Shown here: piece after piece, positions 1 through 64,000 of the stretch | Layout of the letters: every line of letters begins with the position of its first letter | Numbering within the stretch: position 1 is the stretch's first letter | NCBI GenBank assembly: GCA_007376385.1 | Contig: VMGC01000004.1 | Span: forward strand, 32,001 to 96,000 | Source: Parcubacteria group bacterium Gr01-1014_8 | Lineage (GTDB): Bacteria > Patescibacteriota > Minisyncoccia > Phycocordibacterales > UBA2100 | Length of the DNA: 64,000 nt | Reading direction: 5' to 3' | Position numbers and translations under genes: made by a program | Notes under the pieces: generated by a model | What the model was told of the DNA's origin: nothing | What the model saw: the letters and a program-made list of their open reading frames with translations, nothing else | Database searches by the model: none

Positions 1-99
1 ATTTTTTGGAGGGGAATGCAAATGCAAAATCCACTAAGGAGTGCATTGCCCCGCCCGCCCTTGCGCGCACAGGATTATTCTTCGCTTTGCGAAGCTCCC

Positions 100-810
100 T
101 TAAACTCCCAAATCCTTTTTCTTTTCTTCAAATTCGCTCTTATCAATTTCGCCTTTGGCGTATCGCTCCTTCAATATATCGAATGCTGATTTTCCTTGCA
201 CATCATTACCGTGACTGTGCCCTCCCATATGACCTGCTCCAAAATTCCCCCTTATCATGGAGACAATCATCCAGATTACGAAACCCCAAAAGAGAACCAT
301 AAAGATCCAGCCAAACCCACCAAAAGGCATTAATCCAAAATTCATCATAGAATTATTTGATTGATTAGTATTAAGAGGAGACGACCATCCTCCCCACATC
401 ATGTTCATCATCGGCATCCAGCCGCCGCTGATTGCGGGGAACGCCGCCGAGGTGTCGCAACCGGAAAGCCGTTTACCCATGACAATATGGATCTGCTCCT
501 CACCATCCGCGCCGTGCGCTTGAATCATCATGGCGTTCATGGCGGCGTGAGAATCACCAGCCATTTGACCCATAAAGTATTCACCAAGCACTCCATACTG
601 CTCATTGTTTAGATCAGCACAGGCGACCTCTTTTGCTTGCAGCTTACTCCGTAGCTCTTTTCCTTCCTGCTCTTCACGGGCAGTGTGCTCGACGACGGCG
701 TTCCAATCCGCAGCAGAATTGGAAAACCCACCCATCATTTGAGCATGTGCACTTTGAGCAAACGAACCGACGACAACTATAGAAAGAAAAGTTAAAATGA
801 GTTTTTTCAT
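100..810 (-). CDS. Secreted/membrane Met- and Gly-rich protein with C-terminal SHOCT domain
   Basis: N-terminal signal-like hydrophobic segment (MKKLILTFLSIVVVGSFAQSAHA). Met-rich stretches (MMNMMWGGW, HAAMNAMM). One hydrophobic TM segment. C-terminus AFDILKERYAKGEIDKSEFEEKKKDL matches the SHOCT consensus. Confidence 0.5.
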   Translation of the reverse strand: MKKLILTFLSIVVVGSFAQSAHAQMMGGFSNSAADWNAVVEHTAREEQEGKELRSKLQAKEVACADLNNEQYGVLGEYFMGQMAGDSHAAMNAMMIQAHGADGEEQIHIVMGKRLSGCDTSAAFPAISGGWMPMMNMMWGGWSSPLNTNQSNNSMMNFGLMPFGGFGWIFMVLFWGFVIWMIVSMIRGNFGAGHMGGHSHGNDVQGKSAFDILKERYAKGEIDKSEFEEKKKDLGV

Positions 811-822
811 AGTTTTTTTAAT

Positions 823-1170
823 TTAACCAAATACTAACACCTTGTCCGAACTCTCGACCATATTGAGTAAGTCGGACATGGTGGAAATAGGACACATGGC
901 GGTCTCTTTTTTGCCGCGAATTTCCAAGCAAGTACCGCATGCAAAGATTGTTCCTTTCAGTTCTTTATATTCTGCAATTCTCTTTGAAATATCAAAATGT
1001 TCGCCATCAGGAATAGAATCCAATTCCGAACCCTCATTCATCAAGAAAATCTCAACGTGGTGATTAGCTTTGAGTGCGGCGATACCGAGGCGGAACGTGT
1101 TCCATACGTGTTCGGGTTTATTGGATTGTAGGATGATGCCGAGCTTCATAGAGAGTATCTTCGTATCCAT
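823..1170 (-). CDS. DsrE/DsrF-like family small protein
   Basis: 115 aa; length and pattern (lone Cys in GTIFACGTC, alpha/beta layout) resemble the DsrE/YchN fold. Weak assignment. Confidence 0.45.
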   Translation of the reverse strand: MDTKILSMKLGIILQSNKPEHVWNTFRLGIAALKANHHVEIFLMNEGSELDSIPDGEHFDISKRIAEYKELKGTIFACGTCLEIRGKKETAMCPISTMSDLLNMVESSDKVLVFG

Positions 1171-1186
1171 TGATATAATACTTCAT

Positions 1187-2740
1187 ATGCGCTATTTCCT
1201 CTACGCCCGCAAAAGTACGGATGTCGAAGACAAACAGGTGATGTCCATCGAAGGACAGCTCGTTGAACTGCGGGCATTGGCTAAACGTGATGGATTAGAA
1301 ATTGCAGAAGAATTCATTGAAAAGCGAAGCGCGAAGATTCCAGGCCGCCCTGTATTTGAGGACATGTTAAAGCGGATCGAGAAAGACGAAGCGCACGGAA
1401 TTATCTGCTGGAAAATTGATCGTCTTTCACGCAATCCGGTTGATAGCGGGAGAATTAGTTGGCTACTTCAACAGAACATAATCCAGAAGATCGTAACGCA
1501 TGACAAGATATATCTTCCTCACGACAACGTACTCCTCATGTCTGTGGAATTCGGCATGGCGAATCAGTACATCCGAGACTTGAGTGTCAACGTGAAGCGC
1601 GGCCTCCGGCAAAAGGCACGACAAGGCGTATATCCAAGTACCGCGCCCTTGGGCTACCGCAACGACCCGTACACCAAGACCATCGTCGTGGATCGGCGCA
1701 AAGCGCCGCTCGTGCGTAAGGCATTTGAACTCTACGCAAAGAACGGCTCGCGGCTCGAAGACATTGCGCAGTTTCTTTTCGAGCACGGCATCAAGACGGG
1801 AGCGACGCGCGGATGGAGCAAGGGCGGCGGCAGGCCGCTCAAAAAAGACCAGATAACATTCCTGCTCTCTAATCCGTTTTACTTCGGCCACTTCGCCTAC
1901 AGCGGCGAGATGTACGAGGGCACGCATACGCCCATCGTGAGCAAGGAGCTTTTTGACGCGGTGCAAAAAGTCCTCGCGCTTCGCAGTCGTGCGCACCACA
2001 AAGTGGCGAACGAGCCGCAAGCGTATTGCGGCCTTTTGCATTGTGGCGAGTGCGGCTTTTCCATCACCGCCGAGGAGAAATCGAAGCGACAGAAGAACGG
2101 CAACGTACATCGCTACATTTACTATCGCTGTACGAAAAAGAAAGCCGCCGTTCATTGCTCACAGCCGTATGTGCGGGAAGAAGCGCTCGACTCGCAACTC
2201 TCCGGCTTGCTCGCAAAGTTTGTCATGCCCGCGCATTGGGCGAAGGAATTAGACGCAATGGCCGAGCGAGATGCGGCAAGCGCCTCTCAAACCACGGCGG
2301 CGTCCGTCCAAGCGATGCGGGCAAAGATTGCCGAGTTAGACGGCAAAATCGCCCGCATCACCGACCTCTTTGTCGAACAGGATATCGAGCGCGGCGACTA
2401 TCTCGAAAGGAAGCGCGCACTTATGTCCGAAAAGAAGTCGGTGCAGGAGCGAATCCTCCTGCTTGAACGGGACGCCGCCGTGTGGCTCGAACCGATGCAG
2501 AAGTGGATACAAGAGGCGCAAATGCTTGAAGAAATTGCGAAATCCAAAGACTACCCCTCCAAAAAATCCTCCCTCCAAAAAATCTTCGGCTCGAACCTCA
2601 CTCTCCACGCGCGCGAAGCGCGCGGCGTGCCGCAAAATCAGTGGTTTTCTTTGCTCACTGCCAAAGAAAACCACTCCGAAAATAACCTCGTTCCGATACT
2701 TGTGACCTCACGGGGAATCGAACCCCGGTTCCATCCTTGA
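1187..2740 (+). CDS. Large serine recombinase (resolvase/invertase N-terminal domain plus recombinase and zinc-ribbon domains)
   Basis: N-terminal YARKSTDVEDKQ..SIEGQ catalytic-serine motif. Central recombinase domain followed by a Cys cluster (CGLLHCGECG...CTKK..HC) and a C-terminal coiled coil. The start is taken at the internal ATG 1187; the ORF track begins at a TTG at 1070 that overlaps the upstream gene. The 3' end overlaps the tRNA-Glu gene. Confidence 0.8.
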   Translation: MRYFLYARKSTDVEDKQVMSIEGQLVELRALAKRDGLEIAEEFIEKRSAKIPGRPVFEDMLKRIEKDEAHGIICWKIDRLSRNPVDSGRISWLLQQNIIQKIVTHDKIYLPHDNVLLMSVEFGMANQYIRDLSVNVKRGLRQKARQGVYPSTAPLGYRNDPYTKTIVVDRRKAPLVRKAFELYAKNGSRLEDIAQFLFEHGIKTGATRGWSKGGGRPLKKDQITFLLSNPFYFGHFAYSGEMYEGTHTPIVSKELFDAVQKVLALRSRAHHKVANEPQAYCGLLHCGECGFSITAEEKSKRQKNGNVHRYIYYRCTKKKAAVHCSQPYVREEALDSQLSGLLAKFVMPAHWAKELDAMAERDAASASQTTAASVQAMRAKIAELDGKIARITDLFVEQDIERGDYLERKRALMSEKKSVQERILLLERDAAVWLEPMQKWIQEAQMLEEIAKSKDYPSKKSSLQKIFGSNLTLHAREARGVPQNQWFSLLTAKENHSENNLVPILVTSRGIEPRFHP

Positions 2741-2776
2741 GAAGGATGTGTCCTAGCCGCTAGACGATGAGGCCGT
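2705..2776 (-). tRNA. tRNA-Glu (anticodon CUC)
   Basis: The reverse complement folds as a 72-nt cloverleaf: acceptor GGCCTCA/TGAGGTC, D-arm GTCT-AGCGGCTA-GGAC, anticodon stem CATCC/GGATG with loop TTCTCAA (CTC), T-arm CGGGG-TTCGATT-CCCCG, discriminator A. CCA is not encoded. Confidence 0.8.
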
Positions 2777-2798
2777 CACGGCGAGTATAGAATATACT

Positions 2799-2823
2799 TG
2801 GTTCGATTCCAAGGGACTTACAG
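2799..2823 (+). other. Orphan tRNA 3'-half fragment (T-arm plus acceptor 3' strand) on the opposite strand
   Basis: CTTGG-TTCGATT-CCAAG followed by GGACTTAC. There is no room for a 5' half, because only about 22 nt separate it from the tRNA-Glu gene. Confidence 0.4.
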
Positions 2824-2929
2824 CTTCAAACATCATACGGGGAATCGGTCACGCATAATTTTCGAGTGAAAATTTGCGCGACCCCACCTCACTCGCCCTC
2901 GCTCGTTCCGGTCTTGCGGCGCTACGCTC

Positions 2930-3012
2930 ACTCGCGCCTCACCCCGCTCCATCCTTGAGATACTGGTATAAAGATGTGAATCAGTTTGTCCTAGCCGATA
3001 GCCTGCCCGGCC
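2930..3012 (-). pseudogene. Degenerate tRNA-Glu-like copy (pseudo-tRNA)
   Basis: It shares the anticodon arm and flanks with the tRNA-Glu at 2705-2776 (TCTCAAGGATGGA; CTAGGACA). It lacks the T-loop (CGGGG-TGAGG collapsed) and carries a 12-nt insertion in the anticodon region. Confidence 0.35.
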
Positions 3013-3101
3013 AGGGACGATAGGGCGTTCGAATGTCAAAAATAGCGATTTCGGCAACGACAAGCATGAGATGTTTCTCATTAACGTGCTACAGTTTTTG
3101 T

Positions 3102-3773
3102 ATGACGGATGACCGTAGCGGCTCCAGGCTCGACCAGATGACGAGAGCGCAACAGATAACTGCACTTTTTCCGAAGCTTACAGCGCTGGATGGGCAGTAC
3201 ACTGCGCTCTGGGATGAGATGCAGGGACTTTTTCTCGAGAAAAAGATAGGCGGCGCGTTTGCTCCCATTATCGAGCATCGCAGGCGGCAGTTGAAGACTC
3301 CTCGAAAAATGATACGGGAAAATATTCTTGGCGCTCGCACGACTCTCTTAAGCGGCGGCACGGCACCGCTTGCCCCGCTCTATCTTTCGGACCTGCAGCA
3401 CCGATTTGCAGGGATTGAAAGTATGATCCAGCGCGCACGTACGATCGCGCGGGACCTAACAGAACTTCTTGGTCTCGTGCGAAGTCAGGGTGACATCGGG
3501 CAGCTTATGCGGCATGCGGAGGCTTTTTGGACGGAGCATCAGCGCGCACAAGAGCATTTACTCGAAGACATACCGCATCGTGACACTATTTCGAGTGTTG
3601 TTGTTCTTGAACAGCGATTGAGGCACGCCACAAGAGAAATCCCGCTTGTTCGCTCATTTGCAGGAAGCGGGGCGCCGCGTGCCGAGATAGAAGCTGAAGT
3701 TACCAAGCTCACTAAAGCGATAGACTACACCGGCCGCCGGATACAGCGAGTAAAAAAAGAATTGGGATACTGA
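3102..3773 (+). CDS. Hypothetical protein (all-helical, no recognisable motif)
   Basis: Long ORF with coding-like composition. Start chosen at the internal ATG (MTDDRSG) downstream of the tRNA debris. Confidence 0.5.
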   Translation: MTDDRSGSRLDQMTRAQQITALFPKLTALDGQYTALWDEMQGLFLEKKIGGAFAPIIEHRRRQLKTPRKMIRENILGARTTLLSGGTAPLAPLYLSDLQHRFAGIESMIQRARTIARDLTELLGLVRSQGDIGQLMRHAEAFWTEHQRAQEHLLEDIPHRDTISSVVVLEQRLRHATREIPLVRSFAGSGAPRAEIEAEVTKLTKAIDYTGRRIQRVKKELGY

Positions 3774-3820
3774 CGTGTTTAAAAGTCGAGAATATAAGCG
3801 CCTCTCGCTCGGGCGGCCCG

Positions 3821-4993
3821 TCATTCTTCGGATTGTTTTCCCAATCGTTTTCCTGTCCTTTCGCGATTAACTGTTCTGCTATGGATCTTTTCATACGCGA
3901 GCCAAGCTTCCTCCAGGTCGTGCGAAGTAGCTGCAAGTTTAAAAGAGATGGGACGTCCCTGCTCGTCGGTCATTTCATTGAATGCCCGTATGACTTCCGT
4001 ATAGCCGCTAACATCTTTGCGATCACGCGGGTTCTCGTGCCAATGAGCTGCAAATATATCCGAATAGAATCGATTCTGCAGGTCGTGTATCTCATGCCAA
4101 TTGCTTTCCGGTTTATACGTAAAGCCGACATCAAGCATGGAAGCGGTGTAGTCTATTGGACTTTTTGATCCCTTGAGCAGAGAAATATCGGTTGCGCCCT
4201 GTGTTGACAGGCCTTTTGCGGAATCAAACCCAAGATCATGCCCCATTTGAAGAGCCAAAAAAAGCAGTAGCCGCTGGGGCGATACTTTGTACTTGTCTAA
4301 AAAATCATCGCGGATAGTTTTCAGCTCCTTCAGCCGCTCTTCTTTGCCATGACTCTTGTGACCGCTGCCGGTGCGGACTATCCGGAAGACGCGCTCGCCG
4401 GATGGTGTGATTTCCATATCAACGCCAACGCGCCACATCTCTCCGTGGGTGCTCTGGCTGACATTTCGCGGGTCATATCCGATGGCAAGATCGATGGAAA
4501 ATGTTCCTGACCCGCTTTGACCTTTTACAGAAAAATAGTACCCAGGCAGCGAAAGCTGGTTCTTTAATATGCGTCCACGCCATGATGGCTCATCACTCGT
4601 TGCGAACATGTCTTTTCCAAAAAGACCGGACCAAAAATTATAGTTCGCCTTCATGTTCGAGAACATCCTTTCAACAGGTGTGTCCTGGTCAGCCAGATAA
4701 ACCAAATTCCCCCGTCCGAAAAAATTATCCGGCAATTTGTCTTTTAGCCACGCGGCAAACGTCAATGCCTCCTCGAGGTCAGCACGTTTATTAGCCCAAC
4801 CGGCTCTGTTCATGAATAGGTTCAGACCATTCGCAGTAGCAGAATCAATATTTTGTCGTTCGCAGAATGTGCGAATGACGCGCCATCTTTCCTGCGGCGA
4901 TACATCCTGATCCCGCGACTGGAGCTCCGTACTCACGAACGTCCGTACTTGGAGAAGGGTAGCCTCCAATTGCCGTTGTTCCTCAAAAACCAT
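3821..4993 (-). CDS. Hypothetical protein (390 aa), contains a degenerate P-loop-like GQSGSGT segment
   Basis: Long ORF convergent with 3102-3773. No confident family assignment from sequence alone. Confidence 0.55.
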   Translation of the reverse strand: MVFEEQRQLEATLLQVRTFVSTELQSRDQDVSPQERWRVIRTFCERQNIDSATANGLNLFMNRAGWANKRADLEEALTFAAWLKDKLPDNFFGRGNLVYLADQDTPVERMFSNMKANYNFWSGLFGKDMFATSDEPSWRGRILKNQLSLPGYYFSVKGQSGSGTFSIDLAIGYDPRNVSQSTHGEMWRVGVDMEITPSGERVFRIVRTGSGHKSHGKEERLKELKTIRDDFLDKYKVSPQRLLLFLALQMGHDLGFDSAKGLSTQGATDISLLKGSKSPIDYTASMLDVGFTYKPESNWHEIHDLQNRFYSDIFAAHWHENPRDRKDVSGYTEVIRAFNEMTDEQGRPISFKLAATSHDLEEAWLAYEKIHSRTVNRERTGKRLGKQSEE

Positions 4994-5043
4994 ATGAAAA
5001 GTCTAGCAGGAAAAGAAGGCGCGAACCATGATACTCTGAGCGA

Positions 5044-7262
<2,219 letters not shown>

Positions 7263-7279
7263 TTCTCATATTTACTTAC

Positions 7280-8170
7280 ATGCGTCCGGCTTTTGTCGTT
7301 GAGTTTGCAACTCCAAAAAAATATCAGCTGAGAGGGTTGTGGTTTGGTCCAAGAAAACCGAAGTGTGCCATCGTGTGGATACATGGTCTCGGTGGTTCAG
7401 CGTTCAGTATGGGCTCGGTTGTTGAGAAATTAGTTAACAAAGACACGGCAGTTCTCACTTTTAATAACCGCGGATTTGAACGGGTTGCTGAAATAAAAAG
7501 AAAAATCGGCAAGAAAACAACATGGACGCGAGCGGGAGCCGCGCACGAGGTTTTTACGGATTGCCTCGATGATGTGCAAGGGGCCGTGAATGTTGCACGA
7601 AAGAGCGGCGCAAAAAATATCTATGTAGGCGGGCAATCTACAGGCTGCCAAAAATCAATCTATTGGGCGAGTACGGCAAAAGGCGGACAACGAATAAAGG
7701 GAATAATTCTCCTTGCACCAGTATCTGACTATGCCGGTGCGGCAAAGCGGCACGGAAAGAAAAAAATAGAGCGCGGTATCGCGTATGCTCGCCGGTTGAT
7801 CAAACAAGGCCGGAATCACGATTTGCTGCCACCATCTGTATGGTCTGAAGAATTGGATGATGCGCAGCGATTTTTGTCTCTCTATACGCCTGATAGCGTC
7901 GAAGAGATTTTTAGTTATGCGCTTCCCATGAAAGCCCCAAAAGTTCTGAAGTCCGTGAAAGTCCCAATTCTGACGCTGTGGGCGGGAAAAGATGAATATA
8001 CAGACAGGCCAGCGAAAAAAATTGAAGAATGGTTCAAAAAACATGTGAACGGCAACATTCTTACGTTTGCGACCATACAGGGCGCAACGCATGGATTCCG
8101 GAACAAAGAGAAGATAGTTGCACGAATGGTGCAACGATGGATGGCGCACAAGAGCGGGGCCAATTATTAA
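7280..8170 (+). CDS. Alpha/beta-hydrolase fold protein
   Basis: HGLGGS oxyanion-type motif and a GQSTG nucleophile elbow (GxSxG). Start taken at the ATG at 7280 after the ahcY stop. Confidence 0.65.
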   Translation: MRPAFVVEFATPKKYQLRGLWFGPRKPKCAIVWIHGLGGSAFSMGSVVEKLVNKDTAVLTFNNRGFERVAEIKRKIGKKTTWTRAGAAHEVFTDCLDDVQGAVNVARKSGAKNIYVGGQSTGCQKSIYWASTAKGGQRIKGIILLAPVSDYAGAAKRHGKKKIERGIAYARRLIKQGRNHDLLPPSVWSEELDDAQRFLSLYTPDSVEEIFSYALPMKAPKVLKSVKVPILTLWAGKDEYTDRPAKKIEEWFKKHVNGNILTFATIQGATHGFRNKEKIVARMVQRWMAHKSGANY

Positions 8171-8175
8171 TTGCT

Positions 8176-8544
8176 ATGAGTGAAATAGGTGAAAAGAACG
8201 GTGATAAGAACAATGATAAGAACGTTGACAAAGGGCCTGAAGATATCAAGGAAAGTTCACTCGTCGAGATTTTTATAGATGGCAAGGATGAAACTGGCGG
8301 AAAGCAGCCTTCCTTTGTGTACGGAATTGTGACAAACACGGCGGATAAAACACTAGAGGGTCGGCCTATCAGGGTCTGGGTTGCAGGACACAAAAGCAAA
8401 GATTACGCGTGCGCTCCATCAAGTATCAGACCGTGCCTGCCCGCGCGAAGGCGCATTGTTATCGATATGCTCCGACTGCGGCTTTCTGCAGAACCTAATG
8501 AATATGTACAGCAACTCTTAGATAGAGCTGAGGCACGAATGTGA
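8176..8544 (+). CDS. Hypothetical small acidic protein
   Basis: ORF starting at MSEIGEKNGDK immediately after the hydrolase stop. Low-complexity Lys/Asp-rich N-terminus. Confidence 0.35.
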   Translation: MSEIGEKNGDKNNDKNVDKGPEDIKESSLVEIFIDGKDETGGKQPSFVYGIVTNTADKTLEGRPIRVWVAGHKSKDYACAPSSIRPCLPARRRIVIDMLRLRLSAEPNEYVQQLLDRAEARM

Positions 8545-8560
8545 GTCTCTACAAGGCATG

Positions 8561-8696
8561 AAAGGTTTCAAACCCCTGGGCTAGCCCAGGACCCTCGCGA
8601 AAGAGCAGCGCTCTTTCGCGAACTTCCGCGGCCTGTCTGCGTGCATCGCACAGGCAGACAAGCCGCAGGGTTTTAAACCTTTGCTGTCTGCGTCGC
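8561..8696. repeat. Nested palindromic structured element (possible ncRNA or regulatory/terminator module)
   Basis: Outer imperfect inverted repeat AAAGGTTTCAAACCCCTG (8561-8578) ... CAGGGTTTTAAACCTTT (8666-8682). Inner perfect palindromes CCTGGGCTAGCCCAGG (8575-8590) and CGCGAAAGAG-cagc-CTCTTTCGCG (8596-8620). A further hairpin CTGTCTGCGTG...CACAGGCAGACAAG (8633-8662), plus a repeated CTGTCTGCGT at 8684-8693. Confidence 0.4.
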
Positions 8697-8755
8697 TCGG
8701 AAATGAGAAATCTACGCTTTTTCATTTCGCTCGCTATCCTCGACAGATAAATATG

Positions 8756-8764
8756 TGCTAGAAT
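8756..8764 (+). promoter_or_regulatory. Candidate extended -10 promoter element (TGcTAGAAT) upstream of atpB
   Basis: TGNTAnAAT-like extended -10, 11 nt upstream of the atpB ATG. No good -35 box. Confidence 0.25.
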
Positions 8765-8774
8765 CGCGTTTAAT

Positions 8775-9602
8775 ATGGCCATGGAATCGGCAGTGGAGCG
8801 TGCTGGCGAAGCGGCGGGCGCAGCTCACCTGCCTGCCGAAGCCTCGGCGCAGGCAGGCGAAACAGGTATTCACGTCGCTCTTGCCGCTGAACGGCTTGGC
8901 CACTTTCTCGGCATTCCGATAACGAATACGCTTGTTACAAGCCTTGCTGCGATGGGTATTCTCGTCATTCTATCATTTGTGATGCGAGGCCGTTTAAAAC
9001 TCATTCCTGGTAAATTCCAGACATTGCTCGAATACGCGTTCGAATTTGTGTACGACTACGTCGCCGAAACTCTTGAGAGCACCGAAATGGCGAGAAAATT
9101 CTTCCCGCTCCTTATGACAATATTCCTTTTCGTATTTACCGCAAATATTCTTGAATTTATCCCGGGCGTCGGCAGTCTCACGTTTGACCATCACCCGCTT
9201 TTCCGTGGCGCGAATACTGACCTCACAACCCCGCTTGTGCTCGCGTTGGTGTCTTTTTTCGTCATCGAGATAACCGGAATCTTGACGATTGGCATCTGGA
9301 AATACGGAAGTAAGTTCCTTCAGAATCCGCTTACAAATCCAGTCGGATTTGCGGTCGGGCTCATTGAGCTCATCGGCGAACTGGTGAGAGTCGTCTCGCT
9401 ATCGTTCCGGCTTTTCGGCAACATATTTGCCGGTGCGGTTGTTATCAGTGTCGCGACTTATTTCGCGCCGTATGGAGTTCCGGTATTGTTGATGCTGTTC
9501 GAGATATTCATCGGCTTTTTGCAGGCAGCCGTATTTGCGCTTCTCACGCTCTTTTTCATCAAACTCGCTATCGAGGAACCGCACCGCGAAGAAGCGCACT
9601 AA
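8775..9602 (+). CDS. atpB: F0F1 ATP synthase subunit a
   Basis: Multi-TM protein with the conserved SLSFRLFGNIFAG motif carrying the essential Arg. Confidence 0.9.
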   Translation: MAMESAVERAGEAAGAAHLPAEASAQAGETGIHVALAAERLGHFLGIPITNTLVTSLAAMGILVILSFVMRGRLKLIPGKFQTLLEYAFEFVYDYVAETLESTEMARKFFPLLMTIFLFVFTANILEFIPGVGSLTFDHHPLFRGANTDLTTPLVLALVSFFVIEITGILTIGIWKYGSKFLQNPLTNPVGFAVGLIELIGELVRVVSLSFRLFGNIFAGAVVISVATYFAPYGVPVLLMLFEIFIGFLQAAVFALLTLFFIKLAIEEPHREEAH

Positions 9603-9608
9603 GCCGAG

Positions 9609-10112
9609 CTACGGCTTGATAGGAATTTCTTGAAATATGTGTTCTGTACCGCTTGGCGCGAATGCGTAGTCTGCGAAGCGTATCCACGTGGGTCGTATCC
9701 AGATAACAGCAGTCTTTTCAGGGTTCAGTTTGGACACGGGCGCAAAGAAATATGGATTGGCGTTGTATACATCCAAGATCTTGCTCCGTGTGCTTTGCAT
9801 GTCAGCGTCAAGAGAGACGTCTTTTGCCATGCCCTCTATTTGTATTGTTTGCGGTACATCTTCTCGCATGACGGTGAAAGCGACCTGCGGGTGCGCCGAT
9901 AGCGATGCATACTTTCGGCTCGAGGGGAGTGTTAGGAAATACACGTTGAATTCATCGTCGGCATAGTAATGAATGGCACTTGCATGCGGAATGTTGTCGT
10001 GTCCTGCGGTAGCAAGCACGCCCGTTTTGTTACGCTTTAGGAATGCAAGGGCATCGGCTCGTGCCGCCTGGTCGCTCATGGTGCCTATACTACCATTTAA
10101 TACTCTATTCAA
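9609..10112 (-). CDS. Pyridoxamine 5'-phosphate oxidase-like FMN-binding split-barrel protein (general stress protein 26-like)
   Basis: 167 aa with a PNPOx-like split-barrel pattern (GVLATAG..., ..VYFLT...). Encoded antisense between atpB and atpE. Confidence 0.65.
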   Translation of the reverse strand: MNRVLNGSIGTMSDQAARADALAFLKRNKTGVLATAGHDNIPHASAIHYYADDEFNVYFLTLPSSRKYASLSAHPQVAFTVMREDVPQTIQIEGMAKDVSLDADMQSTRSKILDVYNANPYFFAPVSKLNPEKTAVIWIRPTWIRFADYAFAPSGTEHIFQEIPIKP

Positions 10113-10117
10113 AGGGA

Positions 10118-10145
10118 TTGAGACGTTGAAATACTGTGCTATTAT
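10118..10145 (+). promoter_or_regulatory. Candidate sigma70-like promoter (TTGAGA - 16 nt - TATTAT) for the atpE-atpC genes
   Basis: -35 TTGAGA at 10118-10123 and -10 TATTAT at 10140-10145. A GC hairpin CCGCGGC-tt-GCCGCGG lies at about 10236-10251 in the leader. Confidence 0.25.
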
Positions 10146-10282
10146 GCCGGCATTCGCATTTTATTGGCGGCGTAGAGCGAGGAAGGGAAAAGCATTCATT
10201 TTCATTTCCGAGCCGATGAGCCAAGATAGGATCGAATACCCCGCGGCTTGCCGCGGCATGAGTATCCTTTATTAATTACTAG

Positions 10283-10525
<243 letters not shown>

Positions 10526-10561
10526 ATCGGCGCACCATAGCGCCGAACGCTTTTTTGGCTC

Positions 10562-11011
10562 ATGTCTGAATTATTCGCAGCTTTTGGCATTAACTGGAAA
10601 CTCCTCTTGATCCAGGCGTTCAATTTCGGCATTTTGCTATTGGTGTTGTGGAAATACCTCTATACGCCTGTTCTGCGAATAATCGATGAACGACGGCAAA
10701 AAATGGCAGAAGGTGTAAAAAACGCAGAAGAGGCCGAAAAAAAACTAGCGTCAGCAGAAAGCGAAGGAAAAGATATAGTATCGAACGCTTCTCGCGAAGC
10801 AGAAGGAATGGTCGTTGCGGCACGAACTCGGGCGGGAGAAAAAGAAGATGAAATTATCAAGGAGGCTGAAAGCAGAGCGGACGTCATACTTCGGGAGGCA
10901 GCCGCGAGGGCGGAAGAAGTGAACCGTCAAATGCTTGCGACAAGCGCTCGTGACATTGCAAAGGCGGCGGTACTCGCCGCGGAGAAAATACTTCGACAAA
11001 AAAACGCATGA
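10562..11011 (+). CDS. atpF: F0F1 ATP synthase subunit b
   Basis: N-terminal TM helix followed by a long charged helix (AEEAEKKLASAESEGK...). Confidence 0.85.
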   Translation: MSELFAAFGINWKLLLIQAFNFGILLLVLWKYLYTPVLRIIDERRQKMAEGVKNAEEAEKKLASAESEGKDIVSNASREAEGMVVAARTRAGEKEDEIIKEAESRADVILREAAARAEEVNRQMLATSARDIAKAAVLAAEKILRQKNA

Positions 11012-11134
11012 TGCTGCTTCCTCGAACTATGAAAACCTTTCATCAAACCAATACGTATGCATCGGGTGGTACCATGAGGTCAAACGCTGTTTTATATTAC
11101 GCGCAAGAATAATTCGTCATTATACAAACCTGGT

Positions 11135-11521
11135 ATGGAAAAATCGTACGCGCAAGCTCTGTGGAATTGTGTCGAGAGGGGAATGGAGCCTGCGCATGCC
11201 GTGCGCTCGCTTCACCAAGGGCTTGAAAGACGAGGACGCGCTTCCCTGTGGCCGCAAATTGCGCGCGCATTTGAACGGCTCGCGTCGAGAGAGTCGCAAA
11301 AGAATCGCTCGGTCTTGATCGTCGCCGATAAAAGTCATGAGAAAGAAGCGCGTAAAGAGTCGGACGCGGAAGATGCCCGTCTCGTCGTTGATACAGGTTT
11401 GATCGGTGGATGGCGCTTTGAAAATAACGAGCAGTTGATTGATGCGAGTTTTAAGAAAAATCTTCTTGAATTGTATCAGCGGTCGACAAATGGTATGCAT
11501 TCGGCGGGCTACCAGCAGTAA
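11135..11521 (+). CDS. atpH: F0F1 ATP synthase subunit delta (short, 128 aa)
   Basis: C-terminal [11 protein letters not shown]...[12 protein letters not shown] matches the OSCP/delta C-terminal motif. An in-frame stop at 11075 precludes a longer N-terminus. Confidence 0.75.
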
Positions 11522-11538
11522 GTTGCGAGCTACCCACT

Positions 11539-13110
11539 ATGGATTCAAAAGTTGTTCAAAAAATAGTAAATGAGATAGAAAAGTATCAACCGAAGGTTGA
11601 GAGCACACACGTCGGGCATGTGACGGCTGTGGGGGATGGAGTCGTCGCAATTGACGGACTATCGAAAGCGGTCATGAGCGAGATCGTGGAATTCGAGGAG
11701 ACGGGAGGAAAATCTTTGAAGGATTCAATGGAGACAGGCGGCACATTGTATGGCCTTGTGCTCAACTTGGAAGAAGACAGTGTGCGTGCGACGATCCTCG
11801 GTGATTCTGCAAGGGTTAGCGAGGGCATGACCGTAAAGTCAACCGGCCGGATCTTGTCGGTACCATCCGGGGATGAGCTACTTGGCCGCGTTGTGAACGC
11901 GCTCGGCGAACCAATTGATGGCAAAGGCCCTTTCAAGAATCCGACCATGATGCCCGTTGAGCGCGAAGCGTATGGCGTTATCTTTCGAAAATCAGTTTCG
12001 GTGCCTCTGCAGACCGGTGTAAAAGCAATCGACGCGACGATCCCGATAGGCCGCGGACAGCGAGAACTCATCATCGGCGACCGCTCGACTGGAAAAACAA
12101 CTATTGCCATCGATACTATCATCAATCAGAAGAATGAACCTGCCGAAAAAAGGCCCATTTGCATCTATGTCGCCATCGGTCAAAAGGAATCAAAAACAGC
12201 GCGTATCGTTGCGCAGCTGAGCGGGGAGGGGGCAATGGGGTACACAATTATCGTGGATGCACCTGCGTCTGCTCCCGCGGCGCTGCAATTTCTTGCACCA
12301 TTCGCTGGAGCTGCTATTGGCGAATACTTCATGGACCGAGGGAAGGACGTCTTGATAATTTATGACGACCTTTCAAAGCAGGCCGTCGCATACCGCCAGC
12401 TCTCACTTCTCCTCCGCCGACCGCCTGGTCGCGAGGCATATCCGGGGGACATCTTTTACCTGCATTCGCGCCTTTTGGAGAGGGCAGCGCGGCTCTCTGA
12501 TGAAAAAGGAGGCGGTTCGCTTACCGCGCTTCCGATCATTGAAACTCTGGACGGCGACATTTCTGCCTACATTCCAACAAACGTCATTTCCATCACCGAC
12601 GGTCAGATATTCCTAACAGCAGATCTCTTCAACAAAGGAGTGCGTCCGGCAGTGGATGTTGGTACCTCCGTATCCCGTGTCGGTTCTGCGGCTCAGACGA
12701 AAGCGATGAAAAGCGTAGCAGGAACACTTCGATTGGAACTGGCTCAATTCCGCGAACTCGAAGCGTTCATGCAATTTGCGCAGGACCTGGACAAAGCAAC
12801 TGCGGAGAAGATCGAAACCGGCCGCCGTATGGTGGAAGTGTTGAAGCAAAAGAACGGCGAACCGATGCCTCTTGAGCGGCAAGTTGTTGCCATTTACGCG
12901 GCAGGACAGAGGTTTTTTGCGGATGCTCCGGCAGCAAAAGTGACGGCAGTAGAGAAGAGACTTCTTGAATTCTTTGATAATAGATATTCTGAAGTTTTTA
13001 AAGCTATTAAAGAAAGAGGCATTATCGGCGATGACACGAAGAAGTTGCTCGATAAGGGGCTTCAAGAATTCAAGCAAGCTCAAAAAGAACTCTTCTCCCT
13101 TGCGAAATAG
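11539..13110 (+). CDS. atpA: F0F1 ATP synthase subunit alpha
   Basis: Walker [10 protein letters not shown] and full-length alpha-subunit similarity. Confidence 0.95.
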
Positions 13111-13113
13111 AGT

Positions 13114-14028
13114 ATGGCGGGATTGAAGAACATCAAGTTGAAGATTCAATCCGTAAAGAAGACCTCCACGGTAACCCGTGCGATGGAGGCGGTTTCTGCC
13201 GTAAAGATGCGAAAGGCGCAGCAGCGCGCTTTGACGGCAAGGCCGTACGCACTTTCTGCTTTCCGCGTTCTTCGCGGACTTTCAGGGAGCGTTGACCTCT
13301 TGAGCCATCCCTTAATGACTGAAAGAAAGGAGGGGAGAATTGCGGTCTTGTTGATAACGAGCGACAAAGGCCTCGCGGGCAGTTTGAATAGCGCAGTCCT
13401 TAAGAAAGTGGAGAATTTCATTAAAGGCAGAAATCTTAAACGAGACGACCTTATTTTTCTCTGTCTCGGAAAGCGCGGCTACGAATTCGCGCAGGCGCGC
13501 GGGTACAAAGTCGCGCATCGCCATATAAATATTTCGGACGATATCGACCTTGAAGAATTCGAGCAGATAACGAAACAAATAACGACACTGTATAACGACG
13601 GGATCGTGCGCGATGTGCATGCTGCATATACGAACTATGTTTCAACCTTCGAACAGCGCGCCGCGATGCACAAGATCCTTCCACTTTCGAGACTCATCGT
13701 TGAGCACATAGTTGCAGATATTGCGACGCCACGAGGAAAACTGTTAGACAAATTTGAGGCTGACGCCGTCCCAACATACATGGTAGAGCCCGATGCATCG
13801 GAAGTATTCACAATGCTTTTGCCGTTGCTCGTGAATGTGGCCATCTTTCACAAGCTATTGGAATCGAAAGCATCAGAACACTCGGCACGCATGGTTGCCA
13901 TGAAGAGCGCAACCGATAAGGCAAAGGAAATGTCACAAATTCTTACTCGCAAATTCAACAAGATCCGCCAAGCGGCGATCACGCGTGAAGTTTCAGAAAT
14001 TACAAGCGGTATCGAGGCGATGAAATAG
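13114..14028 (+). CDS. atpG: F0F1 ATP synthase subunit gamma
   Basis: Conserved N-terminal (IKLKIQSVKKTSTVTRAMEAVSAVKMRKAQ) and C-terminal helices typical of gamma. Confidence 0.9.
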   Translation: MAGLKNIKLKIQSVKKTSTVTRAMEAVSAVKMRKAQQRALTARPYALSAFRVLRGLSGSVDLLSHPLMTERKEGRIAVLLITSDKGLAGSLNSAVLKKVENFIKGRNLKRDDLIFLCLGKRGYEFAQARGYKVAHRHINISDDIDLEEFEQITKQITTLYNDGIVRDVHAAYTNYVSTFEQRAAMHKILPLSRLIVEHIVADIATPRGKLLDKFEADAVPTYMVEPDASEVFTMLLPLLVNVAIFHKLLESKASEHSARMVAMKSATDKAKEMSQILTRKFNKIRQAAITREVSEITSGIEAMK

Positions 14029-14030
14029 AT

Positions 14031-14468
14031 ATGTCAGACTCCCCTGATTGGTTAGGCAAGCTGAAACATATCGGAAGCGATAGTCCGCTCGTGAAAGAGG
14101 GATTGAGCCGAATGCAAGGTACAATGAACACATTTACCGCACGTTTTTCGCCGATTTCTTCTGAGGTTAATCGAATCACCGCAACGAAACTTTGGAAAGA
14201 GCAAGTTATACCGATATTTGCTCGCGCGATCCACGAAATAAACTACCTCGACATCGTTAAAAACCGCGGTCTTGCCAATCCACTCCGGCATCAGGCATTG
14301 TCTGCCGCCGACGATAAGTTGAGGCAAGCGGAAGCCGAGTGTCGAAATATGAACACACAAAGCAGACTCGCGGCGCTTGTAGGTCCAGAGGATGAAATTC
14401 GGCGTTTGAGAATTGAACTCTGGGGATTCCTCCTAGCGTGGGACAAGGCTGAGCTTTCAAGTGATTAG
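14031..14468 (+). CDS. Hypothetical protein inserted between atpG and atpD
   Basis: 145-aa ORF starting 2 nt after the atpG stop. Soluble and helical, with no recognisable motif. Confidence 0.5.
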   Translation: MSDSPDWLGKLKHIGSDSPLVKEGLSRMQGTMNTFTARFSPISSEVNRITATKLWKEQVIPIFARAIHEINYLDIVKNRGLANPLRHQALSAADDKLRQAEAECRNMNTQSRLAALVGPEDEIRRLRIELWGFLLAWDKAELSSD

Positions 14469-14500
14469 GATTGAATTTATTTATAAAACCTGTAATCTAG

Positions 14501-15886
<1,386 letters not shown>

Positions 15887-15887
15887 T

Positions 15888-16136
15888 ATGGTTGCTGTGA
15901 GAACGTTTCGGCTCGTCATAACATCTGTTACGGGAGCACAATTCGATGGCGATGCTATTTCCGCGACGCTACCTGGTTCTGCCGGCGAAATGACGATCCT
16001 TGCGCATCACGAACCCCTCGTTAGCACGCTTCGAAAAGGTTCGATAAAAGTGAGGACAGAACAAGGCTCACAGGAGATAAAAGTGGAAAAGGGGGTTGTG
16101 GAGTGCTCAAGCAACCGCGTCACCATCTTAGTCTAG
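15888..16136 (+). CDS. atpC: F0F1 ATP synthase subunit epsilon (N-terminal beta-sandwich only, 82 aa)
   Basis: Starts 2 nt after atpD. Sequence is similar to the epsilon N-domain and the C-terminal helical hairpin is absent. Confidence 0.8.
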   Translation: MVAVRTFRLVITSVTGAQFDGDAISATLPGSAGEMTILAHHEPLVSTLRKGSIKVRTEQGSQEIKVEKGVVECSSNRVTILV

Positions 16137-16195
16137 TGCAGTTTTCAACATTAGAAAGCAGATGGGCGTCAAAGTAAAGGTACAATTGCCATATC

Positions 16196-17293
16196 ATGCG
16201 CGTACATGCGGTGTATACCGTTGGTTTTCTCGCCAGTGTGGTGATGATTCTTTTGATTCCCGGGTGGATCCTTGCAGCTCTGCCTACCGGTTTGACGCCG
16301 AAAGTAACATTTAGCGGAGCCGCTTCGACCTACAATCCGCAGTGCGAAGCTGAACAGTGGAATACATCAACAGGACAGAGATACAATCCGAATGAATGGG
16401 CCGCAGCGTTGCAACAAGGCTATGCGCAAAAATATCGATGCGGGTACGGCACGGGCAGAGTATGTTGTGCTGTTGTACAAGAACCCGGGGGTCGAGCTCT
16501 TATACTTAAGATAAATGATAATGGTCCTCTCAAACCGGGGAGGGTCATCGATTTGAATGAAAAATCAATGCGGTACCTTAGCTACGAAAAGTTCGGCAAT
16601 TGTAACGGATTGATCCCCCGTGTGAGCGTGGCGCTCCTAGACGGGTCGAGCTGTCCAATGGGTCCGGTCGAAGAAGCCGACAAGAAAGCTTGGAACGATA
16701 AAGTTGTAAGCGCACCTGCAGACACAGGACCGGTAGGTCCAAGCGCGGCTACCGGAGTCCCAGCACCGAGCGGTTTTCCAACAACCATCGGCCAGGCCTA
16801 TCAGGGGAATCAACCAACACAGGCGCAGCAGTATATGCCTTCACAGCCGGCGGTAGCGCAGAACCAGCCGGGGGGAATGCAACCGACGTCATACTTCAAC
16901 CCGCAACAGCCTGCGCAAAATCCATCAATGCCTTTGCCTTCCATGTCCCAACCCGCAGCGCAAGACAGTACGCAGATCGAGTCGGTCACAGAACGGATCT
17001 CGAATTTTCTAAAAGGTGGTACAACGGAAAAACCCATTGATACGAAGTCGCTCACGTTTGATTCACGTGTAAGTTCGAAAGTGATACTTTCTCCGGAGCA
17101 CCCAGCGTCCGGCAGTTCGGCAAGTACGAGCTCAAGCACGCCGCTGGCGCCGTCGCAAACCTTCGTTTCGCCCGACATGGCTTTCTCTGAGCCGAGTGAG
17201 CCCGTGAATCAGCGGCTGATCGCTATTCTCGAGACAATTCGCTTAGCCGCGCTCAAACTGTTGGCGAGGTTGAGACAACTAGTACCGCTCTGA
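16196..17293 (+). CDS. Membrane-anchored RlpA-like double-psi beta-barrel protein with Pro/Gln/Ser-rich tail
   Basis: N-terminal TM/signal. The segment SGAASTYNP...GYGTG...ILKINDNGPL..RVIDLNEKSMRYL resembles the RlpA/expansin-like DPBB fold, followed by a low-complexity PQ-rich linker. Confidence 0.5.
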   Translation: MRVHAVYTVGFLASVVMILLIPGWILAALPTGLTPKVTFSGAASTYNPQCEAEQWNTSTGQRYNPNEWAAALQQGYAQKYRCGYGTGRVCCAVVQEPGGRALILKINDNGPLKPGRVIDLNEKSMRYLSYEKFGNCNGLIPRVSVALLDGSSCPMGPVEEADKKAWNDKVVSAPADTGPVGPSAATGVPAPSGFPTTIGQAYQGNQPTQAQQYMPSQPAVAQNQPGGMQPTSYFNPQQPAQNPSMPLPSMSQPAAQDSTQIESVTERISNFLKGGTTEKPIDTKSLTFDSRVSSKVILSPEHPASGSSASTSSSTPLAPSQTFVSPDMAFSEPSEPVNQRLIAILETIRLAALKLLARLRQLVPL

Positions 17294-17362
17294 AGAACAG
17301 GAGAGCGTGTTTTCAACACCTTGGCGTCATGACAGGCATCTAAACGTTACAATGGAGCGAAT

Positions 17363-19276
17363 ATGCGGGCTATCCTAGGCCTTTGTTTTGTGTTGCTAGC
17401 GGCTTTACCGGTGTTCGCCATCACAGTGCCTGCAAATCCAACGACTGACGCAGAGCAGGCGGAAAGATCCTGCGCGGGCGAACAAACCGCAAAAACCGGT
17501 GAAGACGCAAAAGGAAAAATCGATTGTTCTCTAAAGTGCGGATCGAGAGTGATGAAGGTTGAGAAGGGAAAAGTTGTCATAACAAAAGACGAAAAAGGAA
17601 AGCAGTGCAGCGACCTTCAAAAAAATGTAATTTGCAAAACGTTGCCCAATAGTCCCGATTGCTGCACAGGCACCATCAGGTTTGTTTCGCCTGACATTCG
17701 AACGCCGGATAGGGTATTTTCTCGGTGCTCTCGCGATGATAAAGAGATCGAAAAGCAGGCTGAGCTGTTTGAAAATCTTGCAGGGAGGCAGCAGACTGCA
17801 ACAAATCTCAATGACCTTATTCAGTCAGTCGATCCGGATCTGCCATTGCCTGAAGGCATCCATCAAGAACTCAAGAACGGTCTTATGGAGCTCGGTTTTA
17901 CGCCCGGCCAGGCGGATGAGCTCATTCCTAAACTTGTCGGAAATCAGCAGAGTGCGGAAGATGCGCTCGATAAGATAGCGACGGGCAGAGCAGGATCTAT
18001 TACTGCAGACGAGCATGGTTTCAGCCTTTCTGACGCTGAGCGCTCGAATTTGCAGGCGCATATGGAAGCTTTGCAACCCGGTGAGCGTCCGCTCGACGAA
18101 GAACAGACTGACCCCGCCGTCGCGAGATGCAACGCTGGCGAAGAGTGTCCGGATAATACGTTCAAAGATGACGAAAAGGATGCATTGCTTCATCAGGCGG
18201 CGCTAAAAGATGATGTTGCAGACATGTGCGGGAAGCTCGACGGATGTTCCGTGGAATGCAGTGCAAGAAATCCGCTCGTATGCGTGACTCAGAATCCCGG
18301 TGCCGTCGTGTGCAGTCCTATTGCTAGAAGATTCGGTTGCAGTACGTGCGATCCCAACAATAACACTGCAATATGTCCGTCCATGGAAGCAGGAATTGCA
18401 TTGCAGGCTGTGCTCCTCCGTGAGAATGGTCGTTACTTCGGCTCCGGACAGAAATCAATACTTCAGGCATTTTGCAGCGGTTATTCGGCATCAAATTGCG
18501 GTCCGTATGCGCAATTCGTCGCCAGTCGAACGAGTATACCCATCAATCAAACTATTGACCCAAACAATACGGAACAGTTGGCGCGCATCATGATGGCGAG
18601 TTCTCGTTTTGAAAGCGGCCGGGGCGTGCTGTATTCGCCTGAACAGTTGCAACACGGTCTGGAGATCGCGTACGGTACGAGGGAACTCCCGCCCGCGACG
18701 CCAGGGTATGTCCCAAATTTCACTGCCGGCGGCTTGCCTAACGCTACGTCGCCATTCAACATTGGCTATGGAAATGATCCGTTCAGCACCGGCTTCGGGT
18801 CTCCCTTCGGCACGGGGACAAATGTGGGAACTCCGACAAATGTCGGGTACCCCACGAACACCGGGTATCCGGCCCAAAGTGGCTACGGCAGCGGGGGGAT
18901 CCCAGGGGGAACGGGGCCATCGCAAATCCCTGTTTCCCCGATCCCAATATCTCAGATCATTGATCCTCAAGGTCAGATGATGACCGTCGTGTCGATGCAG
19001 CCTGTGATAACGCTCATCGCAGAGCCAAATGAGATAGTACGAGGAAAAGGGGCTATCGTCTCATGGTCAGCGGTTGGTGTGAAGACGGAACCGAAATGTT
19101 CAATAACGAAAAGCGGTGTCGCAGGTTCGGGTACGTTTGCGGGGGGCAACGACGGCGCCAAACGTCTGAAAACGACGAAACAAATGTCGCCCGGCGTTGT
19201 TACACTTACAATGAAGTGTGTTTCAAGCGCAACAGGCCAAGTGCTCGAAAAAGGACAGCAAATCACCGTACGATGA
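17363..19276 (+). CDS. Large secreted cysteine-rich protein (637 aa), unknown function
   Basis: Signal peptide MRAILGLCFVLLAALPVFA. More than 30 Cys in the mature part, a G/T/P/Y-rich low-complexity segment, and a C-terminal beta-rich region. Confidence 0.6.
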   Translation: MRAILGLCFVLLAALPVFAITVPANPTTDAEQAERSCAGEQTAKTGEDAKGKIDCSLKCGSRVMKVEKGKVVITKDEKGKQCSDLQKNVICKTLPNSPDCCTGTIRFVSPDIRTPDRVFSRCSRDDKEIEKQAELFENLAGRQQTATNLNDLIQSVDPDLPLPEGIHQELKNGLMELGFTPGQADELIPKLVGNQQSAEDALDKIATGRAGSITADEHGFSLSDAERSNLQAHMEALQPGERPLDEEQTDPAVARCNAGEECPDNTFKDDEKDALLHQAALKDDVADMCGKLDGCSVECSARNPLVCVTQNPGAVVCSPIARRFGCSTCDPNNNTAICPSMEAGIALQAVLLRENGRYFGSGQKSILQAFCSGYSASNCGPYAQFVASRTSIPINQTIDPNNTEQLARIMMASSRFESGRGVLYSPEQLQHGLEIAYGTRELPPATPGYVPNFTAGGLPNATSPFNIGYGNDPFSTGFGSPFGTGTNVGTPTNVGYPTNTGYPAQSGYGSGGIPGGTGPSQIPVSPIPISQIIDPQGQMMTVVSMQPVITLIAEPNEIVRGKGAIVSWSAVGVKTEPKCSITKSGVAGSGTFAGGNDGAKRLKTTKQMSPGVVTLTMKCVSSATGQVLEKGQQITVR

Positions 19277-19584
19277 CACAAACACCTGCATTTCAGAAAA
19301 ACGTCGAGGACTTTACGTGCGAACACTGCGGCGCACTCGTGAGGGGTGATGGATATACGAATCATTGTCCAAAATGCCTATGGAGCAAGCATGTCGATAT
19401 GCATCCGGGCGATCGCTCAAACCCATGCCACGGCATGATGGAACCCGTTTCTATCGAGGGCGGTCCGCACGAATATAGGGTGGTTCACCGCTGTCAGAAA
19501 TGCTCCGCCAAAAAGCGCAATATTATCGGCCCTGAAGACGATATGAATATCGTGATAGCACTTGCCGGCAAGCAACATTCCTAA
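19273..19584 (+). CDS. RNHCP-like zinc-ribbon protein
   Basis: About 103 aa with CxxC...NHCPKC...C..C clusters (FTCEHCG, TNHCPKC, CQKCS). Its ATG overlaps the upstream stop (ATGA). Confidence 0.5.
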   Translation: MTQTPAFQKNVEDFTCEHCGALVRGDGYTNHCPKCLWSKHVDMHPGDRSNPCHGMMEPVSIEGGPHEYRVVHRCQKCSAKKRNIIGPEDDMNIVIALAGKQHS

Positions 19585-19625
19585 GTGAACAGGACAGGAA
19601 AAGTTGAAGGTGGTATTATTTAAAC

Positions 19626-20144
19626 ATGACGAAAATAAAACAAGAGCCCGAATCTGAGCTGGAACCGCCAGCTAATCTCTACTTTCCAAGGTTGAGTTTG
19701 GGTCCATCTCTCGCGCACTATCATGGCGACCACGTTCGGAGGCTCTTCATTGCCGCGGCAGGCGCGATGCTCGTCCTGGCTCCATTTCTTAGCAGTTACA
19801 TGCCGTATACACTCCCTTTCGAAATACTTGGTGCTGTCGTTATCGTTGTTCTCGCGGCTCTTACGAATCCGAAGAAGGAAATGGTAATGATGGCCAATGC
19901 GTTTGCTGCGGGTATAGGGGTCGTTGCAAATGAGACCATCGCACTCTTTGCATATTTTGACGGCTCTATATTTATTTTTTTCGGAAGGGAAGTTATCGCG
20001 TTCCTATTTATATTTGCTCTGTACTTTAGTTTAAAGACCGTTCGTGCGATGGAATTGGGGCAGATAGGGAAGCGCGAACCACCCGGAGAATTTCGCGAAC
20101 CGACGCTCGAAGAGATGTGGGAAGAAACACATCATCAGAAATAG
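19626..20144 (+). CDS. Hypothetical membrane protein (3-4 TM)
   Basis: Hydrophobic helices with an acidic N- and C-terminus. Confidence 0.5.
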   Translation: MTKIKQEPESELEPPANLYFPRLSLGPSLAHYHGDHVRRLFIAAAGAMLVLAPFLSSYMPYTLPFEILGAVVIVVLAALTNPKKEMVMMANAFAAGIGVVANETIALFAYFDGSIFIFFGREVIAFLFIFALYFSLKTVRAMELGQIGKREPPGEFREPTLEEMWEETHHQK

Positions 20145-20161
20145 TCTTTCATCGCAGCGGC

Positions 20162-23100
20162 CTATCGCACGGGGGAGGATCGCTGCACAACAGTGCTGTC
20201 TTGCCGCGCGATTTTCCACGAACCCGGCCATCGGTAGGTCAAAATCGGTATCATCACTAAGGTCAATATCATAGAGAATGCAAGCCCGAACATGATAGCG
20301 AACGCCAGCGGTCCCCATAGCGCTGAAGCGCCAGCAAGCGGCGCCATGCCGATAACGGTTGTCAGCGTCGTAAGGAATATCGGACGAAGGCGTGAGACGG
20401 CGGCCTCGACGATGATATCTCTATGGCTAAGGTCGTGCCGCGTCTGCAAAAGCCGATGTATTGAGTCAGTAAGAATAATTGCGTGATTAATGATAACCCC
20501 GGCGAGCGCAATGATGCCGATGACGGACGAGAACGACAGCGTTTGCGCCGTTAAGAACAATCCTCCGAAGACGCCGATCAAGGATAGGATGACCATCAAG
20601 ATGAGGTAGAGTGCGTGGCGCAGAGAATTGAATTGAAGGACCATGATGGCTATCATCAAAAGGAGGCCCGCAATGAACGCGATACCCATTTCCGCGAATG
20701 ACTTATTTACATCTTCAGTCTCACCGCCCGCTTTCCACGTGACGCCCTCTGGCAATTCGAGTTCATCTATACGCGCTTCGAATTCGTTTGTAACTTCAAC
20801 TGCTGTTTTACCGCCAGAAACCTGGCTAGAGACAGTCTCAATGCGCTTGCGATCGTCATGGCTGATGGAAGATTTTCCGCGATGAATTGATGTATCGAGA
20901 ACTGAACCGAGGAGTACCGGTCCACGGGGCGTTGGAATAGATATCGCGCGCAAAGCGTCTGGGCTAATGATAGTCGTTTCAGATGGGTCATCATAGAGGG
21001 GATTGAGGTCGAGTTTAACAACGACGTCTATATCGTCTTTAGCATTTCGTATCGTCGTAGCCGTTTGACCTTGTACAGCCGTGCGCAGTGTTTGCGCTAT
21101 CATCACCGGCGATAATCCTAAGGAAGCTGCTTTTGCCCTGTCGATAGAAAGTGAGAATTCGAGCCCGTTATCTTTCACGCTCGACTGAATGTCTGAGACT
21201 CCTTCAATGGAGGAAAGAATGTTTTCTGCCTTTAACGCGGCACTTTCCAGTTGGTCGAGGTCATCGCCGGAAAATGTGATGAGTACCGGCGAGCCCGACG
21301 GCGGGCCGTTATTCGGCTCCTGTATGCGAACATCCGTTCCCGGGATCGTGCCAACGCTTTTCCGAATATCCTCAACTACCTCGGACGAGGTCTTAGTCCT
21401 GTTTTTTTTGAGAAGTATAGTGATGTTCGCAAGATGGCCACCAGACGTTGGAGCGTCTCCAGTAAGAGCGCTCGAACCTCCCGTTGTCGTGGTGAATGCT
21501 TCAATATCAGGATTTCCATACAGCGATTCCTCAACGATGCGTACCGCAAGGTCGGTCTCTTCGAGAGCAGTGCCGCGCGGTTTCTCGATCTCAGCAAAAA
21601 TAAAATCTATGTCTTCCTGCGGGAAGAACGTTGTCCTCAAGAGGCCTGTAATAGGTAAGAGCATGGAGAGGATGAATGCGCCTGCTATTGACCACAGGAA
21701 AATATTCTGCGCCCGTCTGCTATCTAAGAGCCCGGATAGCTTCATCCGGTACCACTCTTGGAATCGATGCGTATACTCCTCTTGTTTTTGTTCGAGCCTG
21801 TTAGACTCTTTTGTCGTTAAAGCGATAGCTATGAGAGGAACAATGCCGAGAGCAACAAAAATTGACGCTACAAGAACGAAGATAAGCGTGAAAGGAATCG
21901 ATGCTATGAATTCGCCGACAATGCCGGATATGAAAAAAAGTGGAGCAAATACGGCGACGCTCGCCATCGTGCCGCTCATAAGCGGCCACGCATATTCCCG
22001 AAGCGACACGGCAGCTGCTTCATCCTTCGTAGGATAGCGGCGCATGCGGGTATGTATGGCCTCGGTGACAACGATGCCGGAATCAACCAGGATACCAATT
22101 GCAAGAATGAGCGCAAAAAGCGATACGAAGTTTATCGTATTGCCGGACGCTTGCAGGCCTATGAATGCTATAAGGAACGAAAGCGGAATAGAAGCTGCTG
22201 CAACGAGCGATTCACGCCAACCTATCGTTATAAAGAGAGTAAGCATCACCAATATCATGGTCTCGAATCCGACGCTGGTGAGCTCCGTTAAGTCTTTATT
22301 GACCTCTTCCCCTAAGTCGAGCGCAACGACAACCGTACTCCCCGCAAGCATGCCCGACTGCAATTCATCAAGCCGTTCTTTTATAGCGTCGGCAGTCGCG
22401 ACGATATTGCCGCCGGAACTTTTGAAGACGGAGAGCGTAAGGGAAGATTGCGACGGCTCACCCGCCTTCGACGCTCGGGAGATGCTCGTCGGTTTTTGTA
22501 ATCCATCCACAATGTCTGCGATATCGCGGATGTACACGATCGAGCCGCTTTGAGTCAATATCGCAACATCACGCACTTGGTCCGCTTTTGTAAGGTCTCC
22601 CTCAAAGTTCAGCGCGTATTCGACAGAATTGACGGTTATTGAACCTACCGGCAGCGAAGCATTTGATGCTTGTATGGCTCCCGTTACATCTCCTAGTCGG
22701 AGTCCATACTGCTCGAGTTTGTCTTTTTGAACTATGACGTGTATCTGGCGTTTCCGCACGCCTGACACTTCTACTCGGGAAACACCGTCCACATTTTGAA
22801 GCTCTTCTTTTATATCGTCGCCTAGTTTTGTGAGGATAGAAGGCGGATATTCACCGGTCACGGAAATAATAAGTACTGGTTGTTCGGAGAAATTTATCTC
22901 GCTCACGACCGGGTCATTTGCTTCTTCCGGCAGATTTGGTTTTACCTGGTCTATCGCGTCCTTCAAGTCCTGGATAGATTTGTCGAGGTCGGCACTCGCG
23001 TCGAATTGCACAGTAACGATCGAAATGCTCTCGCGAGAACTCGACGTGAGTGTGTCCAGGTTTTCAAGATTCGCGACAGCTGTTTCTATCTCATTCGTTA

Positions 23101-23290
23101 TGAGCTGCTCCACATCTTCAGCTGAACCGCCCGGCAGAACGACCGAGACGATGCCGACTGGGATACGAACCTCGGGCGCTGATTCCTTGGGGATCGAGAG
23201 AAGCGCGTAAGTACCAGCAGCAATGAGAGACACTACGAGAAGAACCGTGAATTGGCGCTTTTTAAGAAAAAATGTCCAGAGCGGTAACAT
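20162..23290 (-). CDS. RND efflux transporter, AcrB/HAE1-like inner-membrane permease
   Basis: 1042 aa with 12-TM topology, two large periplasmic loops and family-wide conserved segments. Confidence 0.9.
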   Translation of the reverse strand: MLPLWTFFLKKRQFTVLLVVSLIAAGTYALLSIPKESAPEVRIPVGIVSVVLPGGSAEDVEQLITNEIETAVANLENLDTLTSSSRESISIVTVQFDASADLDKSIQDLKDAIDQVKPNLPEEANDPVVSEINFSEQPVLIISVTGEYPPSILTKLGDDIKEELQNVDGVSRVEVSGVRKRQIHVIVQKDKLEQYGLRLGDVTGAIQASNASLPVGSITVNSVEYALNFEGDLTKADQVRDVAILTQSGSIVYIRDIADIVDGLQKPTSISRASKAGEPSQSSLTLSVFKSSGGNIVATADAIKERLDELQSGMLAGSTVVVALDLGEEVNKDLTELTSVGFETMILVMLTLFITIGWRESLVAAASIPLSFLIAFIGLQASGNTINFVSLFALILAIGILVDSGIVVTEAIHTRMRRYPTKDEAAAVSLREYAWPLMSGTMASVAVFAPLFFISGIVGEFIASIPFTLIFVLVASIFVALGIVPLIAIALTTKESNRLEQKQEEYTHRFQEWYRMKLSGLLDSRRAQNIFLWSIAGAFILSMLLPITGLLRTTFFPQEDIDFIFAEIEKPRGTALEETDLAVRIVEESLYGNPDIEAFTTTTGGSSALTGDAPTSGGHLANITILLKKNRTKTSSEVVEDIRKSVGTIPGTDVRIQEPNNGPPSGSPVLITFSGDDLDQLESAALKAENILSSIEGVSDIQSSVKDNGLEFSLSIDRAKAASLGLSPVMIAQTLRTAVQGQTATTIRNAKDDIDVVVKLDLNPLYDDPSETTIISPDALRAISIPTPRGPVLLGSVLDTSIHRGKSSISHDDRKRIETVSSQVSGGKTAVEVTNEFEARIDELELPEGVTWKAGGETEDVNKSFAEMGIAFIAGLLLMIAIMVLQFNSLRHALYLILMVILSLIGVFGGLFLTAQTLSFSSVIGIIALAGVIINHAIILTDSIHRLLQTRHDLSHRDIIVEAAVSRLRPIFLTTLTTVIGMAPLAGASALWGPLAFAIMFGLAFSMILTLVMIPILTYRWPGSWKIARQDSTVVQRSSPVR

Positions 23291-23310
23291 ACGCTACGTC
23301 GAGTTCAAAT

Positions 23311-24921
23311 TTACTGCGCGATTTCCACCTCTTGCCCTTCCTTTAAGCCGCGAACATCCACAACGATCTTAGTATCTGCATCGAGCCCGGAAGTTACTTG
23401 CACGTACTCGCCGGACAATTTGCCGATCGTAATTTCATGCGATACTGATTTATTTTCAACAACGGAAAAAATAATGGTACGACTAGCCTCGATCTTGAGG
23501 GCAGTTATAGGAATCGAAAGAGGGCCTTTTACTTCGGGTTTTGGTTTCTCGCCATTCGCGGTAAATTCTACTCTCAGCGATTGACCGTTCGTCAGCGTGT
23601 TTATCGCAGTTACAGGAAGCCCAATACGTACCTCTATCTTACGGGTCACAGGGTCAAGCGCAGGCGCTATTTTGGTAACGACGCCGGTGATGCCTCCCTC
23701 CAGCGCTACCTTCTGCCCGACTGATACGCGAGATTTATCCTCTTCTGTAAGAAATGCGATCGCTTCAAGTGCATTGTTGTTTGAAACAATAGCTATCTCT
23801 TGGGAAGGCGCAACCGTGTCGCCGAGCTTGATGGTGAAGTTATTCAACGTTCCTGAAATAGGGGAACGAATGATGGTTTTTTCAAGGTTTGCAAGTGCGG
23901 CGTTGTATGCTCCTTCGGCCTGCTTTACTACCGCTGCTGCAGCCGCGACGTCTTCCGACTGTGCGCCTGTCTCGCCTTGTTCGAGATTCTTTTCTGTAGT
24001 TTCAATTCCGCTTTTTGCTGAAGTGATCGCGGAAAGGGCGGTAGTGAGAGCAGTTCGAGAAGCAGTTGCATCGGAGCGGAATGCGGCAATGTCCGCCGAA
24101 TCAACGCCCGGTGAGTCGATGGCATCTGAGAGAGCGGCGAGAATGGTGTCGATAAATGTGCGTATATCACGCACCTCTGCTTCAGTAACTTGCAATTCGG
24201 TCTTCAGGTCGGAAGATGTAGAAATTGCATGGGATGCTGATTCTTGTCTTTTTAGAACAATAGCGAGTTCGCCACGTGTATATTCGAGAGCCACCTCTCG
24301 CTGCTGATTTGACGTTACCGGGGTGAATTGTATCTGGCCTATCTCAACGCCAGTGAACATTTGGTCCGCTGTATCGTTTACAGCGCTGTCCACTGTCCCG
24401 TATGCCGTAAGAAGTGAATTTACGGCAGTACCCTTCGCGGATGCGAGGACCGACTGGAGTATGGACAATTGTTCAGCCCGTGTACCGCCCTGGATCTTGT
24501 GGAGCGACGCTTTGGCGGCATCATATGCACCCTCAACTTGTAAGACTGTCGCGCGCTGCGAGCTATTCTCCAGTTCGGCAAGGACCTGGCCAGCCCCGAC
24601 GTGGTCTCCAAGAGATGCCTTTACGCGAACAACTCTGCCCCCGTTTTCGGGTGATATCTTCGCCTCGTTCACCGATTGGACTTCAGCGATAACTGAAAGG
24701 GTAGTACCCCCGTTCATGAGGTCGGCAACCCGTTTTACCACAACTGTTCGTATTTGTTTCTCTGCGAGCTCTGTTGAGCCGCCAGAGAGCGATATATAAG
24801 CAACAACAGCTATGAGGGCAATGACGAGCAGGAGAATGATGGATAGAGTTCTTCGAGAACGCCAGCTCACTCCGCGAAGAAGTCTTAGGAAAGGCACATT
24901 CTGAATGTTGAATGATGGCAT
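23311..24921 (-). CDS. RND efflux periplasmic adaptor (membrane fusion protein, HlyD-like)
   Basis: N-terminal TM anchor, long coiled-coil hairpin, and lipoyl/beta-barrel-like flanks. Immediately upstream of the RND permease. Confidence 0.85.
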   Translation of the reverse strand: MPSFNIQNVPFLRLLRGVSWRSRRTLSIILLLVIALIAVVAYISLSGGSTELAEKQIRTVVVKRVADLMNGGTTLSVIAEVQSVNEAKISPENGGRVVRVKASLGDHVGAGQVLAELENSSQRATVLQVEGAYDAAKASLHKIQGGTRAEQLSILQSVLASAKGTAVNSLLTAYGTVDSAVNDTADQMFTGVEIGQIQFTPVTSNQQREVALEYTRGELAIVLKRQESASHAISTSSDLKTELQVTEAEVRDIRTFIDTILAALSDAIDSPGVDSADIAAFRSDATASRTALTTALSAITSAKSGIETTEKNLEQGETGAQSEDVAAAAAVVKQAEGAYNAALANLEKTIIRSPISGTLNNFTIKLGDTVAPSQEIAIVSNNNALEAIAFLTEEDKSRVSVGQKVALEGGITGVVTKIAPALDPVTRKIEVRIGLPVTAINTLTNGQSLRVEFTANGEKPKPEVKGPLSIPITALKIEASRTIIFSVVENKSVSHEITIGKLSGEYVQVTSGLDADTKIVVDVRGLKEGQEVEIAQ

Positions 24922-25070
24922 AGGCTAAGCACTATAAATGATAATGTATTTGAGGCATGAGACGTACTCAGGGGGTTGACACTATCAAGAATTAATTGTC
25001 TGGTCAACTTTTAGCATTGTATAGAGAGCCAGTCGTCGCGACATCCTAGCATGTTACAATTCCACATTCC

Positions 25071-25661
25071 ATGACTAAAAAAATATTTCTCCTCCTCGGT
25101 CATCCGGACAAGATGGGATTATGCGGCGAACTTGCCGACGCATATGAGAAGGCGGCGCGAGATGCGGGACACACCATAGAGCGCATGAATTTAGGGGAAA
25201 TTAAATTTGACCCTATTCTTCACAAAGGATATCGCGAGAAACAAGAATTGGAGCCAGACCTGGTGCGCTTTCAGCAGCTCGTAACCGCGTCAGATCACTT
25301 TGTCGTTCTATACCCGGTCTGGTGGGTGGGCATGCCGGCGCTTCTCAAAGGTCTTTTTGATCGTGCGTGGCTTCCCGGTTCTGCGTTTCGCTATATAAAG
25401 ACAAAGGGCGGGCAGCGCACGGTGTTTTGGCACCGGCTATTTCGAGGGAAAACTGCCCGGATAATAATGACCAGCGGTACGGCGCCGTGGATTGTCCGCT
25501 TTTTGCCTGGCAACGTTAATGCGCAGTTGCGATGGGGAATCTTGTGGTTTGCAGGTTTCTCTGTCTGCACAACGTGGTTCGGTCCCGCAGAAAACCCGGA
25601 GCCCGCGACAAAGAAGCATTGGCTTGCGAAGATCAGCGCTTTAGGTAGAGGGGCGAGGTGA
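25071..25661 (+). CDS. Flavodoxin-like fold NAD(P)H-dependent oxidoreductase
   Basis: KIFLLLGHPD... N-terminal flavodoxin-like motif, typical of the NAD(P)H dehydrogenase (quinone)/KefF-like family. Confidence 0.7.
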   Translation: MTKKIFLLLGHPDKMGLCGELADAYEKAARDAGHTIERMNLGEIKFDPILHKGYREKQELEPDLVRFQQLVTASDHFVVLYPVWWVGMPALLKGLFDRAWLPGSAFRYIKTKGGQRTVFWHRLFRGKTARIIMTSGTAPWIVRFLPGNVNAQLRWGILWFAGFSVCTTWFGPAENPEPATKKHWLAKISALGRGAR

Positions 25662-25664
25662 CAT

Positions 25665-25904
25665 TTATTCAGCGTCGTATAAGTCCTTTCGCCACTTTTC
25701 AACCGAACCTGGCCCGTCCTTACCCTGAGGAGTATCCGATGGCGCGGGGGCCTTTTTTTTGAGTTCTTCATCAATAATGAACGGCTTATGTCTCGCCTTC
25801 TTACTCTCTTCCTCTTGGCGGTCACTCGGAGGTCCTTTCAACATGCTGCCGATTATAGCAAATTGCATGTAAAGGGCCGAGCGCCTAGAACAGTTTACAG
25901 TCAT
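25665..25904 (-). CDS. Small hypothetical protein (79 aa)
   Basis: ORF abutting the end of the oxidoreductase gene. Charged and Pro-rich; weak evidence. Confidence 0.25.
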   Translation of the reverse strand: MTVNCSRRSALYMQFAIIGSMLKGPPSDRQEEESKKARHKPFIIDEELKKKAPAPSDTPQGKDGPGSVEKWRKDLYDAE

Positions 25905-26092
25905 CTCACCGACCGCGCGGTTGGTGCCGCCTCTGGAGCGCGTCTTGTCTGTCCAGCATCGAGAGACAGGAGGTGTTCAGATGAATACTGTTGGTCGAGG
26001 TCAAGGAGTGGCATACTGTGCATAGGATGCTTTTAAAAAGCATGCAGAATGCGCCGAGCGCGCAAAAAAACAATCGTCTCACGTGACATATT

Positions 26093-26740
26093 TTGCCGGA
26101 TATGTTCAAAAATAGAAAAGAAGCGGGAAAAGAAATTGCGCAAAAACTCGCATCGTATCGAGGCATGAACGCTGTTGTTCTTGCGCTTCCGCGCGGCGGA
26201 GTTGTTGTCGGGCATGAGGTCGCAAAAGCGCTCTCGCTTCCTCTTGACATTGTTGCGGTGCGGAAAATTGGACATCCGTCATCGCCGGAATATGCAGTGT
26301 GCGCCCTCGATGAACACGGGACCCGTCTATGCAATGAAAGCGCTATTTGGGATATCGATCCAGCGTGGCTTGCTGCAGAGACAGAGCGGCAGACAATGGA
26401 GGCGTTGCGGCGGGCGCGTGTGTACCGGGGAAAACGGCTGCCGGTTGAGATAGCTGGCGCGACGGCTCTCTTGGTTGATGATGGAGCCGCGACTGGACTC
26501 ACGATGCGCGCCGCGATCGCGGCTGTTCGCGCGCGAGGAGTACAGAAAATAGTCGTTGCTGTTCCCGTCGCTTCCGTAGATGCCGTCAGAGATTTCACAA
26601 AGGAAGCGGACGAAGTGGTCATCCTCGAGCCCCCGGAGGAATTTAGGAGCGCAGTCGGAGCGCACTTTCGGCATTTCGACCAAGTCGAGGACAAGGAAGT
26701 TGTCCGTCTCCTTAAGGCATCTGTTCGGAACGCTTATTGA
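26093..26740 (+). CDS. Phosphoribosyltransferase-domain protein (type I PRTase fold)
   Basis: PRPP-binding motif LLVDDGAATGLT and overall length of about 215 aa, typical of standalone predicted PRTases. Confidence 0.75.
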   Translation: MPDMFKNRKEAGKEIAQKLASYRGMNAVVLALPRGGVVVGHEVAKALSLPLDIVAVRKIGHPSSPEYAVCALDEHGTRLCNESAIWDIDPAWLAAETERQTMEALRRARVYRGKRLPVEIAGATALLVDDGAATGLTMRAAIAAVRARGVQKIVVAVPVASVDAVRDFTKEADEVVILEPPEEFRSAVGAHFRHFDQVEDKEVVRLLKASVRNAY

Positions 26741-26832
26741 TACGAGATTTGTGCGAACCATCGCGAAAAGCGGGGTGTTGAAAGGAAGAAGAGGGGAGAA
26801 TATGCGGCTAATAAACACGGCAGAGAAATGAT

Positions 26833-27774
26833 ATGCGAGAGCAAAAATTACCAAAATATTTACAGCCGATGCTCGCGACGCTCATCGACGCGCCGTTTGA
26901 CGATGCTGAGTGGGTGTACGAAACCAAGTGGGACGGTTTTCGCATTGTTGCCGAGATAAAGCCCGGCGCGGTTACATTATATTCGCGTAACGGTCAGGTC
27001 ATGAGCGAACGATACAAGCCTGTAGCGATGGCGCTTTCAAAAATTCATCACGACGCGGTCATAGACGGCGAGCTGGTCGCGCTCGACAGGCAAGGCGTAT
27101 CGCGTTTTCAGCTGTTGCAAAATGCGTTGAAAACAAAAGTTGACCTGCACTATTGTATTTTTGACGTGATGTTCCTAGATGGTAAAGACCTTCGCGGCCT
27201 CTCTCTCGTCGAACGCAAGGAACAACTAAAAAGGATTATTCCGAATGATACGTTGTTGCGATATAGCGAACATCGTTTTGAACACGGAACAAGATACTTT
27301 AATGAGGCAAAAAAGAAAAAGGAGGAAGGCATCATGGCAAAACGGGCAGAGAGTAAGTATCTTTCTGGCAAGCGCTCAATGGCGTGGCTGAAGATCAAGA
27401 CTGGCTCGAGGCAGGAGGTCGTCATCGTCGGCTTTACTGCCCCCAAACGTTCTCGTAAATATTTCGGCTCCTTGGCGCTCGCAGTTCACGAAACCGGCCG
27501 GTCGAGCGGGAAAAAATGGCGCTATGTCGGGCATGTCGGCACAGGATTTGATGCAGCTGCCTTGAATGAGATACATGGGAAATTAGAACATTTGAGGACA
27601 CGGCATTCGCCGTTCGATACGGCGGTGAAATATGAGTCAACGACAACATGGGTGAAGCCAAAGCTTGTTGGCGAAGTGAAATTCACTGAATGGACGGACA
27701 AAGGGGAGATGCGGCATCCTGCGTTCATGGGGCTTAGAGAGGACAAGAAGCCTGAGGAAGTAGTGCGCGAATAG
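26833..27774 (+). CDS. ATP-dependent DNA ligase (LigD ligase-domain type)
   Basis: Motif I KWDGFR (adenylation lysine). Conserved ligase motifs follow (FDVMFLDG, EGIMAK, WLKIK). Confidence 0.85.
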   Translation: MREQKLPKYLQPMLATLIDAPFDDAEWVYETKWDGFRIVAEIKPGAVTLYSRNGQVMSERYKPVAMALSKIHHDAVIDGELVALDRQGVSRFQLLQNALKTKVDLHYCIFDVMFLDGKDLRGLSLVERKEQLKRIIPNDTLLRYSEHRFEHGTRYFNEAKKKKEEGIMAKRAESKYLSGKRSMAWLKIKTGSRQEVVIVGFTAPKRSRKYFGSLALAVHETGRSSGKKWRYVGHVGTGFDAAALNEIHGKLEHLRTRHSPFDTAVKYESTTTWVKPKLVGEVKFTEWTDKGEMRHPAFMGLREDKKPEEVVRE

Positions 27775-27780
27775 CATGAA

Positions 27781-28674
27781 ATGAATATGTTTGAACCGAC
27801 GCATCTGGACAAAATGTATTGGCCTGAAGCCGGATATACAAAGGGCGACATGCTCAAATATTATGAACGCATTTCCCCCTACCTATTGCCGTACCTTAAA
27901 GACAGACCAGTGGTATTGAAGCGTTTCCCCCACGGCATCTCAGGGCAGAGCTTTTTTCAGAAGAATGTCGAAGGCGATGTTCCAAAATTTGTGAAGCGCG
28001 TGACGATTCCTGCAGAAACCATCGAAAAGGATGTGCACTACATCGTCTGCAATAATGTGGAGACGCTCTCGTATCTGGCAAATTTAGGGACGATAGAGCT
28101 CCATCCATGGAATTCTCGCGTGAAAAAATTACATCACCCGGACTTCATGATATTCGATCTCGACCCAGGGGAGGGAACGACGTATAACGACGTTGTCGCT
28201 GCAGCGCTTCAGACGCGTGAATTATTGGATGAATTGGGCGTTTCGAGTTATCCCAAAACATCGGGGAAAAAAGGTATACACCTATACGTGCCGCTCGGAG
28301 CAAAATATTCGTATGACGAGGTGCGTGATTTTGCTCACCGAGTGTCGGGGACGCTCGCAACGCGTTATCCAAAGCTTCTCACGGCCAAGCGCGGTGAAGA
28401 ACACAGACACAAGAAGATATTTGTCGATTATCTGCGTAATTCTGTCGGGCAGACAGCAGTCGCTCCGTACTCCCTACGCGCATCGCCCGAGGCGACAGTC
28501 TCAACGCCGCTCAATTGGAGCGAAGTGAAAAAGGGTCTCAACCCGAAATTATTCACAATTGAGTCGGTGCTCAAGCGATTGAAGGTAAAAGGCGACTTGT
28601 GGGAGCCTGTTCTTAGCACTGGAGTCGAAATGAAAGCCGCGGCGAAGCAGCTTCGCGCATTGGCTTCAAAGTAG
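27781..28674 (+). CDS. LigD-type primase-polymerase (NHEJ polymerase domain) as a separate gene
   Basis: Conserved FDLDPGEG and KTSGKKGIHLYVPL motifs of the LigD Pol/PrimPol domain. Starts 7 nt after the ligase stop. Confidence 0.8.
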   Translation: MNMFEPTHLDKMYWPEAGYTKGDMLKYYERISPYLLPYLKDRPVVLKRFPHGISGQSFFQKNVEGDVPKFVKRVTIPAETIEKDVHYIVCNNVETLSYLANLGTIELHPWNSRVKKLHHPDFMIFDLDPGEGTTYNDVVAAALQTRELLDELGVSSYPKTSGKKGIHLYVPLGAKYSYDEVRDFAHRVSGTLATRYPKLLTAKRGEEHRHKKIFVDYLRNSVGQTAVAPYSLRASPEATVSTPLNWSEVKKGLNPKLFTIESVLKRLKVKGDLWEPVLSTGVEMKAAAKQLRALASK

Positions 28675-28687
28675 TTTTTCAGCTAGG

Positions 28688-29800
28688 ATGATTCGTGTCA
28701 TGAGCCTTTCTATTGGGATAGTAGGTTTGCCGAACGTTGGTAAATCCACGCTTTTTAACGCGCTTACGCAAAAGGGTGTCTTAATAGCCAACTATCCGTT
28801 TGCGACCATTGACCCTTCTGTCGGCGTTGTTGCCGTGCCGGACATCAGGCTTACTCGATTGAGCGAAATGTCGCATTCGGAAAAGACGGTTCCGGCGGCG
28901 GTTGAATTTGTTGATATCGCCGGGTTAGTTAAGGGGGCATCGGAGGGCGAGGGTTTAGGAAATCAATTCCTAACAAATATACGGGAAACAGATGCCATCG
29001 CAGAAGTCGTGCGCCTTTTTGATGATGAAGATATCCATCACGTTCATGGCGATGTGGACCCTCTCAGAGACATCGAGGTCATCAATTTAGAACTTGTTCT
29101 CGCTGATGAGGAGACAGCAGAGAAAAGGTTGGAGCGCGTTGAGCGAGATTCTAAAAACGGCGAGAAGGAGCTTGTACTTGAACGAGATGCTCTCCGGAAA
29201 ATAGTTTCTGTTCTAAAAAAAGGTACAGCAGCTCGTGAAGCTGAGCTTACTGATAAAGAGAGGGACGTTGTGAAAGGATTTCATCTCCTCACCATGAAGC
29301 CAATTTTGTACGTCCTGAATCGAAAGAGCGGCGCGGTCAACATGGATGCAGAGGGCGGGAACAGGTGGCGGGAATTAAAGAACTTTTTTGATACTACAAA
29401 AGCACAATACGTATTCGTAGACGCCGGAGTTGAAAACGAACTTCATGATGTGGGCGATGCAGAAAGGAATGACTTCCGCCGCGAACTCGGCGTATCAAGC
29501 GACGGAATAGATGACCTCATCAAAGGCGGATACGAACTCCTTGATTTGATCTCGTTCTTCACGACAGGACCGGATGAATCTCGTGCGTGGACAATCAAGC
29601 GCGGCTCGACTGCGCCCCATGCTGGCGCCGCCATCCACTCCGATTTCCGCGATAAATTCATCCGAACAGACGTCATCCAATGGGACAAGCTCCTGGAAGC
29701 AGGCTCTTGGAGCTTGGCACGGGACAAAGGTATACTGAGGACCGAAGGGAAAGAATATATAGTTCAAGATGGAGATGTAATGGAATTTAAACACAGTTGA
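28688..29800 (+). CDS. ychF: Ribosome-binding ATPase YchF (Obg-family)
   Basis: GIVGLPNVGKSTLFNALT G1 motif, a TGS-like C-terminus, and full-length similarity. Confidence 0.9.
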   Translation: MIRVMSLSIGIVGLPNVGKSTLFNALTQKGVLIANYPFATIDPSVGVVAVPDIRLTRLSEMSHSEKTVPAAVEFVDIAGLVKGASEGEGLGNQFLTNIRETDAIAEVVRLFDDEDIHHVHGDVDPLRDIEVINLELVLADEETAEKRLERVERDSKNGEKELVLERDALRKIVSVLKKGTAAREAELTDKERDVVKGFHLLTMKPILYVLNRKSGAVNMDAEGGNRWRELKNFFDTTKAQYVFVDAGVENELHDVGDAERNDFRRELGVSSDGIDDLIKGGYELLDLISFFTTGPDESRAWTIKRGSTAPHAGAAIHSDFRDKFIRTDVIQWDKLLEAGSWSLARDKGILRTEGKEYIVQDGDVMEFKHS

Positions 29801-29805
29801 TACAT

Positions 29806-30276
29806 ATGGGTCGGAAAGAAAGCAGTTTGGATAAAGGTGCAGGCCTTGATTCAAAAAAACTCTCGCAGATGCTGGTCGCGATTGCTGCCGGTGATGTTCC
29901 CGCGATCAAGAGCATGCAAATCCCAAATATGGTGGACACTTTCTTCGGCTACGTTCGTAACCTGGAGGACTCTCACGCGAAATACCAGGATTTGAAGACA
30001 TCACAGAACCCGAAAGCAGTGAAACTCGGGGAACATTTCAACCAATACGTGAACGCGTGGCTTGATAGCGGTGATTGGCAGACGCCATTCGTTAAGTTTC
30101 TAATTGAAAGCGATTTCCCACCCGGCGAAATTTCAAGGGGACTTGGAATGCGCTCATGGAAGGACCTCGAGAAACTGAATGCGGCGCTAGAGAACAATAA
30201 ACAGTTCCGAGTATTCAACGAAATAAAATCGCCGAAAGACTTGGAAGGCGCAACTGACGAGACTGACGAGACGTAA
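29806..30276 (+). CDS. Hypothetical protein
   Basis: ORF overlapping the ychF stop. The track start is a TTG at 29797; the first ATG is at 29806. Confidence 0.45.
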   Translation: MGRKESSLDKGAGLDSKKLSQMLVAIAAGDVPAIKSMQIPNMVDTFFGYVRNLEDSHAKYQDLKTSQNPKAVKLGEHFNQYVNAWLDSGDWQTPFVKFLIESDFPPGEISRGLGMRSWKDLEKLNAALENNKQFRVFNEIKSPKDLEGATDETDET

Positions 30277-30300
30277 AAAAATCGCGAAGTATCAATTTTG

Positions 30301-31353
30301 TTATTCAAGAGTTTTTATTGCGTTTGATTTCGCAGCCCACATCGCGAGATCCCATAAAACTCTCATTCCAACATTTTGATTCCACTCCGAATCTTCTGAC
30401 GGGCTTACTTCGTTGACATCAAAGCCGATAATGGTCTTCCCAGATCCGGCAACGGCTCGTATTAAATACGTGGCTTCTTGGAATTGAAGACCTCCCGGAA
30501 CAGGAGTGCCTGTGTGCGGGCAAAGCGCCGGATCGAGTCCATCTATATCGAGACTGATGTACACTTTTTCGGGCAATTTGCTCGCGATGTCGCTGACGAT
30601 ATTCACCCAGGTGTCGCCGCTGAATTGACGCTCCTTTATGTCCGCGTCGAAAAAAGTCACTATTCTGCCGTTCGAATTCTTTATGATCTCATTTTCGCCG
30701 ATGGAATAATCTCGGACGCCAACCTGTACTAATTTTTTGACTTGCGGCATTTTGAGCGCATTTGTCATTATTGACGCATGAGAATACGTGAATCCTTCGT
30801 ATGAATCTCGTAGGTCGCAATGAGCATCAATTTGGAGAATGCCGAAATCTCCGTGTTTTTTTGCAAGGGCACGCATAAGACCGAGCGGCGTAGAATGGTC
30901 GCCTCCGACGAGTCCCACGAGTTTTCCCCTCGCAAGCAATTCCGATGCCGTTTTCTCGATCCGCGCCATAAACAGCTCGCACCCCTCATTTATGACCGAC
31001 ATCGTATGTCCGTCATTTTTATCGATATCATGTTCGAGGTTTTCGATATGAGCCCTGGCTTTTTCGCGCAGCAAGAGGTTTTCCTTGTACGCGTCACCCC
31101 ACTCCTCGAGAGGGAGCATCGAGATGCCAAGTTTCCACGAATCGTTTCCGTAGCTTTCGTGAAAATAATCAATCTGGGGCGAGGCTTCGTATATTGCCTT
31201 CGGTCCATTATGCGTTCCGCCGCCGTACGAGACCGTGACGCCCCATGGGGCGGGGATAAGCACTACCTGCGAGTCGTCGGGCGAGAATGGGAGACCGAAG
31301 ATGCCTAAATCTTCTCGTCCGACTCCATTTGGATCGAAGTTCTCCCGTTTCAT
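30301..31353 (-). CDS. Ureohydrolase (arginase/agmatinase family); agmatinase suggested by polyamine context
   Basis: Mn-binding motifs GGDHS, DAHCD and SLDIDGLDP. Start taken at the internal ATG (MKRENFDP). Confidence 0.8.
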   Translation of the reverse strand: MKRENFDPNGVGREDLGIFGLPFSPDDSQVVLIPAPWGVTVSYGGGTHNGPKAIYEASPQIDYFHESYGNDSWKLGISMLPLEEWGDAYKENLLLREKARAHIENLEHDIDKNDGHTMSVINEGCELFMARIEKTASELLARGKLVGLVGGDHSTPLGLMRALAKKHGDFGILQIDAHCDLRDSYEGFTYSHASIMTNALKMPQVKKLVQVGVRDYSIGENEIIKNSNGRIVTFFDADIKERQFSGDTWVNIVSDIASKLPEKVYISLDIDGLDPALCPHTGTPVPGGLQFQEATYLIRAVAGSGKTIIGFDVNEVSPSEDSEWNQNVGMRVLWDLAMWAAKSNAIKTLE

Positions 31354-31784
31354 ATTCGCAGAATTATGTGCAGTGTAGCAGAATTTATAGAAGCACACAC
31401 TAGATTGCGGCATCAAAATCAACGCTATAATGGCAATCATGGTTGAACTAGAGCCGGAGCCAAGAGACCGAAGCAGCCTTTCTTGCTGGAAGGAAGAGTG
31501 CGGATAGTACCGATGCGATTGCTGATCAAGCGAGGATGATAACTTTCTTGAAAGGCCGAGCGGAACTTGATCAGAATGTCATTAACCGCCAAAAAGATAA
31601 AATTCAGAGATTGGAAGATAAGCAAATTGACCTTGAGCTAAAAATTAGAGAACTTGAGAGAAAAAATATTGATTAAGGGGTTGTCATTCGAAAATTAGAC
31701 GAAAAATTACGCCAGCTGCAACAATTCCCCCCGACGGCAAATCCTGAGAAATCGATATAATGTGGCGCGTTGCAAAGGGAATTT

Positions 31785-33002
31785 TTACCCCATTCTCGCC
31801 CTAAAGTCTTGGTAAGAGAATTCGCGTATGGGGATCGCCTGGCCGTCTTTCCATAAAACAATACTTGGGTGCTGGACACCATTGAACATGGTGCACTGAA
31901 CGAGGTTGTATTGAATTCCGTCTTCAATGACTATTTTATCGCCTGCCTTTAGAGGTTTTTTAAAGACGTGGTTAAAGGAAAGTCTGTCGCCCGTCAAACA
32001 TGTGCCTCCGCCAAGTCGATATAGATTCTTTGTATTTTTTGGCGTCTCGCTGCGATCGATCTTCGCACCTCGTATTCGCACGTCGTAGTCCGAGCTGAGT
32101 ATGAAATCCGGTGTATGAGCCGAAAACGACATGTCGAGCACCGCGATTTTGTACGGCACATCATCTCGATAGAGGACATCTAATACCGATGCTACGAGTG
32201 TTCCCGCGTTCCAAACGATAGCCGCGCCAGGCTCTAACTGAACACGAACATCGTATTTCTTTTGGAACGTTTTGATAAGCGCAATGATTCCATTTACGTC
32301 ATATGCATCATCGGTAATTTTCTGACCGCCGCCAAAGTTGATCCATTTCATGCCGGGGAAATACGTTGCAAATTTCTCTTCCACAAGAGTTACAGCAGTT
32401 TCTAGTTCGGAGAATTCCTTTTCAAAAAAGATATGAAAATGAAGTCCGCTAATGCCTTCGAGCGCCTTAGGGTCTTTCGCGAGGGCTTCTTTGAATTCGT
32501 TGATACGGATGCCAAGCCGTGAGCCTGGTGCGCAAGGGCTCCATAATCCGCCATGCTCATCGGGCCCCAGATATTCAGGATTGATACGTAACCCGCATTG
32601 TATCTTCATTCCCGTATTTTTTTCGTGTGCCCACACGCGTTCACGAAATTGATACCACTGGCTGAATGAATTAAATACGATGGTATTGCAATATTTCAAC
32701 ACATCCGCAAATTCCTCTTCTTTGTAGGCAGGAGCATACATGTGCACTTCCGACCCGAATTCATCGAAGCCAAGTCTAGCTTCATTCAGCGAACTCACTT
32801 CAGTACCGTCTAAATATTCTTTAGTGATATGAAAGAGGGGCCAGGTTGCCCATGTCTTCAAAGCTTGCAGCATGAAGCAACCCGTCTCGTCTTTCACGTG
32901 TTTCAGTATCGAGAGATTATGTCGAAGTAATTCTTCCTCGATAACAAATGCGGCGGTCTTTATTTTTGACGGATCAAGTGTGGAAGCAGGTCTTTTTTTC
33001 AT
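31785..33002 (-). CDS. nspC: Carboxynorspermidine/carboxyspermidine decarboxylase
   Basis: Fold-type III PLP decarboxylase with NspC-like length (405 aa) and conserved regions. Lies near the CANSDH gene. Confidence 0.8.
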   Translation of the reverse strand: MKKRPASTLDPSKIKTAAFVIEEELLRHNLSILKHVKDETGCFMLQALKTWATWPLFHITKEYLDGTEVSSLNEARLGFDEFGSEVHMYAPAYKEEEFADVLKYCNTIVFNSFSQWYQFRERVWAHEKNTGMKIQCGLRINPEYLGPDEHGGLWSPCAPGSRLGIRINEFKEALAKDPKALEGISGLHFHIFFEKEFSELETAVTLVEEKFATYFPGMKWINFGGGQKITDDAYDVNGIIALIKTFQKKYDVRVQLEPGAAIVWNAGTLVASVLDVLYRDDVPYKIAVLDMSFSAHTPDFILSSDYDVRIRGAKIDRSETPKNTKNLYRLGGGTCLTGDRLSFNHVFKKPLKAGDKIVIEDGIQYNLVQCTMFNGVQHPSIVLWKDGQAIPIREFSYQDFRARMG

Positions 33003-33060
33003 ATCAGCAATGTACTACGTATTCGTGAGAATGCGAGCATTTACAGTGTAGAATTTACCC

Positions 33061-33555
33061 ATGGAAGATAAAACAATTAATGCTTTGCGCTGGATTCTAG
33101 AAATTCTACATAGGAATGAAGTTGAATATCAGATCACAGGTGGTCTTGCGGCCAAAATATACGGATCTCCTAGGCCACTTAACGATATTGATATAGACCT
33201 ATCAGGAAAGTCGTTTCCAACGATAGTGCCTGAAATCTCAGAATATATAACATTTGGTCCCGCTCGTTTTAAAGATGGTAAATGGGATATGGATATGATC
33301 TCACTGAATTATCAGGGGCAGGAGATGGATTTAAGCGGTATAGACAATGATCCTCGCATCAGCAACAAGCCGAGAACAGAGTGGATCCCGTATCTCAGTG
33401 ATATTTCTAAAAAATTGAAACTTGATCATGAGGGAATGGACGTCTGGGTTATGCATCCTCGCGCATTGGCGGCATACAAGAAAGAACTCGACGGCGACCA
33501 CCAATCGATGGACATCGCAGCGGCAGAGAAATATGCCAGCGAACATGGATCGTAG
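33061..33555 (+). CDS. Nucleotidyltransferase-fold protein (minimal NTase, ANT/Lnu-like)
   Basis: GGLAAKIYGSPRPLNDIDIDL matches the hG[GS]...DhDh Pol-beta-type NTase motif. Confidence 0.55.
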   Translation: MEDKTINALRWILEILHRNEVEYQITGGLAAKIYGSPRPLNDIDIDLSGKSFPTIVPEISEYITFGPARFKDGKWDMDMISLNYQGQEMDLSGIDNDPRISNKPRTEWIPYLSDISKKLKLDHEGMDVWVMHPRALAAYKKELDGDHQSMDIAAAEKYASEHGS

Positions 33556-33560
33556 CACCT

Positions 33561-34472
33561 CTACGCTATGAGAAAAGAGCCAATGACCACAAGCAGGATC
33601 CCGGCGCTTTTTTGAATGACGGTTTCCTTCGTGAACACTTCTTCAAGATCGACTTTGAATTTCTGCTGCGCGAACATCGTGATCATAAGCAATATCAACG
33701 GATGGATGACTTTCATCGCAGCGACCTGAGTAACTGTCGCAAGAGTAAGCGCATGCAATGTGAAAAAGATATTCCCATAATCCGCCAGCTTCGCAAGGGA
33801 CGCCCCGCGTGCGTAGGAAAGAGCTCCCTGCAACTGTATACCCTTGCCGGCCCATGCAAAATGTATAGCAAGCATTACTGCGAGAAAGGCGCACATGTAC
33901 AGCATGCCACTCACCAGGAAAGACGCAGGAGAGAGCTCATACTGCTCGTAATAGCTCTTGAAAATATACCCCTCTGAACCGATGACGATCGCATCAAAAA
34001 TCAAGACACCGAGCATCATAAGTATGTATTTGGAATTTGAGAGTCTTTTTGACAGATCCTTGCGTGCAAAGAAGATCAACCCGCCGATAACCAACACTCC
34101 GACTCCGCCTATCTGCATCAACGTAAGCGACTCTTGCCGGAAAAAGATATCTATGGGCAGGAACACAAGGGGAAGAAGCGCGAACGTTACGCTGGCTGCC
34201 GTTATTTCAATGTACTTCAATATCCACGTATAGGAGATCGCTTGTATCGCATATACGAGTCCCCACCAAATTATCGGAAGAGAGAAGATTATCTCAGGCA
34301 CTGATCGGTAGATGAGAAATGCCACAACGATCGCAACACCAAGCACGATAATGTTCCGTATCAACGCGGCAACGAACGTGTCGAGCGTGCTTGAACCAAG
34401 CATCGCCGCTTTATCGATCGTTTCCTCAAGCGTGTTACAGAATATCGCGCCGAGGCTAAAGAGTTGCCACAT
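33561..34472 (-). CDS. DMT-superfamily (EamA-like) 10-TM transporter
   Basis: About 10 hydrophobic helices in two repeats of five. Confidence 0.55.
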   Translation of the reverse strand: MWQLFSLGAIFCNTLEETIDKAAMLGSSTLDTFVAALIRNIIVLGVAIVVAFLIYRSVPEIIFSLPIIWWGLVYAIQAISYTWILKYIEITAASVTFALLPLVFLPIDIFFRQESLTLMQIGGVGVLVIGGLIFFARKDLSKRLSNSKYILMMLGVLIFDAIVIGSEGYIFKSYYEQYELSPASFLVSGMLYMCAFLAVMLAIHFAWAGKGIQLQGALSYARGASLAKLADYGNIFFTLHALTLATVTQVAAMKVIHPLILLMITMFAQQKFKVDLEEVFTKETVIQKSAGILLVVIGSFLIA

Positions 34473-34475
34473 GGG

Positions 34476-35702
34476 CTATATCTTCGCGGGAAGCGGTTTG
34501 TAGTTGATGACCTTATGTGGCAAACCATTTTTTGCAAGTGTCTTCAAGAACGGCTCCGGGTCCAATTGTTCGACGTTCCATACACCTGCCCCTGTCCAAA
34601 AACCTTTCATGACCATCATGGCTGCAATTACTGGCGGTACGCCCGCCGTATATGAGACTGCTTGAGAACCGACTTCGCGGAAGCATTTTGCGTGGTCGCA
34701 GACGTTATAAATGTATTTAGTACTTTCTTTGCCATTTTTTACGCCGGTCACGATACAACCGATGACAGCCTTGCCGCTGTACCCGGTTGCTAGCGATGCC
34801 GGGTCCGGGAGAAGTGCTTTCAAGAATTGAATTGGCACGATAGGTCTCCCTTCAAACATTACAGGGTCAATCCGACTGATGCCAATCGACTCCATGACGC
34901 GAAGATGCGTGAGGTAATTCTCGCCAAATGTCATCCAGAATCGCATTCGTTCAACAGAAGGGAAATGTTTGACAAGAGATTCCATTTCTTCGTGGTAGAG
35001 AAGATAGCTCTCCCTCTTTCCAGCAACAGGATAGTTGAAGGTGAAGTGGGTGCTTTTTGGGTCCATGATCGGGGGGCTCTTTACCCACTTTCCTTTGTTC
35101 CAATGTTTAACCTCTTGCGTAACCTCGCGAATGTTGATTTCTGGATTAAAATTCGTTGCAAATGATTTGCCGTGGCTTCCAGCATTTGCGTCGAGAATAT
35201 CAACGTACTTTATCTTGTCGAAATATTTCTTTGCGATATATGCGATGAAGGCGTTCGTAACTCCAGGGTCGAAGCCAGCGCCAAGAACCGCCATGATGCC
35301 CTTTTTCTTGTAGCGCGCCTGGTATGCCCATTGCCAGCTGTATTCAAAGTGAGCCTCATCGATAGGTTCGTAGTTCGCGGTGTCTATATAGTGGACTCCC
35401 GTTTCGAGGCATGCATCCATGATGGAAAGATCTTGGTAGGGAAGGGCGAGGTTGATGACGACCTCGGGATCTACTTTACGAATGAGCGCCGCTACATCTT
35501 TAGCTTTGTCAGCGTCTACAACATGGGTCTCAATGTCCACCCCCCAGCGTTTTTTTACATTCTTCTGGATTGCGTTCGGCTTTGCTATCGAACGGCTGGC
35601 GAGGTGTATTTTTTTGAATACGTCTTTATTTATTGCGCACTTGTGTGCGGCGACACTTCCGACCCCTCCGGCTCCAATGATGAGTACAGTTCCTTTAGCC
35701 AT
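34476..35702 (-). CDS. Carboxynorspermidine dehydrogenase / saccharopine dehydrogenase family
   Basis: N-terminal Rossmann motif LIIGAGGVGSV and full-length CANSDH-like similarity. Start taken at MAKGTVLIIGAGG. Confidence 0.85.
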   Translation of the reverse strand: MAKGTVLIIGAGGVGSVAAHKCAINKDVFKKIHLASRSIAKPNAIQKNVKKRWGVDIETHVVDADKAKDVAALIRKVDPEVVINLALPYQDLSIMDACLETGVHYIDTANYEPIDEAHFEYSWQWAYQARYKKKGIMAVLGAGFDPGVTNAFIAYIAKKYFDKIKYVDILDANAGSHGKSFATNFNPEINIREVTQEVKHWNKGKWVKSPPIMDPKSTHFTFNYPVAGKRESYLLYHEEMESLVKHFPSVERMRFWMTFGENYLTHLRVMESIGISRIDPVMFEGRPIVPIQFLKALLPDPASLATGYSGKAVIGCIVTGVKNGKESTKYIYNVCDHAKCFREVGSQAVSYTAGVPPVIAAMMVMKGFWTGAGVWNVEQLDPEPFLKTLAKNGLPHKVINYKPLPAKI

Positions 35703-35759
35703 GGTTTCAATTTTATTGTATAGCCGGATGATAGGAGCGATAGGGGACAGCGTCAAGCA

Positions 35760-37595
35760 TCAGAAATTTCCCCACGCTGCCGGATGCCATGGTACTTTCG
35801 TAGAAATTTTTTCGGTCTTTTGCCGAAAGCCGTCATCCTTCATCAATTCTCGAATCGAAGGAAGAGTCTTGGGAGCGTTAGGCAATTTTTCTAGTACATA
35901 TACTTGCACAGGCGTACCAGAGGCAGTCATTTTTTTACGCAAAATAACATTCAGTATCTTTATGCGAGGAGCAATACCGCCTTCGTTGGGTTCTGAAAAT
36001 ATGGATTCGAGAAGCTCTAGTACGGAGGGGTAGACATAACGCGCCTCTATGAATATCTGCCCGTTTGTCGCAAGCCGTTCATAGAGTTCTCTCAAGACTC
36101 TGTCGTATAACGATTGAAATGCAGCTTTGTTTGCTATCTTCTCTTTCATTGCTCCGATCGGCCTGAAAAAAACGGTATCTAAAACAAATCCCCGAGATAT
36201 ATGGTCGTCGATTCTCGCAAGTAGGTTCTTGAGGCTTCCTCCTCTGCCCCGACGGAGAACATCCCCAGGGACAAATTCCAGTCCTGGACGGTGAGTCTGG
36301 GCGACGGCATTGGCATGAGGAGTATCACTTGGATCGATTGCTGTGGCCGCGATCATCGCGTCTTCACCTGCTTCAAATCCTAAATTTCCCTGGCCGAATA
36401 CATCTACGAAGAGGACTTTCTGTTTATTTCCATGTCGCTTTGCAATTCGTTCTTGGATACGTTGCGGAGACGAAAGCCCCCAGAAGGAGAGTTTATCAAC
36501 GCTCTCTTGCGAATTTATCTGTGTTGACCTTTTTACCTCATCTTCAATGTCGTCGGGGCTTCTCGCAAAATACGGAATATTACCCGCGTATGCATCCCAG
36601 TTTTTTTCTTTTAGCTTCTGTGCATCATGCATGTCGTATTTCAAGCTTTCTAACCCGCGGCGCATAACACCTTTTTTTAGGATTTTAAATTTGCGCACAG
36701 GTTTGGTGCGAAGTTTTGCCGTCTCTGAAATATAGTTCTCGTCCACTTGAGAATCTCCTGCTCGGTCGACATATATCTGCCGTTTGTAATAAGGTCTCAC
36801 AGTTTTTATGCTTATCAAATGACCGCCAACAATGGGCGCGTTTGACCCGAGTCTTTCGTCAAGACTAGTCTGGAGAGCGAAAATCTTTTCGGCTTGATTT
36901 TTGATGTTGCCGTTAGGTAACCGTGCGATATCGGCCGTTTTCATTCGAAGGATATAATCTTCATCTGTGAGAACCAAGCCTTCATTGCCTGATGGGAGAA
37001 GTGATTGGTCGGGAGCGAGTACATCGGTCCTACTCAAGTAATCAATGTCTAGTTTCCGAAGACGTTCAACCTCGGCAATTCCGGTGCCGGTTGTTCCATA
37101 ATACGTCGTAAAACCTTTGGTTTTTCCTACCGCGATCCGACTCATTATCGCCGCCAACGTTGTCGAAGCGCTGATTATTGAGTTAAACGAAGGCTCCGAA
37201 AATATCGTTGTATAGAGATCCTTCCCGATACCTTTCTGCTGGTGTTCTTTGCCCACGATAATGTCACGAAGAATCGCGACGGAGGCGTCGCTTGCGTCGC
37301 GCTCGATGCAACAAAATCCGAGTACGCGAGAATCGGAAGTTTTAATGAAAACCTTATCAACGCTCTCGAATGTTATCTGCAATTGTCGCTCAAATTCCGC
37401 TTCATCACGATCGTATGCCTCCTTAATGAGGGGCCAAAACAGATCCTTAAGTTGGACAATGTTCTCGTTCCACATCTCTTTGTCTTTAACGGTAAGGACG
37501 AGACTAGCACTTGAGATATCCATCGAGGCGCCTTTGAAATTCTCAAGCTTTAGTTTGAGCTCATTTGGACAATCACTCCCGATATCCCGTATCAT
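35760..37595 (-). CDS. Multidomain protein: N-terminal GNAT acetyltransferase domain fused to uncharacterised middle region and C-terminal Rossmann-like (GxGxxG) domain
   Basis: GNAT motif A (ILRDIIVGKEHQQKGIGKDLY). C-terminal KVLFVDVFGQGNLGFEAGED resembles a dinucleotide/SAM-binding motif. Confidence 0.6.
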   Translation of the reverse strand: MIRDIGSDCPNELKLKLENFKGASMDISSASLVLTVKDKEMWNENIVQLKDLFWPLIKEAYDRDEAEFERQLQITFESVDKVFIKTSDSRVLGFCCIERDASDASVAILRDIIVGKEHQQKGIGKDLYTTIFSEPSFNSIISASTTLAAIMSRIAVGKTKGFTTYYGTTGTGIAEVERLRKLDIDYLSRTDVLAPDQSLLPSGNEGLVLTDEDYILRMKTADIARLPNGNIKNQAEKIFALQTSLDERLGSNAPIVGGHLISIKTVRPYYKRQIYVDRAGDSQVDENYISETAKLRTKPVRKFKILKKGVMRRGLESLKYDMHDAQKLKEKNWDAYAGNIPYFARSPDDIEDEVKRSTQINSQESVDKLSFWGLSSPQRIQERIAKRHGNKQKVLFVDVFGQGNLGFEAGEDAMIAATAIDPSDTPHANAVAQTHRPGLEFVPGDVLRRGRGGSLKNLLARIDDHISRGFVLDTVFFRPIGAMKEKIANKAAFQSLYDRVLRELYERLATNGQIFIEARYVYPSVLELLESIFSEPNEGGIAPRIKILNVILRKKMTASGTPVQVYVLEKLPNAPKTLPSIRELMKDDGFRQKTEKISTKVPWHPAAWGNF

Positions 37596-37607
37596 GATAG
37601 AAGTCTA

Positions 37608-38036
37608 TTAGCCTTCAAAAAGTAGAATAATTCCAATAGCGGAAAACAGAAAACCAACAGCCTTCGTGATAGACAACGGCTCTTTTAGAAAAATGATTCC
37701 AACAAACGCGACTATCGCAATTGCGACCACTTCCGTCAGAATGCCAGCGACGCTCAGTTGTGCGCCACGGCTATACATAAAGAAAATAGCGAGATCTGCA
37801 ATAGCTATAGAAGCACCTGCAAATAGGGCGGCACCGATGCCATAACGAGTGTACGTTAGATGTCCGTCGTATAAACGATAGAAAAATAAAAGGCAAAGGC
37901 TTACAGCCAGCGCCGACGACGTCATAATAATCACCGCAAGGAGAGGAGAGATTTTTTCGCCGGTCAATTTAGCACCGATGGCGTATCCAGCGGTACCCAG
38001 TGTGTAGAGCACGGCGAATATTTTCCACGACTGCAT
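37608..38036 (-). CDS. Small 4-TM EamA/SMR-like transporter
   Basis: About 140-aa hydrophobic protein with four predicted helices. Start taken at the internal ATG (MQSWKIF). Confidence 0.5.
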   Translation of the reverse strand: MQSWKIFAVLYTLGTAGYAIGAKLTGEKISPLLAVIIMTSSALAVSLCLLFFYRLYDGHLTYTRYGIGAALFAGASIAIADLAIFFMYSRGAQLSVAGILTEVVAIAIVAFVGIIFLKEPLSITKAVGFLFSAIGIILLFEG

Positions 38037-38183
38037 CGCTCCAGTATATACTTCTGTAGCCTTTCGGTTGTCCACACTGTTGACAAAAAGATGCATATTT
38101 TGAAAAACGTGGTATGGTATCGGTCTATCCGAATACTGCAAGAGCGCAACCCGCGCATACGGCATCGGTAAGAAACATCAGAG

Positions 38184-39599
38184 ATGAGCACGGAATCCGC
38201 AACGCCTAAAAAGCGTGCGAAAACAAAAAAGAAAAAGAAGAAAAACGGTTTTAAAAAATTCTGGCGCCTCGGAATGGAGGAGTTTAATACGGGGGGCTTT
38301 GATATTAGTTCCGACGGCGAACTTGTCGCGCGCGAGGGCAATTATCAATACAATATTTTCGATATTGTAAAGAAATACGGCTCTCCGACGGAAATATTCT
38401 TTCCAACCGTCGTTGAGAACCGTGTGCGTGACCTTATCGAGACATTCAACGCGTACATAAAAGTCCTCGGATACAAGGGGAAATTTCACTACCATTATCC
38501 AATGAAAGTGAACCAAAACAAGGAATTTGTCTTACCTGCGGTAGCCGAGGGCTCCAACCTTGATGTTGCATCTGCAAACGAGCTGTATCTGGTAAAGCGA
38601 ATGTTGGAACAGGAAAGGTTCCACAACAAGATGCGCGTCATATGCAATGGTCCGAAAACAGCGCGGTACATGGACCTCATAGAAGAGCTGCGGGGGAAAG
38701 GACTCACGGTCATTCCGATAATCGAGGATCCGGTGGAGCTCGAGCGGATGCAAAAATTCAAAGGTCCTGTCGGCATTCGCGTCGATTTGAACGTTAAAGT
38801 GAAAAGTCATTGGGATAAGAAATTCAACCGCTTCGGCTTTACTGAAGATGAGTTGCTCGACATAGGGAAAATACGAAATCTTTCGGTATTGCACTATCAC
38901 ATTTCAAGCCAAATAGAGCAGATGAACGGATTTATTGAGCCGCTCAAAAGGGCAATTCAACTATTTGCAAAAATGAAGGAAAAGAATCCTGGATTGGACA
39001 CGCTCGATATCGGCGGGGGAGCAGGAGTTCCGTACAACAAGCAAAAGAAATTTTATTCGGGAAAAAGCCTCATTCAAAAGATCGTTAAAACAGCAAAAAC
39101 GCAAGCTGATGCGCTTGGGATAAAGCACCCGAATCTCATCGCCGAGTGGGGGCGTTACGTTGTCGCACCAGCCCAGATGACAATTTACAGGGTCATCGCC
39201 GAAAAGAGCGTGCAAAATAAAGGAGGCAATAAATGGTACGTCGTTGACGGAAGTTTTATGAACGACCTCACTGATACGTGGGCGCTCAAACAGAAGTGGC
39301 ACGTGATACCGATAAACAACTTACATCATCCGAAGTTGGAGCGGGTCTGGTTTGCCGGCAGTTCCTGCGACAGTGATGACAAGTACACTCACGGCGGCGT
39401 TCATGTTTTAGTGCCTAAGTTGTCAGATATAGACGAGCTGTTTGTCGGTATCCTCGATACCGGTGCATACCAGGACTCGCTTGCCTCGCATCATTGTCTT
39501 CTTTCATCGCCTTTGAAACTTATGGCTGCAAACGGCGAGATAAAAGTTGTGCGCAAGAGGGAGACACCAGAAGAGGTTGGGCGTCAGTTCGGGTGGTAG
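38184..39599 (+). CDS. speA: Biosynthetic arginine decarboxylase-like PLP enzyme (fold type III, short SpeA-like)
   Basis: YPMKVNQ PLP-lysine motif and LDIGGGAGVPY glycine-rich motif. Unusual Lys-rich N-terminal tail (PKKRAKTKKKKKKNGFKKFW). Confidence 0.75.
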   Translation: MSTESATPKKRAKTKKKKKKNGFKKFWRLGMEEFNTGGFDISSDGELVAREGNYQYNIFDIVKKYGSPTEIFFPTVVENRVRDLIETFNAYIKVLGYKGKFHYHYPMKVNQNKEFVLPAVAEGSNLDVASANELYLVKRMLEQERFHNKMRVICNGPKTARYMDLIEELRGKGLTVIPIIEDPVELERMQKFKGPVGIRVDLNVKVKSHWDKKFNRFGFTEDELLDIGKIRNLSVLHYHISSQIEQMNGFIEPLKRAIQLFAKMKEKNPGLDTLDIGGGAGVPYNKQKKFYSGKSLIQKIVKTAKTQADALGIKHPNLIAEWGRYVVAPAQMTIYRVIAEKSVQNKGGNKWYVVDGSFMNDLTDTWALKQKWHVIPINNLHHPKLERVWFAGSSCDSDDKYTHGGVHVLVPKLSDIDELFVGILDTGAYQDSLASHHCLLSSPLKLMAANGEIKVVRKRETPEEVGRQFGW

Positions 39600-39611
39600 G
39601 ACACAGACTAG

Positions 39612-39705
39612 GCATATGTTCGGTACCGTCGCTGTCTGTCGCTGCTGCGACAGCGCTGACTCTCGATCCGGTCGGCCTGCGAGACACGGCACCGAACACA
39701 TGCCC
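39612..39705. terminator. Long imperfect inverted repeat / hairpin downstream of speA (possible terminator)
   Basis: CATATGTTCGGTACCGTC ... GACACGGCACCGAACACATG with inner CGCTGTC...GACAGCG. No poly-T tail. Confidence 0.25.
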
Positions 39706-39784
39706 ACGCTCGTTAAGGGGTGAATACAAAATGCAAATTCCACAGACTCGCTTATGATATACTTCTCGCATTAGACAATAATTA

Positions 39785-40744
39785 TTGTATATGCCAAGTT
39801 CACCGAAAGTCACGCCGAAAGATTTCTTCCTCTGGGCAGGAGCGATGGTTGCCCTCTATGGGGGAGTCATTTCCTTCGTCACCCTATTATTTCAATACAT
39901 TGATTACGCGTATCCTGATCCTCTTTCCAACTATTCATACAGCGACCCGTTCTCAGGCAGCATGCGGTTTGCTATGGCGACTCTCATTGTGCTCGTGCCC
40001 GTAGCTCTCGTCATCATGCGCTTCATACGCAAAGACATCGCGCGCATTCCTGAAAAAAATGAACTGTGGGTACGACGATGGGCGCTCGTACTCACCGTCT
40101 TTATCGCTGGGGCTGCAGTAGTGGGGGACTCGATCGCGCTCATTAATTCGTTCCTGGGCGGTGATCTTACGACTCCATTTCTTCTCAAGGTTGTTGCGCT
40201 TCTTCTCGTTGCCGGTGCCGCATTCTTGCATTTTCTCGCTGACTTGCGTGGATACTGGACGGCAAATCGGGGACGGGCACAGATGGTCGGTTACGGAGCA
40301 GGAACCGTTGTACTTCTTACCGTCGTCGCAGGATTCTTCATCATGGGAACGCCGGGCGATGTGCGATTGATGCGTTATGACTCGCAAAAAGTGACTGACC
40401 TCCAGAACATACAATGGCAAGTGGTGAACTATTGGCAACAGAAACAAATGCTCCCGACAGCATTATCGCAACTTGAGGATCCTATCTCTGGTTGGAAGGC
40501 ACCGCTCGATCCAGAGGACAAGAGAGAGTATACGTATGAGAAAACAGGCGATATGTCTTTCAAACTCTGCGCGGAGTTCAACTTCGAAGTCACCGAAGAA
40601 ATGAATGGGGTGAAGGTTGCATATCCGGAATACGGCGTTAGTACGGACAATTGGCTGCATGGGCAGGGTGAGCACTGCTTTGACCGAACTATCGATCCGG
40701 ACCTGTATCCAGTCTATCCCAAAGGCGTTCCCATCCGCGAGTAA
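39785..40744 (+). CDS. Hypothetical membrane protein (about 5 TM, DUF-like)
   Basis: Hydrophobic N-terminal two-thirds and a soluble C-terminal domain. Confidence 0.5.
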   Translation: MYMPSSPKVTPKDFFLWAGAMVALYGGVISFVTLLFQYIDYAYPDPLSNYSYSDPFSGSMRFAMATLIVLVPVALVIMRFIRKDIARIPEKNELWVRRWALVLTVFIAGAAVVGDSIALINSFLGGDLTTPFLLKVVALLLVAGAAFLHFLADLRGYWTANRGRAQMVGYGAGTVVLLTVVAGFFIMGTPGDVRLMRYDSQKVTDLQNIQWQVVNYWQQKQMLPTALSQLEDPISGWKAPLDPEDKREYTYEKTGDMSFKLCAEFNFEVTEEMNGVKVAYPEYGVSTDNWLHGQGEHCFDRTIDPDLYPVYPKGVPIRE

Positions 40745-40747
40745 TTT

Positions 40748-41002
40748 CTACGAGTCTGACTCGTAATGATCGAGTCGCCAGCGTTGGTAGGCGAGTAGCG
40801 CCCACTCTGAGCCTAGGATGAGCGACGAGATGGTTGCCGACCACAGATCGAGTGTCGCGTAGGTCGCAGCAAACACAAATAGTCCGCCAGCAGAAGCAAG
40901 TGAGGTGAGTAGTGCTGGCTTTTGTGCTCGATCAAATATCGTCGGTAAGATCGTCAAAATAAATCCCCACTGAATGATCGAGATAGCCCAATCTTGCCAC
41001 AT
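40748..41002 (-). CDS. Small hypothetical membrane protein (84 aa)
   Basis: Two or three hydrophobic helices, tightly packed between neighbours. Confidence 0.35.
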   Translation of the reverse strand: MWQDWAISIIQWGFILTILPTIFDRAQKPALLTSLASAGGLFVFAATYATLDLWSATISSLILGSEWALLAYQRWRLDHYESDS

Positions 41003-41043
41003 GATTGTTAGTATATCGTATATAGTATATCGTATCTCGTATT

Positions 41044-41127
41044 ATGAAGAGATACGATCATCGCAAAATTGAGAAAAAATGGGCCTCCTTCGCTAAGGCT
41101 ACGGACGGGCAAACAGCAGAAGTATGA
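41044..41127 (+). other. Upstream ORF (27 aa) mimicking the LeuRS N-terminus, stop overlapping the leuS ATG (ATGA)
   Basis: Encodes MKRYDHRKIEKKW..., versus LeuRS MKSYDHKRIERKW... Its ATG sits in the loop of a 10-bp perfect hairpin (41029-41058). Confidence 0.3.
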
Positions 41128-44081
41128 AAAGTTACGATCATAAACGTATAGAACGAAAGTGGCAGGCACGCTGGAAGAAATCGAAGCTGTACAAGACTGC
41201 CGATACGGTAAAAGGTAAGAAAAATTATTATTTGCTAACTGAATTTCCGTATCCGTCTGGCAATTTGCACGTCGGACACTGGTACGCTTTTTCTGTACCG
41301 GACATTTTAGCAAGAGCGCTCCGCATGCAAGGCAAGAATGTGATGTATCCGTTCGGCTTTGATGCATTCGGATTGCCTGCGGAAAACGCAGCCATAAAAA
41401 ATAAGTTGAATCCTCGAAAATGGACCCTCGGCAACATCAAGTACATGAAAAAACAGATAACCTCGATGGGTGCATCGTTTGATTGGTCTCGAGAACTCGC
41501 TACGTGCGATCCTGAATACTACAAGTGGACGCAGTGGCAGTTTTTGCAATTTTTTAAGGCAGGACTCGCATATCGAAAAGAGACAGCAGTCAATTGGTGC
41601 CCTTCGTGCAAGACAGTGCTTGCGAACGAGCAGGTAGTGGATGGAAAATGCGAACGATGCGGAACGGAAGTGATTCAGAAGCAAATGCTTCAATGGAACT
41701 TAAAAATCACCGACTATGCGGACCGTCTTATTGACGATTTGAGCACGCTGGATTGGCCTGAACAGATAAAGGAATCGCAGAAAAATTGGATAGGACGTTC
41801 TGAAGGCGCCGAGATAGATTTCAGGCTCACAGGAAATGTAGGCGATGACTCACGGTATCTGATCCTCCACGGCAGAGAAGGGAAGCCCACGAGCGTCTTT
41901 ATTCCATGGCTCAAAGAAGAACTGGAAAAAGCTGGACATGAAGTGGAAGTGCCACAGCTTCCCAACACGAATGAACCGAATGCATATGAACAGGCAGAAT
42001 ACATCCTCAAGAACTGCACCGTAGATGAAAAAACAGTTGTGATAGGCCACTCGATAGGAGGAGTTACAGCGCTGCGTCTCTTGGAGAAGGGCGCAAAGGT
42101 TAGGCGCGTTATATTGGTCGCGACACCGTACTCAGGAAGATTTTTGGATGGTAAGAAACGGCCGAGCGTCACAGATTCCGTGAAGAAGGGGTTCGATTTC
42201 GAGACGATACGGAACAATACAAAGAGCATCATTGTTATGCCGGATGTAAAAGATGACAGAGTTCCATTTTCCGACGCCGAGAGCTATGCGCAGAAACTGG
42301 CCGGGATGCTGGTCCATGGCAGGGGAGAGGAGAAGCATTTTATGGGTAAGATAGAGCCGGATGTATTGATGTGCCTTTGCCCCACTATCCGCGTTTTTAC
42401 GACGCGAGCCGACACGCTTTTCGGGGCGACCTACATGGTCTTGTCCCCGGAACATCCATGGGTACGGTTAGCGATAGATGATGATCACAAAGTTTTAGAA
42501 AATAAGGATGAGGTAAAGGAATACGTCACAGCGGCGAATAAAAAAACTGAGCTGGAACGCCTCACGGAACAAAAAGAAAAGACCGGGGTGAGGCTGAAAG
42601 GCGTTGAGGGAGTAAACCCCGCTACGGGCGAGAAGATACCGATATTCGTAGCAGACTACGTGCTTGCGCACTACGGGACAGGGGCCATCATGGCGGTCCC
42701 GGCGCACGATGAGCGCGACTTTGCATTTGCCAAGAAATTTGAGCTGCCGATACGAGATGTGATCTCTACTGGAAAGATGGAATCCGGCGTGTTCGCAGGA
42801 GAAGGAGTGTTGGTGAATTCCGGCGCGTTCAATGGGCTAAAAAGTATCGAGGCTAAGAGCACGCTCACCGATAAATTTGGCCGCAGTAAAATCACGTACA
42901 AACTCCGCGATTGGATAGTTTCGCGCCAGCGTTACTGGGGAGTTCCAATACCCATCGTCCACTGCGAAAGGTGTGGAGACGTCGCTATTCCTGATCCACA
43001 GCTTCCCGTTACATTGCCGGAAATCAAAGATTATTTGCCAACCGGAGACGGAAAATCGCCTCTCGCAAAAGCCAAAAAGTGGGTCAAAGTGAAATGTCCG
43101 CAGTGCAAAGGGACGGCAGAAAGAGAAACAGATACTCTCGATACGTTCGTCGATTCATCCTGGTACTTTTTGCGGTACGCGGACACAATAAACAAAAAAA
43201 AGTTTGCCGATATGAAAAAGATGGATGCATGGATGCCGGTAGATCTCTATTCCGGAGGAGCAGAACACACAACGATGCACCTCCTCTATTCTCGCTTCTG
43301 GCAGAAGGCGCTCTACGATCTAAAGCTCGTTAAGGACAGCGAGCCGTACACGCGAAGGATGAATCGTTCCATCATTCTTGGTCCAGACGGGCAAAAGATG
43401 TCGAAATCCCGAGGCAACGTGATAGACCCGGATGCTGTTGTCGCGAAACTCGGCGCAGACACCGTGCGTATGTACCTTGCCTTCATAGGTCCGTATAATG
43501 AGGTTTCGAACTATCCGTGGAATCCGGATGGTGTGGTAGGTATTCGCCGTTTTCTCGAGCGTGTTTGGCGCCTCCGCGACCGACTTACGATATCGGTCAA
43601 GAAAAGTGACGGACATACGATATCGAACATCGAACGGATGCTGCATGTAACGATTAAAAAGGTGGGGGACGATATCACTGCCCTGAAATTCAATACTGCC
43701 ATCGCGCAGATGATGTCGTTTATGAACGAAGCAGAGAGTAAAGGGATCACAAAGGCGCAATACGAGACACTGCTTCGGCTTCTTGCCCCGTTCGCTCCTC
43801 ATATTGCAGACGAACTTTGGAGCATGATGGGACACAAGAAGTCGGTTCATATTGAAAAATGGCCCGCATTCGATCCGCATAAACTCGCGTCGTCGTCGTT
43901 TACAATTGCGGTACAAGTGAATGGCAAGACACGAACTCAAATCACCATACCTGCTGCAGTGAAGGAAGACGCCGTGAAGGAACAGGCTGAAACAGCTGCA
44001 GGAAAATGGTTGGAGGGAAAGGCTATAAAAAAGATCATCTACGTGCCCGGCCGCATCGTCAACATCGTCGCGGGCGAATAG
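41124..44081 (+). CDS. leuS: Leucyl-tRNA synthetase with inserted YdeN/RBBP9-like alpha/beta-hydrolase domain
   Basis: HIGH motif (HVGHWY) and KMSKS; CP1 editing motifs TTRADTLFGATY and GTGAIMAVPAHDERD. A roughly 185-aa insertion at aa 236-420 has YLILHG...GHSIGG... Confidence 0.9.
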   Translation: MKSYDHKRIERKWQARWKKSKLYKTADTVKGKKNYYLLTEFPYPSGNLHVGHWYAFSVPDILARALRMQGKNVMYPFGFDAFGLPAENAAIKNKLNPRKWTLGNIKYMKKQITSMGASFDWSRELATCDPEYYKWTQWQFLQFFKAGLAYRKETAVNWCPSCKTVLANEQVVDGKCERCGTEVIQKQMLQWNLKITDYADRLIDDLSTLDWPEQIKESQKNWIGRSEGAEIDFRLTGNVGDDSRYLILHGREGKPTSVFIPWLKEELEKAGHEVEVPQLPNTNEPNAYEQAEYILKNCTVDEKTVVIGHSIGGVTALRLLEKGAKVRRVILVATPYSGRFLDGKKRPSVTDSVKKGFDFETIRNNTKSIIVMPDVKDDRVPFSDAESYAQKLAGMLVHGRGEEKHFMGKIEPDVLMCLCPTIRVFTTRADTLFGATYMVLSPEHPWVRLAIDDDHKVLENKDEVKEYVTAANKKTELERLTEQKEKTGVRLKGVEGVNPATGEKIPIFVADYVLAHYGTGAIMAVPAHDERDFAFAKKFELPIRDVISTGKMESGVFAGEGVLVNSGAFNGLKSIEAKSTLTDKFGRSKITYKLRDWIVSRQRYWGVPIPIVHCERCGDVAIPDPQLPVTLPEIKDYLPTGDGKSPLAKAKKWVKVKCPQCKGTAERETDTLDTFVDSSWYFLRYADTINKKKFADMKKMDAWMPVDLYSGGAEHTTMHLLYSRFWQKALYDLKLVKDSEPYTRRMNRSIILGPDGQKMSKSRGNVIDPDAVVAKLGADTVRMYLAFIGPYNEVSNYPWNPDGVVGIRRFLERVWRLRDRLTISVKKSDGHTISNIERMLHVTIKKVGDDITALKFNTAIAQMMSFMNEAESKGITKAQYETLLRLLAPFAPHIADELWSMMGHKKSVHIEKWPAFDPHKLASSSFTIAVQVNGKTRTQITIPAAVKEDAVKEQAETAAGKWLEGKAIKKIIYVPGRIVNIVAGE

Positions 44082-44084
44082 TCC

Positions 44085-45509
44085 CTATTTTTGGGAGATA
44101 CGAGGACCTTTGGTCGAGTCTTCGAGGTTGAATCCATGCGCAGCGACCATGCTGCGTAATTCGTCGGCCCGTTTCCAATCTTTTGCACCTCGGGCCGTCT
44201 CGCGTTCATCGACAAGTGCGCGAACTTCCGGCGGCAGCTCATCAATAGATACGTTGTTCGCTGCGCTGCCGGATTCAAGTTTCAGTCCTAATACCGCATC
44301 AAAATCTTTGAGAGCGTTGTATTTTTTGACGGCACTGACGTTTGGGTCTTTTACAAGCTCCCACACAACTGCGAGCGCTCCAGGAGTGTCCACGTCATCA
44401 TTAATTCGCTTTCTGAACATATCTATATATGGATCAGCGTTCTTGCCAGTGTCTTTATTATCCCTGAACGAACCATACAAATTGTATAGGCGATTCAAAG
44501 ACGTCTGCGCTGCAGTCATTCCGTCCCACGAAAAACTTGCTGGCGTGCGGTAGTGAGCGCCGAGGAGAAGATATCGGAATACGAGGGGAGAGAACCCGCG
44601 TTCGACGACATTTGATACATAGATGGTATTGCCTTCCGACTTTGCAATTTTGGCGCCCTCTATCTGTACGTGGGCGCGATGAAGCCAGAAGCGTGAAAAT
44701 GGCTTTTTACCTGTCGCAGATTCAGATTGAGCTATTTCGTTATTGTGGTGAATTGGAATGTGCTCTATTCCACCAGTATGAATATCTATCTGGTCGCCTA
44801 AGAGCTCTCTACTCATCACTGAGCACTCGATATGCCAGCCGGGATAGCCCTTTCCCCATGGCGAATCCCAGCCCAACGTATCCTGACTGCTAAGTTTCCA
44901 AAGCAAAAAATCGGTGGGATTTTTTTTGTCCGAAGTCGATGAGACACGTGCGCCTTCGCGAATGCCAGATAGGTCGATGTTGCCCAATGTTCCGTACGCC
45001 GGGAATTTCGACGAATCAAAATACATGCCTTGTTTCCCGCGATACGCGAATCCTTTTTTTTCGAGGGTTTTTACCATCTCTATCTGCTGCGGAATATAGT
45101 CTGACGCGCGCGGGAATGAAGTGCTGGCAGTATTGATGTTCAGAAGTTTTAGGTCCTCCAGAAACAAGTCAGCATATTTCTTGCCAAGTGCGCGCATGTT
45201 CTCGAGCGTGAGTTCCATGCCCTCTCGTTTCAATCCTTTTGTCATGCGGTCTTCTCCCTCGTCCGCATCGCCCTGGTTATCTCCGGTCAAATGGCCGACA
45301 TCGGTAAAATTTATTGCTTGTTTGACCTTGTAGCCGTTGAATTCGAGAGTGCGCCGCAATAGATCTACGAATACGAACATAGACAAGTTTCCGATATGTT
45401 GAGGACCGTAGACGGTCGGACCGCAGTTGTACATTTTTACTTCTCCTCTCTGCAGCATCGTAAACTCTTGCTTTTTACCGGTCAGCGTGTTGTAAAAGAA
45501 AAGCGGCAT
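44085..45509 (-). CDS. cysS: Cysteinyl-tRNA synthetase
   Basis: HIGN motif (PQHIGNL) and KIAKSEGN (KMSKS variant); Zn-binding Cys/His present. Start taken at the conserved MPLFFYNTLT. Confidence 0.9.
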   Translation of the reverse strand: MPLFFYNTLTGKKQEFTMLQRGEVKMYNCGPTVYGPQHIGNLSMFVFVDLLRRTLEFNGYKVKQAINFTDVGHLTGDNQGDADEGEDRMTKGLKREGMELTLENMRALGKKYADLFLEDLKLLNINTASTSFPRASDYIPQQIEMVKTLEKKGFAYRGKQGMYFDSSKFPAYGTLGNIDLSGIREGARVSSTSDKKNPTDFLLWKLSSQDTLGWDSPWGKGYPGWHIECSVMSRELLGDQIDIHTGGIEHIPIHHNNEIAQSESATGKKPFSRFWLHRAHVQIEGAKIAKSEGNTIYVSNVVERGFSPLVFRYLLLGAHYRTPASFSWDGMTAAQTSLNRLYNLYGSFRDNKDTGKNADPYIDMFRKRINDDVDTPGALAVVWELVKDPNVSAVKKYNALKDFDAVLGLKLESGSAANNVSIDELPPEVRALVDERETARGAKDWKRADELRSMVAAHGFNLEDSTKGPRISQK

Positions 45510-45661
45510 ATTCGCCGATGCTGAACCGCTTCTGTTCATACGAAACGGAAATGCAGACAGGATGTCTGAGATCACCTGCCCGACGACATCAGCGAGAGAC
45601 CGCATGACCAAAAGTATGCCTGCATTTGCTTCAGACTACAAGCGGAGAATGGCTCGTTGTC

Positions 45662-46573
45662 CTACAGCCATTTGCGCCGTTTGAAATACCACACCATAAG
45701 CGCGCCCGCAGTTGCGACTATGCCGACAATGATCCAGAAATCGTAGGGCAGACCTACGATCGGATTGGATCTCGCATTGATGTCGAAAATAGCAACGAAA
45801 AGCGAAAGAGGGAATGTAAGGAGTGCCATGATGGTAAGAACGCGCATTGTCTCGTTCTCTTTCGTCGAAAGAAGAGAGTTATTGGTTTCGCGCAATTCGT
45901 GGAGGACCTCTGTAAGTCTCATGACATGATTGTGTACTCGATAATATTCGTTCGACAAGGCGCGCAAATAACTGACGAATTCTTCTCCAAAGAACATCTG
46001 ACCGTCTTTATCGAGCGTGTGGAGTACGTCTCTGTGCGGTTCAATAGTTTGCCTTAAATTCAGCAGGTCTCTTGCGCTTCTTGAAAGCCGCTCGACCATG
46101 CCAACTTCGTGGCCGGAAAATATGTTCTCTTCAATATGCGAAAGGTCGCTTCGCACGAAATCAATTTCATGCTCAACGGCCTTATAGAGACGCTTGAGCA
46201 TGTAGTAAAAAAGAAAGCCGGCATGATCTCCCATGACGCTTTTATCAAGAATTGAATTCACTTCAAAAAGCTTGGAAAATGTATGCAGCGGGTCAATGGT
46301 GTCGTAGTGAGTAGTGATGATGAATGACTTGCCTATGACAAAATCTATTTCTTGCTCGATGGTTCTGTGCGTGTGTCGTAGAGCAGGGAAGTGGAGAATA
46401 GCGTAGATGTAATCGTTATAGAATTCGACTCGAGGTTTCGCAGTCGGTAGAAGAAGTTCTTCCGCGATAAGGTGGGCAAGGCCGAATTCATCCATAACAG
46501 CGCGGACCTCTTCGCGGGTAGGGGATTCGAGGTCTATCCACACGAGCGATGAATGCTCATGGCGTGACAACAT
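45662..46573 (-). CDS. CorA-family divalent cation transporter-like protein (divergent signature loop)
   Basis: Soluble N-domain plus two C-terminal TM helices and a KRRKWL-type end. The canonical YGMNF loop is replaced by FDINA. Confidence 0.65.
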   Translation of the reverse strand: MLSRHEHSSLVWIDLESPTREEVRAVMDEFGLAHLIAEELLLPTAKPRVEFYNDYIYAILHFPALRHTHRTIEQEIDFVIGKSFIITTHYDTIDPLHTFSKLFEVNSILDKSVMGDHAGFLFYYMLKRLYKAVEHEIDFVRSDLSHIEENIFSGHEVGMVERLSRSARDLLNLRQTIEPHRDVLHTLDKDGQMFFGEEFVSYLRALSNEYYRVHNHVMRLTEVLHELRETNNSLLSTKENETMRVLTIMALLTFPLSLFVAIFDINARSNPIVGLPYDFWIIVGIVATAGALMVWYFKRRKWL

Positions 46574-46636
46574 GTGCTGAATTCTAGCACAAAAGCGACG
46601 TCATTTTTTCATCGTCTATGATAGAATACTGCCACT

Positions 46637-47887
46637 ATGTTATTTCAAAGAGAGGGTCAGCCGAGTGGAACTGTACGCTTCGGAACGGCATTCGCCATCG
46701 CACTTGTGGTGGGTGCGCTCGGCTTCACCGGGGGTATTTTTGCAGGTAATCGTACCTATGCGAATGGACCCCTGCTCGGCGACTCTCCGCCAGAAGGGGT
46801 CGACATGACCCCCGTATGGAAAGCGTGGCGCATCATTGATGAAAAATTCGTTCCCGCAGCCGTTGCTACCACGAGCATAGCTGCAGCATCAACAACCGAT
46901 GCGGAGCAAAGACGAGTCTGGGGCATGATCGAAGGACTGGCCAATTCATTGGACGATCCCTACACATATTTCATGCCGCCCGCAGAGCAAAAGCAATTTT
47001 CAGAGGACATGACTGGCGCATTCGAAGGAGTAGGGATGGAAATAGCCGTTCGAGACGAAGTGCTCGTTATCGTCTCGCCCCTTAAAGGCACGCCTGCTGA
47101 ACGGGCAGGACTTCGAGCAGGAGACAAGATATTGAAAATAGACGGCGATGACACGCGTGGCGTAGATATTACGTCTGCAGTCCAGCGCATCCGCGGACCA
47201 AAGGGAAGTACCGTTACTTTCTCTATATTTAGAGATGGATGGTCCGAACCCAAGGATGTACAAGTCGTACGCGACGTCATCAACGTCCCGATCGTCACGA
47301 CGGAAATAAAAGAGGGAGTCTTCGTTATTGAGGTGGCAAGCTTTACGGCAAATTCGCCAGGACTATTTCGAAATGCTCTTCGTGAATTTGTGGATTCAGG
47401 CACGTCGAGACTCATCATTGACCTTCGTGGAAATCCGGGAGGATATCTGGATGCCGCCGTGGACATGGCAAGTTGGTTCCTTCCTTCTGGAAAAATCGTG
47501 GTTGTGGAAGATTATGCTGGGCACGAGACCAATATAACGCATCGCTCGCGCGGCTATAACGTATTCAACGATAATTTGCGCATGGTCATTCTCGTTGATA
47601 AAGGCTCTGCATCCGCCTCTGAAATTCTCGCACTCGCGCTTAATAGCCACGGCAAGGCTCGGCTCATCGGTTCTCCTACCTTCGGCAAAGGTTCAGTCCA
47701 GGAGCTGATAGACATAACGCCTGATACGGGTTTGAAGCTCACGGTCGCGAGGTGGCTCGGGCCTAACGGAGAGCATATACCGCACTCTGGCATCATTCCC
47801 GACATTCAAGTTGAAAGAACTGAAGACGATATTAAAAGCGACAAGGACCCGCAGATTGATGCGGCTATCAAGGCAGTCAATGAGTAG
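46637..47887 (+). CDS. C-terminal processing peptidase (S41 family, tail-specific protease)
   Basis: PDZ domain plus S41 catalytic region with the GNPGGYL motif. N-terminal TM anchor. Confidence 0.85.
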   Translation: MLFQREGQPSGTVRFGTAFAIALVVGALGFTGGIFAGNRTYANGPLLGDSPPEGVDMTPVWKAWRIIDEKFVPAAVATTSIAAASTTDAEQRRVWGMIEGLANSLDDPYTYFMPPAEQKQFSEDMTGAFEGVGMEIAVRDEVLVIVSPLKGTPAERAGLRAGDKILKIDGDDTRGVDITSAVQRIRGPKGSTVTFSIFRDGWSEPKDVQVVRDVINVPIVTTEIKEGVFVIEVASFTANSPGLFRNALREFVDSGTSRLIIDLRGNPGGYLDAAVDMASWFLPSGKIVVVEDYAGHETNITHRSRGYNVFNDNLRMVILVDKGSASASEILALALNSHGKARLIGSPTFGKGSVQELIDITPDTGLKLTVARWLGPNGEHIPHSGIIPDIQVERTEDDIKSDKDPQIDAAIKAVNE

Positions 47888-47893
47888 CGTATG

Positions 47894-48029
47894 CCCGCAC
47901 ACCAATGGTGGCATAATGTTTTTGTTGCAAATATACTATCTGACATGTATCCAGATTCGGAAACTCGTACTGCGACTACGGATAATATTCTGAAAACACG
48001 TGGCAACCATGCCACCATTGGTGTGCGGG
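47894..48029. mobile_element. MITE-like element: 21-bp perfect terminal inverted repeats flanking a 94-nt core
   Basis: CCCGCACACCAATGGTGGCAT (47894-47914) is the exact reverse complement of ATGCCACCATTGGTGTGCGGG (48009-48029). It is flanked by (G)TATG on both sides; the right copy supplies the rplI ATG. Confidence 0.55.
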
Positions 48030-48030
48030 T

Positions 48031-48480
48031 ATGAAGGTCATCATGCTTCGTGATGTCGCAGGTGTGGGACAAAAGGGAACCATAGCGCGCGTATCGGATG
48101 GCTATGCCATGAATTTTCTTATTCCTCAAAAATTTGCAGAAATGGCTACAGAAGAGAAGGTCAATGAGACGCATAAACGAAAAGCCGAAGCTGAAGCCAT
48201 GGTGGTGAAGCAGATGGCAGAATGGAAGGAGCAAGCAACACGGCTTGCTAATGCATCAGTGACAGTTCGCATGGAGGCAAATGAAAAGGGACAGCTGTAT
48301 AGTCAGATACCTCACGCCAAAATTCTTGAACGCATATCGAAGGAGCTCGGCATCAACGTTAAGGAGGAATGCCTGGTCGATGTAAGGCCGATAAAATCAC
48401 TCGGCCGTACTGAAATAGACCTTACGCTGGGCGGGAAACGGATCCCATTCACTGTTTTTGTGGAGAGAAAAGAGGATTAA
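48031..48480 (+). CDS. rplI: 50S ribosomal protein L9
   Basis: N-terminal [30 protein letters not shown] matches the L9 N-domain. Confidence 0.9.
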
Positions 48481-48749
48481 ACAACCTCTGCCATTCGGCG
48501 GATATTTCTGCGACCGTCGAAATTTATCTTACGCACTGTGCGGAATTTTACGATCCCTTTGATGAGTGAAAAGATGGTGTGGTCTTTACCGAGTCCGACG
48601 TTCTTGCCGGCCATTATTTTTGTGCCTCTCTGGCGAACGATTATCTCGCCCGGATTTACCGAGCTTCCATCAGAACGCTTGATGCCGAGGTATTTCGGAT
48701 TCGAATCGTTCAGGTTTTTTGCTGTTCCAGCGGCTTTCGTTGTTGCCAT
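48477..48749 (-). CDS. rpmA: 50S ribosomal protein L27
   Basis: NPKYLGIK...RQRGTK...[14 protein letters not shown]27 signature. Its stop codon overlaps the rplI stop (TTAA). Confidence 0.85.
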
Positions 48750-48800
48750 AGTTGTATCTTTAGAGCCTTCCTACGCCCTTTTCTAGGGTATTATTGAGGC

Positions 48801-49163
48801 ATGCAGAGTATACCGGAGATGACTGGTAGTATCAAGGGCTACGTTGACAAGGGGACAGGGGAGTGGGGTATTCCAGTTATCGTCATTTTGGTAGGCATCG
48901 CCTCATTTGGATTAGGACGATTGTCGACGCTTGAAGGCTCTACATCCGCAGTATCGGTCAGTTCTATCCCTATGCAGGCAGCTTCCGCATCGCTTGCGGT
49001 AGGAGGGCTTGTGGTGGCTTCAAGAACGGGCACTGCATATCATTACCCATGGTGTGCCGGCGCGACGACAATAAAGGAGAGTAATAAAGTGTGGTTCAAA
49101 GATGAGGAGGCAGCCAGAAAAGCAGGCTATACCCCTGCTAAAAACTGTAGGGGATTGAAATAG
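48801..49163 (+). CDS. Membrane-anchored hypothetical protein with C-terminal Cys-containing Ada-like metal-binding motif
   Basis: One TM helix, a Ser/Ala-rich linker, and a C-terminus YHYPWCAGATTIKESNKVWFKDEEAARKAGYTPAKNC. Confidence 0.4.
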   Translation: MQSIPEMTGSIKGYVDKGTGEWGIPVIVILVGIASFGLGRLSTLEGSTSAVSVSSIPMQAASASLAVGGLVVASRTGTAYHYPWCAGATTIKESNKVWFKDEEAARKAGYTPAKNCRGLK

Positions 49164-49303
49164 GAAACATAACGGGGGCAACTGTGCTTCGTACCATAAT
49201 GGTGCCGGTCGGCACCATTATGGTACGCATATAAATCAAAAGGAGACAGAAAATCCCCGAAACAAACACGACAGCTGGTATATCATGGGATATACTTATC
49301 GTC

Positions 49304-49906
49304 ATGTTGGTCGTCGATGTTGAAGCCTCGGGGACAGAGGCGCATACACACTCCATTGTGAGTGTTGGCGCACTGGACCTTTCAAACCCGACCAATCGTT
49401 TTTATGAAGAGTGCCGCGTATGGGACGGCGCGCACATCATGGATGAGGCGCTTGTCGTTAATGGTTTTACGCGAGAACAGATAATCGACCCAAAAAAGTT
49501 ATCGGAAGCAGACCTTGTCCATAAATTTCTGCATTGGAGTGAAGATTTGACTAACCGCACTCTAGCTGGACAGAACGTGTCATTCGACAGAGATTTCTTA
49601 AAATATGCATCGCAAAGGGCGGGGCATACGGATTGGCCATTCGCATATCGCACCATAGACACTCATACGCTCTGCTGGGCTCATATGGTGAATCGGGGAT
49701 TGAAACCGCCAATAGACCCGAAGCACCGGCGCTCTGCGCTCGATTTGGACGCTGTACTGAACTATTGCGGGATTCCGAACGAGCCAGAACCGCATAATGC
49801 TCTTACGGGAGCGTTGTCGCATGGAGAAGTAATCTCAAGATTGTTGTATGGAAGGAAATTACTGCCAGAATTCACGCAGTTCGATATTCCGTGGAAAAAA
49901 GTGTAG
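49304..49906 (+). CDS. DEDDh 3'-5' exonuclease domain protein
   Basis: Exo I VVDVEASG (DxE) and Exo III HNALTGAL-like motifs. Confidence 0.7.
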   Translation: MLVVDVEASGTEAHTHSIVSVGALDLSNPTNRFYEECRVWDGAHIMDEALVVNGFTREQIIDPKKLSEADLVHKFLHWSEDLTNRTLAGQNVSFDRDFLKYASQRAGHTDWPFAYRTIDTHTLCWAHMVNRGLKPPIDPKHRRSALDLDAVLNYCGIPNEPEPHNALTGALSHGEVISRLLYGRKLLPEFTQFDIPWKKV

Positions 49907-49915
49907 AGGGTTTAT

Positions 49916-50512
49916 ATGACTGATAATGGAAACTTCGGCGGTCCAGATAAAAATCATACACCAGACGATACAAAACGAATGATTGAGGAGGCAGTCCGCA
50001 GAGCTCAAGAGCGACTGCAAAAGAATTTGCAGAGAACGGTGGATCAAGCTGGCGCAGACGTACGGAAGCAAGATGCAGAAGAGAAGGCTCGTACAGAAGA
50101 AACGCTAAAAGCACCCATTGAGGAGCGCGTTGCATATGCTGCAGGTGCCGTCATGAATTATTTTTATTTTACGATGGGTTTTCAACCGGACAAAGCAAAG
50201 AGGGCGCAGGATAGCGTGAGTCTTATTTCTGCAGCGATCACGACGGCACAGCGCGCGTCTGAAGATCTCTTCAAGACAAACCCGCAAGGATACAAAACGC
50301 CAGAGGAGCAAATTCAGCGCGTAACAGAGATGGAGGAGGTTATATCAAATACAGTTCTTAAATGGTACGAACGCGAGCGCGATACTCTTGTCGCAAGCGG
50401 TCACAAGCCGAAGGGGTATGCCAGTATGGAGGGGGCGTGGGCGACATTTGTAGAAGGCTATAGAGATTCCTTTAACACCTACGCGTTCCCGAAAACGAAG
50501 CCCTCGAAGTAG
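49916..50512 (+). CDS. Hypothetical protein
   Basis: 198-aa ORF starting 10 nt after the exonuclease gene. Helical and charged, with no motif recognised. Confidence 0.45.
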   Translation: MTDNGNFGGPDKNHTPDDTKRMIEEAVRRAQERLQKNLQRTVDQAGADVRKQDAEEKARTEETLKAPIEERVAYAAGAVMNYFYFTMGFQPDKAKRAQDSVSLISAAITTAQRASEDLFKTNPQGYKTPEEQIQRVTEMEEVISNTVLKWYERERDTLVASGHKPKGYASMEGAWATFVEGYRDSFNTYAFPKTKPSK

Positions 50513-50551
50513 CTAGACTAGCCAGAAACTTGTGGCACACTGTGCCTATAT

Positions 50552-51301
50552 ATGTTTGAACTACTCGCAGGCGTTGTTGTACTCATCGTGGTCGCGGTTC
50601 TTGTTTTGCGCCAGGTAAACCAATACGAAGGGGGAGTGATGTTCACCATGGGCAAATTTGTCGGCGTAAAAGCGCCGGGCTGGAGAATTGTCGTCCCGAT
50701 ATTTCAGCAGATGAAGAAAGTGGACATGCGCGTGAAAGCCGTGGACGTGCCAGAACAAAAGGCGATAACGAAAGACAATATCGCAGTCGGAGTAAATGCA
50801 GTCATCTATTATCGCGTGATAGACGCCGCGAAAGCAATACTCGAAGTCGAGAATTTTATTTATGCGATGAGCCAGCTAGCGCAGACAACGATGCGAAATG
50901 CGGTTGGTGAAGTCGAACTCGACGACCTGCTTTCCCAACGCGACAAAATTTCAGAACGCATAAGCAATGTCGTGGATAGCGCGAGCGAGTTATGGGGCAT
51001 CAAAGTTTCGAACGTGGAGTTGAAAGATATTGCGCTCCCGGCCGATATGGAACGAACCATCGCAAAGCAAGCAGAGGCAGAACGTGAGAAGCGCGCCGTT
51101 ATCATCAAGGCAGAAGGGGAGGTAATGGCGGCAGAGAATATGGCAAAAGCAGCCACTATGCTGGCTGCGGCCCCTGGGGCATTGCATTTGCGAACGCTCC
51201 AGTCCATTAACGATATTTCATCTGACCAATCCAACACTGTTGTATTCGCAGTGCCGCTTGAAGTTTTGCGTGCGCTTGATGTGTTGGGCAAGAAATCATA
51301 A
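50552..51301 (+). CDS. SPFH/Band-7 (stomatin/prohibitin-like) membrane protein
   Basis: N-terminal TM helix, SPFH core, and a C-terminal Ala/Glu-rich coiled coil (AKQAEAEREKRA). Confidence 0.8.
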   Translation: MFELLAGVVVLIVVAVLVLRQVNQYEGGVMFTMGKFVGVKAPGWRIVVPIFQQMKKVDMRVKAVDVPEQKAITKDNIAVGVNAVIYYRVIDAAKAILEVENFIYAMSQLAQTTMRNAVGEVELDDLLSQRDKISERISNVVDSASELWGIKVSNVELKDIALPADMERTIAKQAEAEREKRAVIIKAEGEVMAAENMAKAATMLAAAPGALHLRTLQSINDISSDQSNTVVFAVPLEVLRALDVLGKKS

Positions 51302-51349
51302 GGGGGATAGGATCTATCCCAATAATGGCAATGTCGCACAATATATCTT

Positions 51350-52054
51350 TTGCGACACGTAGCCTGGGCAAACGGCTGCCCTGGGGTCTCCCCCGGGTTC
51401 CGGTATAATTTCGAGGTGACGTATGCCATACGTGTCAGAGACGTTCTTTCAACATCTGAACGTCGGATATTTTCCCGCCTCTCTTCCCCGCGGAAGCTTC
51501 AGGATTTCTTAGAATCTATTCCGATCAATTTTGAGCAAAAAGGAGAAACCAACCACTCCCCCGAAAACGTCCTAAAAACCGGGGAAGCCCATTGTTTTGA
51601 AGCGGCTGTATTTGCCGCCGCGGTACTTGCCTACCATGGCCGGAAGCCTCTCCTCATGGATTTTGCGACTGCATATGACGATGAAGACCATACAGTTGCC
51701 CTTTTTCGAGAAAGCGGCCTCTGGGGCGCGATCAGTAAGACAAACCATGCAGTACTACGCTACCGAGATGCTGTTTATAGGACTCCGCGCGAACTCGCAC
51801 TGTCTTATTTCCACGAATACTATATGTGGGATGGCAGAAAGTCTTTGCGCGCTTTTTCTAAGCCGTTTGACGTATCTCGCTATGCGCCTGAAAAATGGAT
51901 AACGACGGAAACGAGCCTAGACTGGCTCATGGATAGAATTTCCAAGTCTCCCTATTATGCGATGGCGCCGGAAAAAGCTCTTAAAAAGCTTCGACCTGCC
52001 TCGCCTATCGAACTTCGTGCGCTGAAACTGACAGAATGGAAAAAGAAAGTCTAG
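51350..52054 (+). CDS. Hypothetical protein with possible transglutaminase-like Cys-His core
   Basis: GEAHCFEAAVFAAAVL ... H ... D arrangement resembles the papain/transglutaminase-like fold. N-terminal extent is uncertain. Confidence 0.35.
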   Translation: MRHVAWANGCPGVSPGFRYNFEVTYAIRVRDVLSTSERRIFSRLSSPRKLQDFLESIPINFEQKGETNHSPENVLKTGEAHCFEAAVFAAAVLAYHGRKPLLMDFATAYDDEDHTVALFRESGLWGAISKTNHAVLRYRDAVYRTPRELALSYFHEYYMWDGRKSLRAFSKPFDVSRYAPEKWITTETSLDWLMDRISKSPYYAMAPEKALKKLRPASPIELRALKLTEWKKKV

Positions 52055-53316
52055 AGATAATCCAATGGATTCAAATACCCTCCTACAGCTGAAACCGGAA
52101 TGGTTGCCTTCCCACATGGAGTATTCGTACCAAGCTGGCGTACCTGCACCGCGTCAGAAGCATATACGGTGAAGTGCAAGTGCGGGCCGGTCGCATATCC
52201 CGTATTGCCAGAGTACCCTATCGCCTGCCCGGTAGAAACGGATTGTCCTTGACTCACATTTATTTGCGACAGGTGCGCATAGAGCGTCGTAAGTCCGTTG
52301 CCATGTTTTATCAGCACCCATTTTCCATATGAGTAACAACCTCTTACAGCGTCAGAATTGCCAGTTCCGATAACGTCTCCCGAAAGAGCGGTTTTTACAG
52401 GCGTACCGATAGATGCACGAAAATCCACACCGTTGTGGCCTTTTCCGCTGTATGCTCCGCTGCGTGCGAAATCCGTATTTCCGAAGTTTTGCGTGATTGT
52501 CACGCTATCCAGGGGCCAGCGCAGGATTCCCTTCCCGGATGGTGGCAAAAGCTTCGGGTTCAGTGTGTATTGGAGTTTTGATTCCAGTTCGTTCAGAGAT
52601 TTCTCGAACGTTGCTTTGGCTGTACGTTTTGCTTCCAGAATTGCTTGGTAGTTTGCCTCTTGTGATTTTGTTTGCGCGAGAAGCGCGTTCTGCTCGCGTC
52701 TCGTCACGTCCAAGGATTCCTGTTGCGAGGCCAACGTCTCCTTCTGACTGACAAGTTGCTGACGTTTTTTGTCAGATTCATCACGCGATACAGTCAGTTC
52801 TTCCTTGGCTGCCATCATTGAATCAATATGTTCGTTCACGGCATCCTGGAACGAACGGTTGGTCTCCAAGTCGTCCCACAGAGCGGATATAGAGTCGCTC
52901 GTAAGCACTTGTTCAATAAGCGTCACGTTTTCTTGTTGATTCATGGACTGAATGGCCTGAGTCAAACCCTCTTCATCCCGATGTATCGCGGTCTCTTTAT
53001 CAACGATAGAACCGTCGAGCCGTTTGATCTCCAACTCTGTCGTAGCAATGTTTGCCTTAGTAACGTTTATCTTTGCGTTTAATTGTTTACGCTGAAGGTC
53101 AAGGATAGAGACTGTATTTTGCAGTGTTTGTTTCTTCGCACCGACTTCCTGCAGCTGCTTTTCAAAAGCGGCAATTTCTCTGTTGAGTTGTTGAATGTGC
53201 GAATTTTGCGAATTTATCTGGTTCTGCAATTGATCGGCCGTTTGAGCAGACAACACGAAAGGCGTACTGGCAAGTACCGCCAGTGCAAGCATGAAGATAC
53301 CGCCTCGTACGTGCAT
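52051..53316 (-). CDS. M23-family peptidoglycan metalloendopeptidase with N-terminal coiled coil (EnvC-like)
   Basis: Signal peptide and a long coiled coil. C-terminal M23 motifs HNGVDF and HLHFTVY. Confidence 0.8.
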   Translation of the reverse strand: MHVRGGIFMLALAVLASTPFVLSAQTADQLQNQINSQNSHIQQLNREIAAFEKQLQEVGAKKQTLQNTVSILDLQRKQLNAKINVTKANIATTELEIKRLDGSIVDKETAIHRDEEGLTQAIQSMNQQENVTLIEQVLTSDSISALWDDLETNRSFQDAVNEHIDSMMAAKEELTVSRDESDKKRQQLVSQKETLASQQESLDVTRREQNALLAQTKSQEANYQAILEAKRTAKATFEKSLNELESKLQYTLNPKLLPPSGKGILRWPLDSVTITQNFGNTDFARSGAYSGKGHNGVDFRASIGTPVKTALSGDVIGTGNSDAVRGCYSYGKWVLIKHGNGLTTLYAHLSQINVSQGQSVSTGQAIGYSGNTGYATGPHLHFTVYASDAVQVRQLGTNTPCGKATIPVSAVGGYLNPLDYL

Positions 53317-53318
53317 AA

Positions 53319-54650
53319 TTACGAAAGAGAAGCTATGGCTTTGCTGACGCGCCGCACTGTCTCATCCTTACCGAGGATCGAAGCAACAAGAAAAGGGTCC
53401 GGTGACTGTTCTTTGCCGGTAAGAGAGTATCGAAAAGGCCAAAGAACTGCTCCCCTTCCCTCTTTAGTGGCGTAGGGCCAAAGCGCATCTTTTATCGAGG
53501 ATACGTCGAATACATTCAACGCTTCAAGCAGAGTCTTGATATCCCTAAGATGCTCGGCAGTTTTTGCGGCGCTGATCTTCTTCATTGGAATGAGATGTGC
53601 CTCTACTGAGGGCTGAACGAAGAAATAGTCGTATTCGCCGTTCATTGATTGTTCGTGAATGTCGCTCCATACAGAAATTCGCTCGCGAACAAGCGGAATG
53701 ATCTTTTTTGCAATGGATTCGTTCCAGTTCAAATGCGTAAGTGAATTTTCAAGCCACGACAGAGCCTCTGATGCGAACGCACTATCTGATAGTTTCAACA
53801 TATATTCGCGATTGAACCATCGCAATTTCTCAACATCGAAGACTGCTCCGCTTTTGTGCAGATCTGATAGTTCGAATTCCTGTACCATCTCATCGAGCGA
53901 CAATACTTCCCTTCCTGACGGCGCAGTCCACCCCAGCGTCGCTAGGTAGTTCAAGAGCGCTTGGGGCAGATATCCCTTTTCCCTGTAATTCTTTACAGCA
54001 ACGTCGCCCTTTCGCTTGGATAATTTTGCCCGGTCGAGGCTCAGGTGCAGAGGATAATGGGCGTACATGGGTCTTTTCGCGCCGAGTGCTTCTTGAATGA
54101 GAATTTGACGCGGCGTATTAGATATATGGTCCTCCCCTCTGATAACGTGCGTAATTCCCATAGCCGCATCGTCAACCACGACGGCAAGATGATACAGCGG
54201 GTCGTCCTTGGAGCGAGCGATGACAAAGTCTTTAAGCTCCGTTGTGTCAAACGATATATCGCCGCGTATGACATCAGTAAACGTGATAGTTTTGCCGGAA
54301 TTCCGCAATCGAATAACGCTCACCATTGTACCGGGGTCCTTCTTACTCTCTTCGTCCGATACGTATGCTTTATCTTCATCAATAAGTTTTTCTATTTCAG
54401 CGCGATACACGTCGATCCTCTCGGATTGTCTATGAAATTCGTCCCATGAAAGCCCAAGCCACGTGAGCGAATCTTTGATGTCATCCTCGAATTCTCGGGT
54501 ACTTCGTTCTTTGTCCGTATCCTCTGAGCGAAAAATGATGGTGCCATTGTTTTTTCGCGCAAACAAATAATTCACGATGGCCATACGCGCAGTACCTACG
54601 TGGCAGAACCCGGTCGGGCTCGGCGGAAATCTAACCCGCACGGAATTCAT
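53319..54650 (-). CDS. gltX: Glutamyl-tRNA synthetase
   Basis: RFPPSPTGFCHVGTAR (HIGH-type) and KLSKRKG (KMSKS). Confidence 0.9.
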   Translation of the reverse strand: MNSVRVRFPPSPTGFCHVGTARMAIVNYLFARKNNGTIIFRSEDTDKERSTREFEDDIKDSLTWLGLSWDEFHRQSERIDVYRAEIEKLIDEDKAYVSDEESKKDPGTMVSVIRLRNSGKTITFTDVIRGDISFDTTELKDFVIARSKDDPLYHLAVVVDDAAMGITHVIRGEDHISNTPRQILIQEALGAKRPMYAHYPLHLSLDRAKLSKRKGDVAVKNYREKGYLPQALLNYLATLGWTAPSGREVLSLDEMVQEFELSDLHKSGAVFDVEKLRWFNREYMLKLSDSAFASEALSWLENSLTHLNWNESIAKKIIPLVRERISVWSDIHEQSMNGEYDYFFVQPSVEAHLIPMKKISAAKTAEHLRDIKTLLEALNVFDVSSIKDALWPYATKEGRGAVLWPFRYSLTGKEQSPDPFLVASILGKDETVRRVSKAIASLS

Positions 54651-54749
54651 ACCCCGTGAGAGAGATTACGCGAGCTTATGCAACAAACTCTCGGGATATT
54701 GAATTGAATGAATAGTATTGTCATATCTATTATTTTTTCTCTCATGGGG

Positions 54750-55889
54750 TCATAGCGGCTCGTGGGAGAGCGCGGTCTCGAGAAGAATGGTCGCAAGCTT
54801 CCCTCCCGCATCGGGTCGTGCAAATTGTGCGGCCGCGGCGGACATCTTCGCCCGAGTCATCTCATCGTTCATTACTCTGTCTATTTCTGCAGCAAGGAGA
54901 TGCGGCGTCAAATTCTTTTGATCAACGACAACAGATGCTCCCGTTCTTGCATATGAGAACGCATTCTCCGTCTGATCATTTGAGATCTCCTTTGGGAGAG
55001 GAATAATGATGCTCGGCAATTTCCACGATGCTATTTCAAAAATGGTGCCGGACCCCGCTCGGGCAACAACGAGCGATGCAATTCCCGCTGTCATTCGCAG
55101 AGCAAGCGTGTTTAGCAGTCCGAATGTACGGTAGCGTTCTTTGTACGGCGAATCTTTGAGGATGACGTTAGCTATCCCATTCAATTCTTCAAGATTAGAT
55201 TTTCCGGTTTGGTGAACGACATTATATTTAGAGAGCAAGTCGGGGAGAGCGTTGAGTACGGCCTCATTTATTGCCTGTGCTCCCTGCGAGCCTCCCATGA
55301 TAAAGACTGTCGCTCGCGGCTGAAGTTTGAGAAATTCATATCCGCCCTCTTTCGTCGGATTCTCTATCTCTTTTCGTATCGGGTGTCCAATGAGAGCAAT
55401 GCGCGACTTCACTTTCGATGAATATTGCGCAACAGCTTCTGGATGAGCAACGGCGACCCATTTGGCGAATTTCGATGACCACAACGAGACTCGTCCGGGC
55501 TTTGCGTCTGCGTCGTATATGACAACCGGAATGTTTAAGGTGCGCGCTGCGTAGAGAGTCGGAAACGCCGCGTAACCGCCGGTAGAAAAGACGACATCAG
55601 GATAGATTGAAAATAATTGGAAAATTGATTTGATTATGCCGACGAACGTCTTGAAAACGTCAAACACGTTAAGAATGCTCGGATATGTGCGCAACTTTCC
55701 TGCAGGCGAAGGCCGATAGGAAATATCATGCTCGACAAGCGCTGCGTCATCAAACGCAGGCGGACCAATGTAGAAAAATTCAGGCGAAACAAGCCGCCGC
55801 GCATCCACGAGATCCTCAATGTGCTCCGCAACTGCAATGAGGGGATAAAAATGTCCGCCAGAGCCCCCTCCCGTGAAGACGATGCGCAT
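54750..55889 (-). CDS. murG: Undecaprenyl-PP-MurNAc-pentapeptide N-acetylglucosaminyltransferase
   Basis: N-terminal GGGSGGHFYP motif and C-terminal GT-B domain. Confidence 0.9.
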   Translation of the reverse strand: MRIVFTGGGSGGHFYPLIAVAEHIEDLVDARRLVSPEFFYIGPPAFDDAALVEHDISYRPSPAGKLRTYPSILNVFDVFKTFVGIIKSIFQLFSIYPDVVFSTGGYAAFPTLYAARTLNIPVVIYDADAKPGRVSLWSSKFAKWVAVAHPEAVAQYSSKVKSRIALIGHPIRKEIENPTKEGGYEFLKLQPRATVFIMGGSQGAQAINEAVLNALPDLLSKYNVVHQTGKSNLEELNGIANVILKDSPYKERYRTFGLLNTLALRMTAGIASLVVARAGSGTIFEIASWKLPSIIIPLPKEISNDQTENAFSYARTGASVVVDQKNLTPHLLAAEIDRVMNDEMTRAKMSAAAAQFARPDAGGKLATILLETALSHEPL

Positions 55890-55928
55890 AGTGGCTTAAA
55901 GTTTACCACGTTCCTCTCTCCTGAGGAC

Positions 55929-57023
55929 TTATTTCTTTGGCCTATATCTGGATATACCGAGCAAAATGCCGGCACTGCCCAGAGAGACAAGCATGGCAGA
56001 ACCACCCTGACTTATAAACGTCAACGGAATCCCGGTTAACGGGGCAAGACCAAGCATTGAACCAATATTTATAAATGCCTCGCTGACGAAATATGTTGAA
56101 ATGCCGACGGCAGCAAGCGCTCCGAAATAATCAGGCGCACGAGCAGCTACCGCAAAACCGCGCAGGGCGAGTAGTAAAAATACTCCTATGATGGCGCTTC
56201 CGCCGATAAAACCGATCTCCTCGGCCGCAACAGCAAATATTGAATCCCCCATCGGTTCAGGCAGATACGTAAATTTCTGAACGCTCTGGCCAAATCCGCG
56301 TCCAAAGACGCCGCCCGAACCTATCGCAATGAGGGACTGTTTTATTTGATAGCCTTCCGCGAGAGGATTTTCAGCGGGATTAATGAATGTCGTAACCCTA
56401 TCGAGCATGTACGGTCTTAGGTATGCAAGGCCCCCGAGCATGATGACGCCGATTGCGCCGATAATCGCGATATCACGTAATCGTGCGCCTGCCGCTACAT
56501 ATACTGCAAGTGCAGCGATACAGATGACGCCGAGCGTGCCTATATCGGGCTGTATGACAAGCAATAGAGTCGGCGGCGCAAGTATCGCCGCAAACGCGGC
56601 AAGACCTCGCCATGAACCGCTCTCCCCTCTCAATGTCGAGAAGTAGGAAGCAACCATAAGAATAGTCGCAATTTTAAGCGCTTCCGAAGGTTGAAACGTG
56701 AAGCCGAGTATCTCAATCCACCGTCTCCCGCCGCCGTGCATAAAGCCGACGTGCGGCACGAAAACGAGTGCCGTCAGCAACAGCGCACATCCATACAGAT
56801 ATGGCGCCCATACCCGCCATCTGCGATATTCAATGAACGTGGTAGCCGCGAGCGCTGCGAGACCAAGACTCACCCCAAGAACTAAGTGGTTAAAAACGAC
56901 TGACGAAATGTGCGATGCTCCGCGTGCGAGAAGACCGAACGCCGCTGATATGAATACGCCAGCGCCGCCGACTACGAGTACAGCAATAATACTAGCGAGA
57001 GGTTTGTCGATATGTGCTTTCAT
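55929..57023 (-). CDS. ftsW: SEDS-family peptidoglycan glycosyltransferase (FtsW/RodA)
   Basis: 10-TM SEDS pattern. Start taken at the ATG overlapping the upstream gene's stop. Confidence 0.8.
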   Translation of the reverse strand: MKAHIDKPLASIIAVLVVGGAGVFISAAFGLLARGASHISSVVFNHLVLGVSLGLAALAATTFIEYRRWRVWAPYLYGCALLLTALVFVPHVGFMHGGGRRWIEILGFTFQPSEALKIATILMVASYFSTLRGESGSWRGLAAFAAILAPPTLLLVIQPDIGTLGVICIAALAVYVAAGARLRDIAIIGAIGVIMLGGLAYLRPYMLDRVTTFINPAENPLAEGYQIKQSLIAIGSGGVFGRGFGQSVQKFTYLPEPMGDSIFAVAAEEIGFIGGSAIIGVFLLLALRGFAVAARAPDYFGALAAVGISTYFVSEAFINIGSMLGLAPLTGIPLTFISQGGSAMLVSLGSAGILLGISRYRPKK

Positions 57024-57024
57024 G

Positions 57025-58533
57025 TCATCCGAGTGATTTTCGATACTTTGCCGCTGCAAGAGCATCGTCAGCGAATTCACTATTACCTTTCCAGAGATGG
57101 TAGATGTTCGATGTGTGGTTTCGATGCAGGAAATGCCGCTGCTTCTCCGGGCCAAGATCTTTTTCCACATACTCTTCAATGAGGGAAATATCTTCCGCGA
57201 GTACATTAAATCGAGCATCTCCGCCCATAAGCAGTTCTAAGTTTTCCTTATTCAAAAACTTACCCGCGTGGACGAGGTCCTTTTTAAGATTTACATACAA
57301 CCGCTCTAATAAGTTCATGATGCCCATCTCACGAGCGATCTTTAGCGCTCTTCCCGTAGCTATCAGCTCTGGCGGAATACCAAGGGAATAGAATGCGCCG
57401 GTGAATTTAATGGCTCTCGGCAGTTGAATCCCGCCAACACCGCGTGAATATCCGAAGAGTCCGATGTGCTGCGCCCTCTCACGATGACTCGGCAGTGCAG
57501 ACGCTACATCGTTTATGACATCCGCAAGCGGCGTTATTGTGTCAGTAAAAAAACGAGCTGCCCGAGCATTGAACAGAGAGATTTTTTCGCTGTCCTTCTC
57601 GTTCACTTTTTCATACCTGTCGATATTCTTAGGGATTTCTTTGTTGAGTTTTCGTATGGCTTTTTTCACGTCATCCAGCGGGTAATCCGAGCGAAAGGCT
57701 GATTGGATCGTCAACGACTGGGCACCTGTATACTGCTCTATGGTTTCGTCAACATATTCCGGGTTTATCCCTCCTCTGAACGGTAAGCTGCCGCCGCCAA
57801 CCCACGGATACATGCGTATACCTCGTTTTTCTCCTAGCTCATGTGAATCTGCAATAAGTTTCTTGACTGCGAGCACGGTCGGCAAAAGCCCCGCGTTCAT
57901 TGCCGGATCGGAGCGCGCTATAAAGACGCGAAAGTACTCTGGGACAAGAGCATGAGTGTCTCGCAGATAATCGAGATAATCACTCATGATGCGGGGAGCC
58001 TCTTCCATGGTCTCAACGCTTTCAAATAGCGGTATAACGTCGAGAAATTTGAATTCGCTTGGCATATCAAAAATACTTTCTGCAGCTTCCGCTATTCTAT
58101 GGAATCGCTCCTGCATCTGTTTGAGTTGCTCTGCAGAAGTCGTCATGGGCAAGATGAGTTCAAATATCGGAGGAATATGGAAACCGTATTGCCTCGCGGC
58201 ATGTTCGGCCGCAAATACGTTGATAAGGCTCCGCGGAAGCCGGTGTGTTTTCTCGACCCAAACATTTGGAATGCGAAACGTGAGAAATATGTTCTTGCCA
58301 ATTTGATGTTTCTTGAAATAGTCAAAATAGTTTTGGTACAGCCGGTCAATAACCGCCTCATCAACCAACTTTCCTTCCCAATCCCACATGTACTCGTGCA
58401 CTCCGAGCTCGGAAAAACATCGGTAGCATTCATCAATTTCCTCACTTGACGCAACAAACCGCTTCCCCGTAAAGGGTGACGGGCATGCGTTATCAGGATG
58501 CTGGGTGGCCATCGTGACGGGGATAGTGCGCAT
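57025..58533 (-). CDS. Archaeal-type phosphoenolpyruvate carboxylase
   Basis: N-terminal IPVTMATQHPDN matches the atPEPC signature start (…MSTQHPDN). Length is about 500 aa. Confidence 0.75.
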   Translation of the reverse strand: MRTIPVTMATQHPDNACPSPFTGKRFVASSEEIDECYRCFSELGVHEYMWDWEGKLVDEAVIDRLYQNYFDYFKKHQIGKNIFLTFRIPNVWVEKTHRLPRSLINVFAAEHAARQYGFHIPPIFELILPMTTSAEQLKQMQERFHRIAEAAESIFDMPSEFKFLDVIPLFESVETMEEAPRIMSDYLDYLRDTHALVPEYFRVFIARSDPAMNAGLLPTVLAVKKLIADSHELGEKRGIRMYPWVGGGSLPFRGGINPEYVDETIEQYTGAQSLTIQSAFRSDYPLDDVKKAIRKLNKEIPKNIDRYEKVNEKDSEKISLFNARAARFFTDTITPLADVINDVASALPSHRERAQHIGLFGYSRGVGGIQLPRAIKFTGAFYSLGIPPELIATGRALKIAREMGIMNLLERLYVNLKKDLVHAGKFLNKENLELLMGGDARFNVLAEDISLIEEYVEKDLGPEKQRHFLHRNHTSNIYHLWKGNSEFADDALAAAKYRKSLG

Positions 58534-58542
58534 ACAGATCGT

Positions 58543-59604
58543 TTATAGTGCTGATAGCGCCAAAATGACCCCAAGGAACGCAAATACGATGGAGAGTACC
58601 CAGTAACGCATGGCAACCTTATAGCCCGGCCAACCGATGGCTTCAAAGTGATGATGGAGAGGCGCGACGCGGAATATCTTCTTTCCGAGAAAGTATTTCG
58701 AGGTAACTTGGAGCACATTTGACCCCACAGTAATAACAAGAAGCCCTCCTATAATGGGAAGAACGGCGACGCCGACTCCTTCGCCCAAGCTATCTGTCAT
58801 GAATACGACAACAGCGAGCGCGAGTGTGAGCGCCATTGTTCCCGTATCGCTCATATAAAAACGCGCAGGCGGGATGTTGAACCACAAAAATGCGAGAAGT
58901 CCCCCGACCACGGACGCCGTAAATGCTGCGAGGTCTATCTGATTTTGCGCAAAAGCGATGACCGAATACGCCGCAAACACAGACATAAAAACACCGCCCG
59001 AGAGTCCGTCAATGCCATCAATGACCCCCGAGGCAAACAGAGCGAGGGAAAGCAGAACGAAAAAAGGAATAACAAGCCAGCCGATCTCGAGTGGTGAAGA
59101 GAAAGGAATATTTATCGTGTGAACATCAAGTTTTGCAAAAAACCATACGCCTATCATGGTCGACATGATGAGTACGACAACAAGTCGCACATTGAGAGGC
59201 AGCCCATCGCCAGACGGGCGTATGACAAGCACATCGTCGATGAATCCGGCGATACCGCCTATAACGAGCGCCGCGAGAGGTATCCACGTTTGATTTCGAC
59301 TTAAGAAATTGAGACTCGTTGTCACCGAGTCTTGAAAAAGACCTGCGAGACCAGCAAGACCAAGTATGGTAATAACGACGCTCCCCCACACGACGAGCCC
59401 GCCCATGCGCGGCGCTCTCTGTTCGTGGGCTTCGTGAAGCCTATTGAACTCAGATGCGACATTGCCATCAAGACCATTTTTCCCGGGTTTTTTTTTCCAC
59501 ATCCTGTGCTTGTAGAGATAGTGTGTCAGGATAGGTGTAATTGCCATCCCAACAACGAAGGTGGCGGCAGCCGGAACAAGAATGCGTACCGTATCGGACA
59601 ACAT
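58543..59604 (-). CDS. mraY: Phospho-N-acetylmuramoyl-pentapeptide transferase
   Basis: 10-TM MraY pattern with conserved DD and HHH-type loops. Confidence 0.9.
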   Translation of the reverse strand: MLSDTVRILVPAAATFVVGMAITPILTHYLYKHRMWKKKPGKNGLDGNVASEFNRLHEAHEQRAPRMGGLVVWGSVVITILGLAGLAGLFQDSVTTSLNFLSRNQTWIPLAALVIGGIAGFIDDVLVIRPSGDGLPLNVRLVVVLIMSTMIGVWFFAKLDVHTINIPFSSPLEIGWLVIPFFVLLSLALFASGVIDGIDGLSGGVFMSVFAAYSVIAFAQNQIDLAAFTASVVGGLLAFLWFNIPPARFYMSDTGTMALTLALAVVVFMTDSLGEGVGVAVLPIIGGLLVITVGSNVLQVTSKYFLGKKIFRVAPLHHHFEAIGWPGYKVAMRYWVLSIVFAFLGVILALSAL

Positions 59605-59624
59605 ATTTTCATTGTACCTCGCTG

Positions 59625-60599
59625 CTACAAGCTTTGCGCGATGGCTTTCGTGGCCCGGTCAACGAGACTGCGCATATCCTTAAATCGACCATCGTAGGAT
59701 GAGCCAAGCACCACAACAACAACGGGGTGACCCGGTCCCACCTCAAACACGACCACAACATTACCGCCTGCCAGATCCGTGTACCCTGTCTTGCCGAGCA
59801 CCAGCCCAGGAATATCCGGCAGAGCGTCATTCGTGTTAATAGTGGCGCTCGGACTGCCATTGAGCGGCCCAAGATCAGCATTCGGGTCGCTTGTCCCGGA
59901 AAATAGGTCCTGATCCACGGCCACAGCATGAGCAAAAAGTGTTGCGACATCTCGTGCTGAACCCATAGCGCCTGGCTGTGTCGTACCGATGTCCAGTCCG
60001 CTTGGATTAGCAAAGTATGTTTTTGCGAGGCCAAGTTCCTGAGCAAGTTTGTTCATCCTCCATACGGCGGTATTAGTATCCGGAGCGTCTGGATATTTTG
60101 CACGAAGCAGCGGCTCAGCGGCCTCCGCCAGGGCCTCTGCGCCCGCGTTCGATGAGCGTATAAGTGTAAAATCCACGAGGTCGCGAACTCTCCAGCTATC
60201 GCCCGTGCCGAGTCCGCCGCCCTCTCCTTTTTCCACTGCGTCTCGCGATATCGTAACCGTATCAAATGGCTGCAAGACTTCGGAAACTACAAGCATGAGG
60301 GGCACTTTCGTCAAAGACGCAAGCGGTAGCTGTGTCTCAGCATTTTTTTCGAAAAGCACGGCACGTTCATGCATGTCGTATACAAGAGCCGCCTTGGCCT
60401 CGAGCGAAACATCGCGAAATAGAGCGTGTGGCATCGCAACAGCTGCAGTTTGGTCAATACGAGTCTCTGAGGATCCAATTGACTGCATACCAACCAATAT
60501 CACAATGGTAGCCGTCAAAAAAAGAGATATGCTGGCAAGCCATTTCTCACGAGCTATTTCCATCGTTTTGCGAATGAGCGTTTTCATTGAAAATTTCAT
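59625..60599 (-). CDS. D-alanyl-D-alanine carboxypeptidase (S11, PBP5/6-like)
   Basis: SxxK (SLTK), SxN (SSN) and KTG (GKTGYT) motifs in the correct order. Confidence 0.75.
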   Translation of the reverse strand: MKFSMKTLIRKTMEIAREKWLASISLFLTATIVILVGMQSIGSSETRIDQTAAVAMPHALFRDVSLEAKAALVYDMHERAVLFEKNAETQLPLASLTKVPLMLVVSEVLQPFDTVTISRDAVEKGEGGGLGTGDSWRVRDLVDFTLIRSSNAGAEALAEAAEPLLRAKYPDAPDTNTAVWRMNKLAQELGLAKTYFANPSGLDIGTTQPGAMGSARDVATLFAHAVAVDQDLFSGTSDPNADLGPLNGSPSATINTNDALPDIPGLVLGKTGYTDLAGGNVVVVFEVGPGHPVVVVVLGSSYDGRFKDMRSLVDRATKAIAQSL

Positions 60600-61122
60600 T
60601 CTTGCTCTTAAAAGCCTTTAGTTCGCGAGCGATTGTATCATAGTCGGGTAATTTTTCCGTGTTTGCTACACCGAGATGGGCAAGAAGCTCGACTGTCGGC
60701 CGATACAGGTATTCTCTGCCGTCCTCGGGATTTCCTGCTCGTTCGGCAAGGCCCCGCGAAAGCAGCGTTCGGAGTGTTGACGAAGAATTCACGCCTCGAA
60801 TGTAATCAATGTCGGCTCGGGTGGACGGACCGTCGTATAAAAGGATCGTCAATACTTCGAGCCCCGCATCGCCTATTTCTCGTTCCTGCTCTTTCAGCTG
60901 GGCAGCAGCTACGGTGTCACGTATGCCGGCAGAAACGGCCAGCGCGACTTCTTTGTCAGTCCTGACGACAGTGAGCGGCGTATTCTTGAGCGTCTGTTCA
61001 AGTACGTTCAATGCACCAAGAAGCTCAGCCTGATCGCAGTCTAAGAATTGTGCCAATTTCTTCAGCGTCAGGGAATCGCCTTCTGCAAACAATAGTGCGT
61101 GAATTTTAGAAGCAAGGTCCAT
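60547..61122 (-). CDS. scpB: Segregation and condensation protein B
   Basis: Two winged-helix ScpB repeats (LLFAEGDSLTLKKLA...; ILLYDGPSTRADIDYIRGV). Confidence 0.8.
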   Translation of the reverse strand: MDLASKIHALLFAEGDSLTLKKLAQFLDCDQAELLGALNVLEQTLKNTPLTVVRTDKEVALAVSAGIRDTVAAAQLKEQEREIGDAGLEVLTILLYDGPSTRADIDYIRGVNSSSTLRTLLSRGLAERAGNPEDGREYLYRPTVELLAHLGVANTEKLPDYDTIARELKAFKSKNEIFNENAHSQNDGNSS

Positions 61123-61126
61123 ATGT

Positions 61127-61903
61127 TCAATATTTTGGCGCGCCAAGAGCTTCGGTTTCGAGAAGAATATCACTAAAAAGCTTCTCCTGCGTTGCGCTAA
61201 TGCTGCCGCTGCGTATTAGTTCCAAGACCGCGAGAAAATGGACTATCATTTCGTGCCTTCCGGATGCCTTGGTTAATTCGCTCCACTTTGTGCGGATAGA
61301 GGATGCCAAACGGCGTCGCAGAGTCCCGATGACCTCTTCGAGTTGGAGAATGGGGACGACAGTCGCTTCTGCCAGGCGTTCGGGTTTTGGAAGAGTATTT
61401 ACCAGTCTTTTTGCGGCGCCGAGCAGCATGGCAAGCGTCGTTTCTCCAGGATTGAAGGCCACCGCACGTCCTCCCGTATGCTCCGGCGTAGGCTGTCGTT
61501 TTGCGAATTGCAGAGGCTTTTTCCTCCATATCTGCCGCAATGACTTTGACGACTTTCGTACCAACGCATACGCGGCAAGTCTCCTTTCCAATTCTCCGAT
61601 GCTTTGCGATTCCTCTTCGGACAAATCGACCGACGGAAGCAATGTTCTGGACTTGATAAGCAGCAGAGTGGATGCAATGAGTATGAACTGCGCGGTCTCC
61701 GCGAGAGGCAATTGCGGCAAACTCTCAACGTATGCGAGGTATGCGTCGGTTACTTCCGCAAGAGAAACTTCGGATATCGAAAGCTTTCTCTCTTCTATCA
61801 AGCTAAGAAGAGCATCAAGCGGTCCAGAATATGTATGTGTAGCTACGGCAAAGGCGCTCATGCCCGCCACTCGAAATGGCATCGCAAGAGAGAACATTGC
61901 CAT
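61127..61903 (-). CDS. scpA: Segregation and condensation protein A
   Basis: N-terminal F.GPLDALLSLIEERK kleisin motif. The start may be the internal ATG. Confidence 0.8.
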   Translation of the reverse strand: MAMFSLAMPFRVAGMSAFAVATHTYSGPLDALLSLIEERKLSISEVSLAEVTDAYLAYVESLPQLPLAETAQFILIASTLLLIKSRTLLPSVDLSEEESQSIGELERRLAAYALVRKSSKSLRQIWRKKPLQFAKRQPTPEHTGGRAVAFNPGETTLAMLLGAAKRLVNTLPKPERLAEATVVPILQLEEVIGTLRRRLASSIRTKWSELTKASGRHEMIVHFLAVLELIRSGSISATQEKLFSDILLETEALGAPKY

Positions 61904-61992
61904 TTATTACGTCCTGCTGATAATTGCTCGATCATATATTTGTTCTGTATTTTATATCTGCTAAATTCCAAATGCCATTTCGCATGCTCGGA

Positions 61993-63387
61993 TTACACTT
62001 TCTTCTTTTTTATCTCAATGCCCAGTTCATTCAGCTGTTTGCCCTGAAGCGGCTTAGGTGCGTTCATAACTGCGGTTTGGCCGCCCCTCGTCATCGGGAA
62101 TGCCTGCACCTCGCGAAGATAGCTCTCCCCCGTCAGGTTCATCAGAACGCGTTCAATGCCGATTGCGATGCCTCCGTGCGGCGGGGCGCCATAGGTAAAG
62201 GCTTTCAACATGTGCCCGATGCTATCTTCGATGCGTTCATCGCTGTAGCCCATTGTCTTATACACAGCACGTAATATGCCTGGTCTATGGGCGCGAATAG
62301 AACCCCCAGCGGTCTCGAAGCCGTTACAAACAAGATCATATTGCGCTGTCAAAATGTGTTCGATATTGCGGCCGTGCAACAGGTCATCCGCATGCTCTGG
62401 AAGCGGCGCAGAAAATGGATTGTGAGTGAACGTCCAACCGCCCTCAGGCGTTTTCTCAAAGAACGGGAATTTGTGGACCCACGCATACGCAAGAACCCCG
62501 GTTTTCTTCTCATCGTCTGTTCGAAGGTCGAATTTATCAGCGCCGAATTTTTCCATTGCTTCAGCATAGGTAAATCGCGGAAATGGTTTTTCACGAACTT
62601 TAAACCCGAGCTTTTCCACCGTCTCAGTCATCATGTCCTCCACGATGGCCATCACATCTTCTTGTTCGACGAATGACATCTCTATATCGATCTGCGAGTG
62701 TTCAAAGCCCCGGTCAGCCCGCAGGTCTTCATCGCGGACGGCGCGCGCAATCTGAAAATATCGCTCCATGCCTGCAACCATCAGAAGCTGCTTGTACTGC
62801 TGTGGGGACTGCGGAAGAGCATAAAATGAGCCTGGATGGAGCCGCGATGGAACGACAAAATCCCTCGAACCTTCCGGTGTTGACTCTGTGAGGAGAGGTG
62901 TTTCAATTTCGGTGAATTTCTTTGCAAATAAATACTCTCTGCACGCTCTGACAAATTCGCTCCGCAATCGAATATTCTTTTGCATTCGTTCACTTCGAAG
63001 ATCTAAATAGCGGTACTGCAATCGAGTTTTCTCATCGACCATTGAGGTATCTTCAGTAATTTCAAATGGCGGCACATCGGATGCACCGAGAACATCGAGT
63101 GATCCAACTGATACTTCTATATCGCCGTTCTCTACCCCGACGGTTATATTTTTTCCAGGTCGTTTGTTAACAGTGCCCATGATGGAGATAGCCGACTCGC
63201 GTGTCGTCGTCTTAGCGACTTCAAGAGCAGGACTTTTGGTCAAGACAACGGTTTGGACCGATCCGGTCATGTCTCGCACGTCAAAAAAGACCATTTTACC
63301 TTGGTCTCTCCGTACTGATATCCAGCCGCGTATGCAAACGCTTTCCCCGACATGATCTTTAAGATCTTTAATGTAGGTACGTTCCAT
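61993..63387 (-). CDS. aspS: Aspartyl-tRNA synthetase (short form without GAD insertion)
   Basis: N-terminal OB fold. Class II motifs YRYLDLR, QSPQQYKQLLM and FRDEDLRADR..FEHSQIDIEMSF. Confidence 0.85.
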   Translation of the reverse strand: MERTYIKDLKDHVGESVCIRGWISVRRDQGKMVFFDVRDMTGSVQTVVLTKSPALEVAKTTTRESAISIMGTVNKRPGKNITVGVENGDIEVSVGSLDVLGASDVPPFEITEDTSMVDEKTRLQYRYLDLRSERMQKNIRLRSEFVRACREYLFAKKFTEIETPLLTESTPEGSRDFVVPSRLHPGSFYALPQSPQQYKQLLMVAGMERYFQIARAVRDEDLRADRGFEHSQIDIEMSFVEQEDVMAIVEDMMTETVEKLGFKVREKPFPRFTYAEAMEKFGADKFDLRTDDEKKTGVLAYAWVHKFPFFEKTPEGGWTFTHNPFSAPLPEHADDLLHGRNIEHILTAQYDLVCNGFETAGGSIRAHRPGILRAVYKTMGYSDERIEDSIGHMLKAFTYGAPPHGGIAIGIERVLMNLTGESYLREVQAFPMTRGGQTAVMNAPKPLQGKQLNELGIEIKKKKV

Positions 63388-63391
63388 AGTG

Positions 63392-64000
63392 CTAGATCGA
63401 AACTCCAATCTTTTCACGAACGTCATACATCTTCTTGGATGCATATTCTCGCGCGTTCGCGCTCCCCTTTTCAAGTATTGTTGCTACATCTGAATCGCTG
63501 ATCGATGCATATTTCTCTCTCATCGGTTTTACAACGGCATCAATGTCCTCGATAAGCGCCTCTTTCAGGACCTTGTATTTTCCTTTATGTGCGCTATAGA
63601 GCGACTCAAGTTCTGCCTCAGCGCGAAAATGCCGGTGTACTTGGTACACATTCTCAGGTCTTTCTCCGGATGAGTCAGTGACAATGGACATCACCGCTTT
63701 TACGAGAACATCCTTTGGCTCAAAGAGAGGTATCGTATTTCCATAGCTCTTGCTCATTTTCTTGCCATCCGTGCCTGGAACGATAGCGACAGAATCCAAT
63801 ATCTTTGCTTGCGGTTCTTTAAATGTTTGGCCGAACGCAATGTTGAATTTCGACGCCGCTTCACGCGCGTACTCGAGATGCTGCCGCTGGTCAGCGCCCA
63901 CTGGTACAACATCGGTATCGTACAGCAAAATATCTGCGGCCATAAGCATCGGATAGTTAAAAAGTCCCACGTTCGCTTCGAGTCCTTTCGCAAGTTTGTC
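63392..64000 (-). CDS. trpS: Tryptophanyl-tRNA synthetase (C-terminal part; N-terminus beyond window edge)
   Basis: KMSKS motif and PVGADQRQHLE. The ORF runs off the right end of the window. Confidence 0.85.
   Translation of the reverse strand, partial: DKLAKGLEANVGLFNYPMLMAADILLYDTDVVPVGADQRQHLEYAREAASKFNIAFGQTFKEPQAKILDSVAIVPGTDGKKMSKSYGNTIPLFEPKDVLVKAVMSIVTDSSGERPENVYQVHRHFRAEAELESLYSAHKGKYKVLKEALIEDIDAVVKPMREKYASISDSDVATILEKGSANAREYASKKMYDVREKIGVSI

What the first reader, a model, noticed from the sequence alone, without database searches (positions are those of the whole stretch)
41829..42383. YdeN/RBBP9-like serine-hydrolase domain inserted into leucyl-tRNA synthetase
Between the conserved GRSEGAEIDF segment and the start of the CP1 editing domain (FTTRADTLFGATY), LeuRS carries about 185 extra residues. 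Their pattern YLILHGREG...W...L...G..V..P.LPN...P....W...L......VVIGHSIGG......L matches the small alpha/beta-hydrolase family typified by B. subtilis YdeN and human RBBP9, including the GHSxG nucleophile elbow. An esterase or thioesterase-like module grafted next to the editing site of an aminoacyl-tRNA synthetase is, to my knowledge, undescribed. It could add a second proofreading or deacylation activity, or moonlight in an unrelated function.
Basis: partly seen in the sequence, partly recalled or inferred. Interest (0 to 1): 0.75.

Follow-up and report, generated by a model that had tools for sequence, protein, structure and literature searches.

The report
Serine hydrolase nested inside leucyl-tRNA synthetase
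An essential translation enzyme (leucyl-tRNA synthetase) of an ultrasmall "CPR" bacterium carries a complete, apparently active small serine hydrolase spliced into one of its surface loops; this turns out to be widespread in these bacteria, no paper describing it was found, and what the extra enzyme does is unknown.

Summary
Window 41124-44081 (+) encodes a 985-aa bacterial LeuRS identical to that of Parcubacteria group bacterium Gr01-1014_8. About 183 residues (aa 238-420, nt 41835-42383) sit where T. thermophilus LeuRS has 4, at the tip of the beta-hairpin leading into the CP1 editing domain. The insert is a YdeN/RBBP9-family (PF06821) alpha/beta serine hydrolase by profile, by PDB sequence search and by fold. 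Its triad is Ser310/Asp377/His405. It is not a chimera: all 119 closest listed LeuRS relatives carry it at the same site, its triad is near-invariant, and its composition matches the rest of the gene. LeuRS synthetic and editing motifs are intact, so it does not replace CP1 editing. The same module occupies at least 5 different LeuRS sites in different CPR lineages. It also occurs in ValRS, AlaRS, TsaD, Der, SecA and UvrB, always with an intact triad. Most Kaiserbacteria relatives add a NUDIX domain inside CP1. Free-standing relatives lie next to a NUDIX gene or inside a PheRS operon. Best reading: an active RBBP9-like aminoacyl hydrolase carried as a guest domain. Whether it acts on synthetase substrates is unresolved. 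No paper describing it was found. New variant of a known kind; interest 0.65.

The parts
41124..44081 (+). leuS: bacterial-type leucyl-tRNA synthetase, 985 aa, host of the nested domain
   Evidence: ORF. TIGR00396 at 986 bits. Pfam tRNA-synt_1, PF13603 and Anticodon_1. AF2 model pLDDT 88.3, pTM 0.81, superposing on E. coli LeuRS 5OMW/4AQ7 at TM 0.82. Identical to P0028, Parcubacteria group bacterium Gr01-1014_8.
41268..41279 (+). HIGH motif (HVGH, aa 49-52) of the synthetic site
   Evidence: Invariant in 120/120 relatives; coordinates verified.
41796..41834 (+). Outgoing beta-strand RSEGAEIDFRLTG (aa 225-237) that leads from the catalytic body towards CP1; N-terminal junction of the insert
   Evidence: AF2 strand E225-237; aligns to Tt LeuRS up to residue 238.
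41835..42383 (+). Nested YdeN/RBBP9-family (PF06821) alpha/beta serine hydrolase domain, aa 238-420
   Evidence: PF06821 at 37.9 bits. 1UXO and RBBP9 by sequence and by fold, TM 0.83-0.84, rmsd 2.2-2.5 A. pLDDT 91-98 within the full-length model.
41868..41873 (+). His249-Gly250, the 'HG' oxyanion-hole motif after hydrolase strand beta1
   Evidence: H249 in 120/120 and G250 in 113/120 relatives; invariant in free-standing relatives.
42045..42059 (+). Nucleophile elbow GHSIG (aa 308-312); Ser310 is the catalytic nucleophile
   Evidence: S310 in 119/120 and G312 in 120/120 relatives; aligns with the GHS elbow of RBBP9 (Ser75) and of YdeN.
42252..42254 (+). Asp377, the catalytic acid (aligns to RBBP9 Asp138)
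   Evidence: Invariant in free-standing relatives. D in 100 and E in 20 of the 120 LeuRS. Alignment to RBBP9 and YdeN. Asp374 (nt 42243-42245), 119/120, is an additional residue specific to this clade.
42336..42338 (+). His405, the catalytic base (the 'HF' motif)
   Evidence: 120/120 relatives; invariant in free-standing relatives and in all host classes.
42384..42893 (+). CP1 editing domain (aa 421-590) with intact T-rich motif TTRADT (42399-42416) and HDERD (42705-42719)
   Evidence: PF13603 at 189 bits. T427, R428, T431, H528, D529, R531 and D532 are invariant.
42762..42791 (+). CP1 surface loop (aa 547-556) that is short here but holds a NUDIX domain in about 70% of the closest relatives and a PF06821 module in others ('site C')
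43395..43409 (+). KMSKS motif (aa 758-762)
   Evidence: Invariant in 120/120 relatives.

Best explanation
Shown: nt 41835-42383 encode a complete, well-folded YdeN/RBBP9-family alpha/beta serine hydrolase. Its triad is Ser310/Asp377/His405 and its oxyanion motif is His249-Gly250. It is nested at the tip of the beta-hairpin that connects the LeuRS catalytic body to the CP1 editing domain. The host LeuRS keeps all synthetic and editing motifs. The arrangement is old and vertically inherited in Kaiserbacteria-like CPR bacteria.

Inferred: the module is catalytically active and works like RBBP9. Ser310 attacks the carbonyl of an aminoacyl group that has a free alpha-amine (ester or amide linkage, probably a hydrophobic residue). 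An aminoacyl-enzyme forms, and water activated by His405/Asp377 then releases the free amino acid.

Most likely, but not shown: it acts as a self-contained guest enzyme. On this reading it is a small housekeeping hydrolase, either an aminopeptidase or an aminoacyl-esterase, that CPR lineages have repeatedly embedded in permissive surface loops of large essential proteins. LeuRS is the favoured host. The module would use free substrates rather than LeuRS-bound tRNA, and it does not replace CP1 editing.
For: Identity and fold.

Active-site conservation: S310 in 119/120, H405 in 120/120, D377 as D or E in 120/120 and H249 in 120/120 relatives, although the insert averages only 43% pairwise identity against 79% for the Rossmann core.

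Genuine and inherited: all 120 best LeuRS hits, from NCBI, JGI, ENA and Logan assemblies, have about 200 residues between GRSxG and TTRxDT. GC, GC3 and codon usage equal the rest of the gene, and there are no flanking repeats.

Autonomy: the module with an intact triad is also nested in UvrB, SecA, TsaD, Der, AlaRS and ValRS. It sits at 5 or more different LeuRS loops. Other small enzymes (NUDIX, GNAT, Ham1) occupy the same LeuRS loops. Free-standing and nested forms interleave in the module tree, and the closest relative of this insert (P0001, 56% identity) is a free-standing gene. CP1 editing motifs are retained in essentially all hydrolase-bearing LeuRS. Nested modules show no gain of a basic, RNA-binding-type surface.

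[quoted passage not shown] Peptidase genes neighbour two of the seven free-standing homologues examined.
Against: There is a strong host bias towards synthetases. Among 45 nested cluster representatives whose hydrolase-only score puts them in a host-independent complete list, 38 are in LeuRS and 40 in aaRS. However, this sample is centred on a LeuRS-derived query. Five independent LeuRS sites, plus ValRS, AlaRS and a free-standing copy inside a pheS-pheT operon, look more like functional coupling than random parking. NUDIX and PF06821 are adjacent free-standing genes in L003, and both are nested in the same Kaiserbacteria LeuRS, which suggests a functional trio. No enzymatic activity has been measured.
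Confidence: 0.45

Rival explanations
1. Synthetase-coupled quality control. On this reading the module is an additional hydrolytic site that clears aminoacyl esters or anhydrides made by the synthetase. Candidates are mischarged or surplus aminoacyl-tRNA, released aminoacyl-adenylate, or aminoacyl adducts derived from them. It could act in cis on LeuRS products or in trans while tethered near them. In many relatives a NUDIX domain would partner it by removing nucleotide by-products such as Ap4A.
For: The same hydrolase was recruited independently to at least 5 LeuRS sites, to ValRS and to AlaRS; by established knowledge all three are editing synthetases. A free-standing copy is translationally coupled inside a pheS-pheT operon. 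LeuRS dominates the nested hosts. NUDIX and PF06821 are adjacent as free genes and co-nested around CP1 in about 70% of the Kaiserbacteria relatives, mostly with an intact Nudix box. RBBP9 forms acyl-enzymes with exactly the hydrophobic amino acids that matter for LeuRS fidelity (Leu/Ile, Met) and requires a free alpha-amine. It is also reported to activate valacyclovir, an amino-acid ester of a nucleoside analogue (Shenoy 2020, seen only as a citation in PMC7730578). The junctions are short, with high pLDDT and conserved residues (E411 in 118/120, P420 in 114/120), suggesting a fixed pose on LeuRS.
Against: The module keeps its triad in UvrB, SecA, Der and TsaD, which make no aminoacyl esters. 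Canonical CP1 editing is intact everywhere, so no gap needs filling. The module is neutral to acidic with no conserved basic patch. Free-standing gene contexts are heterogeneous. No known aa-tRNA deacylase has this fold; none was found in the literature search, and the rest of that statement rests on my own knowledge.
Confidence: 0.3
2. Amino-acid supply. On this reading the module is an RBBP9-like aminopeptidase that removes N-terminal hydrophobic residues from scavenged peptides. Being tethered to the synthetases that consume such residues (Leu, Val, Ala) would give these amino-acid-auxotrophic CPR cells a local supply.
For: The only demonstrated activity in the family is aminopeptidase. Peptidase_S51, M16 and S41 genes flank free-standing homologues. 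The aaRS hosts are for aliphatic amino acids. That CPR bacteria lack amino-acid biosynthesis is general knowledge (abstracts listed).
Against: Channelling of a freely diffusing amino acid gives little kinetic benefit. Hosts such as UvrB, SecA and Der do not fit. The RBBP9 pocket and amine-anchor residues (Tyr99, Glu108) are not conserved at the aligned positions. This reading overlaps with the best explanation and differs only in claiming a benefit from the tether.
Confidence: 0.12
3. Non-catalytic role. On this reading the domain serves as a structural spacer, a regulator of CP1 movement or a protein-interaction module, and the hydrolase chemistry is vestigial.
For: It sits on the CP1 hinge, which by established knowledge rotates between the aminoacylation and editing states (both states appear among the E. 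coli LeuRS entries). The insert evolves faster than its host.
Against: Near-perfect conservation of Ser, Asp/Glu, His and the HG motif across hundreds of nested and free copies, while the rest of the domain diverges to about 43% identity, is the signature of a maintained active site.
Confidence: 0.05
4. Artefact: an assembly chimera, an intein-like mobile element or a pseudogene.
For: None found. The source is a metagenome-assembled genome.
Against: The ORF is intact and in frame. The same architecture appears in more than 100 independent assemblies. Composition and codon usage equal the rest of the gene. There are no flanking repeats. There is no intein signature: the insert ends '...CLCP|TIRV', with no His-Asn before the downstream junction, and its fold is a complete alpha/beta hydrolase.
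Confidence: 0.01

Closest known systems
Human RBBP9 (PDB 2QS9, 7OEX, 9FCR), PF06821
   Same: Same compact alpha/beta hydrolase fold of about 180 aa (TM 0.84, rmsd 2.2 A). Same GHS nucleophile elbow, the same Asp after strand beta7 and the same His. It is the only family member with defined chemistry: an aminoacyl-enzyme with hydrophobic amino acids bearing a free alpha-amine.
   Different: Only 22-23% identity. RBBP9 is a free-standing eukaryotic protein. Its substrate-cage and amine-anchor residues (Tyr99, Leu103, Glu108) are not conserved at the aligned positions. The site-A clade instead conserves Phe340, Asp342, Arg346, Gln290 and Asp374.
Bacillus subtilis YdeN (PDB 1UXO), PF06821
   Same: Best sequence match in the PDB (E 1.5e-10) and the top fold match (TM 0.83). 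It is bacterial and of the same size.
   Different: Free-standing, and to my knowledge of unknown function. No link to a synthetase is known.
Canonical bacterial LeuRS (T. thermophilus 1H3N/2BTE; E. coli 4AQ7/4ARC)
   Same: The host protein is a regular member: HIGH, KMSKS, ZN1, CP1 after ZN1, anticodon-binding and C-terminal domains.
   Different: Solved LeuRS chains are 880 aa or shorter and have a 4-residue turn (in T. thermophilus) where this protein has a 183-aa enzyme.
Editing modules shared between synthetases and free-standing factors: ProRS INS domain/YbaK/ProXp, AlaRS editing domain/AlaX, DTD (from established knowledge; papers listed)
   Same: These are hydrolytic domains that exist both free-standing and fused or inserted in synthetases, which is the same evolutionary pattern seen here.
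   Different: Different folds, and demonstrated aa-tRNA deacylase activity. Here the fold is alpha/beta hydrolase, the activity is untested, and the module also occurs in non-synthetase hosts.
IleRS with a GNAT domain (NCBIfam NF040702, 'isoleucine--tRNA ligase, N-acetyltransferase domain-containing')
   Same: A class Ia synthetase that carries an unrelated small enzyme domain, and is recognised as a curated family (listed).
   Different: Different guest and different host. I did not examine its insertion site.

Membership tests
PF06821 Ser_hydrolase (YdeN/RBBP9 family) | Profile HMM score above Pfam's gathering threshold | tested here: met
   37.9 bits on the insert and 33.3 bits in the whole protein, against a cutoff of 22.
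PF06821 Ser_hydrolase (YdeN/RBBP9 family) | Compact alpha/beta-hydrolase fold of about 180-190 aa, closest to the solved YdeN and RBBP9 structures | tested here: met
   AF2 model of the insert has pLDDT 88 and pTM 0.87. The top 7 Foldseek PDB hits are only 1UXO, 7OEX, 9FCR and 2QS9, at TM 0.83-0.84 and E about 1e-13; the next hit is at E 2e-6.
PF06821 Ser_hydrolase (YdeN/RBBP9 family) | Ser-Asp-His triad with a GxSxG elbow and an upstream HG oxyanion motif | tested here: met
   GHSIG (Ser310), Asp377, His405 and His249-Gly250 align to the RBBP9 and YdeN catalytic positions and are conserved in relatives.
PF06821 Ser_hydrolase (YdeN/RBBP9 family) | RBBP9-type recognition of a free alpha-amine (Glu108) and an aromatic cage (Tyr99, Leu103, Phe140, Leu141) | tested here: inconclusive
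   The aligned positions are variable (Tyr336, Phe340, Lys345). Nearby Asp342 and Arg346 are conserved in this clade, but the alignment in the lid region is uncertain.
PF06821 Ser_hydrolase (YdeN/RBBP9 family) | Hydrolase activity | not testable with these tools
   Needs biochemistry.
Bacterial leucyl-tRNA synthetase (TIGR00396 leuS_bact) | Equivalog HMM above the curated cutoff | tested here: met
   986 bits against a cutoff of 548.4, matched in two stretches split by the insert.
Bacterial leucyl-tRNA synthetase (TIGR00396 leuS_bact) | Class I signature motifs HIGH and KMSKS | tested here: met
   HVGH at aa 49-52 and KMSKS at aa 758-762, invariant in relatives.
Bacterial leucyl-tRNA synthetase (TIGR00396 leuS_bact) | CP1 editing domain with the Thr-rich motif and the conserved Asp of the editing pocket | tested here: met
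   PF13603 at 189 bits. TTRADT at aa 426-431 and HDERD at aa 528-532, with invariant T427, R428, T431 and D529.
Known aminoacyl-tRNA editing or deacylase families (CP1, INS/YbaK, AlaX, DTD) | Homology of the insert to one of these folds | tested here: not met
   The insert's only significant Pfam, NCBIfam and PDB matches are alpha/beta hydrolases.
Inteins | Hint fold with a nucleophile at the N-terminal junction and His-Asn plus Cys/Ser/Thr at the C-terminal junction | tested here: not met
   The junctions read '...RLTG|NVGDD' and '...CLCP|TIRV'. The whole insert is accounted for by an alpha/beta hydrolase fold.

The most novel reading that the evidence does not exclude
The nested module would be the first alpha/beta-hydrolase-fold aminoacyl-ester deacylase, acting on aminoacyl-tRNA or aminoacyl-adenylate. 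That would make it a new class of translational quality-control factor. CPR bacteria would have recruited it independently at least seven times: to five LeuRS sites, ValRS and AlaRS, plus a PheRS operon, often together with a NUDIX partner. By extension, the physiological acyl donors of the whole YdeN/RBBP9 family, including human RBBP9, which traps single Leu/Ile/Met/Phe/Tyr/Trp residues in cells, might be aminoacyl-tRNAs or related aminoacyl esters rather than peptides.
Probability: 0.25. Interest if true: 0.9.

Novelty: new variant of a known kind. Interest (0 to 1): 0.65.

Why it matters
Synthetase architecture is among the best-charted territory in molecular biology. A second, unrelated hydrolytic enzyme embedded at the hinge of the LeuRS editing domain is not part of that picture, even though it is conserved across a large bacterial radiation.

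The finding gives a concrete handle on two open questions. First, what do YdeN/RBBP9 hydrolases do in bacteria? The family has only one characterised member. Second, why do CPR bacteria embed small housecleaning enzymes (PF06821, NUDIX, Ham1, GNAT) inside essential proteins?

If the module proves to act on aminoacyl esters, it would add a new fold to the editing repertoire and would recast RBBP9 biology. If it is an autonomous guest, it is a clean natural example of repeated domain nesting under genome reduction, and it maps the permissive loops of LeuRS for protein engineering.

Tried and rejected
1. **Insert-only search of the 5.8-billion-protein word index.** It returned only free-standing hydrolases and missed even the query's own protein. 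This briefly suggested the fusion was unique. The full-length search and the exhaustive representative search showed that to be an artefact of the index.
2. **P0001 (56% identity).** I first suspected a LeuRS fragment. Six-frame translation of L001 showed a free-standing gene with its own start codon and a 3' frameshift.
3. **GTDB genome scan.** The scan with the hydrolase alignment failed because no conserved stretch was found. With the single insert as query it found only one Kaiserbacteria locus, so a species-level census was not obtained.
4. **AFDB50 fold search.** Unavailable.
6. **Compensation for lost CP1 editing.** Rejected: editing motifs are retained in hydrolase-bearing LeuRS, and the three regex misses are minor variants that keep the key Asp.
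7. **Gain of a basic tRNA-binding surface on nested modules.** Not seen.
8. **Mobile-element, intein or chimera explanations.** Rejected.
9. **Literature search on 'PF06821/YdeN/DUF1234'.** It returned only noise from author names.
Full report
**1. Observation**

Window 41124..44081 (+) is one intact 985-aa ORF. It scores 986 bits on the NCBIfam equivalog for bacterial leucine--tRNA ligase, against a cutoff of 548. The match is split into two stretches that break at about profile position 238/239. Pfam places tRNA-synt_1 at aa 12-223, the LeuRS editing domain PF13603 at aa 421-584, and the anticodon-binding domain at aa 836-949. Between them it places PF06821 'Ser_hydrolase' at aa 245-398. That match scores 33.3 bits in context and 37.9 bits (E 2.2e-9) on the excised insert, against a gathering cutoff of 22.

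Aligned to T. thermophilus LeuRS, '...GRSEGAEIDFRLTG' ends at Tt residue 238 and 'IRVFTTRADTLFGATY' resumes at Tt 243. Four residues there correspond to about 184 here.

**2. What the insert is**

A sequence search of the PDB finds B. subtilis YdeN (1UXO, E 1.5e-10) and human RBBP9 (2QS9/7OEX/9FCR, E about 5e-8) as the only strong matches. An AlphaFold2 model of the insert alone has pLDDT 88 and pTM 0.87. In a Foldseek search of the PDB its top seven hits are exclusively YdeN and RBBP9, at TM 0.83-0.84, rmsd 2.2-2.5 A and E about 1e-13. Generic alpha/beta hydrolases follow only at E about 2e-6.

Alignment to RBBP9, YdeN and 26 free-standing relatives identifies the catalytic residues:
- nucleophile Ser310, in GHSIG
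- catalytic acid Asp377 (RBBP9 Asp138)
- catalytic base His405
- oxyanion-hole motif His249-Gly250

Family membership is met by profile, by fold and by catalytic residues. RBBP9's specific substrate-contact residues are not conserved at the aligned positions, so substrate specificity cannot be transferred with confidence.

**3. Not an artefact, and not unique**

The protein is identical to P0028, the LeuRS of 'Parcubacteria group bacterium Gr01-1014_8' (the taxon exists). All 120 best LeuRS hits (P0028 plus 119 relatives at 56-73% identity) have about 200 residues between GRSxG and TTRxDT. They are Ca. Kaiserbacteria and related Patescibacteria MAGs from NCBI, JGI, ENA and Logan assemblies.

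Across them the catalytic positions are nearly invariant: Ser310 in 119/120, His405 in 120/120, His249 in 120/120, Gly312 in 120/120, and Asp377 as Asp (100) or Glu (20). The insert as a whole averages only 43% pairwise identity. That compares with 79% for the Rossmann fold and 62% for CP1. This is the pattern of a maintained active site on an otherwise fast-evolving domain.

GC (0.495 vs 0.488), GC3 (0.546 vs 0.546) and codon usage match the rest of the gene. There are no meaningful flanking repeats. A chimera, a recent transfer, an intein and a pseudogene are all excluded.

**4. State of the host**

HIGH (HVGH), KMSKS, the CP1 Thr-rich motif (TTRADT) and the editing-pocket Asp (HDERD) are present and invariant in relatives. 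The full-length AF2 model has pLDDT 88.3 and pTM 0.81, with pLDDT 91-98 across the insert. It superposes best on E. coli LeuRS in the aminoacylation conformation (5OMW/4AQ7, TM 0.82). No solved LeuRS chain in the listing exceeds 880 aa, so none can hold such a domain.

In the model, strand 225-237 runs out from the catalytic body. A 6-residue linker enters hydrolase strand beta1 (244-248). The C-terminal hydrolase helix (412-418) then runs straight into strand 421-426 of CP1. The module therefore replaces the tip of a hairpin, through short and confidently modelled junctions.

Across 166 near-full-length hydrolase-bearing LeuRS (all five sites), the editing motifs are retained in all but three by a strict pattern. 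Those three are minor variants that keep the key Asp. The hydrolase does not compensate for a lost CP1 function.

**5.

An exhaustive HMMER search of 1.84 billion cluster representatives used a junction-spanning query (aa 201-460). It gave 4550 hits at E<=1e-3 and 49 at E<=1e-30. Mapping the top 150 onto the window LeuRS and running Pfam on representatives shows the PF06821 module at five or more distinct LeuRS positions:

| Site | Position (window LeuRS numbering) | Examples | Lineage named by a source |
|---|---|---|---|
| A (this window) | q237/421 | P0158, P0164 | Kaiserbacteria, Minisyncoccia, Saccharimonadales |
| B | after about q617 | P0187, P0196 | Taylorbacteria (UniProt A0A1G2MFH8) |
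| C | CP1 loop, q547/556 | P0205, P0211 | a MAG labelled Nanohaloarchaeota |
| D | between catalytic and anticodon-binding domains | P0193 | Peregrinibacteria |
| E | after about q206, upstream of the whole CP1 profile | P0201, P0236 | Gracilibacteria |

The module is also nested in a ValRS (P0224), an AlaRS (P0241), TsaD (P0256), the Der/EngA GTPase (P0267), SecA (P0207) and UvrB (P0249). Ser, Asp, His and the HG motif are intact in every case.

The same LeuRS loops host other small enzymes:
- NUDIX occupies the CP1 loop q547/556 in about 70% of the Kaiserbacteria relatives, mostly with an intact Nudix box.
- GNAT together with PF06821 occupies site A in P0185.
- A Ham1/ITPase domain occupies site A in P0231.

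In a neighbour-joining tree of 148 modules, free-standing and nested forms interleave and site-B modules fall into several clades. The tree has long branches and no support values, so it is indicative only. The closest relative of the window's insert (P0001, 56% identity) is a free-standing gene.

For a host census, I kept only representatives whose hydrolase-only score exceeds the cutoff of the hit list. That subset is complete whatever the host. It holds 82 clusters: 35 short proteins (free-standing genes, some probably gene fragments), 45 nested and 2 unassigned fragments. Of the 45 nested, 30 are LeuRS site A and 8 are LeuRS site B. There is one each of ValRS, AlaRS, TsaD, Der, SecA, UvrB and an unknown host. 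This sample is centred on a LeuRS-derived query, so LeuRS is over-represented to an unknown degree.

**6. Contexts of free-standing relatives**

- In L003 the gene lies 3 bp downstream of a free-standing NUDIX gene and is followed by Peptidase_S51.
- In L007 it lies inside a pheS - PNPOx-like - hydrolase - small ORF - pheT operon, with 4-bp overlaps between genes.
- In L010 it follows a RimK-like ATP-grasp gene and faces a CCA-adding enzyme gene.
- In L004 and L005 it has M16 and S41 peptidase genes as neighbours.
- L006, L008 and L009 show unrelated neighbours.

There is no single conserved neighbourhood. Links to synthetases and tRNA recur, and the NUDIX pairing seen inside LeuRS also exists between separate genes.

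**7. Mechanism**

*Shown:* a folded PF06821 domain with a conserved triad, nested in a LeuRS hairpin, inherited across a clade, in a host with intact synthetic and editing sites.

*Inferred from the family:* RBBP9 is the only characterised member. Replacing its catalytic Ser with diaminopropionate (Dap) traps single Leu/Ile, Met, Phe, Tyr and Trp residues in cells. It requires a free alpha-amine. [quoted passage not shown] It is also cited as a valacyclovir-activating esterase (reference 5 of PMC7730578; I did not read the primary paper). The nested module most likely performs the same two-step chemistry: formation of an aminoacyl-Ser310 intermediate, then hydrolysis assisted by His405 and Asp377.

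*Unresolved:* the identity of the substrate.

I rate as most likely (0.45) that the module is a self-contained guest enzyme that does not use LeuRS-bound tRNA. The reasons are these:
- It keeps its active site in hosts that have nothing to do with aminoacyl esters.
- Other unrelated small enzymes share the same loops.
- CP1 editing is intact.
- The module has gained no RNA-binding-like surface. Its net charge is about -1 at site A, against -3.9 for free-standing forms.
- The positions conserved specifically in the site-A clade are acidic or polar: 287, 289, Gln290, Asp374 and Glu411.

The main rival (0.30) is coupling to synthetase chemistry, meaning clearance of aminoacyl-tRNA, aminoacyl-AMP or derived esters. 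Its support:
- the module was recruited repeatedly and independently into LeuRS, ValRS and AlaRS
- a free-standing copy sits in a PheRS operon
- the NUDIX partnership recurs both inside LeuRS and between separate genes
- RBBP9's trapped amino acids include exactly the LeuRS near-cognates

An amino-acid-supply variant (0.12), a non-catalytic role (0.05) and an artefact (0.01) follow.

**8. Comparison with the known, and novelty**

The host is a regular bacterial LeuRS and the guest is a regular PF06821 hydrolase. What is new is the combination, together with its recurrence. Searches of 8 million full texts found no description of a hydrolase or NUDIX domain nested in LeuRS or other synthetases of CPR bacteria. 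A 2026 survey of domain insertions treats the LeuRS editing domain only as an insert, not as the neighbour of further guests (PMC13114784). Annotation pipelines have labelled some copies, for example 'leucyl-tRNA synthetase/predicted alpha/beta hydrolase family esterase', 'alpha/beta fold hydrolase' and 'NUDIX domain-containing protein'. The architecture therefore sits in databases without having been interpreted.

I classify it as a new variant of a known kind. It would become categorically new only if the module proves to be an aminoacyl-tRNA or aminoacyl-adenylate deacylase. I rate that at 0.25.

**9. Limits**

- No coordinates of the models were accessible, so the position of Ser310 relative to the tRNA path is unknown.
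- The host census is biased towards relatives of a LeuRS-derived query.
- The module tree is a distance tree without support values.
- Most representatives carry no taxon names.
- The Nanohaloarchaeota label on P0211 may be a binning error.
- Nothing here measures enzyme activity.

Noticed in passing
Relatives P0029, P0032, P0035 and others (about 85 of the 120 best LeuRS hits); corresponds to window aa 547-556, nt 42762-42791: Most Kaiserbacteria LeuRS relatives (about 1122-1159 aa) carry a NUDIX domain (PF00293) in a CP1 surface loop, in addition to the hydrolase. Most have an intact Nudix box, GX5EX7REUXEEXGU. The window's LeuRS lacks it.
   Followed up: partly
P0185 (1318 aa) and P0231 (1027 aa); Pfam: Other guest enzymes occupy LeuRS site A. 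P0185 has a GNAT acetyltransferase plus PF06821. P0231 has a Ham1/ITPase-like domain (PF01725) instead of the hydrolase. P0235, P0248 and P0250 have an unidentified segment of about 190 aa there, plus a hydrolase at site B.
   Followed up: partly
P0249 (UvrB), P0207 (SecA), P0256 (TsaD), P0267 (Der/EngA), P0241 (AlaRS), P0224 (ValRS); The same PF06821 module, with its triad intact, is nested inside six other essential proteins. Only one cluster representative of each was seen, and their lineages are unnamed.
   Followed up: partly
L007:413-5211: A free-standing PF06821 gene is embedded in a PheRS operon (pheS, PNPOx-like gene, hydrolase, 108-aa ORF, pheT), with 4-bp overlaps between all neighbouring genes.
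   Followed up: no
L003:4426-6182: A free-standing NUDIX gene and a PF06821 gene are separated by 3 bp and followed by Peptidase_S51, between recA and recX. NUDIX and PF06821 are the same pair that is nested in Kaiserbacteria LeuRS.
   Followed up: no
P0212 (1169 aa): A LeuRS lacking the N-terminal catalytic part carries two tandem PF06821 modules upstream of CP1, plus a NUDIX domain.
   Followed up: no
L001:372-849: The closest free-standing relative of the insert (P0001, 56% identity) has a frameshift near its 3' end. The region of the catalytic acid (Asp) continues in another reading frame. This is either a sequencing error or a decaying gene on an 849-bp contig.
   Followed up: partly
window 17363-19276 (+) and 35760-37595 (-): Two large ORFs (637 and 611 aa) have no Pfam match at E<=1e-5.
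   Followed up: no
window 1070-2740 (+): A large serine recombinase (Resolvase, Recombinase and Zn_ribbon_recom domains) lies near the start of the window. It may mark an integrated element.
   Followed up: no
window 57025-58533 (-), 44085-45611 (-), 61993-63474 (-): An archaeal-type PEP carboxylase (PF14010 PEPcase_2) is present in this CPR genome. The other two synthetase genes in the window show only their regular Pfam domains: a CysRS immediately downstream of leuS on the opposite strand, and a class II Asp/Lys/Asn-type synthetase.
   Followed up: partly
window aa 614-661, nt 42963-43106: Four invariant cysteines (C614, C617, C658, C661) suggest a second zinc knuckle in this LeuRS. Site-B hydrolase insertions in other lineages land immediately after the first Cys pair.
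   Followed up: no

Follow-up and report, generated by a model that had tools for sequence, protein, structure and literature searches.

Prokaryotic MITEs are elements of less than 500 bp that end in inverted repeats of 4-30 bp and are bordered by direct repeats. They are AT-richer than their hosts, reside between genes, form stable RNA folds, and can occur in as few as one copy per genome (PMC10969869). Similarly, the Correia elements of Neisseria (CREE/NEMIS) measure 100-155 bp, carry terminal inverted repeats of ~26 bp, are non-coding, sit just 5' of genes, and give rise to transcripts that are long hairpins (PMC2649163; PMC10969869). Correia elements can also provide promoters, and their hairpin RNA can be cleaved by RNase III (PMC2649163). 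For CPR/Patescibacteria, whose genomes are reduced, descriptions of small mobile repeats seem to be nearly lacking, and a full-text literature search that combined these two subjects retrieved a single paper, which is unrelated.

The locus described here lies in a 64-kb stretch of DNA from an uncultured Kaiserbacteria-like member of the Parcubacteria (called the window below, which always means the whole of the stretch analyzed). The L9 protein encoded in this DNA is identical to one recorded for Parcubacteria group bacterium Gr01-1014_8. At the junction between a ctpA-like gene and rplI, a preliminary description of this DNA had reported a 136-nt inverted-repeat element and had interpreted it as MITE-like. 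The observation is confirmed, and the interpretation is partly supported. The best explanation, to which we assign a probability of about 0.68, is that a non-autonomous MITE-like transposon remnant rests on the rplI start, with production of ribosomal protein L9 likely kept up by a relay through a short open reading frame (ORF). Most likely, the host merely tolerates a selfish insertion here, and the element did not evolve as a regulator.

The element occupies positions 47894-48029 and is composed of a 21-nt arm, a 94-nt core, and a second 21-nt arm (Table 1). As the preliminary description had claimed, the arms are exact reverse complements (21/21 nt) that surround an AT-richer core, with GC contents of 62% for the arms and 38% for the core compared to 49% for the window. 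Pairing between the arms stretches to 24 nt (47891-47914 with 48009-48032) with one G:T pair included. Both flanks read TATG, or GTATG when the G that closes the right arm is counted in, and the earlier reading of these flanks as a target-site duplication of 4-5 bp is supported for a length of 4 bp. The left ATG is located 3 nt downstream of the ctpA stop codon TAG (47885-47887), and the right arm terminates 1 nt 5' of the rplI ATG (48031), again as first described. The arms constitute the longest perfect inverted repeat of the window. When the window was shuffled 100 times, no 21-mer came within 3 mismatches of an arm, and shuffled windows held 0-4 inverted repeats of at least 11 nt each. A fold check, which had been proposed with the preliminary description, found the predicted RNA structure of the element region to be very stable (-65.4 kcal/mol, z = -5.9). 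The window contains three structural outliers, this fold among them, and no T-run is present 3' of the stem.

Table 1. Positions of the element, its flanks, and the adjoining genes in the window
Feature	Positions	Strand	Remarks
ctpA-like gene	46637-47887	+	S41 peptidase, PDZ domain; C-terminal processing peptidase
TATG, left copy of putative target-site duplication	47890-47893		its ATG (47891) occupies the former rplI start context
47-codon ORF through element	47891-48034	+	starts at left ATG; TGA 48032-48034 overlaps rplI ATG
Left terminal inverted repeat	47894-47914		CCCGCACACCAATGGTGGCAT
Core	47915-48008		94 nt, 38% GC
-10-like hexamer TATACT	47932-47937	+	7 nt before ATG 47945; weak candidate for an internal leaderless promoter
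Right terminal inverted repeat	48009-48029		ATGCCACCATTGGTGTGCGGG
TATG, right copy	48030-48033		its ATG (48031-48033) is the rplI start codon
rplI (ribosomal protein L9)	48031-48480	+

All other contigs that cover the locus carry the same element sequence, and because these contigs derive from different samples and assemblers, the element is not an assembly artifact. Exact look-ups of CtpA and L9 revealed no empty-site variant within the species; every contig is filled. One low-coverage assembly has a break within the core (position 1 of contig L003 corresponds to window position 47973), which might reflect either the low coverage or the repeat itself. The 47-codon ORF of the element has no Pfam domain and no protein homolog. 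A search with six-frame peptides of the element against 5.8 billion proteins likewise yielded no relatives, although this is a weak negative because the ORF is not called as a gene at this locus either. Rfam provided no family for the element, both when the whole window was searched at the gathering threshold and when this element and its relative described below were searched at E values up to 10, where the sole match was a plant miRNA model, which is a generic long hairpin. A tRNA/tmRNA scan found nothing at the locus. The suggestion that the core could encode a small RNA therefore finds no support, given the lack of an Rfam match and the fact that the core differs between the two members of the family.

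Orthologous ctpA-rplI junctions are informative regarding the origin of this segment. Seven such junctions from Kaiserbacteria-like genomes were compared, and the gene order ctpA-rplI-(rpmA)-... is kept in these relatives. In L004, whose L9 is 74% identical to that of the window, the ctpA stop codon overlaps the rplI ATG (ATGA, 4 nt), and the spacer is 1 nt in L007 (L9 65% identical), 9 nt in L076 (54%), and 7 nt in L080 (51%). The tight junctions in these four genomes indicate that the tight state is ancestral and that 140 nt were gained in the window. An additional gene lies between ctpA and rplI in L077 (50%), and spacers of 133 nt in L009 (60%) and 73 nt in L011 (59%) consist of different hairpin-forming sequences. 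Cutting positions 47894-48033, which comprise the element and one TATG, leaves ...AATGAGTAGCGTATG followed directly by AAGGTC, and the window junction reconstructed in this manner aligns with ...AATGGACAACTATGAAAGTC of L004. As had been anticipated, removal of the element restores a short spacer that matches those of relatives (the overlap in L004 and 1-9 nt in the others). The preliminary description had also proposed that orthologs sharing the sequence, with covariation, would argue for an ancient structured leader; instead, the element is absent from 7/7 junctions, which favors insertion. Overall, the comparison indicates that the ctpA-rplI segment is an insertion and not an ancient leader.

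An inverted-repeat scan of the relatives' DNA uncovered a second element in the L009 genome, at positions 2492-2627 between corA and ctpA. Its length is exactly 136 nt, the same as that of the window element, and it starts with CCCGCACAC and ends with GTGTGCGGG. The CCCGCACAC termini are common to both members. CATG is present on both flanks of the L009 element, and the right ATG is the called ctpA start, but CATG is palindromic and thus duplication and repeat extension are indistinguishable at that site. The L009 arms pair at 20/21 positions, compared to 21/21 for the window arms. When the arms of the two members are aligned without gaps, 16/21 positions are identical, including all of the outer 9 nt, and the 5 differing positions have changed on both arms and still pair, with none broken in the window element. 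The cores are unalignable and have no significant similarity in either orientation. Excision of the L009 element produces GATAAT + 7 nt + ATG at ctpA, a normal promoter arrangement whose -10-to-ATG geometry equals that of the ctpA genes of the window and L076 (TAGAAT + 8-9 nt + ATG); the corA-ctpA spacers in these two, which are 63 nt and 146 nt, respectively, lack the element. The family therefore comprises at least two members, which represent two genomes and two loci, each with an empty-site counterpart and each on a start codon. They constitute a small, previously unseen family, whose shared traits are the CCCGCACAC termini, the 136-bp length, and an apparent 4-bp YATG duplication.

Searches for additional copies and for a parent element were conducted on several scales. 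The ~84 kb of source-genome sequence searched (the window and 10 kb on each side) yielded no additional copy when up to 5 mismatches per arm were allowed, the L009 genome has 1 copy within ~20 kb, and no element copy is present at the loci examined in other relatives. Exact searches with an 18-mer of the window arm gave 25 matches in GTDB species genomes and 30 in JGI metagenomes, and a 16-mer gave 7 matches in IMG/VR, all of which are single-arm chance matches in unrelated taxa; none is accompanied by the second arm or by core similarity. These are weak negatives, because the three collections do not include the source genome and the queries were specific to the window arm. A gapped pattern of the termini had no matches in IMG/VR, and blastn against plasmids and phages yielded chance matches of ~25 nt only. 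Likewise, no parent insertion sequence or transposase with the family ends was found in the GTDB, JGI, IMG/VR, plasmid, and phage scans. Members of the IS1380 family, as tabulated in ISfinder, have ends that begin with CC and duplications of 4-5 bp. These traits would presumably fit the CCCGC... ends and the (G)YATG duplication of the element, and we take them as a lead only; exact scans and the plasmid and phage blastn searches revealed no full-length element or transposase with the ends of the element.

Among 52 gene starts from the window and from L001, L074, and L075, Shine-Dalgarno-like motifs precede only 6, which equals background. In contrast, the motif TAnnnT (often TGnTAnnnT) is located 11-17 nt 5' of the start for 22/52 genes versus a background of 7% (P ~1e-12). 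The absence of Shine-Dalgarno enrichment, together with -10 boxes that abut ATGs, suggests that gene starts in the source genome are largely leaderless or coupled. Thus, the preliminary proposal that the 21-bp stem sequesters a ribosome-binding region does not apply as stated; the stem encloses the start codon itself.

The element would have inserted into the TATG that holds the rplI start codon, and duplication of these 4 bp would have left one ATG still heading rplI. In a ctpA-rplI co-transcript, pairing of the arms is predicted to give a 24-bp stem whose end coincides with the rplI AUG. Ribosomes leaving ctpA would then enter the 47-codon ORF at ATG 47891, 3 nt past the ctpA stop codon, or the ORF might instead be entered at a second in-frame ATG (47945) behind the candidate leaderless promoter. 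Translating ribosomes would melt the stem, halt at the TGA that overlaps the rplI start codon, and reinitiate there. Transcription from the internal candidate promoter might also yield a leaderless RNA without the left arm. Given the absence of Shine-Dalgarno enrichment, L9 synthesis most likely occurs via the short-ORF ribosomes, and we infer that L9 expression is probably kept by this translational relay. L9 and CtpA are dispensable in model bacteria, and so simple tolerance of lowered expression is another way in which the insertion could have persisted.

Several observations bear on this proposed relay. Both members carry an ORF that ends on or just past the host ATG. In the L009 member, the window-type ORF runs into a stop after 4 codons, and a 37-codon ORF inside that element ends 3 nt beyond the ctpA ATG. 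The frame that crosses the right arm differs between the two members, and ~12% of core shuffles leave the relay frame of the window open by chance. The hexamer and spacing found at 47945 are also present at the RNase_T gene (TATACT 49291-49296, ATG 49304). The internal promoter is neither above chance nor conserved; a matrix built from the genome's own -10 boxes gives a moderate match in the window and none in the L009 element, and a conserved internal promoter was therefore rejected.

A more elaborate possibility, which we consider unlikely, is that the family actively seeks start codons. Such an element would land on YATG at the first codon, its duplication would regenerate the ATG, and its own ORF would hand ribosomes to the host AUG through the hairpin; under this reading, the window member possibly also carries its own leaderless promoter. 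If true, an element of this kind could separate a start codon from its promoter or from an upstream cistron while the gene stays active. As the family has two members, their association with start codons could be the result of survivorship in a gene-dense genome.

Other explanations must be weighed against the MITE-like remnant. The element is a long hairpin of two inverted arms and in this sense is REPIN-like, and a 240-aa Y1_Tnp gene with two direct hairpin copies around it is encoded ~24 kb away on the source contig (L075 616-1338). It is nonetheless quite unlikely that a Y1 (IS200/RAYT-type) transposase mobilized the element as a REPIN-like hairpin, with YATG serving as the cleavage or target tetranucleotide rather than being a duplication. 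The Y1_Tnp gene is bordered by hairpins (TTGTGCAAGTCTGACTTGCACAA) that bear no relation to the element arms and are absent from the window, and because the arms differ from these REP hairpins, a link to the resident Y1 transposase was rejected. A small palindrome within the window arm, CACCAATGGTG, is not conserved in L009. Furthermore, the tetranucleotide varies between members (TATG, CATG) yet within each member is the same on the two flanks, which is the pattern of a duplication, and Y1 transposases are not known to make target duplications. A never-mobile hairpin spacer of local origin or under local selection, for example as a terminator, insulator, or RNA-processing site, would be in keeping with the unrelated hairpin spacers present at ctpA-rplI in two other lineages (133 nt in L009, 73 nt in L011) and with the other long intergenic hairpins of the source genome. 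We judge this to be decidedly improbable, since the same termini and the same 136-nt length recur at a different locus of another genome, an exact 4-bp repeat flanks the element, four relatives are essentially without a spacer, and no T-run follows the stem. In addition, the L009 spacer is made of repeats from a family dispersed in that genome, which itself points to colonization by repeats.

Two further explanations assign the segment a regulatory or coding function. Perfect inverted repeats around a short AT-richer segment with -10-like hexamers on both strands are reminiscent of an invertible promoter switch (inverton), which in this case would control rplI, and a large serine recombinase is encoded in the window (1070-2740). 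This scenario seems very improbable, as a single orientation is present in all contigs from different samples and the recombinase gene is 45 kb distant, beside a tRNA gene as is usual for integrases. Moreover, neither empty sites nor a TATG direct repeat at the flanks would be expected for a switch, and L9 is an unlikely target for phase variation. The very stable fold and the open 47-codon frame might alternatively be taken as signs of an ancient structured leader, small RNA gene, or small protein gene of rplI. We give this almost no credence, because the element is missing from every orthologous rplI junction examined (7/7), its peptide has no homolog, Rfam has no match, the frame closes after 4 codons in L009, and the cores are unconserved. 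A conserved cis-regulatory rplI leader is likewise contradicted by the comparative data, given its absence at all seven orthologous junctions.

Various other hairpins and repeats were encountered in the course of the analysis. In the L009 genome (GCA_964373725.1), AAGTATCAAG units arranged in inverted clusters build the ctpA-rplI spacer, and this repeat family occupies three spacers within 20 kb (L078 8413-8443, 9876-9974, and 19134-19255). The 73-nt spacer of L011 (3919-3993) is a 19-bp stem of 7-nt AGCGnnT repeats that begins inside the end of ctpA (z = -5.1). The strongest structural outlier of the window is a multi-stem fold at 8555-8690 (+), between an ORF at 8029-8544 and an atpB-like gene at 8775-9602, where 221 nt fold at -98.4 kcal/mol (z = -6.5). 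This region has no Rfam match and could be a novel RNA or another hairpin repeat. A perfect 18+2+18 palindrome (CGTACCATAATGGTGCCG / CGGCACCATTATGGTACG) with no T-run after it is located at 49190-49227, in a 140-nt spacer 5' of the RNase_T-like gene; the same spacer is 31 nt in L004. A tie between this palindrome and the element via ACCA..ATGGTG was rejected as probably a coincidence, since the L009 member does not share this motif. The Y1 transposase gene (IS200/RAYT-like) lies between grpE and dnaK, ~9 kb past the window end, and the dnaK-dnaJ spacer (L075 3365-3470) holds a 106-nt element whose inverted ends match at 15/16 positions (GTATACCCCGTGAGAT...). The 49190-49227, 8555-8690, dnaK-dnaJ, Y1, and AAGTATCAAG hairpins have no sequence kinship to the element studied here.

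Two additional features of the window are also worth recording. The serine recombinase (Resolvase/Recombinase/Zn-ribbon) is encoded by an ORF that spans 1070-2740 (+) from its first possible start, whereas the called gene is 517 aa (1187-2740). Its end overlaps tRNA-Glu (2702-2774, -), the only tRNA gene of the window, and this overlap suggests an integrated element. The leucyl-tRNA synthetase gene (L001 3094-6051, equivalent to window 41124-44081) has weak matches to a serine-hydrolase/alpha-beta-hydrolase domain, and these matches are also seen in L078 and L080.

Inverted repeats, an apparent duplication, a second family member, and empty sites together make the locus a clean example of a small mobile repeat in this bacterial group. 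It also shows that hairpin repeats have colonized the gene junctions of these genomes repeatedly and independently. Because both copies sit on start codons in the absence of Shine-Dalgarno enrichment, they also put naturally to the test how leaderless or coupled starts survive behind 140 nt of hairpin. On a practical level, such elements break assemblies and can mislead the calling of gene starts in CPR MAGs.

When compared to known systems, the element agrees with MITEs such as ERIC, RUP, QMITE, MITEAba12, and Chunjie in size, repeats, flanks, AT content, and fold. At 136 bp it is well under 500 bp and has no transposase gene, its lone 47-codon ORF being broken in the L009 member. Its inverted repeats fall within the range of 4-30 bp (21/21 paired in the window, 20/21 in L009), and it is flanked by direct repeats (TATG/TATG in the window; CATG/CATG in L009, where the palindrome makes the assignment ambiguous). 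Empty sites are present in L004, L007, L076, and L080, and the element is intergenic, stably folded, and AT-richer than its surroundings (core 38% versus window 49% GC). The family differs from MITEs generally in that the scans yielded no parent insertion sequence, in being represented by two members in two genomes that are both exactly on a start codon, and in an identical length of 136 bp despite unalignable cores. With REPINs it shares a hairpin of two inverted arms, a size of ~100 nt, an intergenic position, and a Y1-transposase gene in the same genome, but it has flanking direct repeats, its arms are unlike the hairpins of the Y1 gene, and it is not abundant.

The nearest functional analog might be the Correia element of Neisseria, which shares the size class, terminal inverted repeats, lack of coding capacity, and gene-upstream site. 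Correia elements duplicate a TA target and are numerous in each genome. The element of the window is unrelated to them in sequence, has an apparent 4-bp YATG duplication, is present in one copy in ~84 kb, and resides in a CPR host with leaderless-type starts. Identity with Correia/CREE was therefore rejected on the basis of the CCCGCACAC... ends and the YATG duplication. Overall, the element represents a new family within a known class, and the one unusual feature of this family is the position of both known copies on start codons in a leaderless-type host.

Follow-up and report, generated by a model that had tools for sequence, protein, structure and literature searches.

Why does a gene of central metabolism lie between mraY and ftsW, inside a cell-wall gene cluster, and has it taken the place of murD? 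These questions are raised by a locus in the window (the whole 64-kb stretch of DNA that was analysed, from a contig of Parcubacteria group bacterium Gr01-1014_8), which a preliminary description had read as mraY, archaeal-type phosphoenolpyruvate carboxylase (atPEPC), ftsW and murG on one strand. Profile matches to all four products bear out this order, and the four genes are part of a longer block on the minus strand, given here from upstream to downstream.

59625..60599, minus strand: S11 D-Ala-D-Ala carboxypeptidase (dac), upstream member of the block (PF00768)
58543..59604, minus strand: mraY, phospho-MurNAc-pentapeptide transferase, 353 aa (PF00953; best NCBIfam match TIGR00445)
58534..58542, minus strand: 9-nt spacer from the mraY stop (TAA) to the PEPC ATG, reading TAA ACGATCTGT ATG
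57025..58533, minus strand: PEPC (atPEPC), 502 aa (PF14010, TIGR02751)
55929..57023, minus strand: ftsW/rodA-family SEDS glycosyltransferase, 364 aa (PF01098, 284 bits; TIGR02614, 299 bits)
54750..55889, minus strand: murG, 379 aa (PF03033 and PF04101; best NCBIfam match TIGR01133)
53319-54650, minus strand: gltX, downstream member of the block (PF00749/PF19269)
52051-53316, minus strand: M23 peptidase, downstream member of the block (PF01551)

Genes for ScpB, ScpA, AspRS and TrpRS lie upstream of the S11 carboxypeptidase-mraY-PEPC stretch.

By its sequence, the product of the intervening gene is a full-length atPEPC and an ordinary member of this family. The open reading frame at 57025-58533 (minus strand) encodes 502 residues and starts with MRTIPVTMATQHPDN, the N-terminus and approximate length (about 500 aa) from which the archaeal-type identity had originally been proposed. 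The profile search suggested at that time gave a match of 430.5 bits to PF14010 (PEPcase_2; cutoff 25) over positions 1-493 of 493, and we obtained 462 bits with the NCBIfam equivalog TIGR02751 (PEPCase_arch; cutoff 146.05) over positions 1-506 of 506. Assignment to a Mur ligase family, the alternative outcome, did not occur: no Mur-ligase domain was detected in the 502-aa protein at E <= 0.01 with Pfam and NCBIfam profiles, and it does not qualify as a MurD by Mur_ligase_M (PF08245), Mur_ligase_C (PF02875) or TIGR01087. The sole solved relative is the atPEPC of Clostridium perfringens (PDB 3ODM), for which the HMMER match is significant (E = 3e-52) although the similarity is only moderate; the alignment covers residues 3-356 and 371-459, and the motifs align too. 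The same protein is named [quoted passage not shown] at NCBI. Its motifs, whose key residues are kept in 81-84 of 84 PEPC homologues, are as follows.

Residues 10-15: TQHPDN, with the His
Residues 168-171: PLFE, with the Glu
Residues 206-209: ARSD, with the Asp
Residues 246-255: GGGSLPFRGG, a Gly-rich loop with an Arg
Residues 372-375: PRAI, with an Arg
C-terminus: SLG, with the C-terminal Gly

End-to-end matches to both profiles and these catalytic motifs together confirm the archaeal-type identity. In profile, size, catalytic His/Glu/Asp/Arg motifs and C-terminal Gly, the window protein is like the known atPEPCs (PepcA of C. perfringens and the Sulfolobus and Methanothermobacter enzymes); the difference lies in its host, a CPR/Patescibacteria bacterium. 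The family does occur in some bacteria, and its monomers are 55-60 kDa in size (PMC8100219), a small subunit of about 500 residues with which the 502 residues found here agree. Similarity to the bacterial/plant-type enzymes (bpPEPC; PF00311), represented by the 883-aa Ppc of E. coli, is weak and local (14.7 bits with PF00311, below the cutoff), and the window protein is about 380 residues shorter than Ppc, yet the core catalytic residues align and the same reaction is predicted. TQHPDN corresponds to TAHPTE of Ppc and, in a direct alignment, E171, D209 and R253 stand opposite E506, D543 and R587, which we take to be the catalytic residues of the E. coli enzyme. Because of its family membership and intact motifs, the window PEPC would be expected to carboxylate PEP (PEP + HCO3- -> oxaloacetate + Pi). 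As an atPEPC it would further be predicted to form a homotetramer and to be inhibited competitively by aspartate. atPEPCs are devoid of the allosteric-effector residues of bpPEPC (PMC8100219).

The gene is tightly fitted between its neighbours. On the mraY side, the 9-nt junction is as originally described, whereas the overlap reported on the ftsW side does not hold: a single nucleotide separates the PEPC stop codon (TGA) from the ftsW ATG at 57023. Only the longest ftsW reading frame (start at 57218, 429 aa) overlaps PEPC, while the start at 57023 is the gene caller's choice and is conserved in relatives, with which the resulting 364-aa FtsW aligns from end to end at 80% identity. No obvious Shine-Dalgarno sequence precedes the PEPC ATG, and consensus scans revealed no promoter-like or terminator-like site in the mraY-PEPC or PEPC-ftsW junction; inside the genes, promoter-like matches are at background (12, versus 13.7 +/- 3.3 in shuffles) and terminator-like matches marginally above it (20, versus 13.3 +/- 3.2). 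PEPC thus shares the strand of the mraY-ftsW-murG unit, is separated from it by minimal spacers and has no signals at its junctions. Because the spacers are 9 and 1 nt long and hold no promoter- or terminator-like site, PEPC most likely rides on the transcript of this lipid II/SEDS operon (mraY-ftsW-murG) as a passenger, and co-regulation with wall synthesis, judged from the spacing, is plausible.

The arrangement is not an artefact of assembly, because it recurs in independent assemblies: the ENA contig (130,871 bp), the NCBI contig (135,206 bp) and the Logan assembly of SRR8863434. The source is a metagenome-assembled genome and the phylogeny of PEPC is at odds with that of the flanking genes, as described below, which is what one would see if a Peribacteria-like PEPC had been joined to a Kaiserbacteria contig during assembly or binning. 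However, the same junctions are found not only in these three assemblies but also in genomes from other samples (L002, from SRR29272358, L007 and L098), and the short spacers (9 nt and 1 nt) as well as the uniform GC3 speak against such a chimera, to which we attach a vanishingly small probability.

Has PEPC displaced murD? The expectation of a murD at this point comes from E. coli, where the dcw order is mraZ-rsmH-ftsL-ftsI-murE-murF-mraY-murD-ftsW-murG-murC-ddl-ftsQAZ, and it is not the order found in the relatives of this organism. Judged by MraY, the organism belongs among Ca. Kaiserbacteria: hundreds of related proteins are 68-79% identical to the window MraY, those with a named source come from Ca. 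Kaiserbacteria, and the closest of these named relatives are 70-77% identical. We compared three Kaiserbacteria relatives whose locus is devoid of PEPC, L087 (JACRFI010000015), L088 (CP066682.1, complete, 859 kb) and a JGI contig, with MraY proteins 71-79% identical to that of the window. All three have a ten-gene block, trpS-aspS-scpA-scpB-dac-mraY-ftsW-murG-gltX-M23, in which mraY abuts ftsW (3/3) with neither PEPC nor murD between them. The window, L002, L007 and L098 have the same block plus PEPC; the S11 carboxypeptidase gene holds the same position in L087, L088, L002 and L007, and gltX and the M23 peptidase gene are syntenic in L002, L087 and L088. Because mraY directly precedes ftsW in the relatives without PEPC, this comparison of gene orders tells us that PEPC is an insertion into a pre-existing mraY|ftsW junction and that murD was not displaced. 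murD is indeed missing from this locus, as first noted, but not in the sense of a vacated slot, since the relatives without PEPC have no murD there either.

Comparison with the canonical dcw cluster highlights both similarities and differences. The mraY, ftsW and murG genes share order and strand with it, and a segment mraZ-rsmH-(121-aa ORF, perhaps ftsL)-ftsI-murF, on the same contig about 60 kb from mraY and just outside the window on its left side, keeps its internal order; a grpE-dnaK-dnaJ region was also found on the contig outside the window. On the other hand, the cluster in this genome has been broken up into two or more segments some 60 kb from one another, neither of the two segments seen contains murD, murE or murC, mraY abuts ftsW in the Kaiserbacteria lineage, and the locus has gained a foreign metabolic gene. 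Evolution of the dcw cluster has been described as mainly gene loss and delocalization with "likely no gene gain", in a survey outside of which the CPR lay (PMC8871954). In the literature searched, we found no paper that deals with the atPEPCs of CPR or with the way their dcw genes are organised.

A search for murD elsewhere, which the preliminary description had called for, was negative over some 83 kb of contig sequence, where MurC and MurE were not found either; of the Mur ligases, murF is present, in the segment about 60 kb away. The 64-kb window itself holds no Mur ligase, either by tblastn with E. coli MurC/D/E/F (best E-value 0.35; 0.36 with MurD) or in a Pfam scan of its ORFs of at least 400 aa. 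The absence of murD from these 83 kb and the position of PEPC in murD's place in the E. coli order might suggest that PEPC replaces or compensates for MurD, the D-glutamate-adding ligase, or that the organism has lost murD altogether. However, the protein has no Mur_ligase domain, ATP-grasp or P-loop features and is a full-length PEPC with its catalytic motifs, the lack of murD in relatives without PEPC means that there was no slot to fill, and the retention of murF elsewhere on the contig indicates that the Mur pathway is intact but dispersed. Moreover, 83 kb is part of the genome only. We therefore regard a role of PEPC as a stand-in for MurD, or an outright loss of murD, as extremely unlikely.

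The insertion is restricted to one clade. Our survey covered the best 80 GTDB-representative genomes with a PEPC relative, together with contigs fetched for individual homologues, and among the loci examined only four closely related genomes have PEPC between mraY and ftsW: the window, L002 (PEPC 76% and MraY 83% identical to those of the window), L007 (83% and 80%, respectively) and L098 (PEPC 77% identical). Only L007 among the best 80 representative loci has this arrangement. The approximately 80 other PEPC loci have different neighbours, the commonest being an aspartate-aminotransferase-like gene, and the location within the mraY-ftsW-murG unit is by this comparison peculiar to the clade of the window. 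The next-closest PEPCs (60-63% identity) have unrelated neighbours, none of them adjoining mraY, and a metagenome scan for close PEPC relatives returned seven loci, none with mraY upstream.

Where did the gene come from? PEPC identity is 76-83% inside the clade and at most 63% outside it, and no genome among the best 80 representatives carries a Kaiserbacteria/Paceibacteria label apart from the clade's own. In a bootstrapped neighbour-joining (distance) tree of 85 sequences, with taxonomy labels as given by the submitters, the four-member clade is monophyletic (100/100 bootstraps) and sister to a group of three sequences, L003, L008 and L012 (96/100), two of which are labelled Peribacteria/Gracilibacteria; deeper nodes have no resolution. 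The PEPC gene of L003 adjoins a T9SS-type Por_Secre_tail gene, and L003 may not be CPR. This sister relationship links the clade to members of a Peribacteria/Gracilibacteria/Peregrinibacteria group in which PEPC is paired with an aspartate aminotransferase gene, a pair for which we found no name in the literature searched; these PEPCs belong to the same subfamily (44-60% identity to the window), whereas the window PEPC has no aminotransferase partner and its neighbours are wall-synthesis genes. Because the clade's PEPCs have Peribacteria/Gracilibacteria-labelled sequences as their sister group while the kin of MraY are Kaiserbacteria, the evidence points to horizontal acquisition of PEPC by the ancestor of a narrow Kaiserbacteria-like clade. 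The donor, for which a phylogeny had been proposed as the test, was most likely among Peribacteria/Gracilibacteria-like bacteria.

This acquisition appears to be old. GC3 is 0.505 in PEPC and 0.50-0.53 in its neighbours, so that there is no compositional anomaly of the kind left by recent transfer, a result that speaks neither for nor against ancient transfer. Among the PEPCs of the clade dN is 0.11-0.18, versus 0.13-0.19 for MraY and FtsW; dN alone was compared, as dS is saturated (undefined or >2). As GC3 matches that of the neighbours and dN that of MraY and FtsW, the gene is both old and under constraint; most simply, it was gained horizontally once, long ago, and has since been passed on vertically under purifying selection. 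Could PEPC nevertheless be a decaying or non-functional passenger, recently transferred, not yet purged and without a role? Two observations are what such a view would predict: sister lineages are devoid of PEPC, and no partner enzyme was seen in the window. Nevertheless, four diverged genomes all keep the 502-aa frame intact, its dN is the same as in the essential neighbours where synonymous sites are saturated, the catalytic motifs are all retained and the base composition is fully ameliorated, all of which makes a dead passenger very unlikely. The exact junction is retained in the four diverged genomes as well, and the position itself could be under selection.

A clue to the role of PEPC is found at other loci. 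A class I/II aminotransferase gene starts within 600 nt of PEPC in 30 of the 77 loci with enough downstream sequence, and in NCBIfam these enzymes are most similar to aspartate/aromatic transaminases, with scores below the equivalog cutoffs. Because an aminotransferase recurs beside PEPC in other CPR, the enzyme probably supplies oxaloacetate for aspartate and aspartate-derived compounds. A direct part in peptidoglycan assembly is improbable. In the 64-kb window we found neither an aspartate aminotransferase nor an aspartokinase, nor any other enzyme that consumes oxaloacetate. There is, nevertheless, a demand for aspartate-derived compounds nearby: the window holds, at 30301-39599, a carboxy(nor)spermidine synthase/decarboxylase cluster with agmatinase-, NspC-, carboxynorspermidine-synthase- and SpeA-like genes, and the carboxy(nor)spermidine pathway consumes aspartate semialdehyde. 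In the Kaiserbacteria genome L088, dapB-dapA-dapL-lysA adjoins the block.

Other genes and elements have also entered this block in relatives. In the JGI Kaiserbacteria contig, ftsW and murG are separated by an aminotransferase gene on the opposite strand, and a CMAS-like methyltransferase gene occupies the same junction in L098. L007 carries three copies of a terminal-inverted-repeat (TIR) element, at the dac|mraY, mraY|PEPC and PEPC|ftsW junctions, where elements of ~140 and ~310 nt have opened the junctions with PEPC retained. This element, considered as an insertion vehicle, is absent from the window. The junctions of the block seem generally permissive in the Kaiserbacteria group.

Is the position of PEPC then a matter of chance, or has it been selected so that PEPC is co-expressed with lipid II synthesis and feeds or balances wall precursors? 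Two routes can be envisaged. Oxaloacetate could lead via aspartate and aspartate semialdehyde to meso-DAP/lysine for the stem peptide, or the enzyme could manage the PEP pool on which MurA, which uses PEP, also draws. In line with such selection, the junctions are tight (9 nt and 1 nt), the placement is kept in four genomes with saturated synonymous sites, murE lies 2-4 kb from PEPC at the 13 loci of another PEPC subclade, from Peribacteria/Peregrinibacteria, and dapB-dapA-dapL-lysA is beside the same block in L088. However, the association is absent from ~80 other PEPC loci, sister Kaiserbacteria have no PEPC at the locus, the opened junctions of L007 show that spacing can be lost without loss of PEPC, and the proximity of murE in the other subclade is explicable by inherited synteny. 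Furthermore, the block takes unrelated insertions in relatives (aminotransferase, CMAS-like methyltransferase, TIR elements), which suggests permissive junctions rather than functional design. A selected position is on this evidence unlikely. A bolder version, in which the placement is adaptive, hard-wiring oxaloacetate/aspartate output to lipid II synthesis, and the mraY|ftsW|murG junctions are a recurrent capture site for metabolic genes, we judge to be somewhat more doubtful still. If true, it would mean that both CO2-dependent anaplerosis and the spending of the PEP pool are coupled to the supply of DAP/Lys stem-peptide precursors in an ultra-small symbiont, with PEPC, an aminotransferase and a CMAS-like methyltransferase as the captured, horizontally acquired genes.

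The explanation that we favour, and consider quite probable, is that of a horizontally acquired, functional atPEPC inserted in the mraY|ftsW junction, which travels as an operon passenger, supplies aspartate and replaced no murD. In this scenario, atPEPC would have been gained horizontally by the ancestor of a small group of Kaiserbacteria-like bacteria (Paceibacteria, CPR), and the gene would have landed in the existing mraY|ftsW junction of the lineage-specific dac-mraY-ftsW-murG-gltX-M23 block. That junction would never have held murD in the Kaiserbacteria-like lineage, and nothing would therefore have been replaced. The inserted gene belongs to the atPEPC family with its motifs conserved, is confined to one clade, groups in the tree with sequences from outside Kaiserbacteria and has been retained under constraint. 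Carried along on the lipid II/SEDS transcript and enzymatically active, it would make oxaloacetate, feeding aspartate and aspartate-derived compounds.

What does this finding mean? The mraY-PEPC-ftsW order is a gene-order curiosity, not the replacement of a cell-wall enzyme. It leaves knowledge of PEPC or of peptidoglycan synthesis unchanged, and the annotation of the protein as a PEPC was already known; what is new, and modest, is the gain of a foreign metabolic gene within a dcw sub-cluster. This provides a clean, datable case in which a gene of central metabolism was gained horizontally inside a highly conserved bacterial gene cluster. The main value of the locus is as a caution: the E. coli dcw order is the wrong null model for CPR bacteria, in which the cluster has come apart and ftsW directly follows mraY. 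Finally, atPEPC is widespread in Patescibacteria, usually with an aspartate-aminotransferase-like gene as its partner, and this pairing suggests that the biosynthetic route PEP -> oxaloacetate -> aspartate has been kept in some of the reduced genomes of this group.

A terminal-inverted-repeat element with ends ATGCCCGCACACTAAATTTG ... CAAAATTAGTGTACGGGTATG is present in three copies in L007, a related genome that, like the window, carries the archaeal-type PEPC gene between mraY and ftsW. The copies lie exactly at three successive junctions of the gene block trpS-aspS-scpA-scpB-dac-mraY-ftsW-murG-gltX-M23, and each of them ends on the following gene's start codon:

L007:1528-1669, dac|mraY junction
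L007:2733-2874, mraY|PEPC junction
L007:4380-4691, PEPC|ftsW junction

The third copy, of ~310 nt, contains an ORF that by eye appears to be GIY-YIG nuclease-like. We looked for this L007 element in the window, where it is absent. Foreign genes other than PEPC sit at this block's ftsW|murG junction in two relatives, L098 (which also has PEPC between mraY and ftsW) and a JGI contig from a Kaiserbacteria relative that has the block without PEPC:

L098:2817-4115, CMAS-like methyltransferase (432 aa)
JGI contig 9170-10777, opposite strand, Aminotran_1_2 protein (535 aa)

Repeated insertion seems to be tolerated at the junctions within this block.

Two stretches of the window's own contig, beyond the ends of the window, provide further context. 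One (L090:14284-19561), 3.5-9 kb beyond window position 1 and ~60 kb from mraY-PEPC-ftsW-murG, carries the dcw cluster's front half, which comprises mraZ, rsmH, a 121-aa ORF that is possibly ftsL, an ftsI-like PBP and a murF-like ligase; after these come a gene with a Lycopene_cyc domain and an FAD monooxygenase gene. On the other, ~9 kb upstream of the block, grpE and dnaK are separated by an inserted IS200-like Y1 transposase (L100:616-1338).

At the left end of the window, a large serine recombinase overlaps a tRNA gene with the end of its ORF, and this region may be an element integrated at the tRNA:

100-810, SHOCT-domain protein adjoining the recombinase
1070-2774, large serine recombinase (Resolvase, Recombinase and Zn-ribbon) together with the overlapped tRNA gene
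2702-2774, tRNA-Glu(CTC), on the strand opposite to the recombinase

A DsrE-like gene lies near these genes, just outside the window. Elsewhere in the window, a polyamine gene cluster occupies 30301-39599:

30301-31440, agmatinase-like
31785-33002, carboxynorspermidine decarboxylase-like (TIGR01047, 401 bits, slightly below the cutoff of 409)
34476-35756, carboxynorspermidine synthase-like
35760-37595, GNAT-domain protein (611 aa)
38184-39599, arginine decarboxylase-like

Two further gene pairs are found in the window:

20162-24921, AcrB-type RND transporter (1042 aa, PF00873, 608 bits) and adjoining HlyD-family membrane-fusion protein
26833-28674, ATP-dependent DNA ligase (313 aa), directly followed by a 297-aa protein with a LigD primase-polymerase domain (PF21686, 331 bits)

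The former resembles a tripartite-pump pair, and the host CPR genome is presumed to have no outer membrane; the latter is a split LigD-type end-joining module.

In other CPR genomes, PEPC has recurrent neighbors. Throughout one monophyletic PEPC subclade (L047, L049, L050, L052, L053, L056, L057, L058, L061, L062, L070, L077 and L078), a murE-like Mur ligase lies 2-4 kb from PEPC, with TauE, riboflavin kinase and/or aminotransferase genes in between, a proximity that is probably inherited synteny. This subclade is a second instance of PEPC near a peptidoglycan gene. Of 77 PEPC loci in genomes labeled Peribacteria, Gracilibacteria or Peregrinibacteria, 30 (including L005, L010, L013, L017-L019, L049, L052-L054, L057, L058, L062 and L070) have a class I/II aminotransferase that begins within 600 nt on the downstream side of PEPC. 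These aminotransferases are of two types (~390 aa and ~440 aa), their best NCBIfam matches are aspartate/aromatic transaminases, and PEPC plus aminotransferase looks like a conserved module in CPR.
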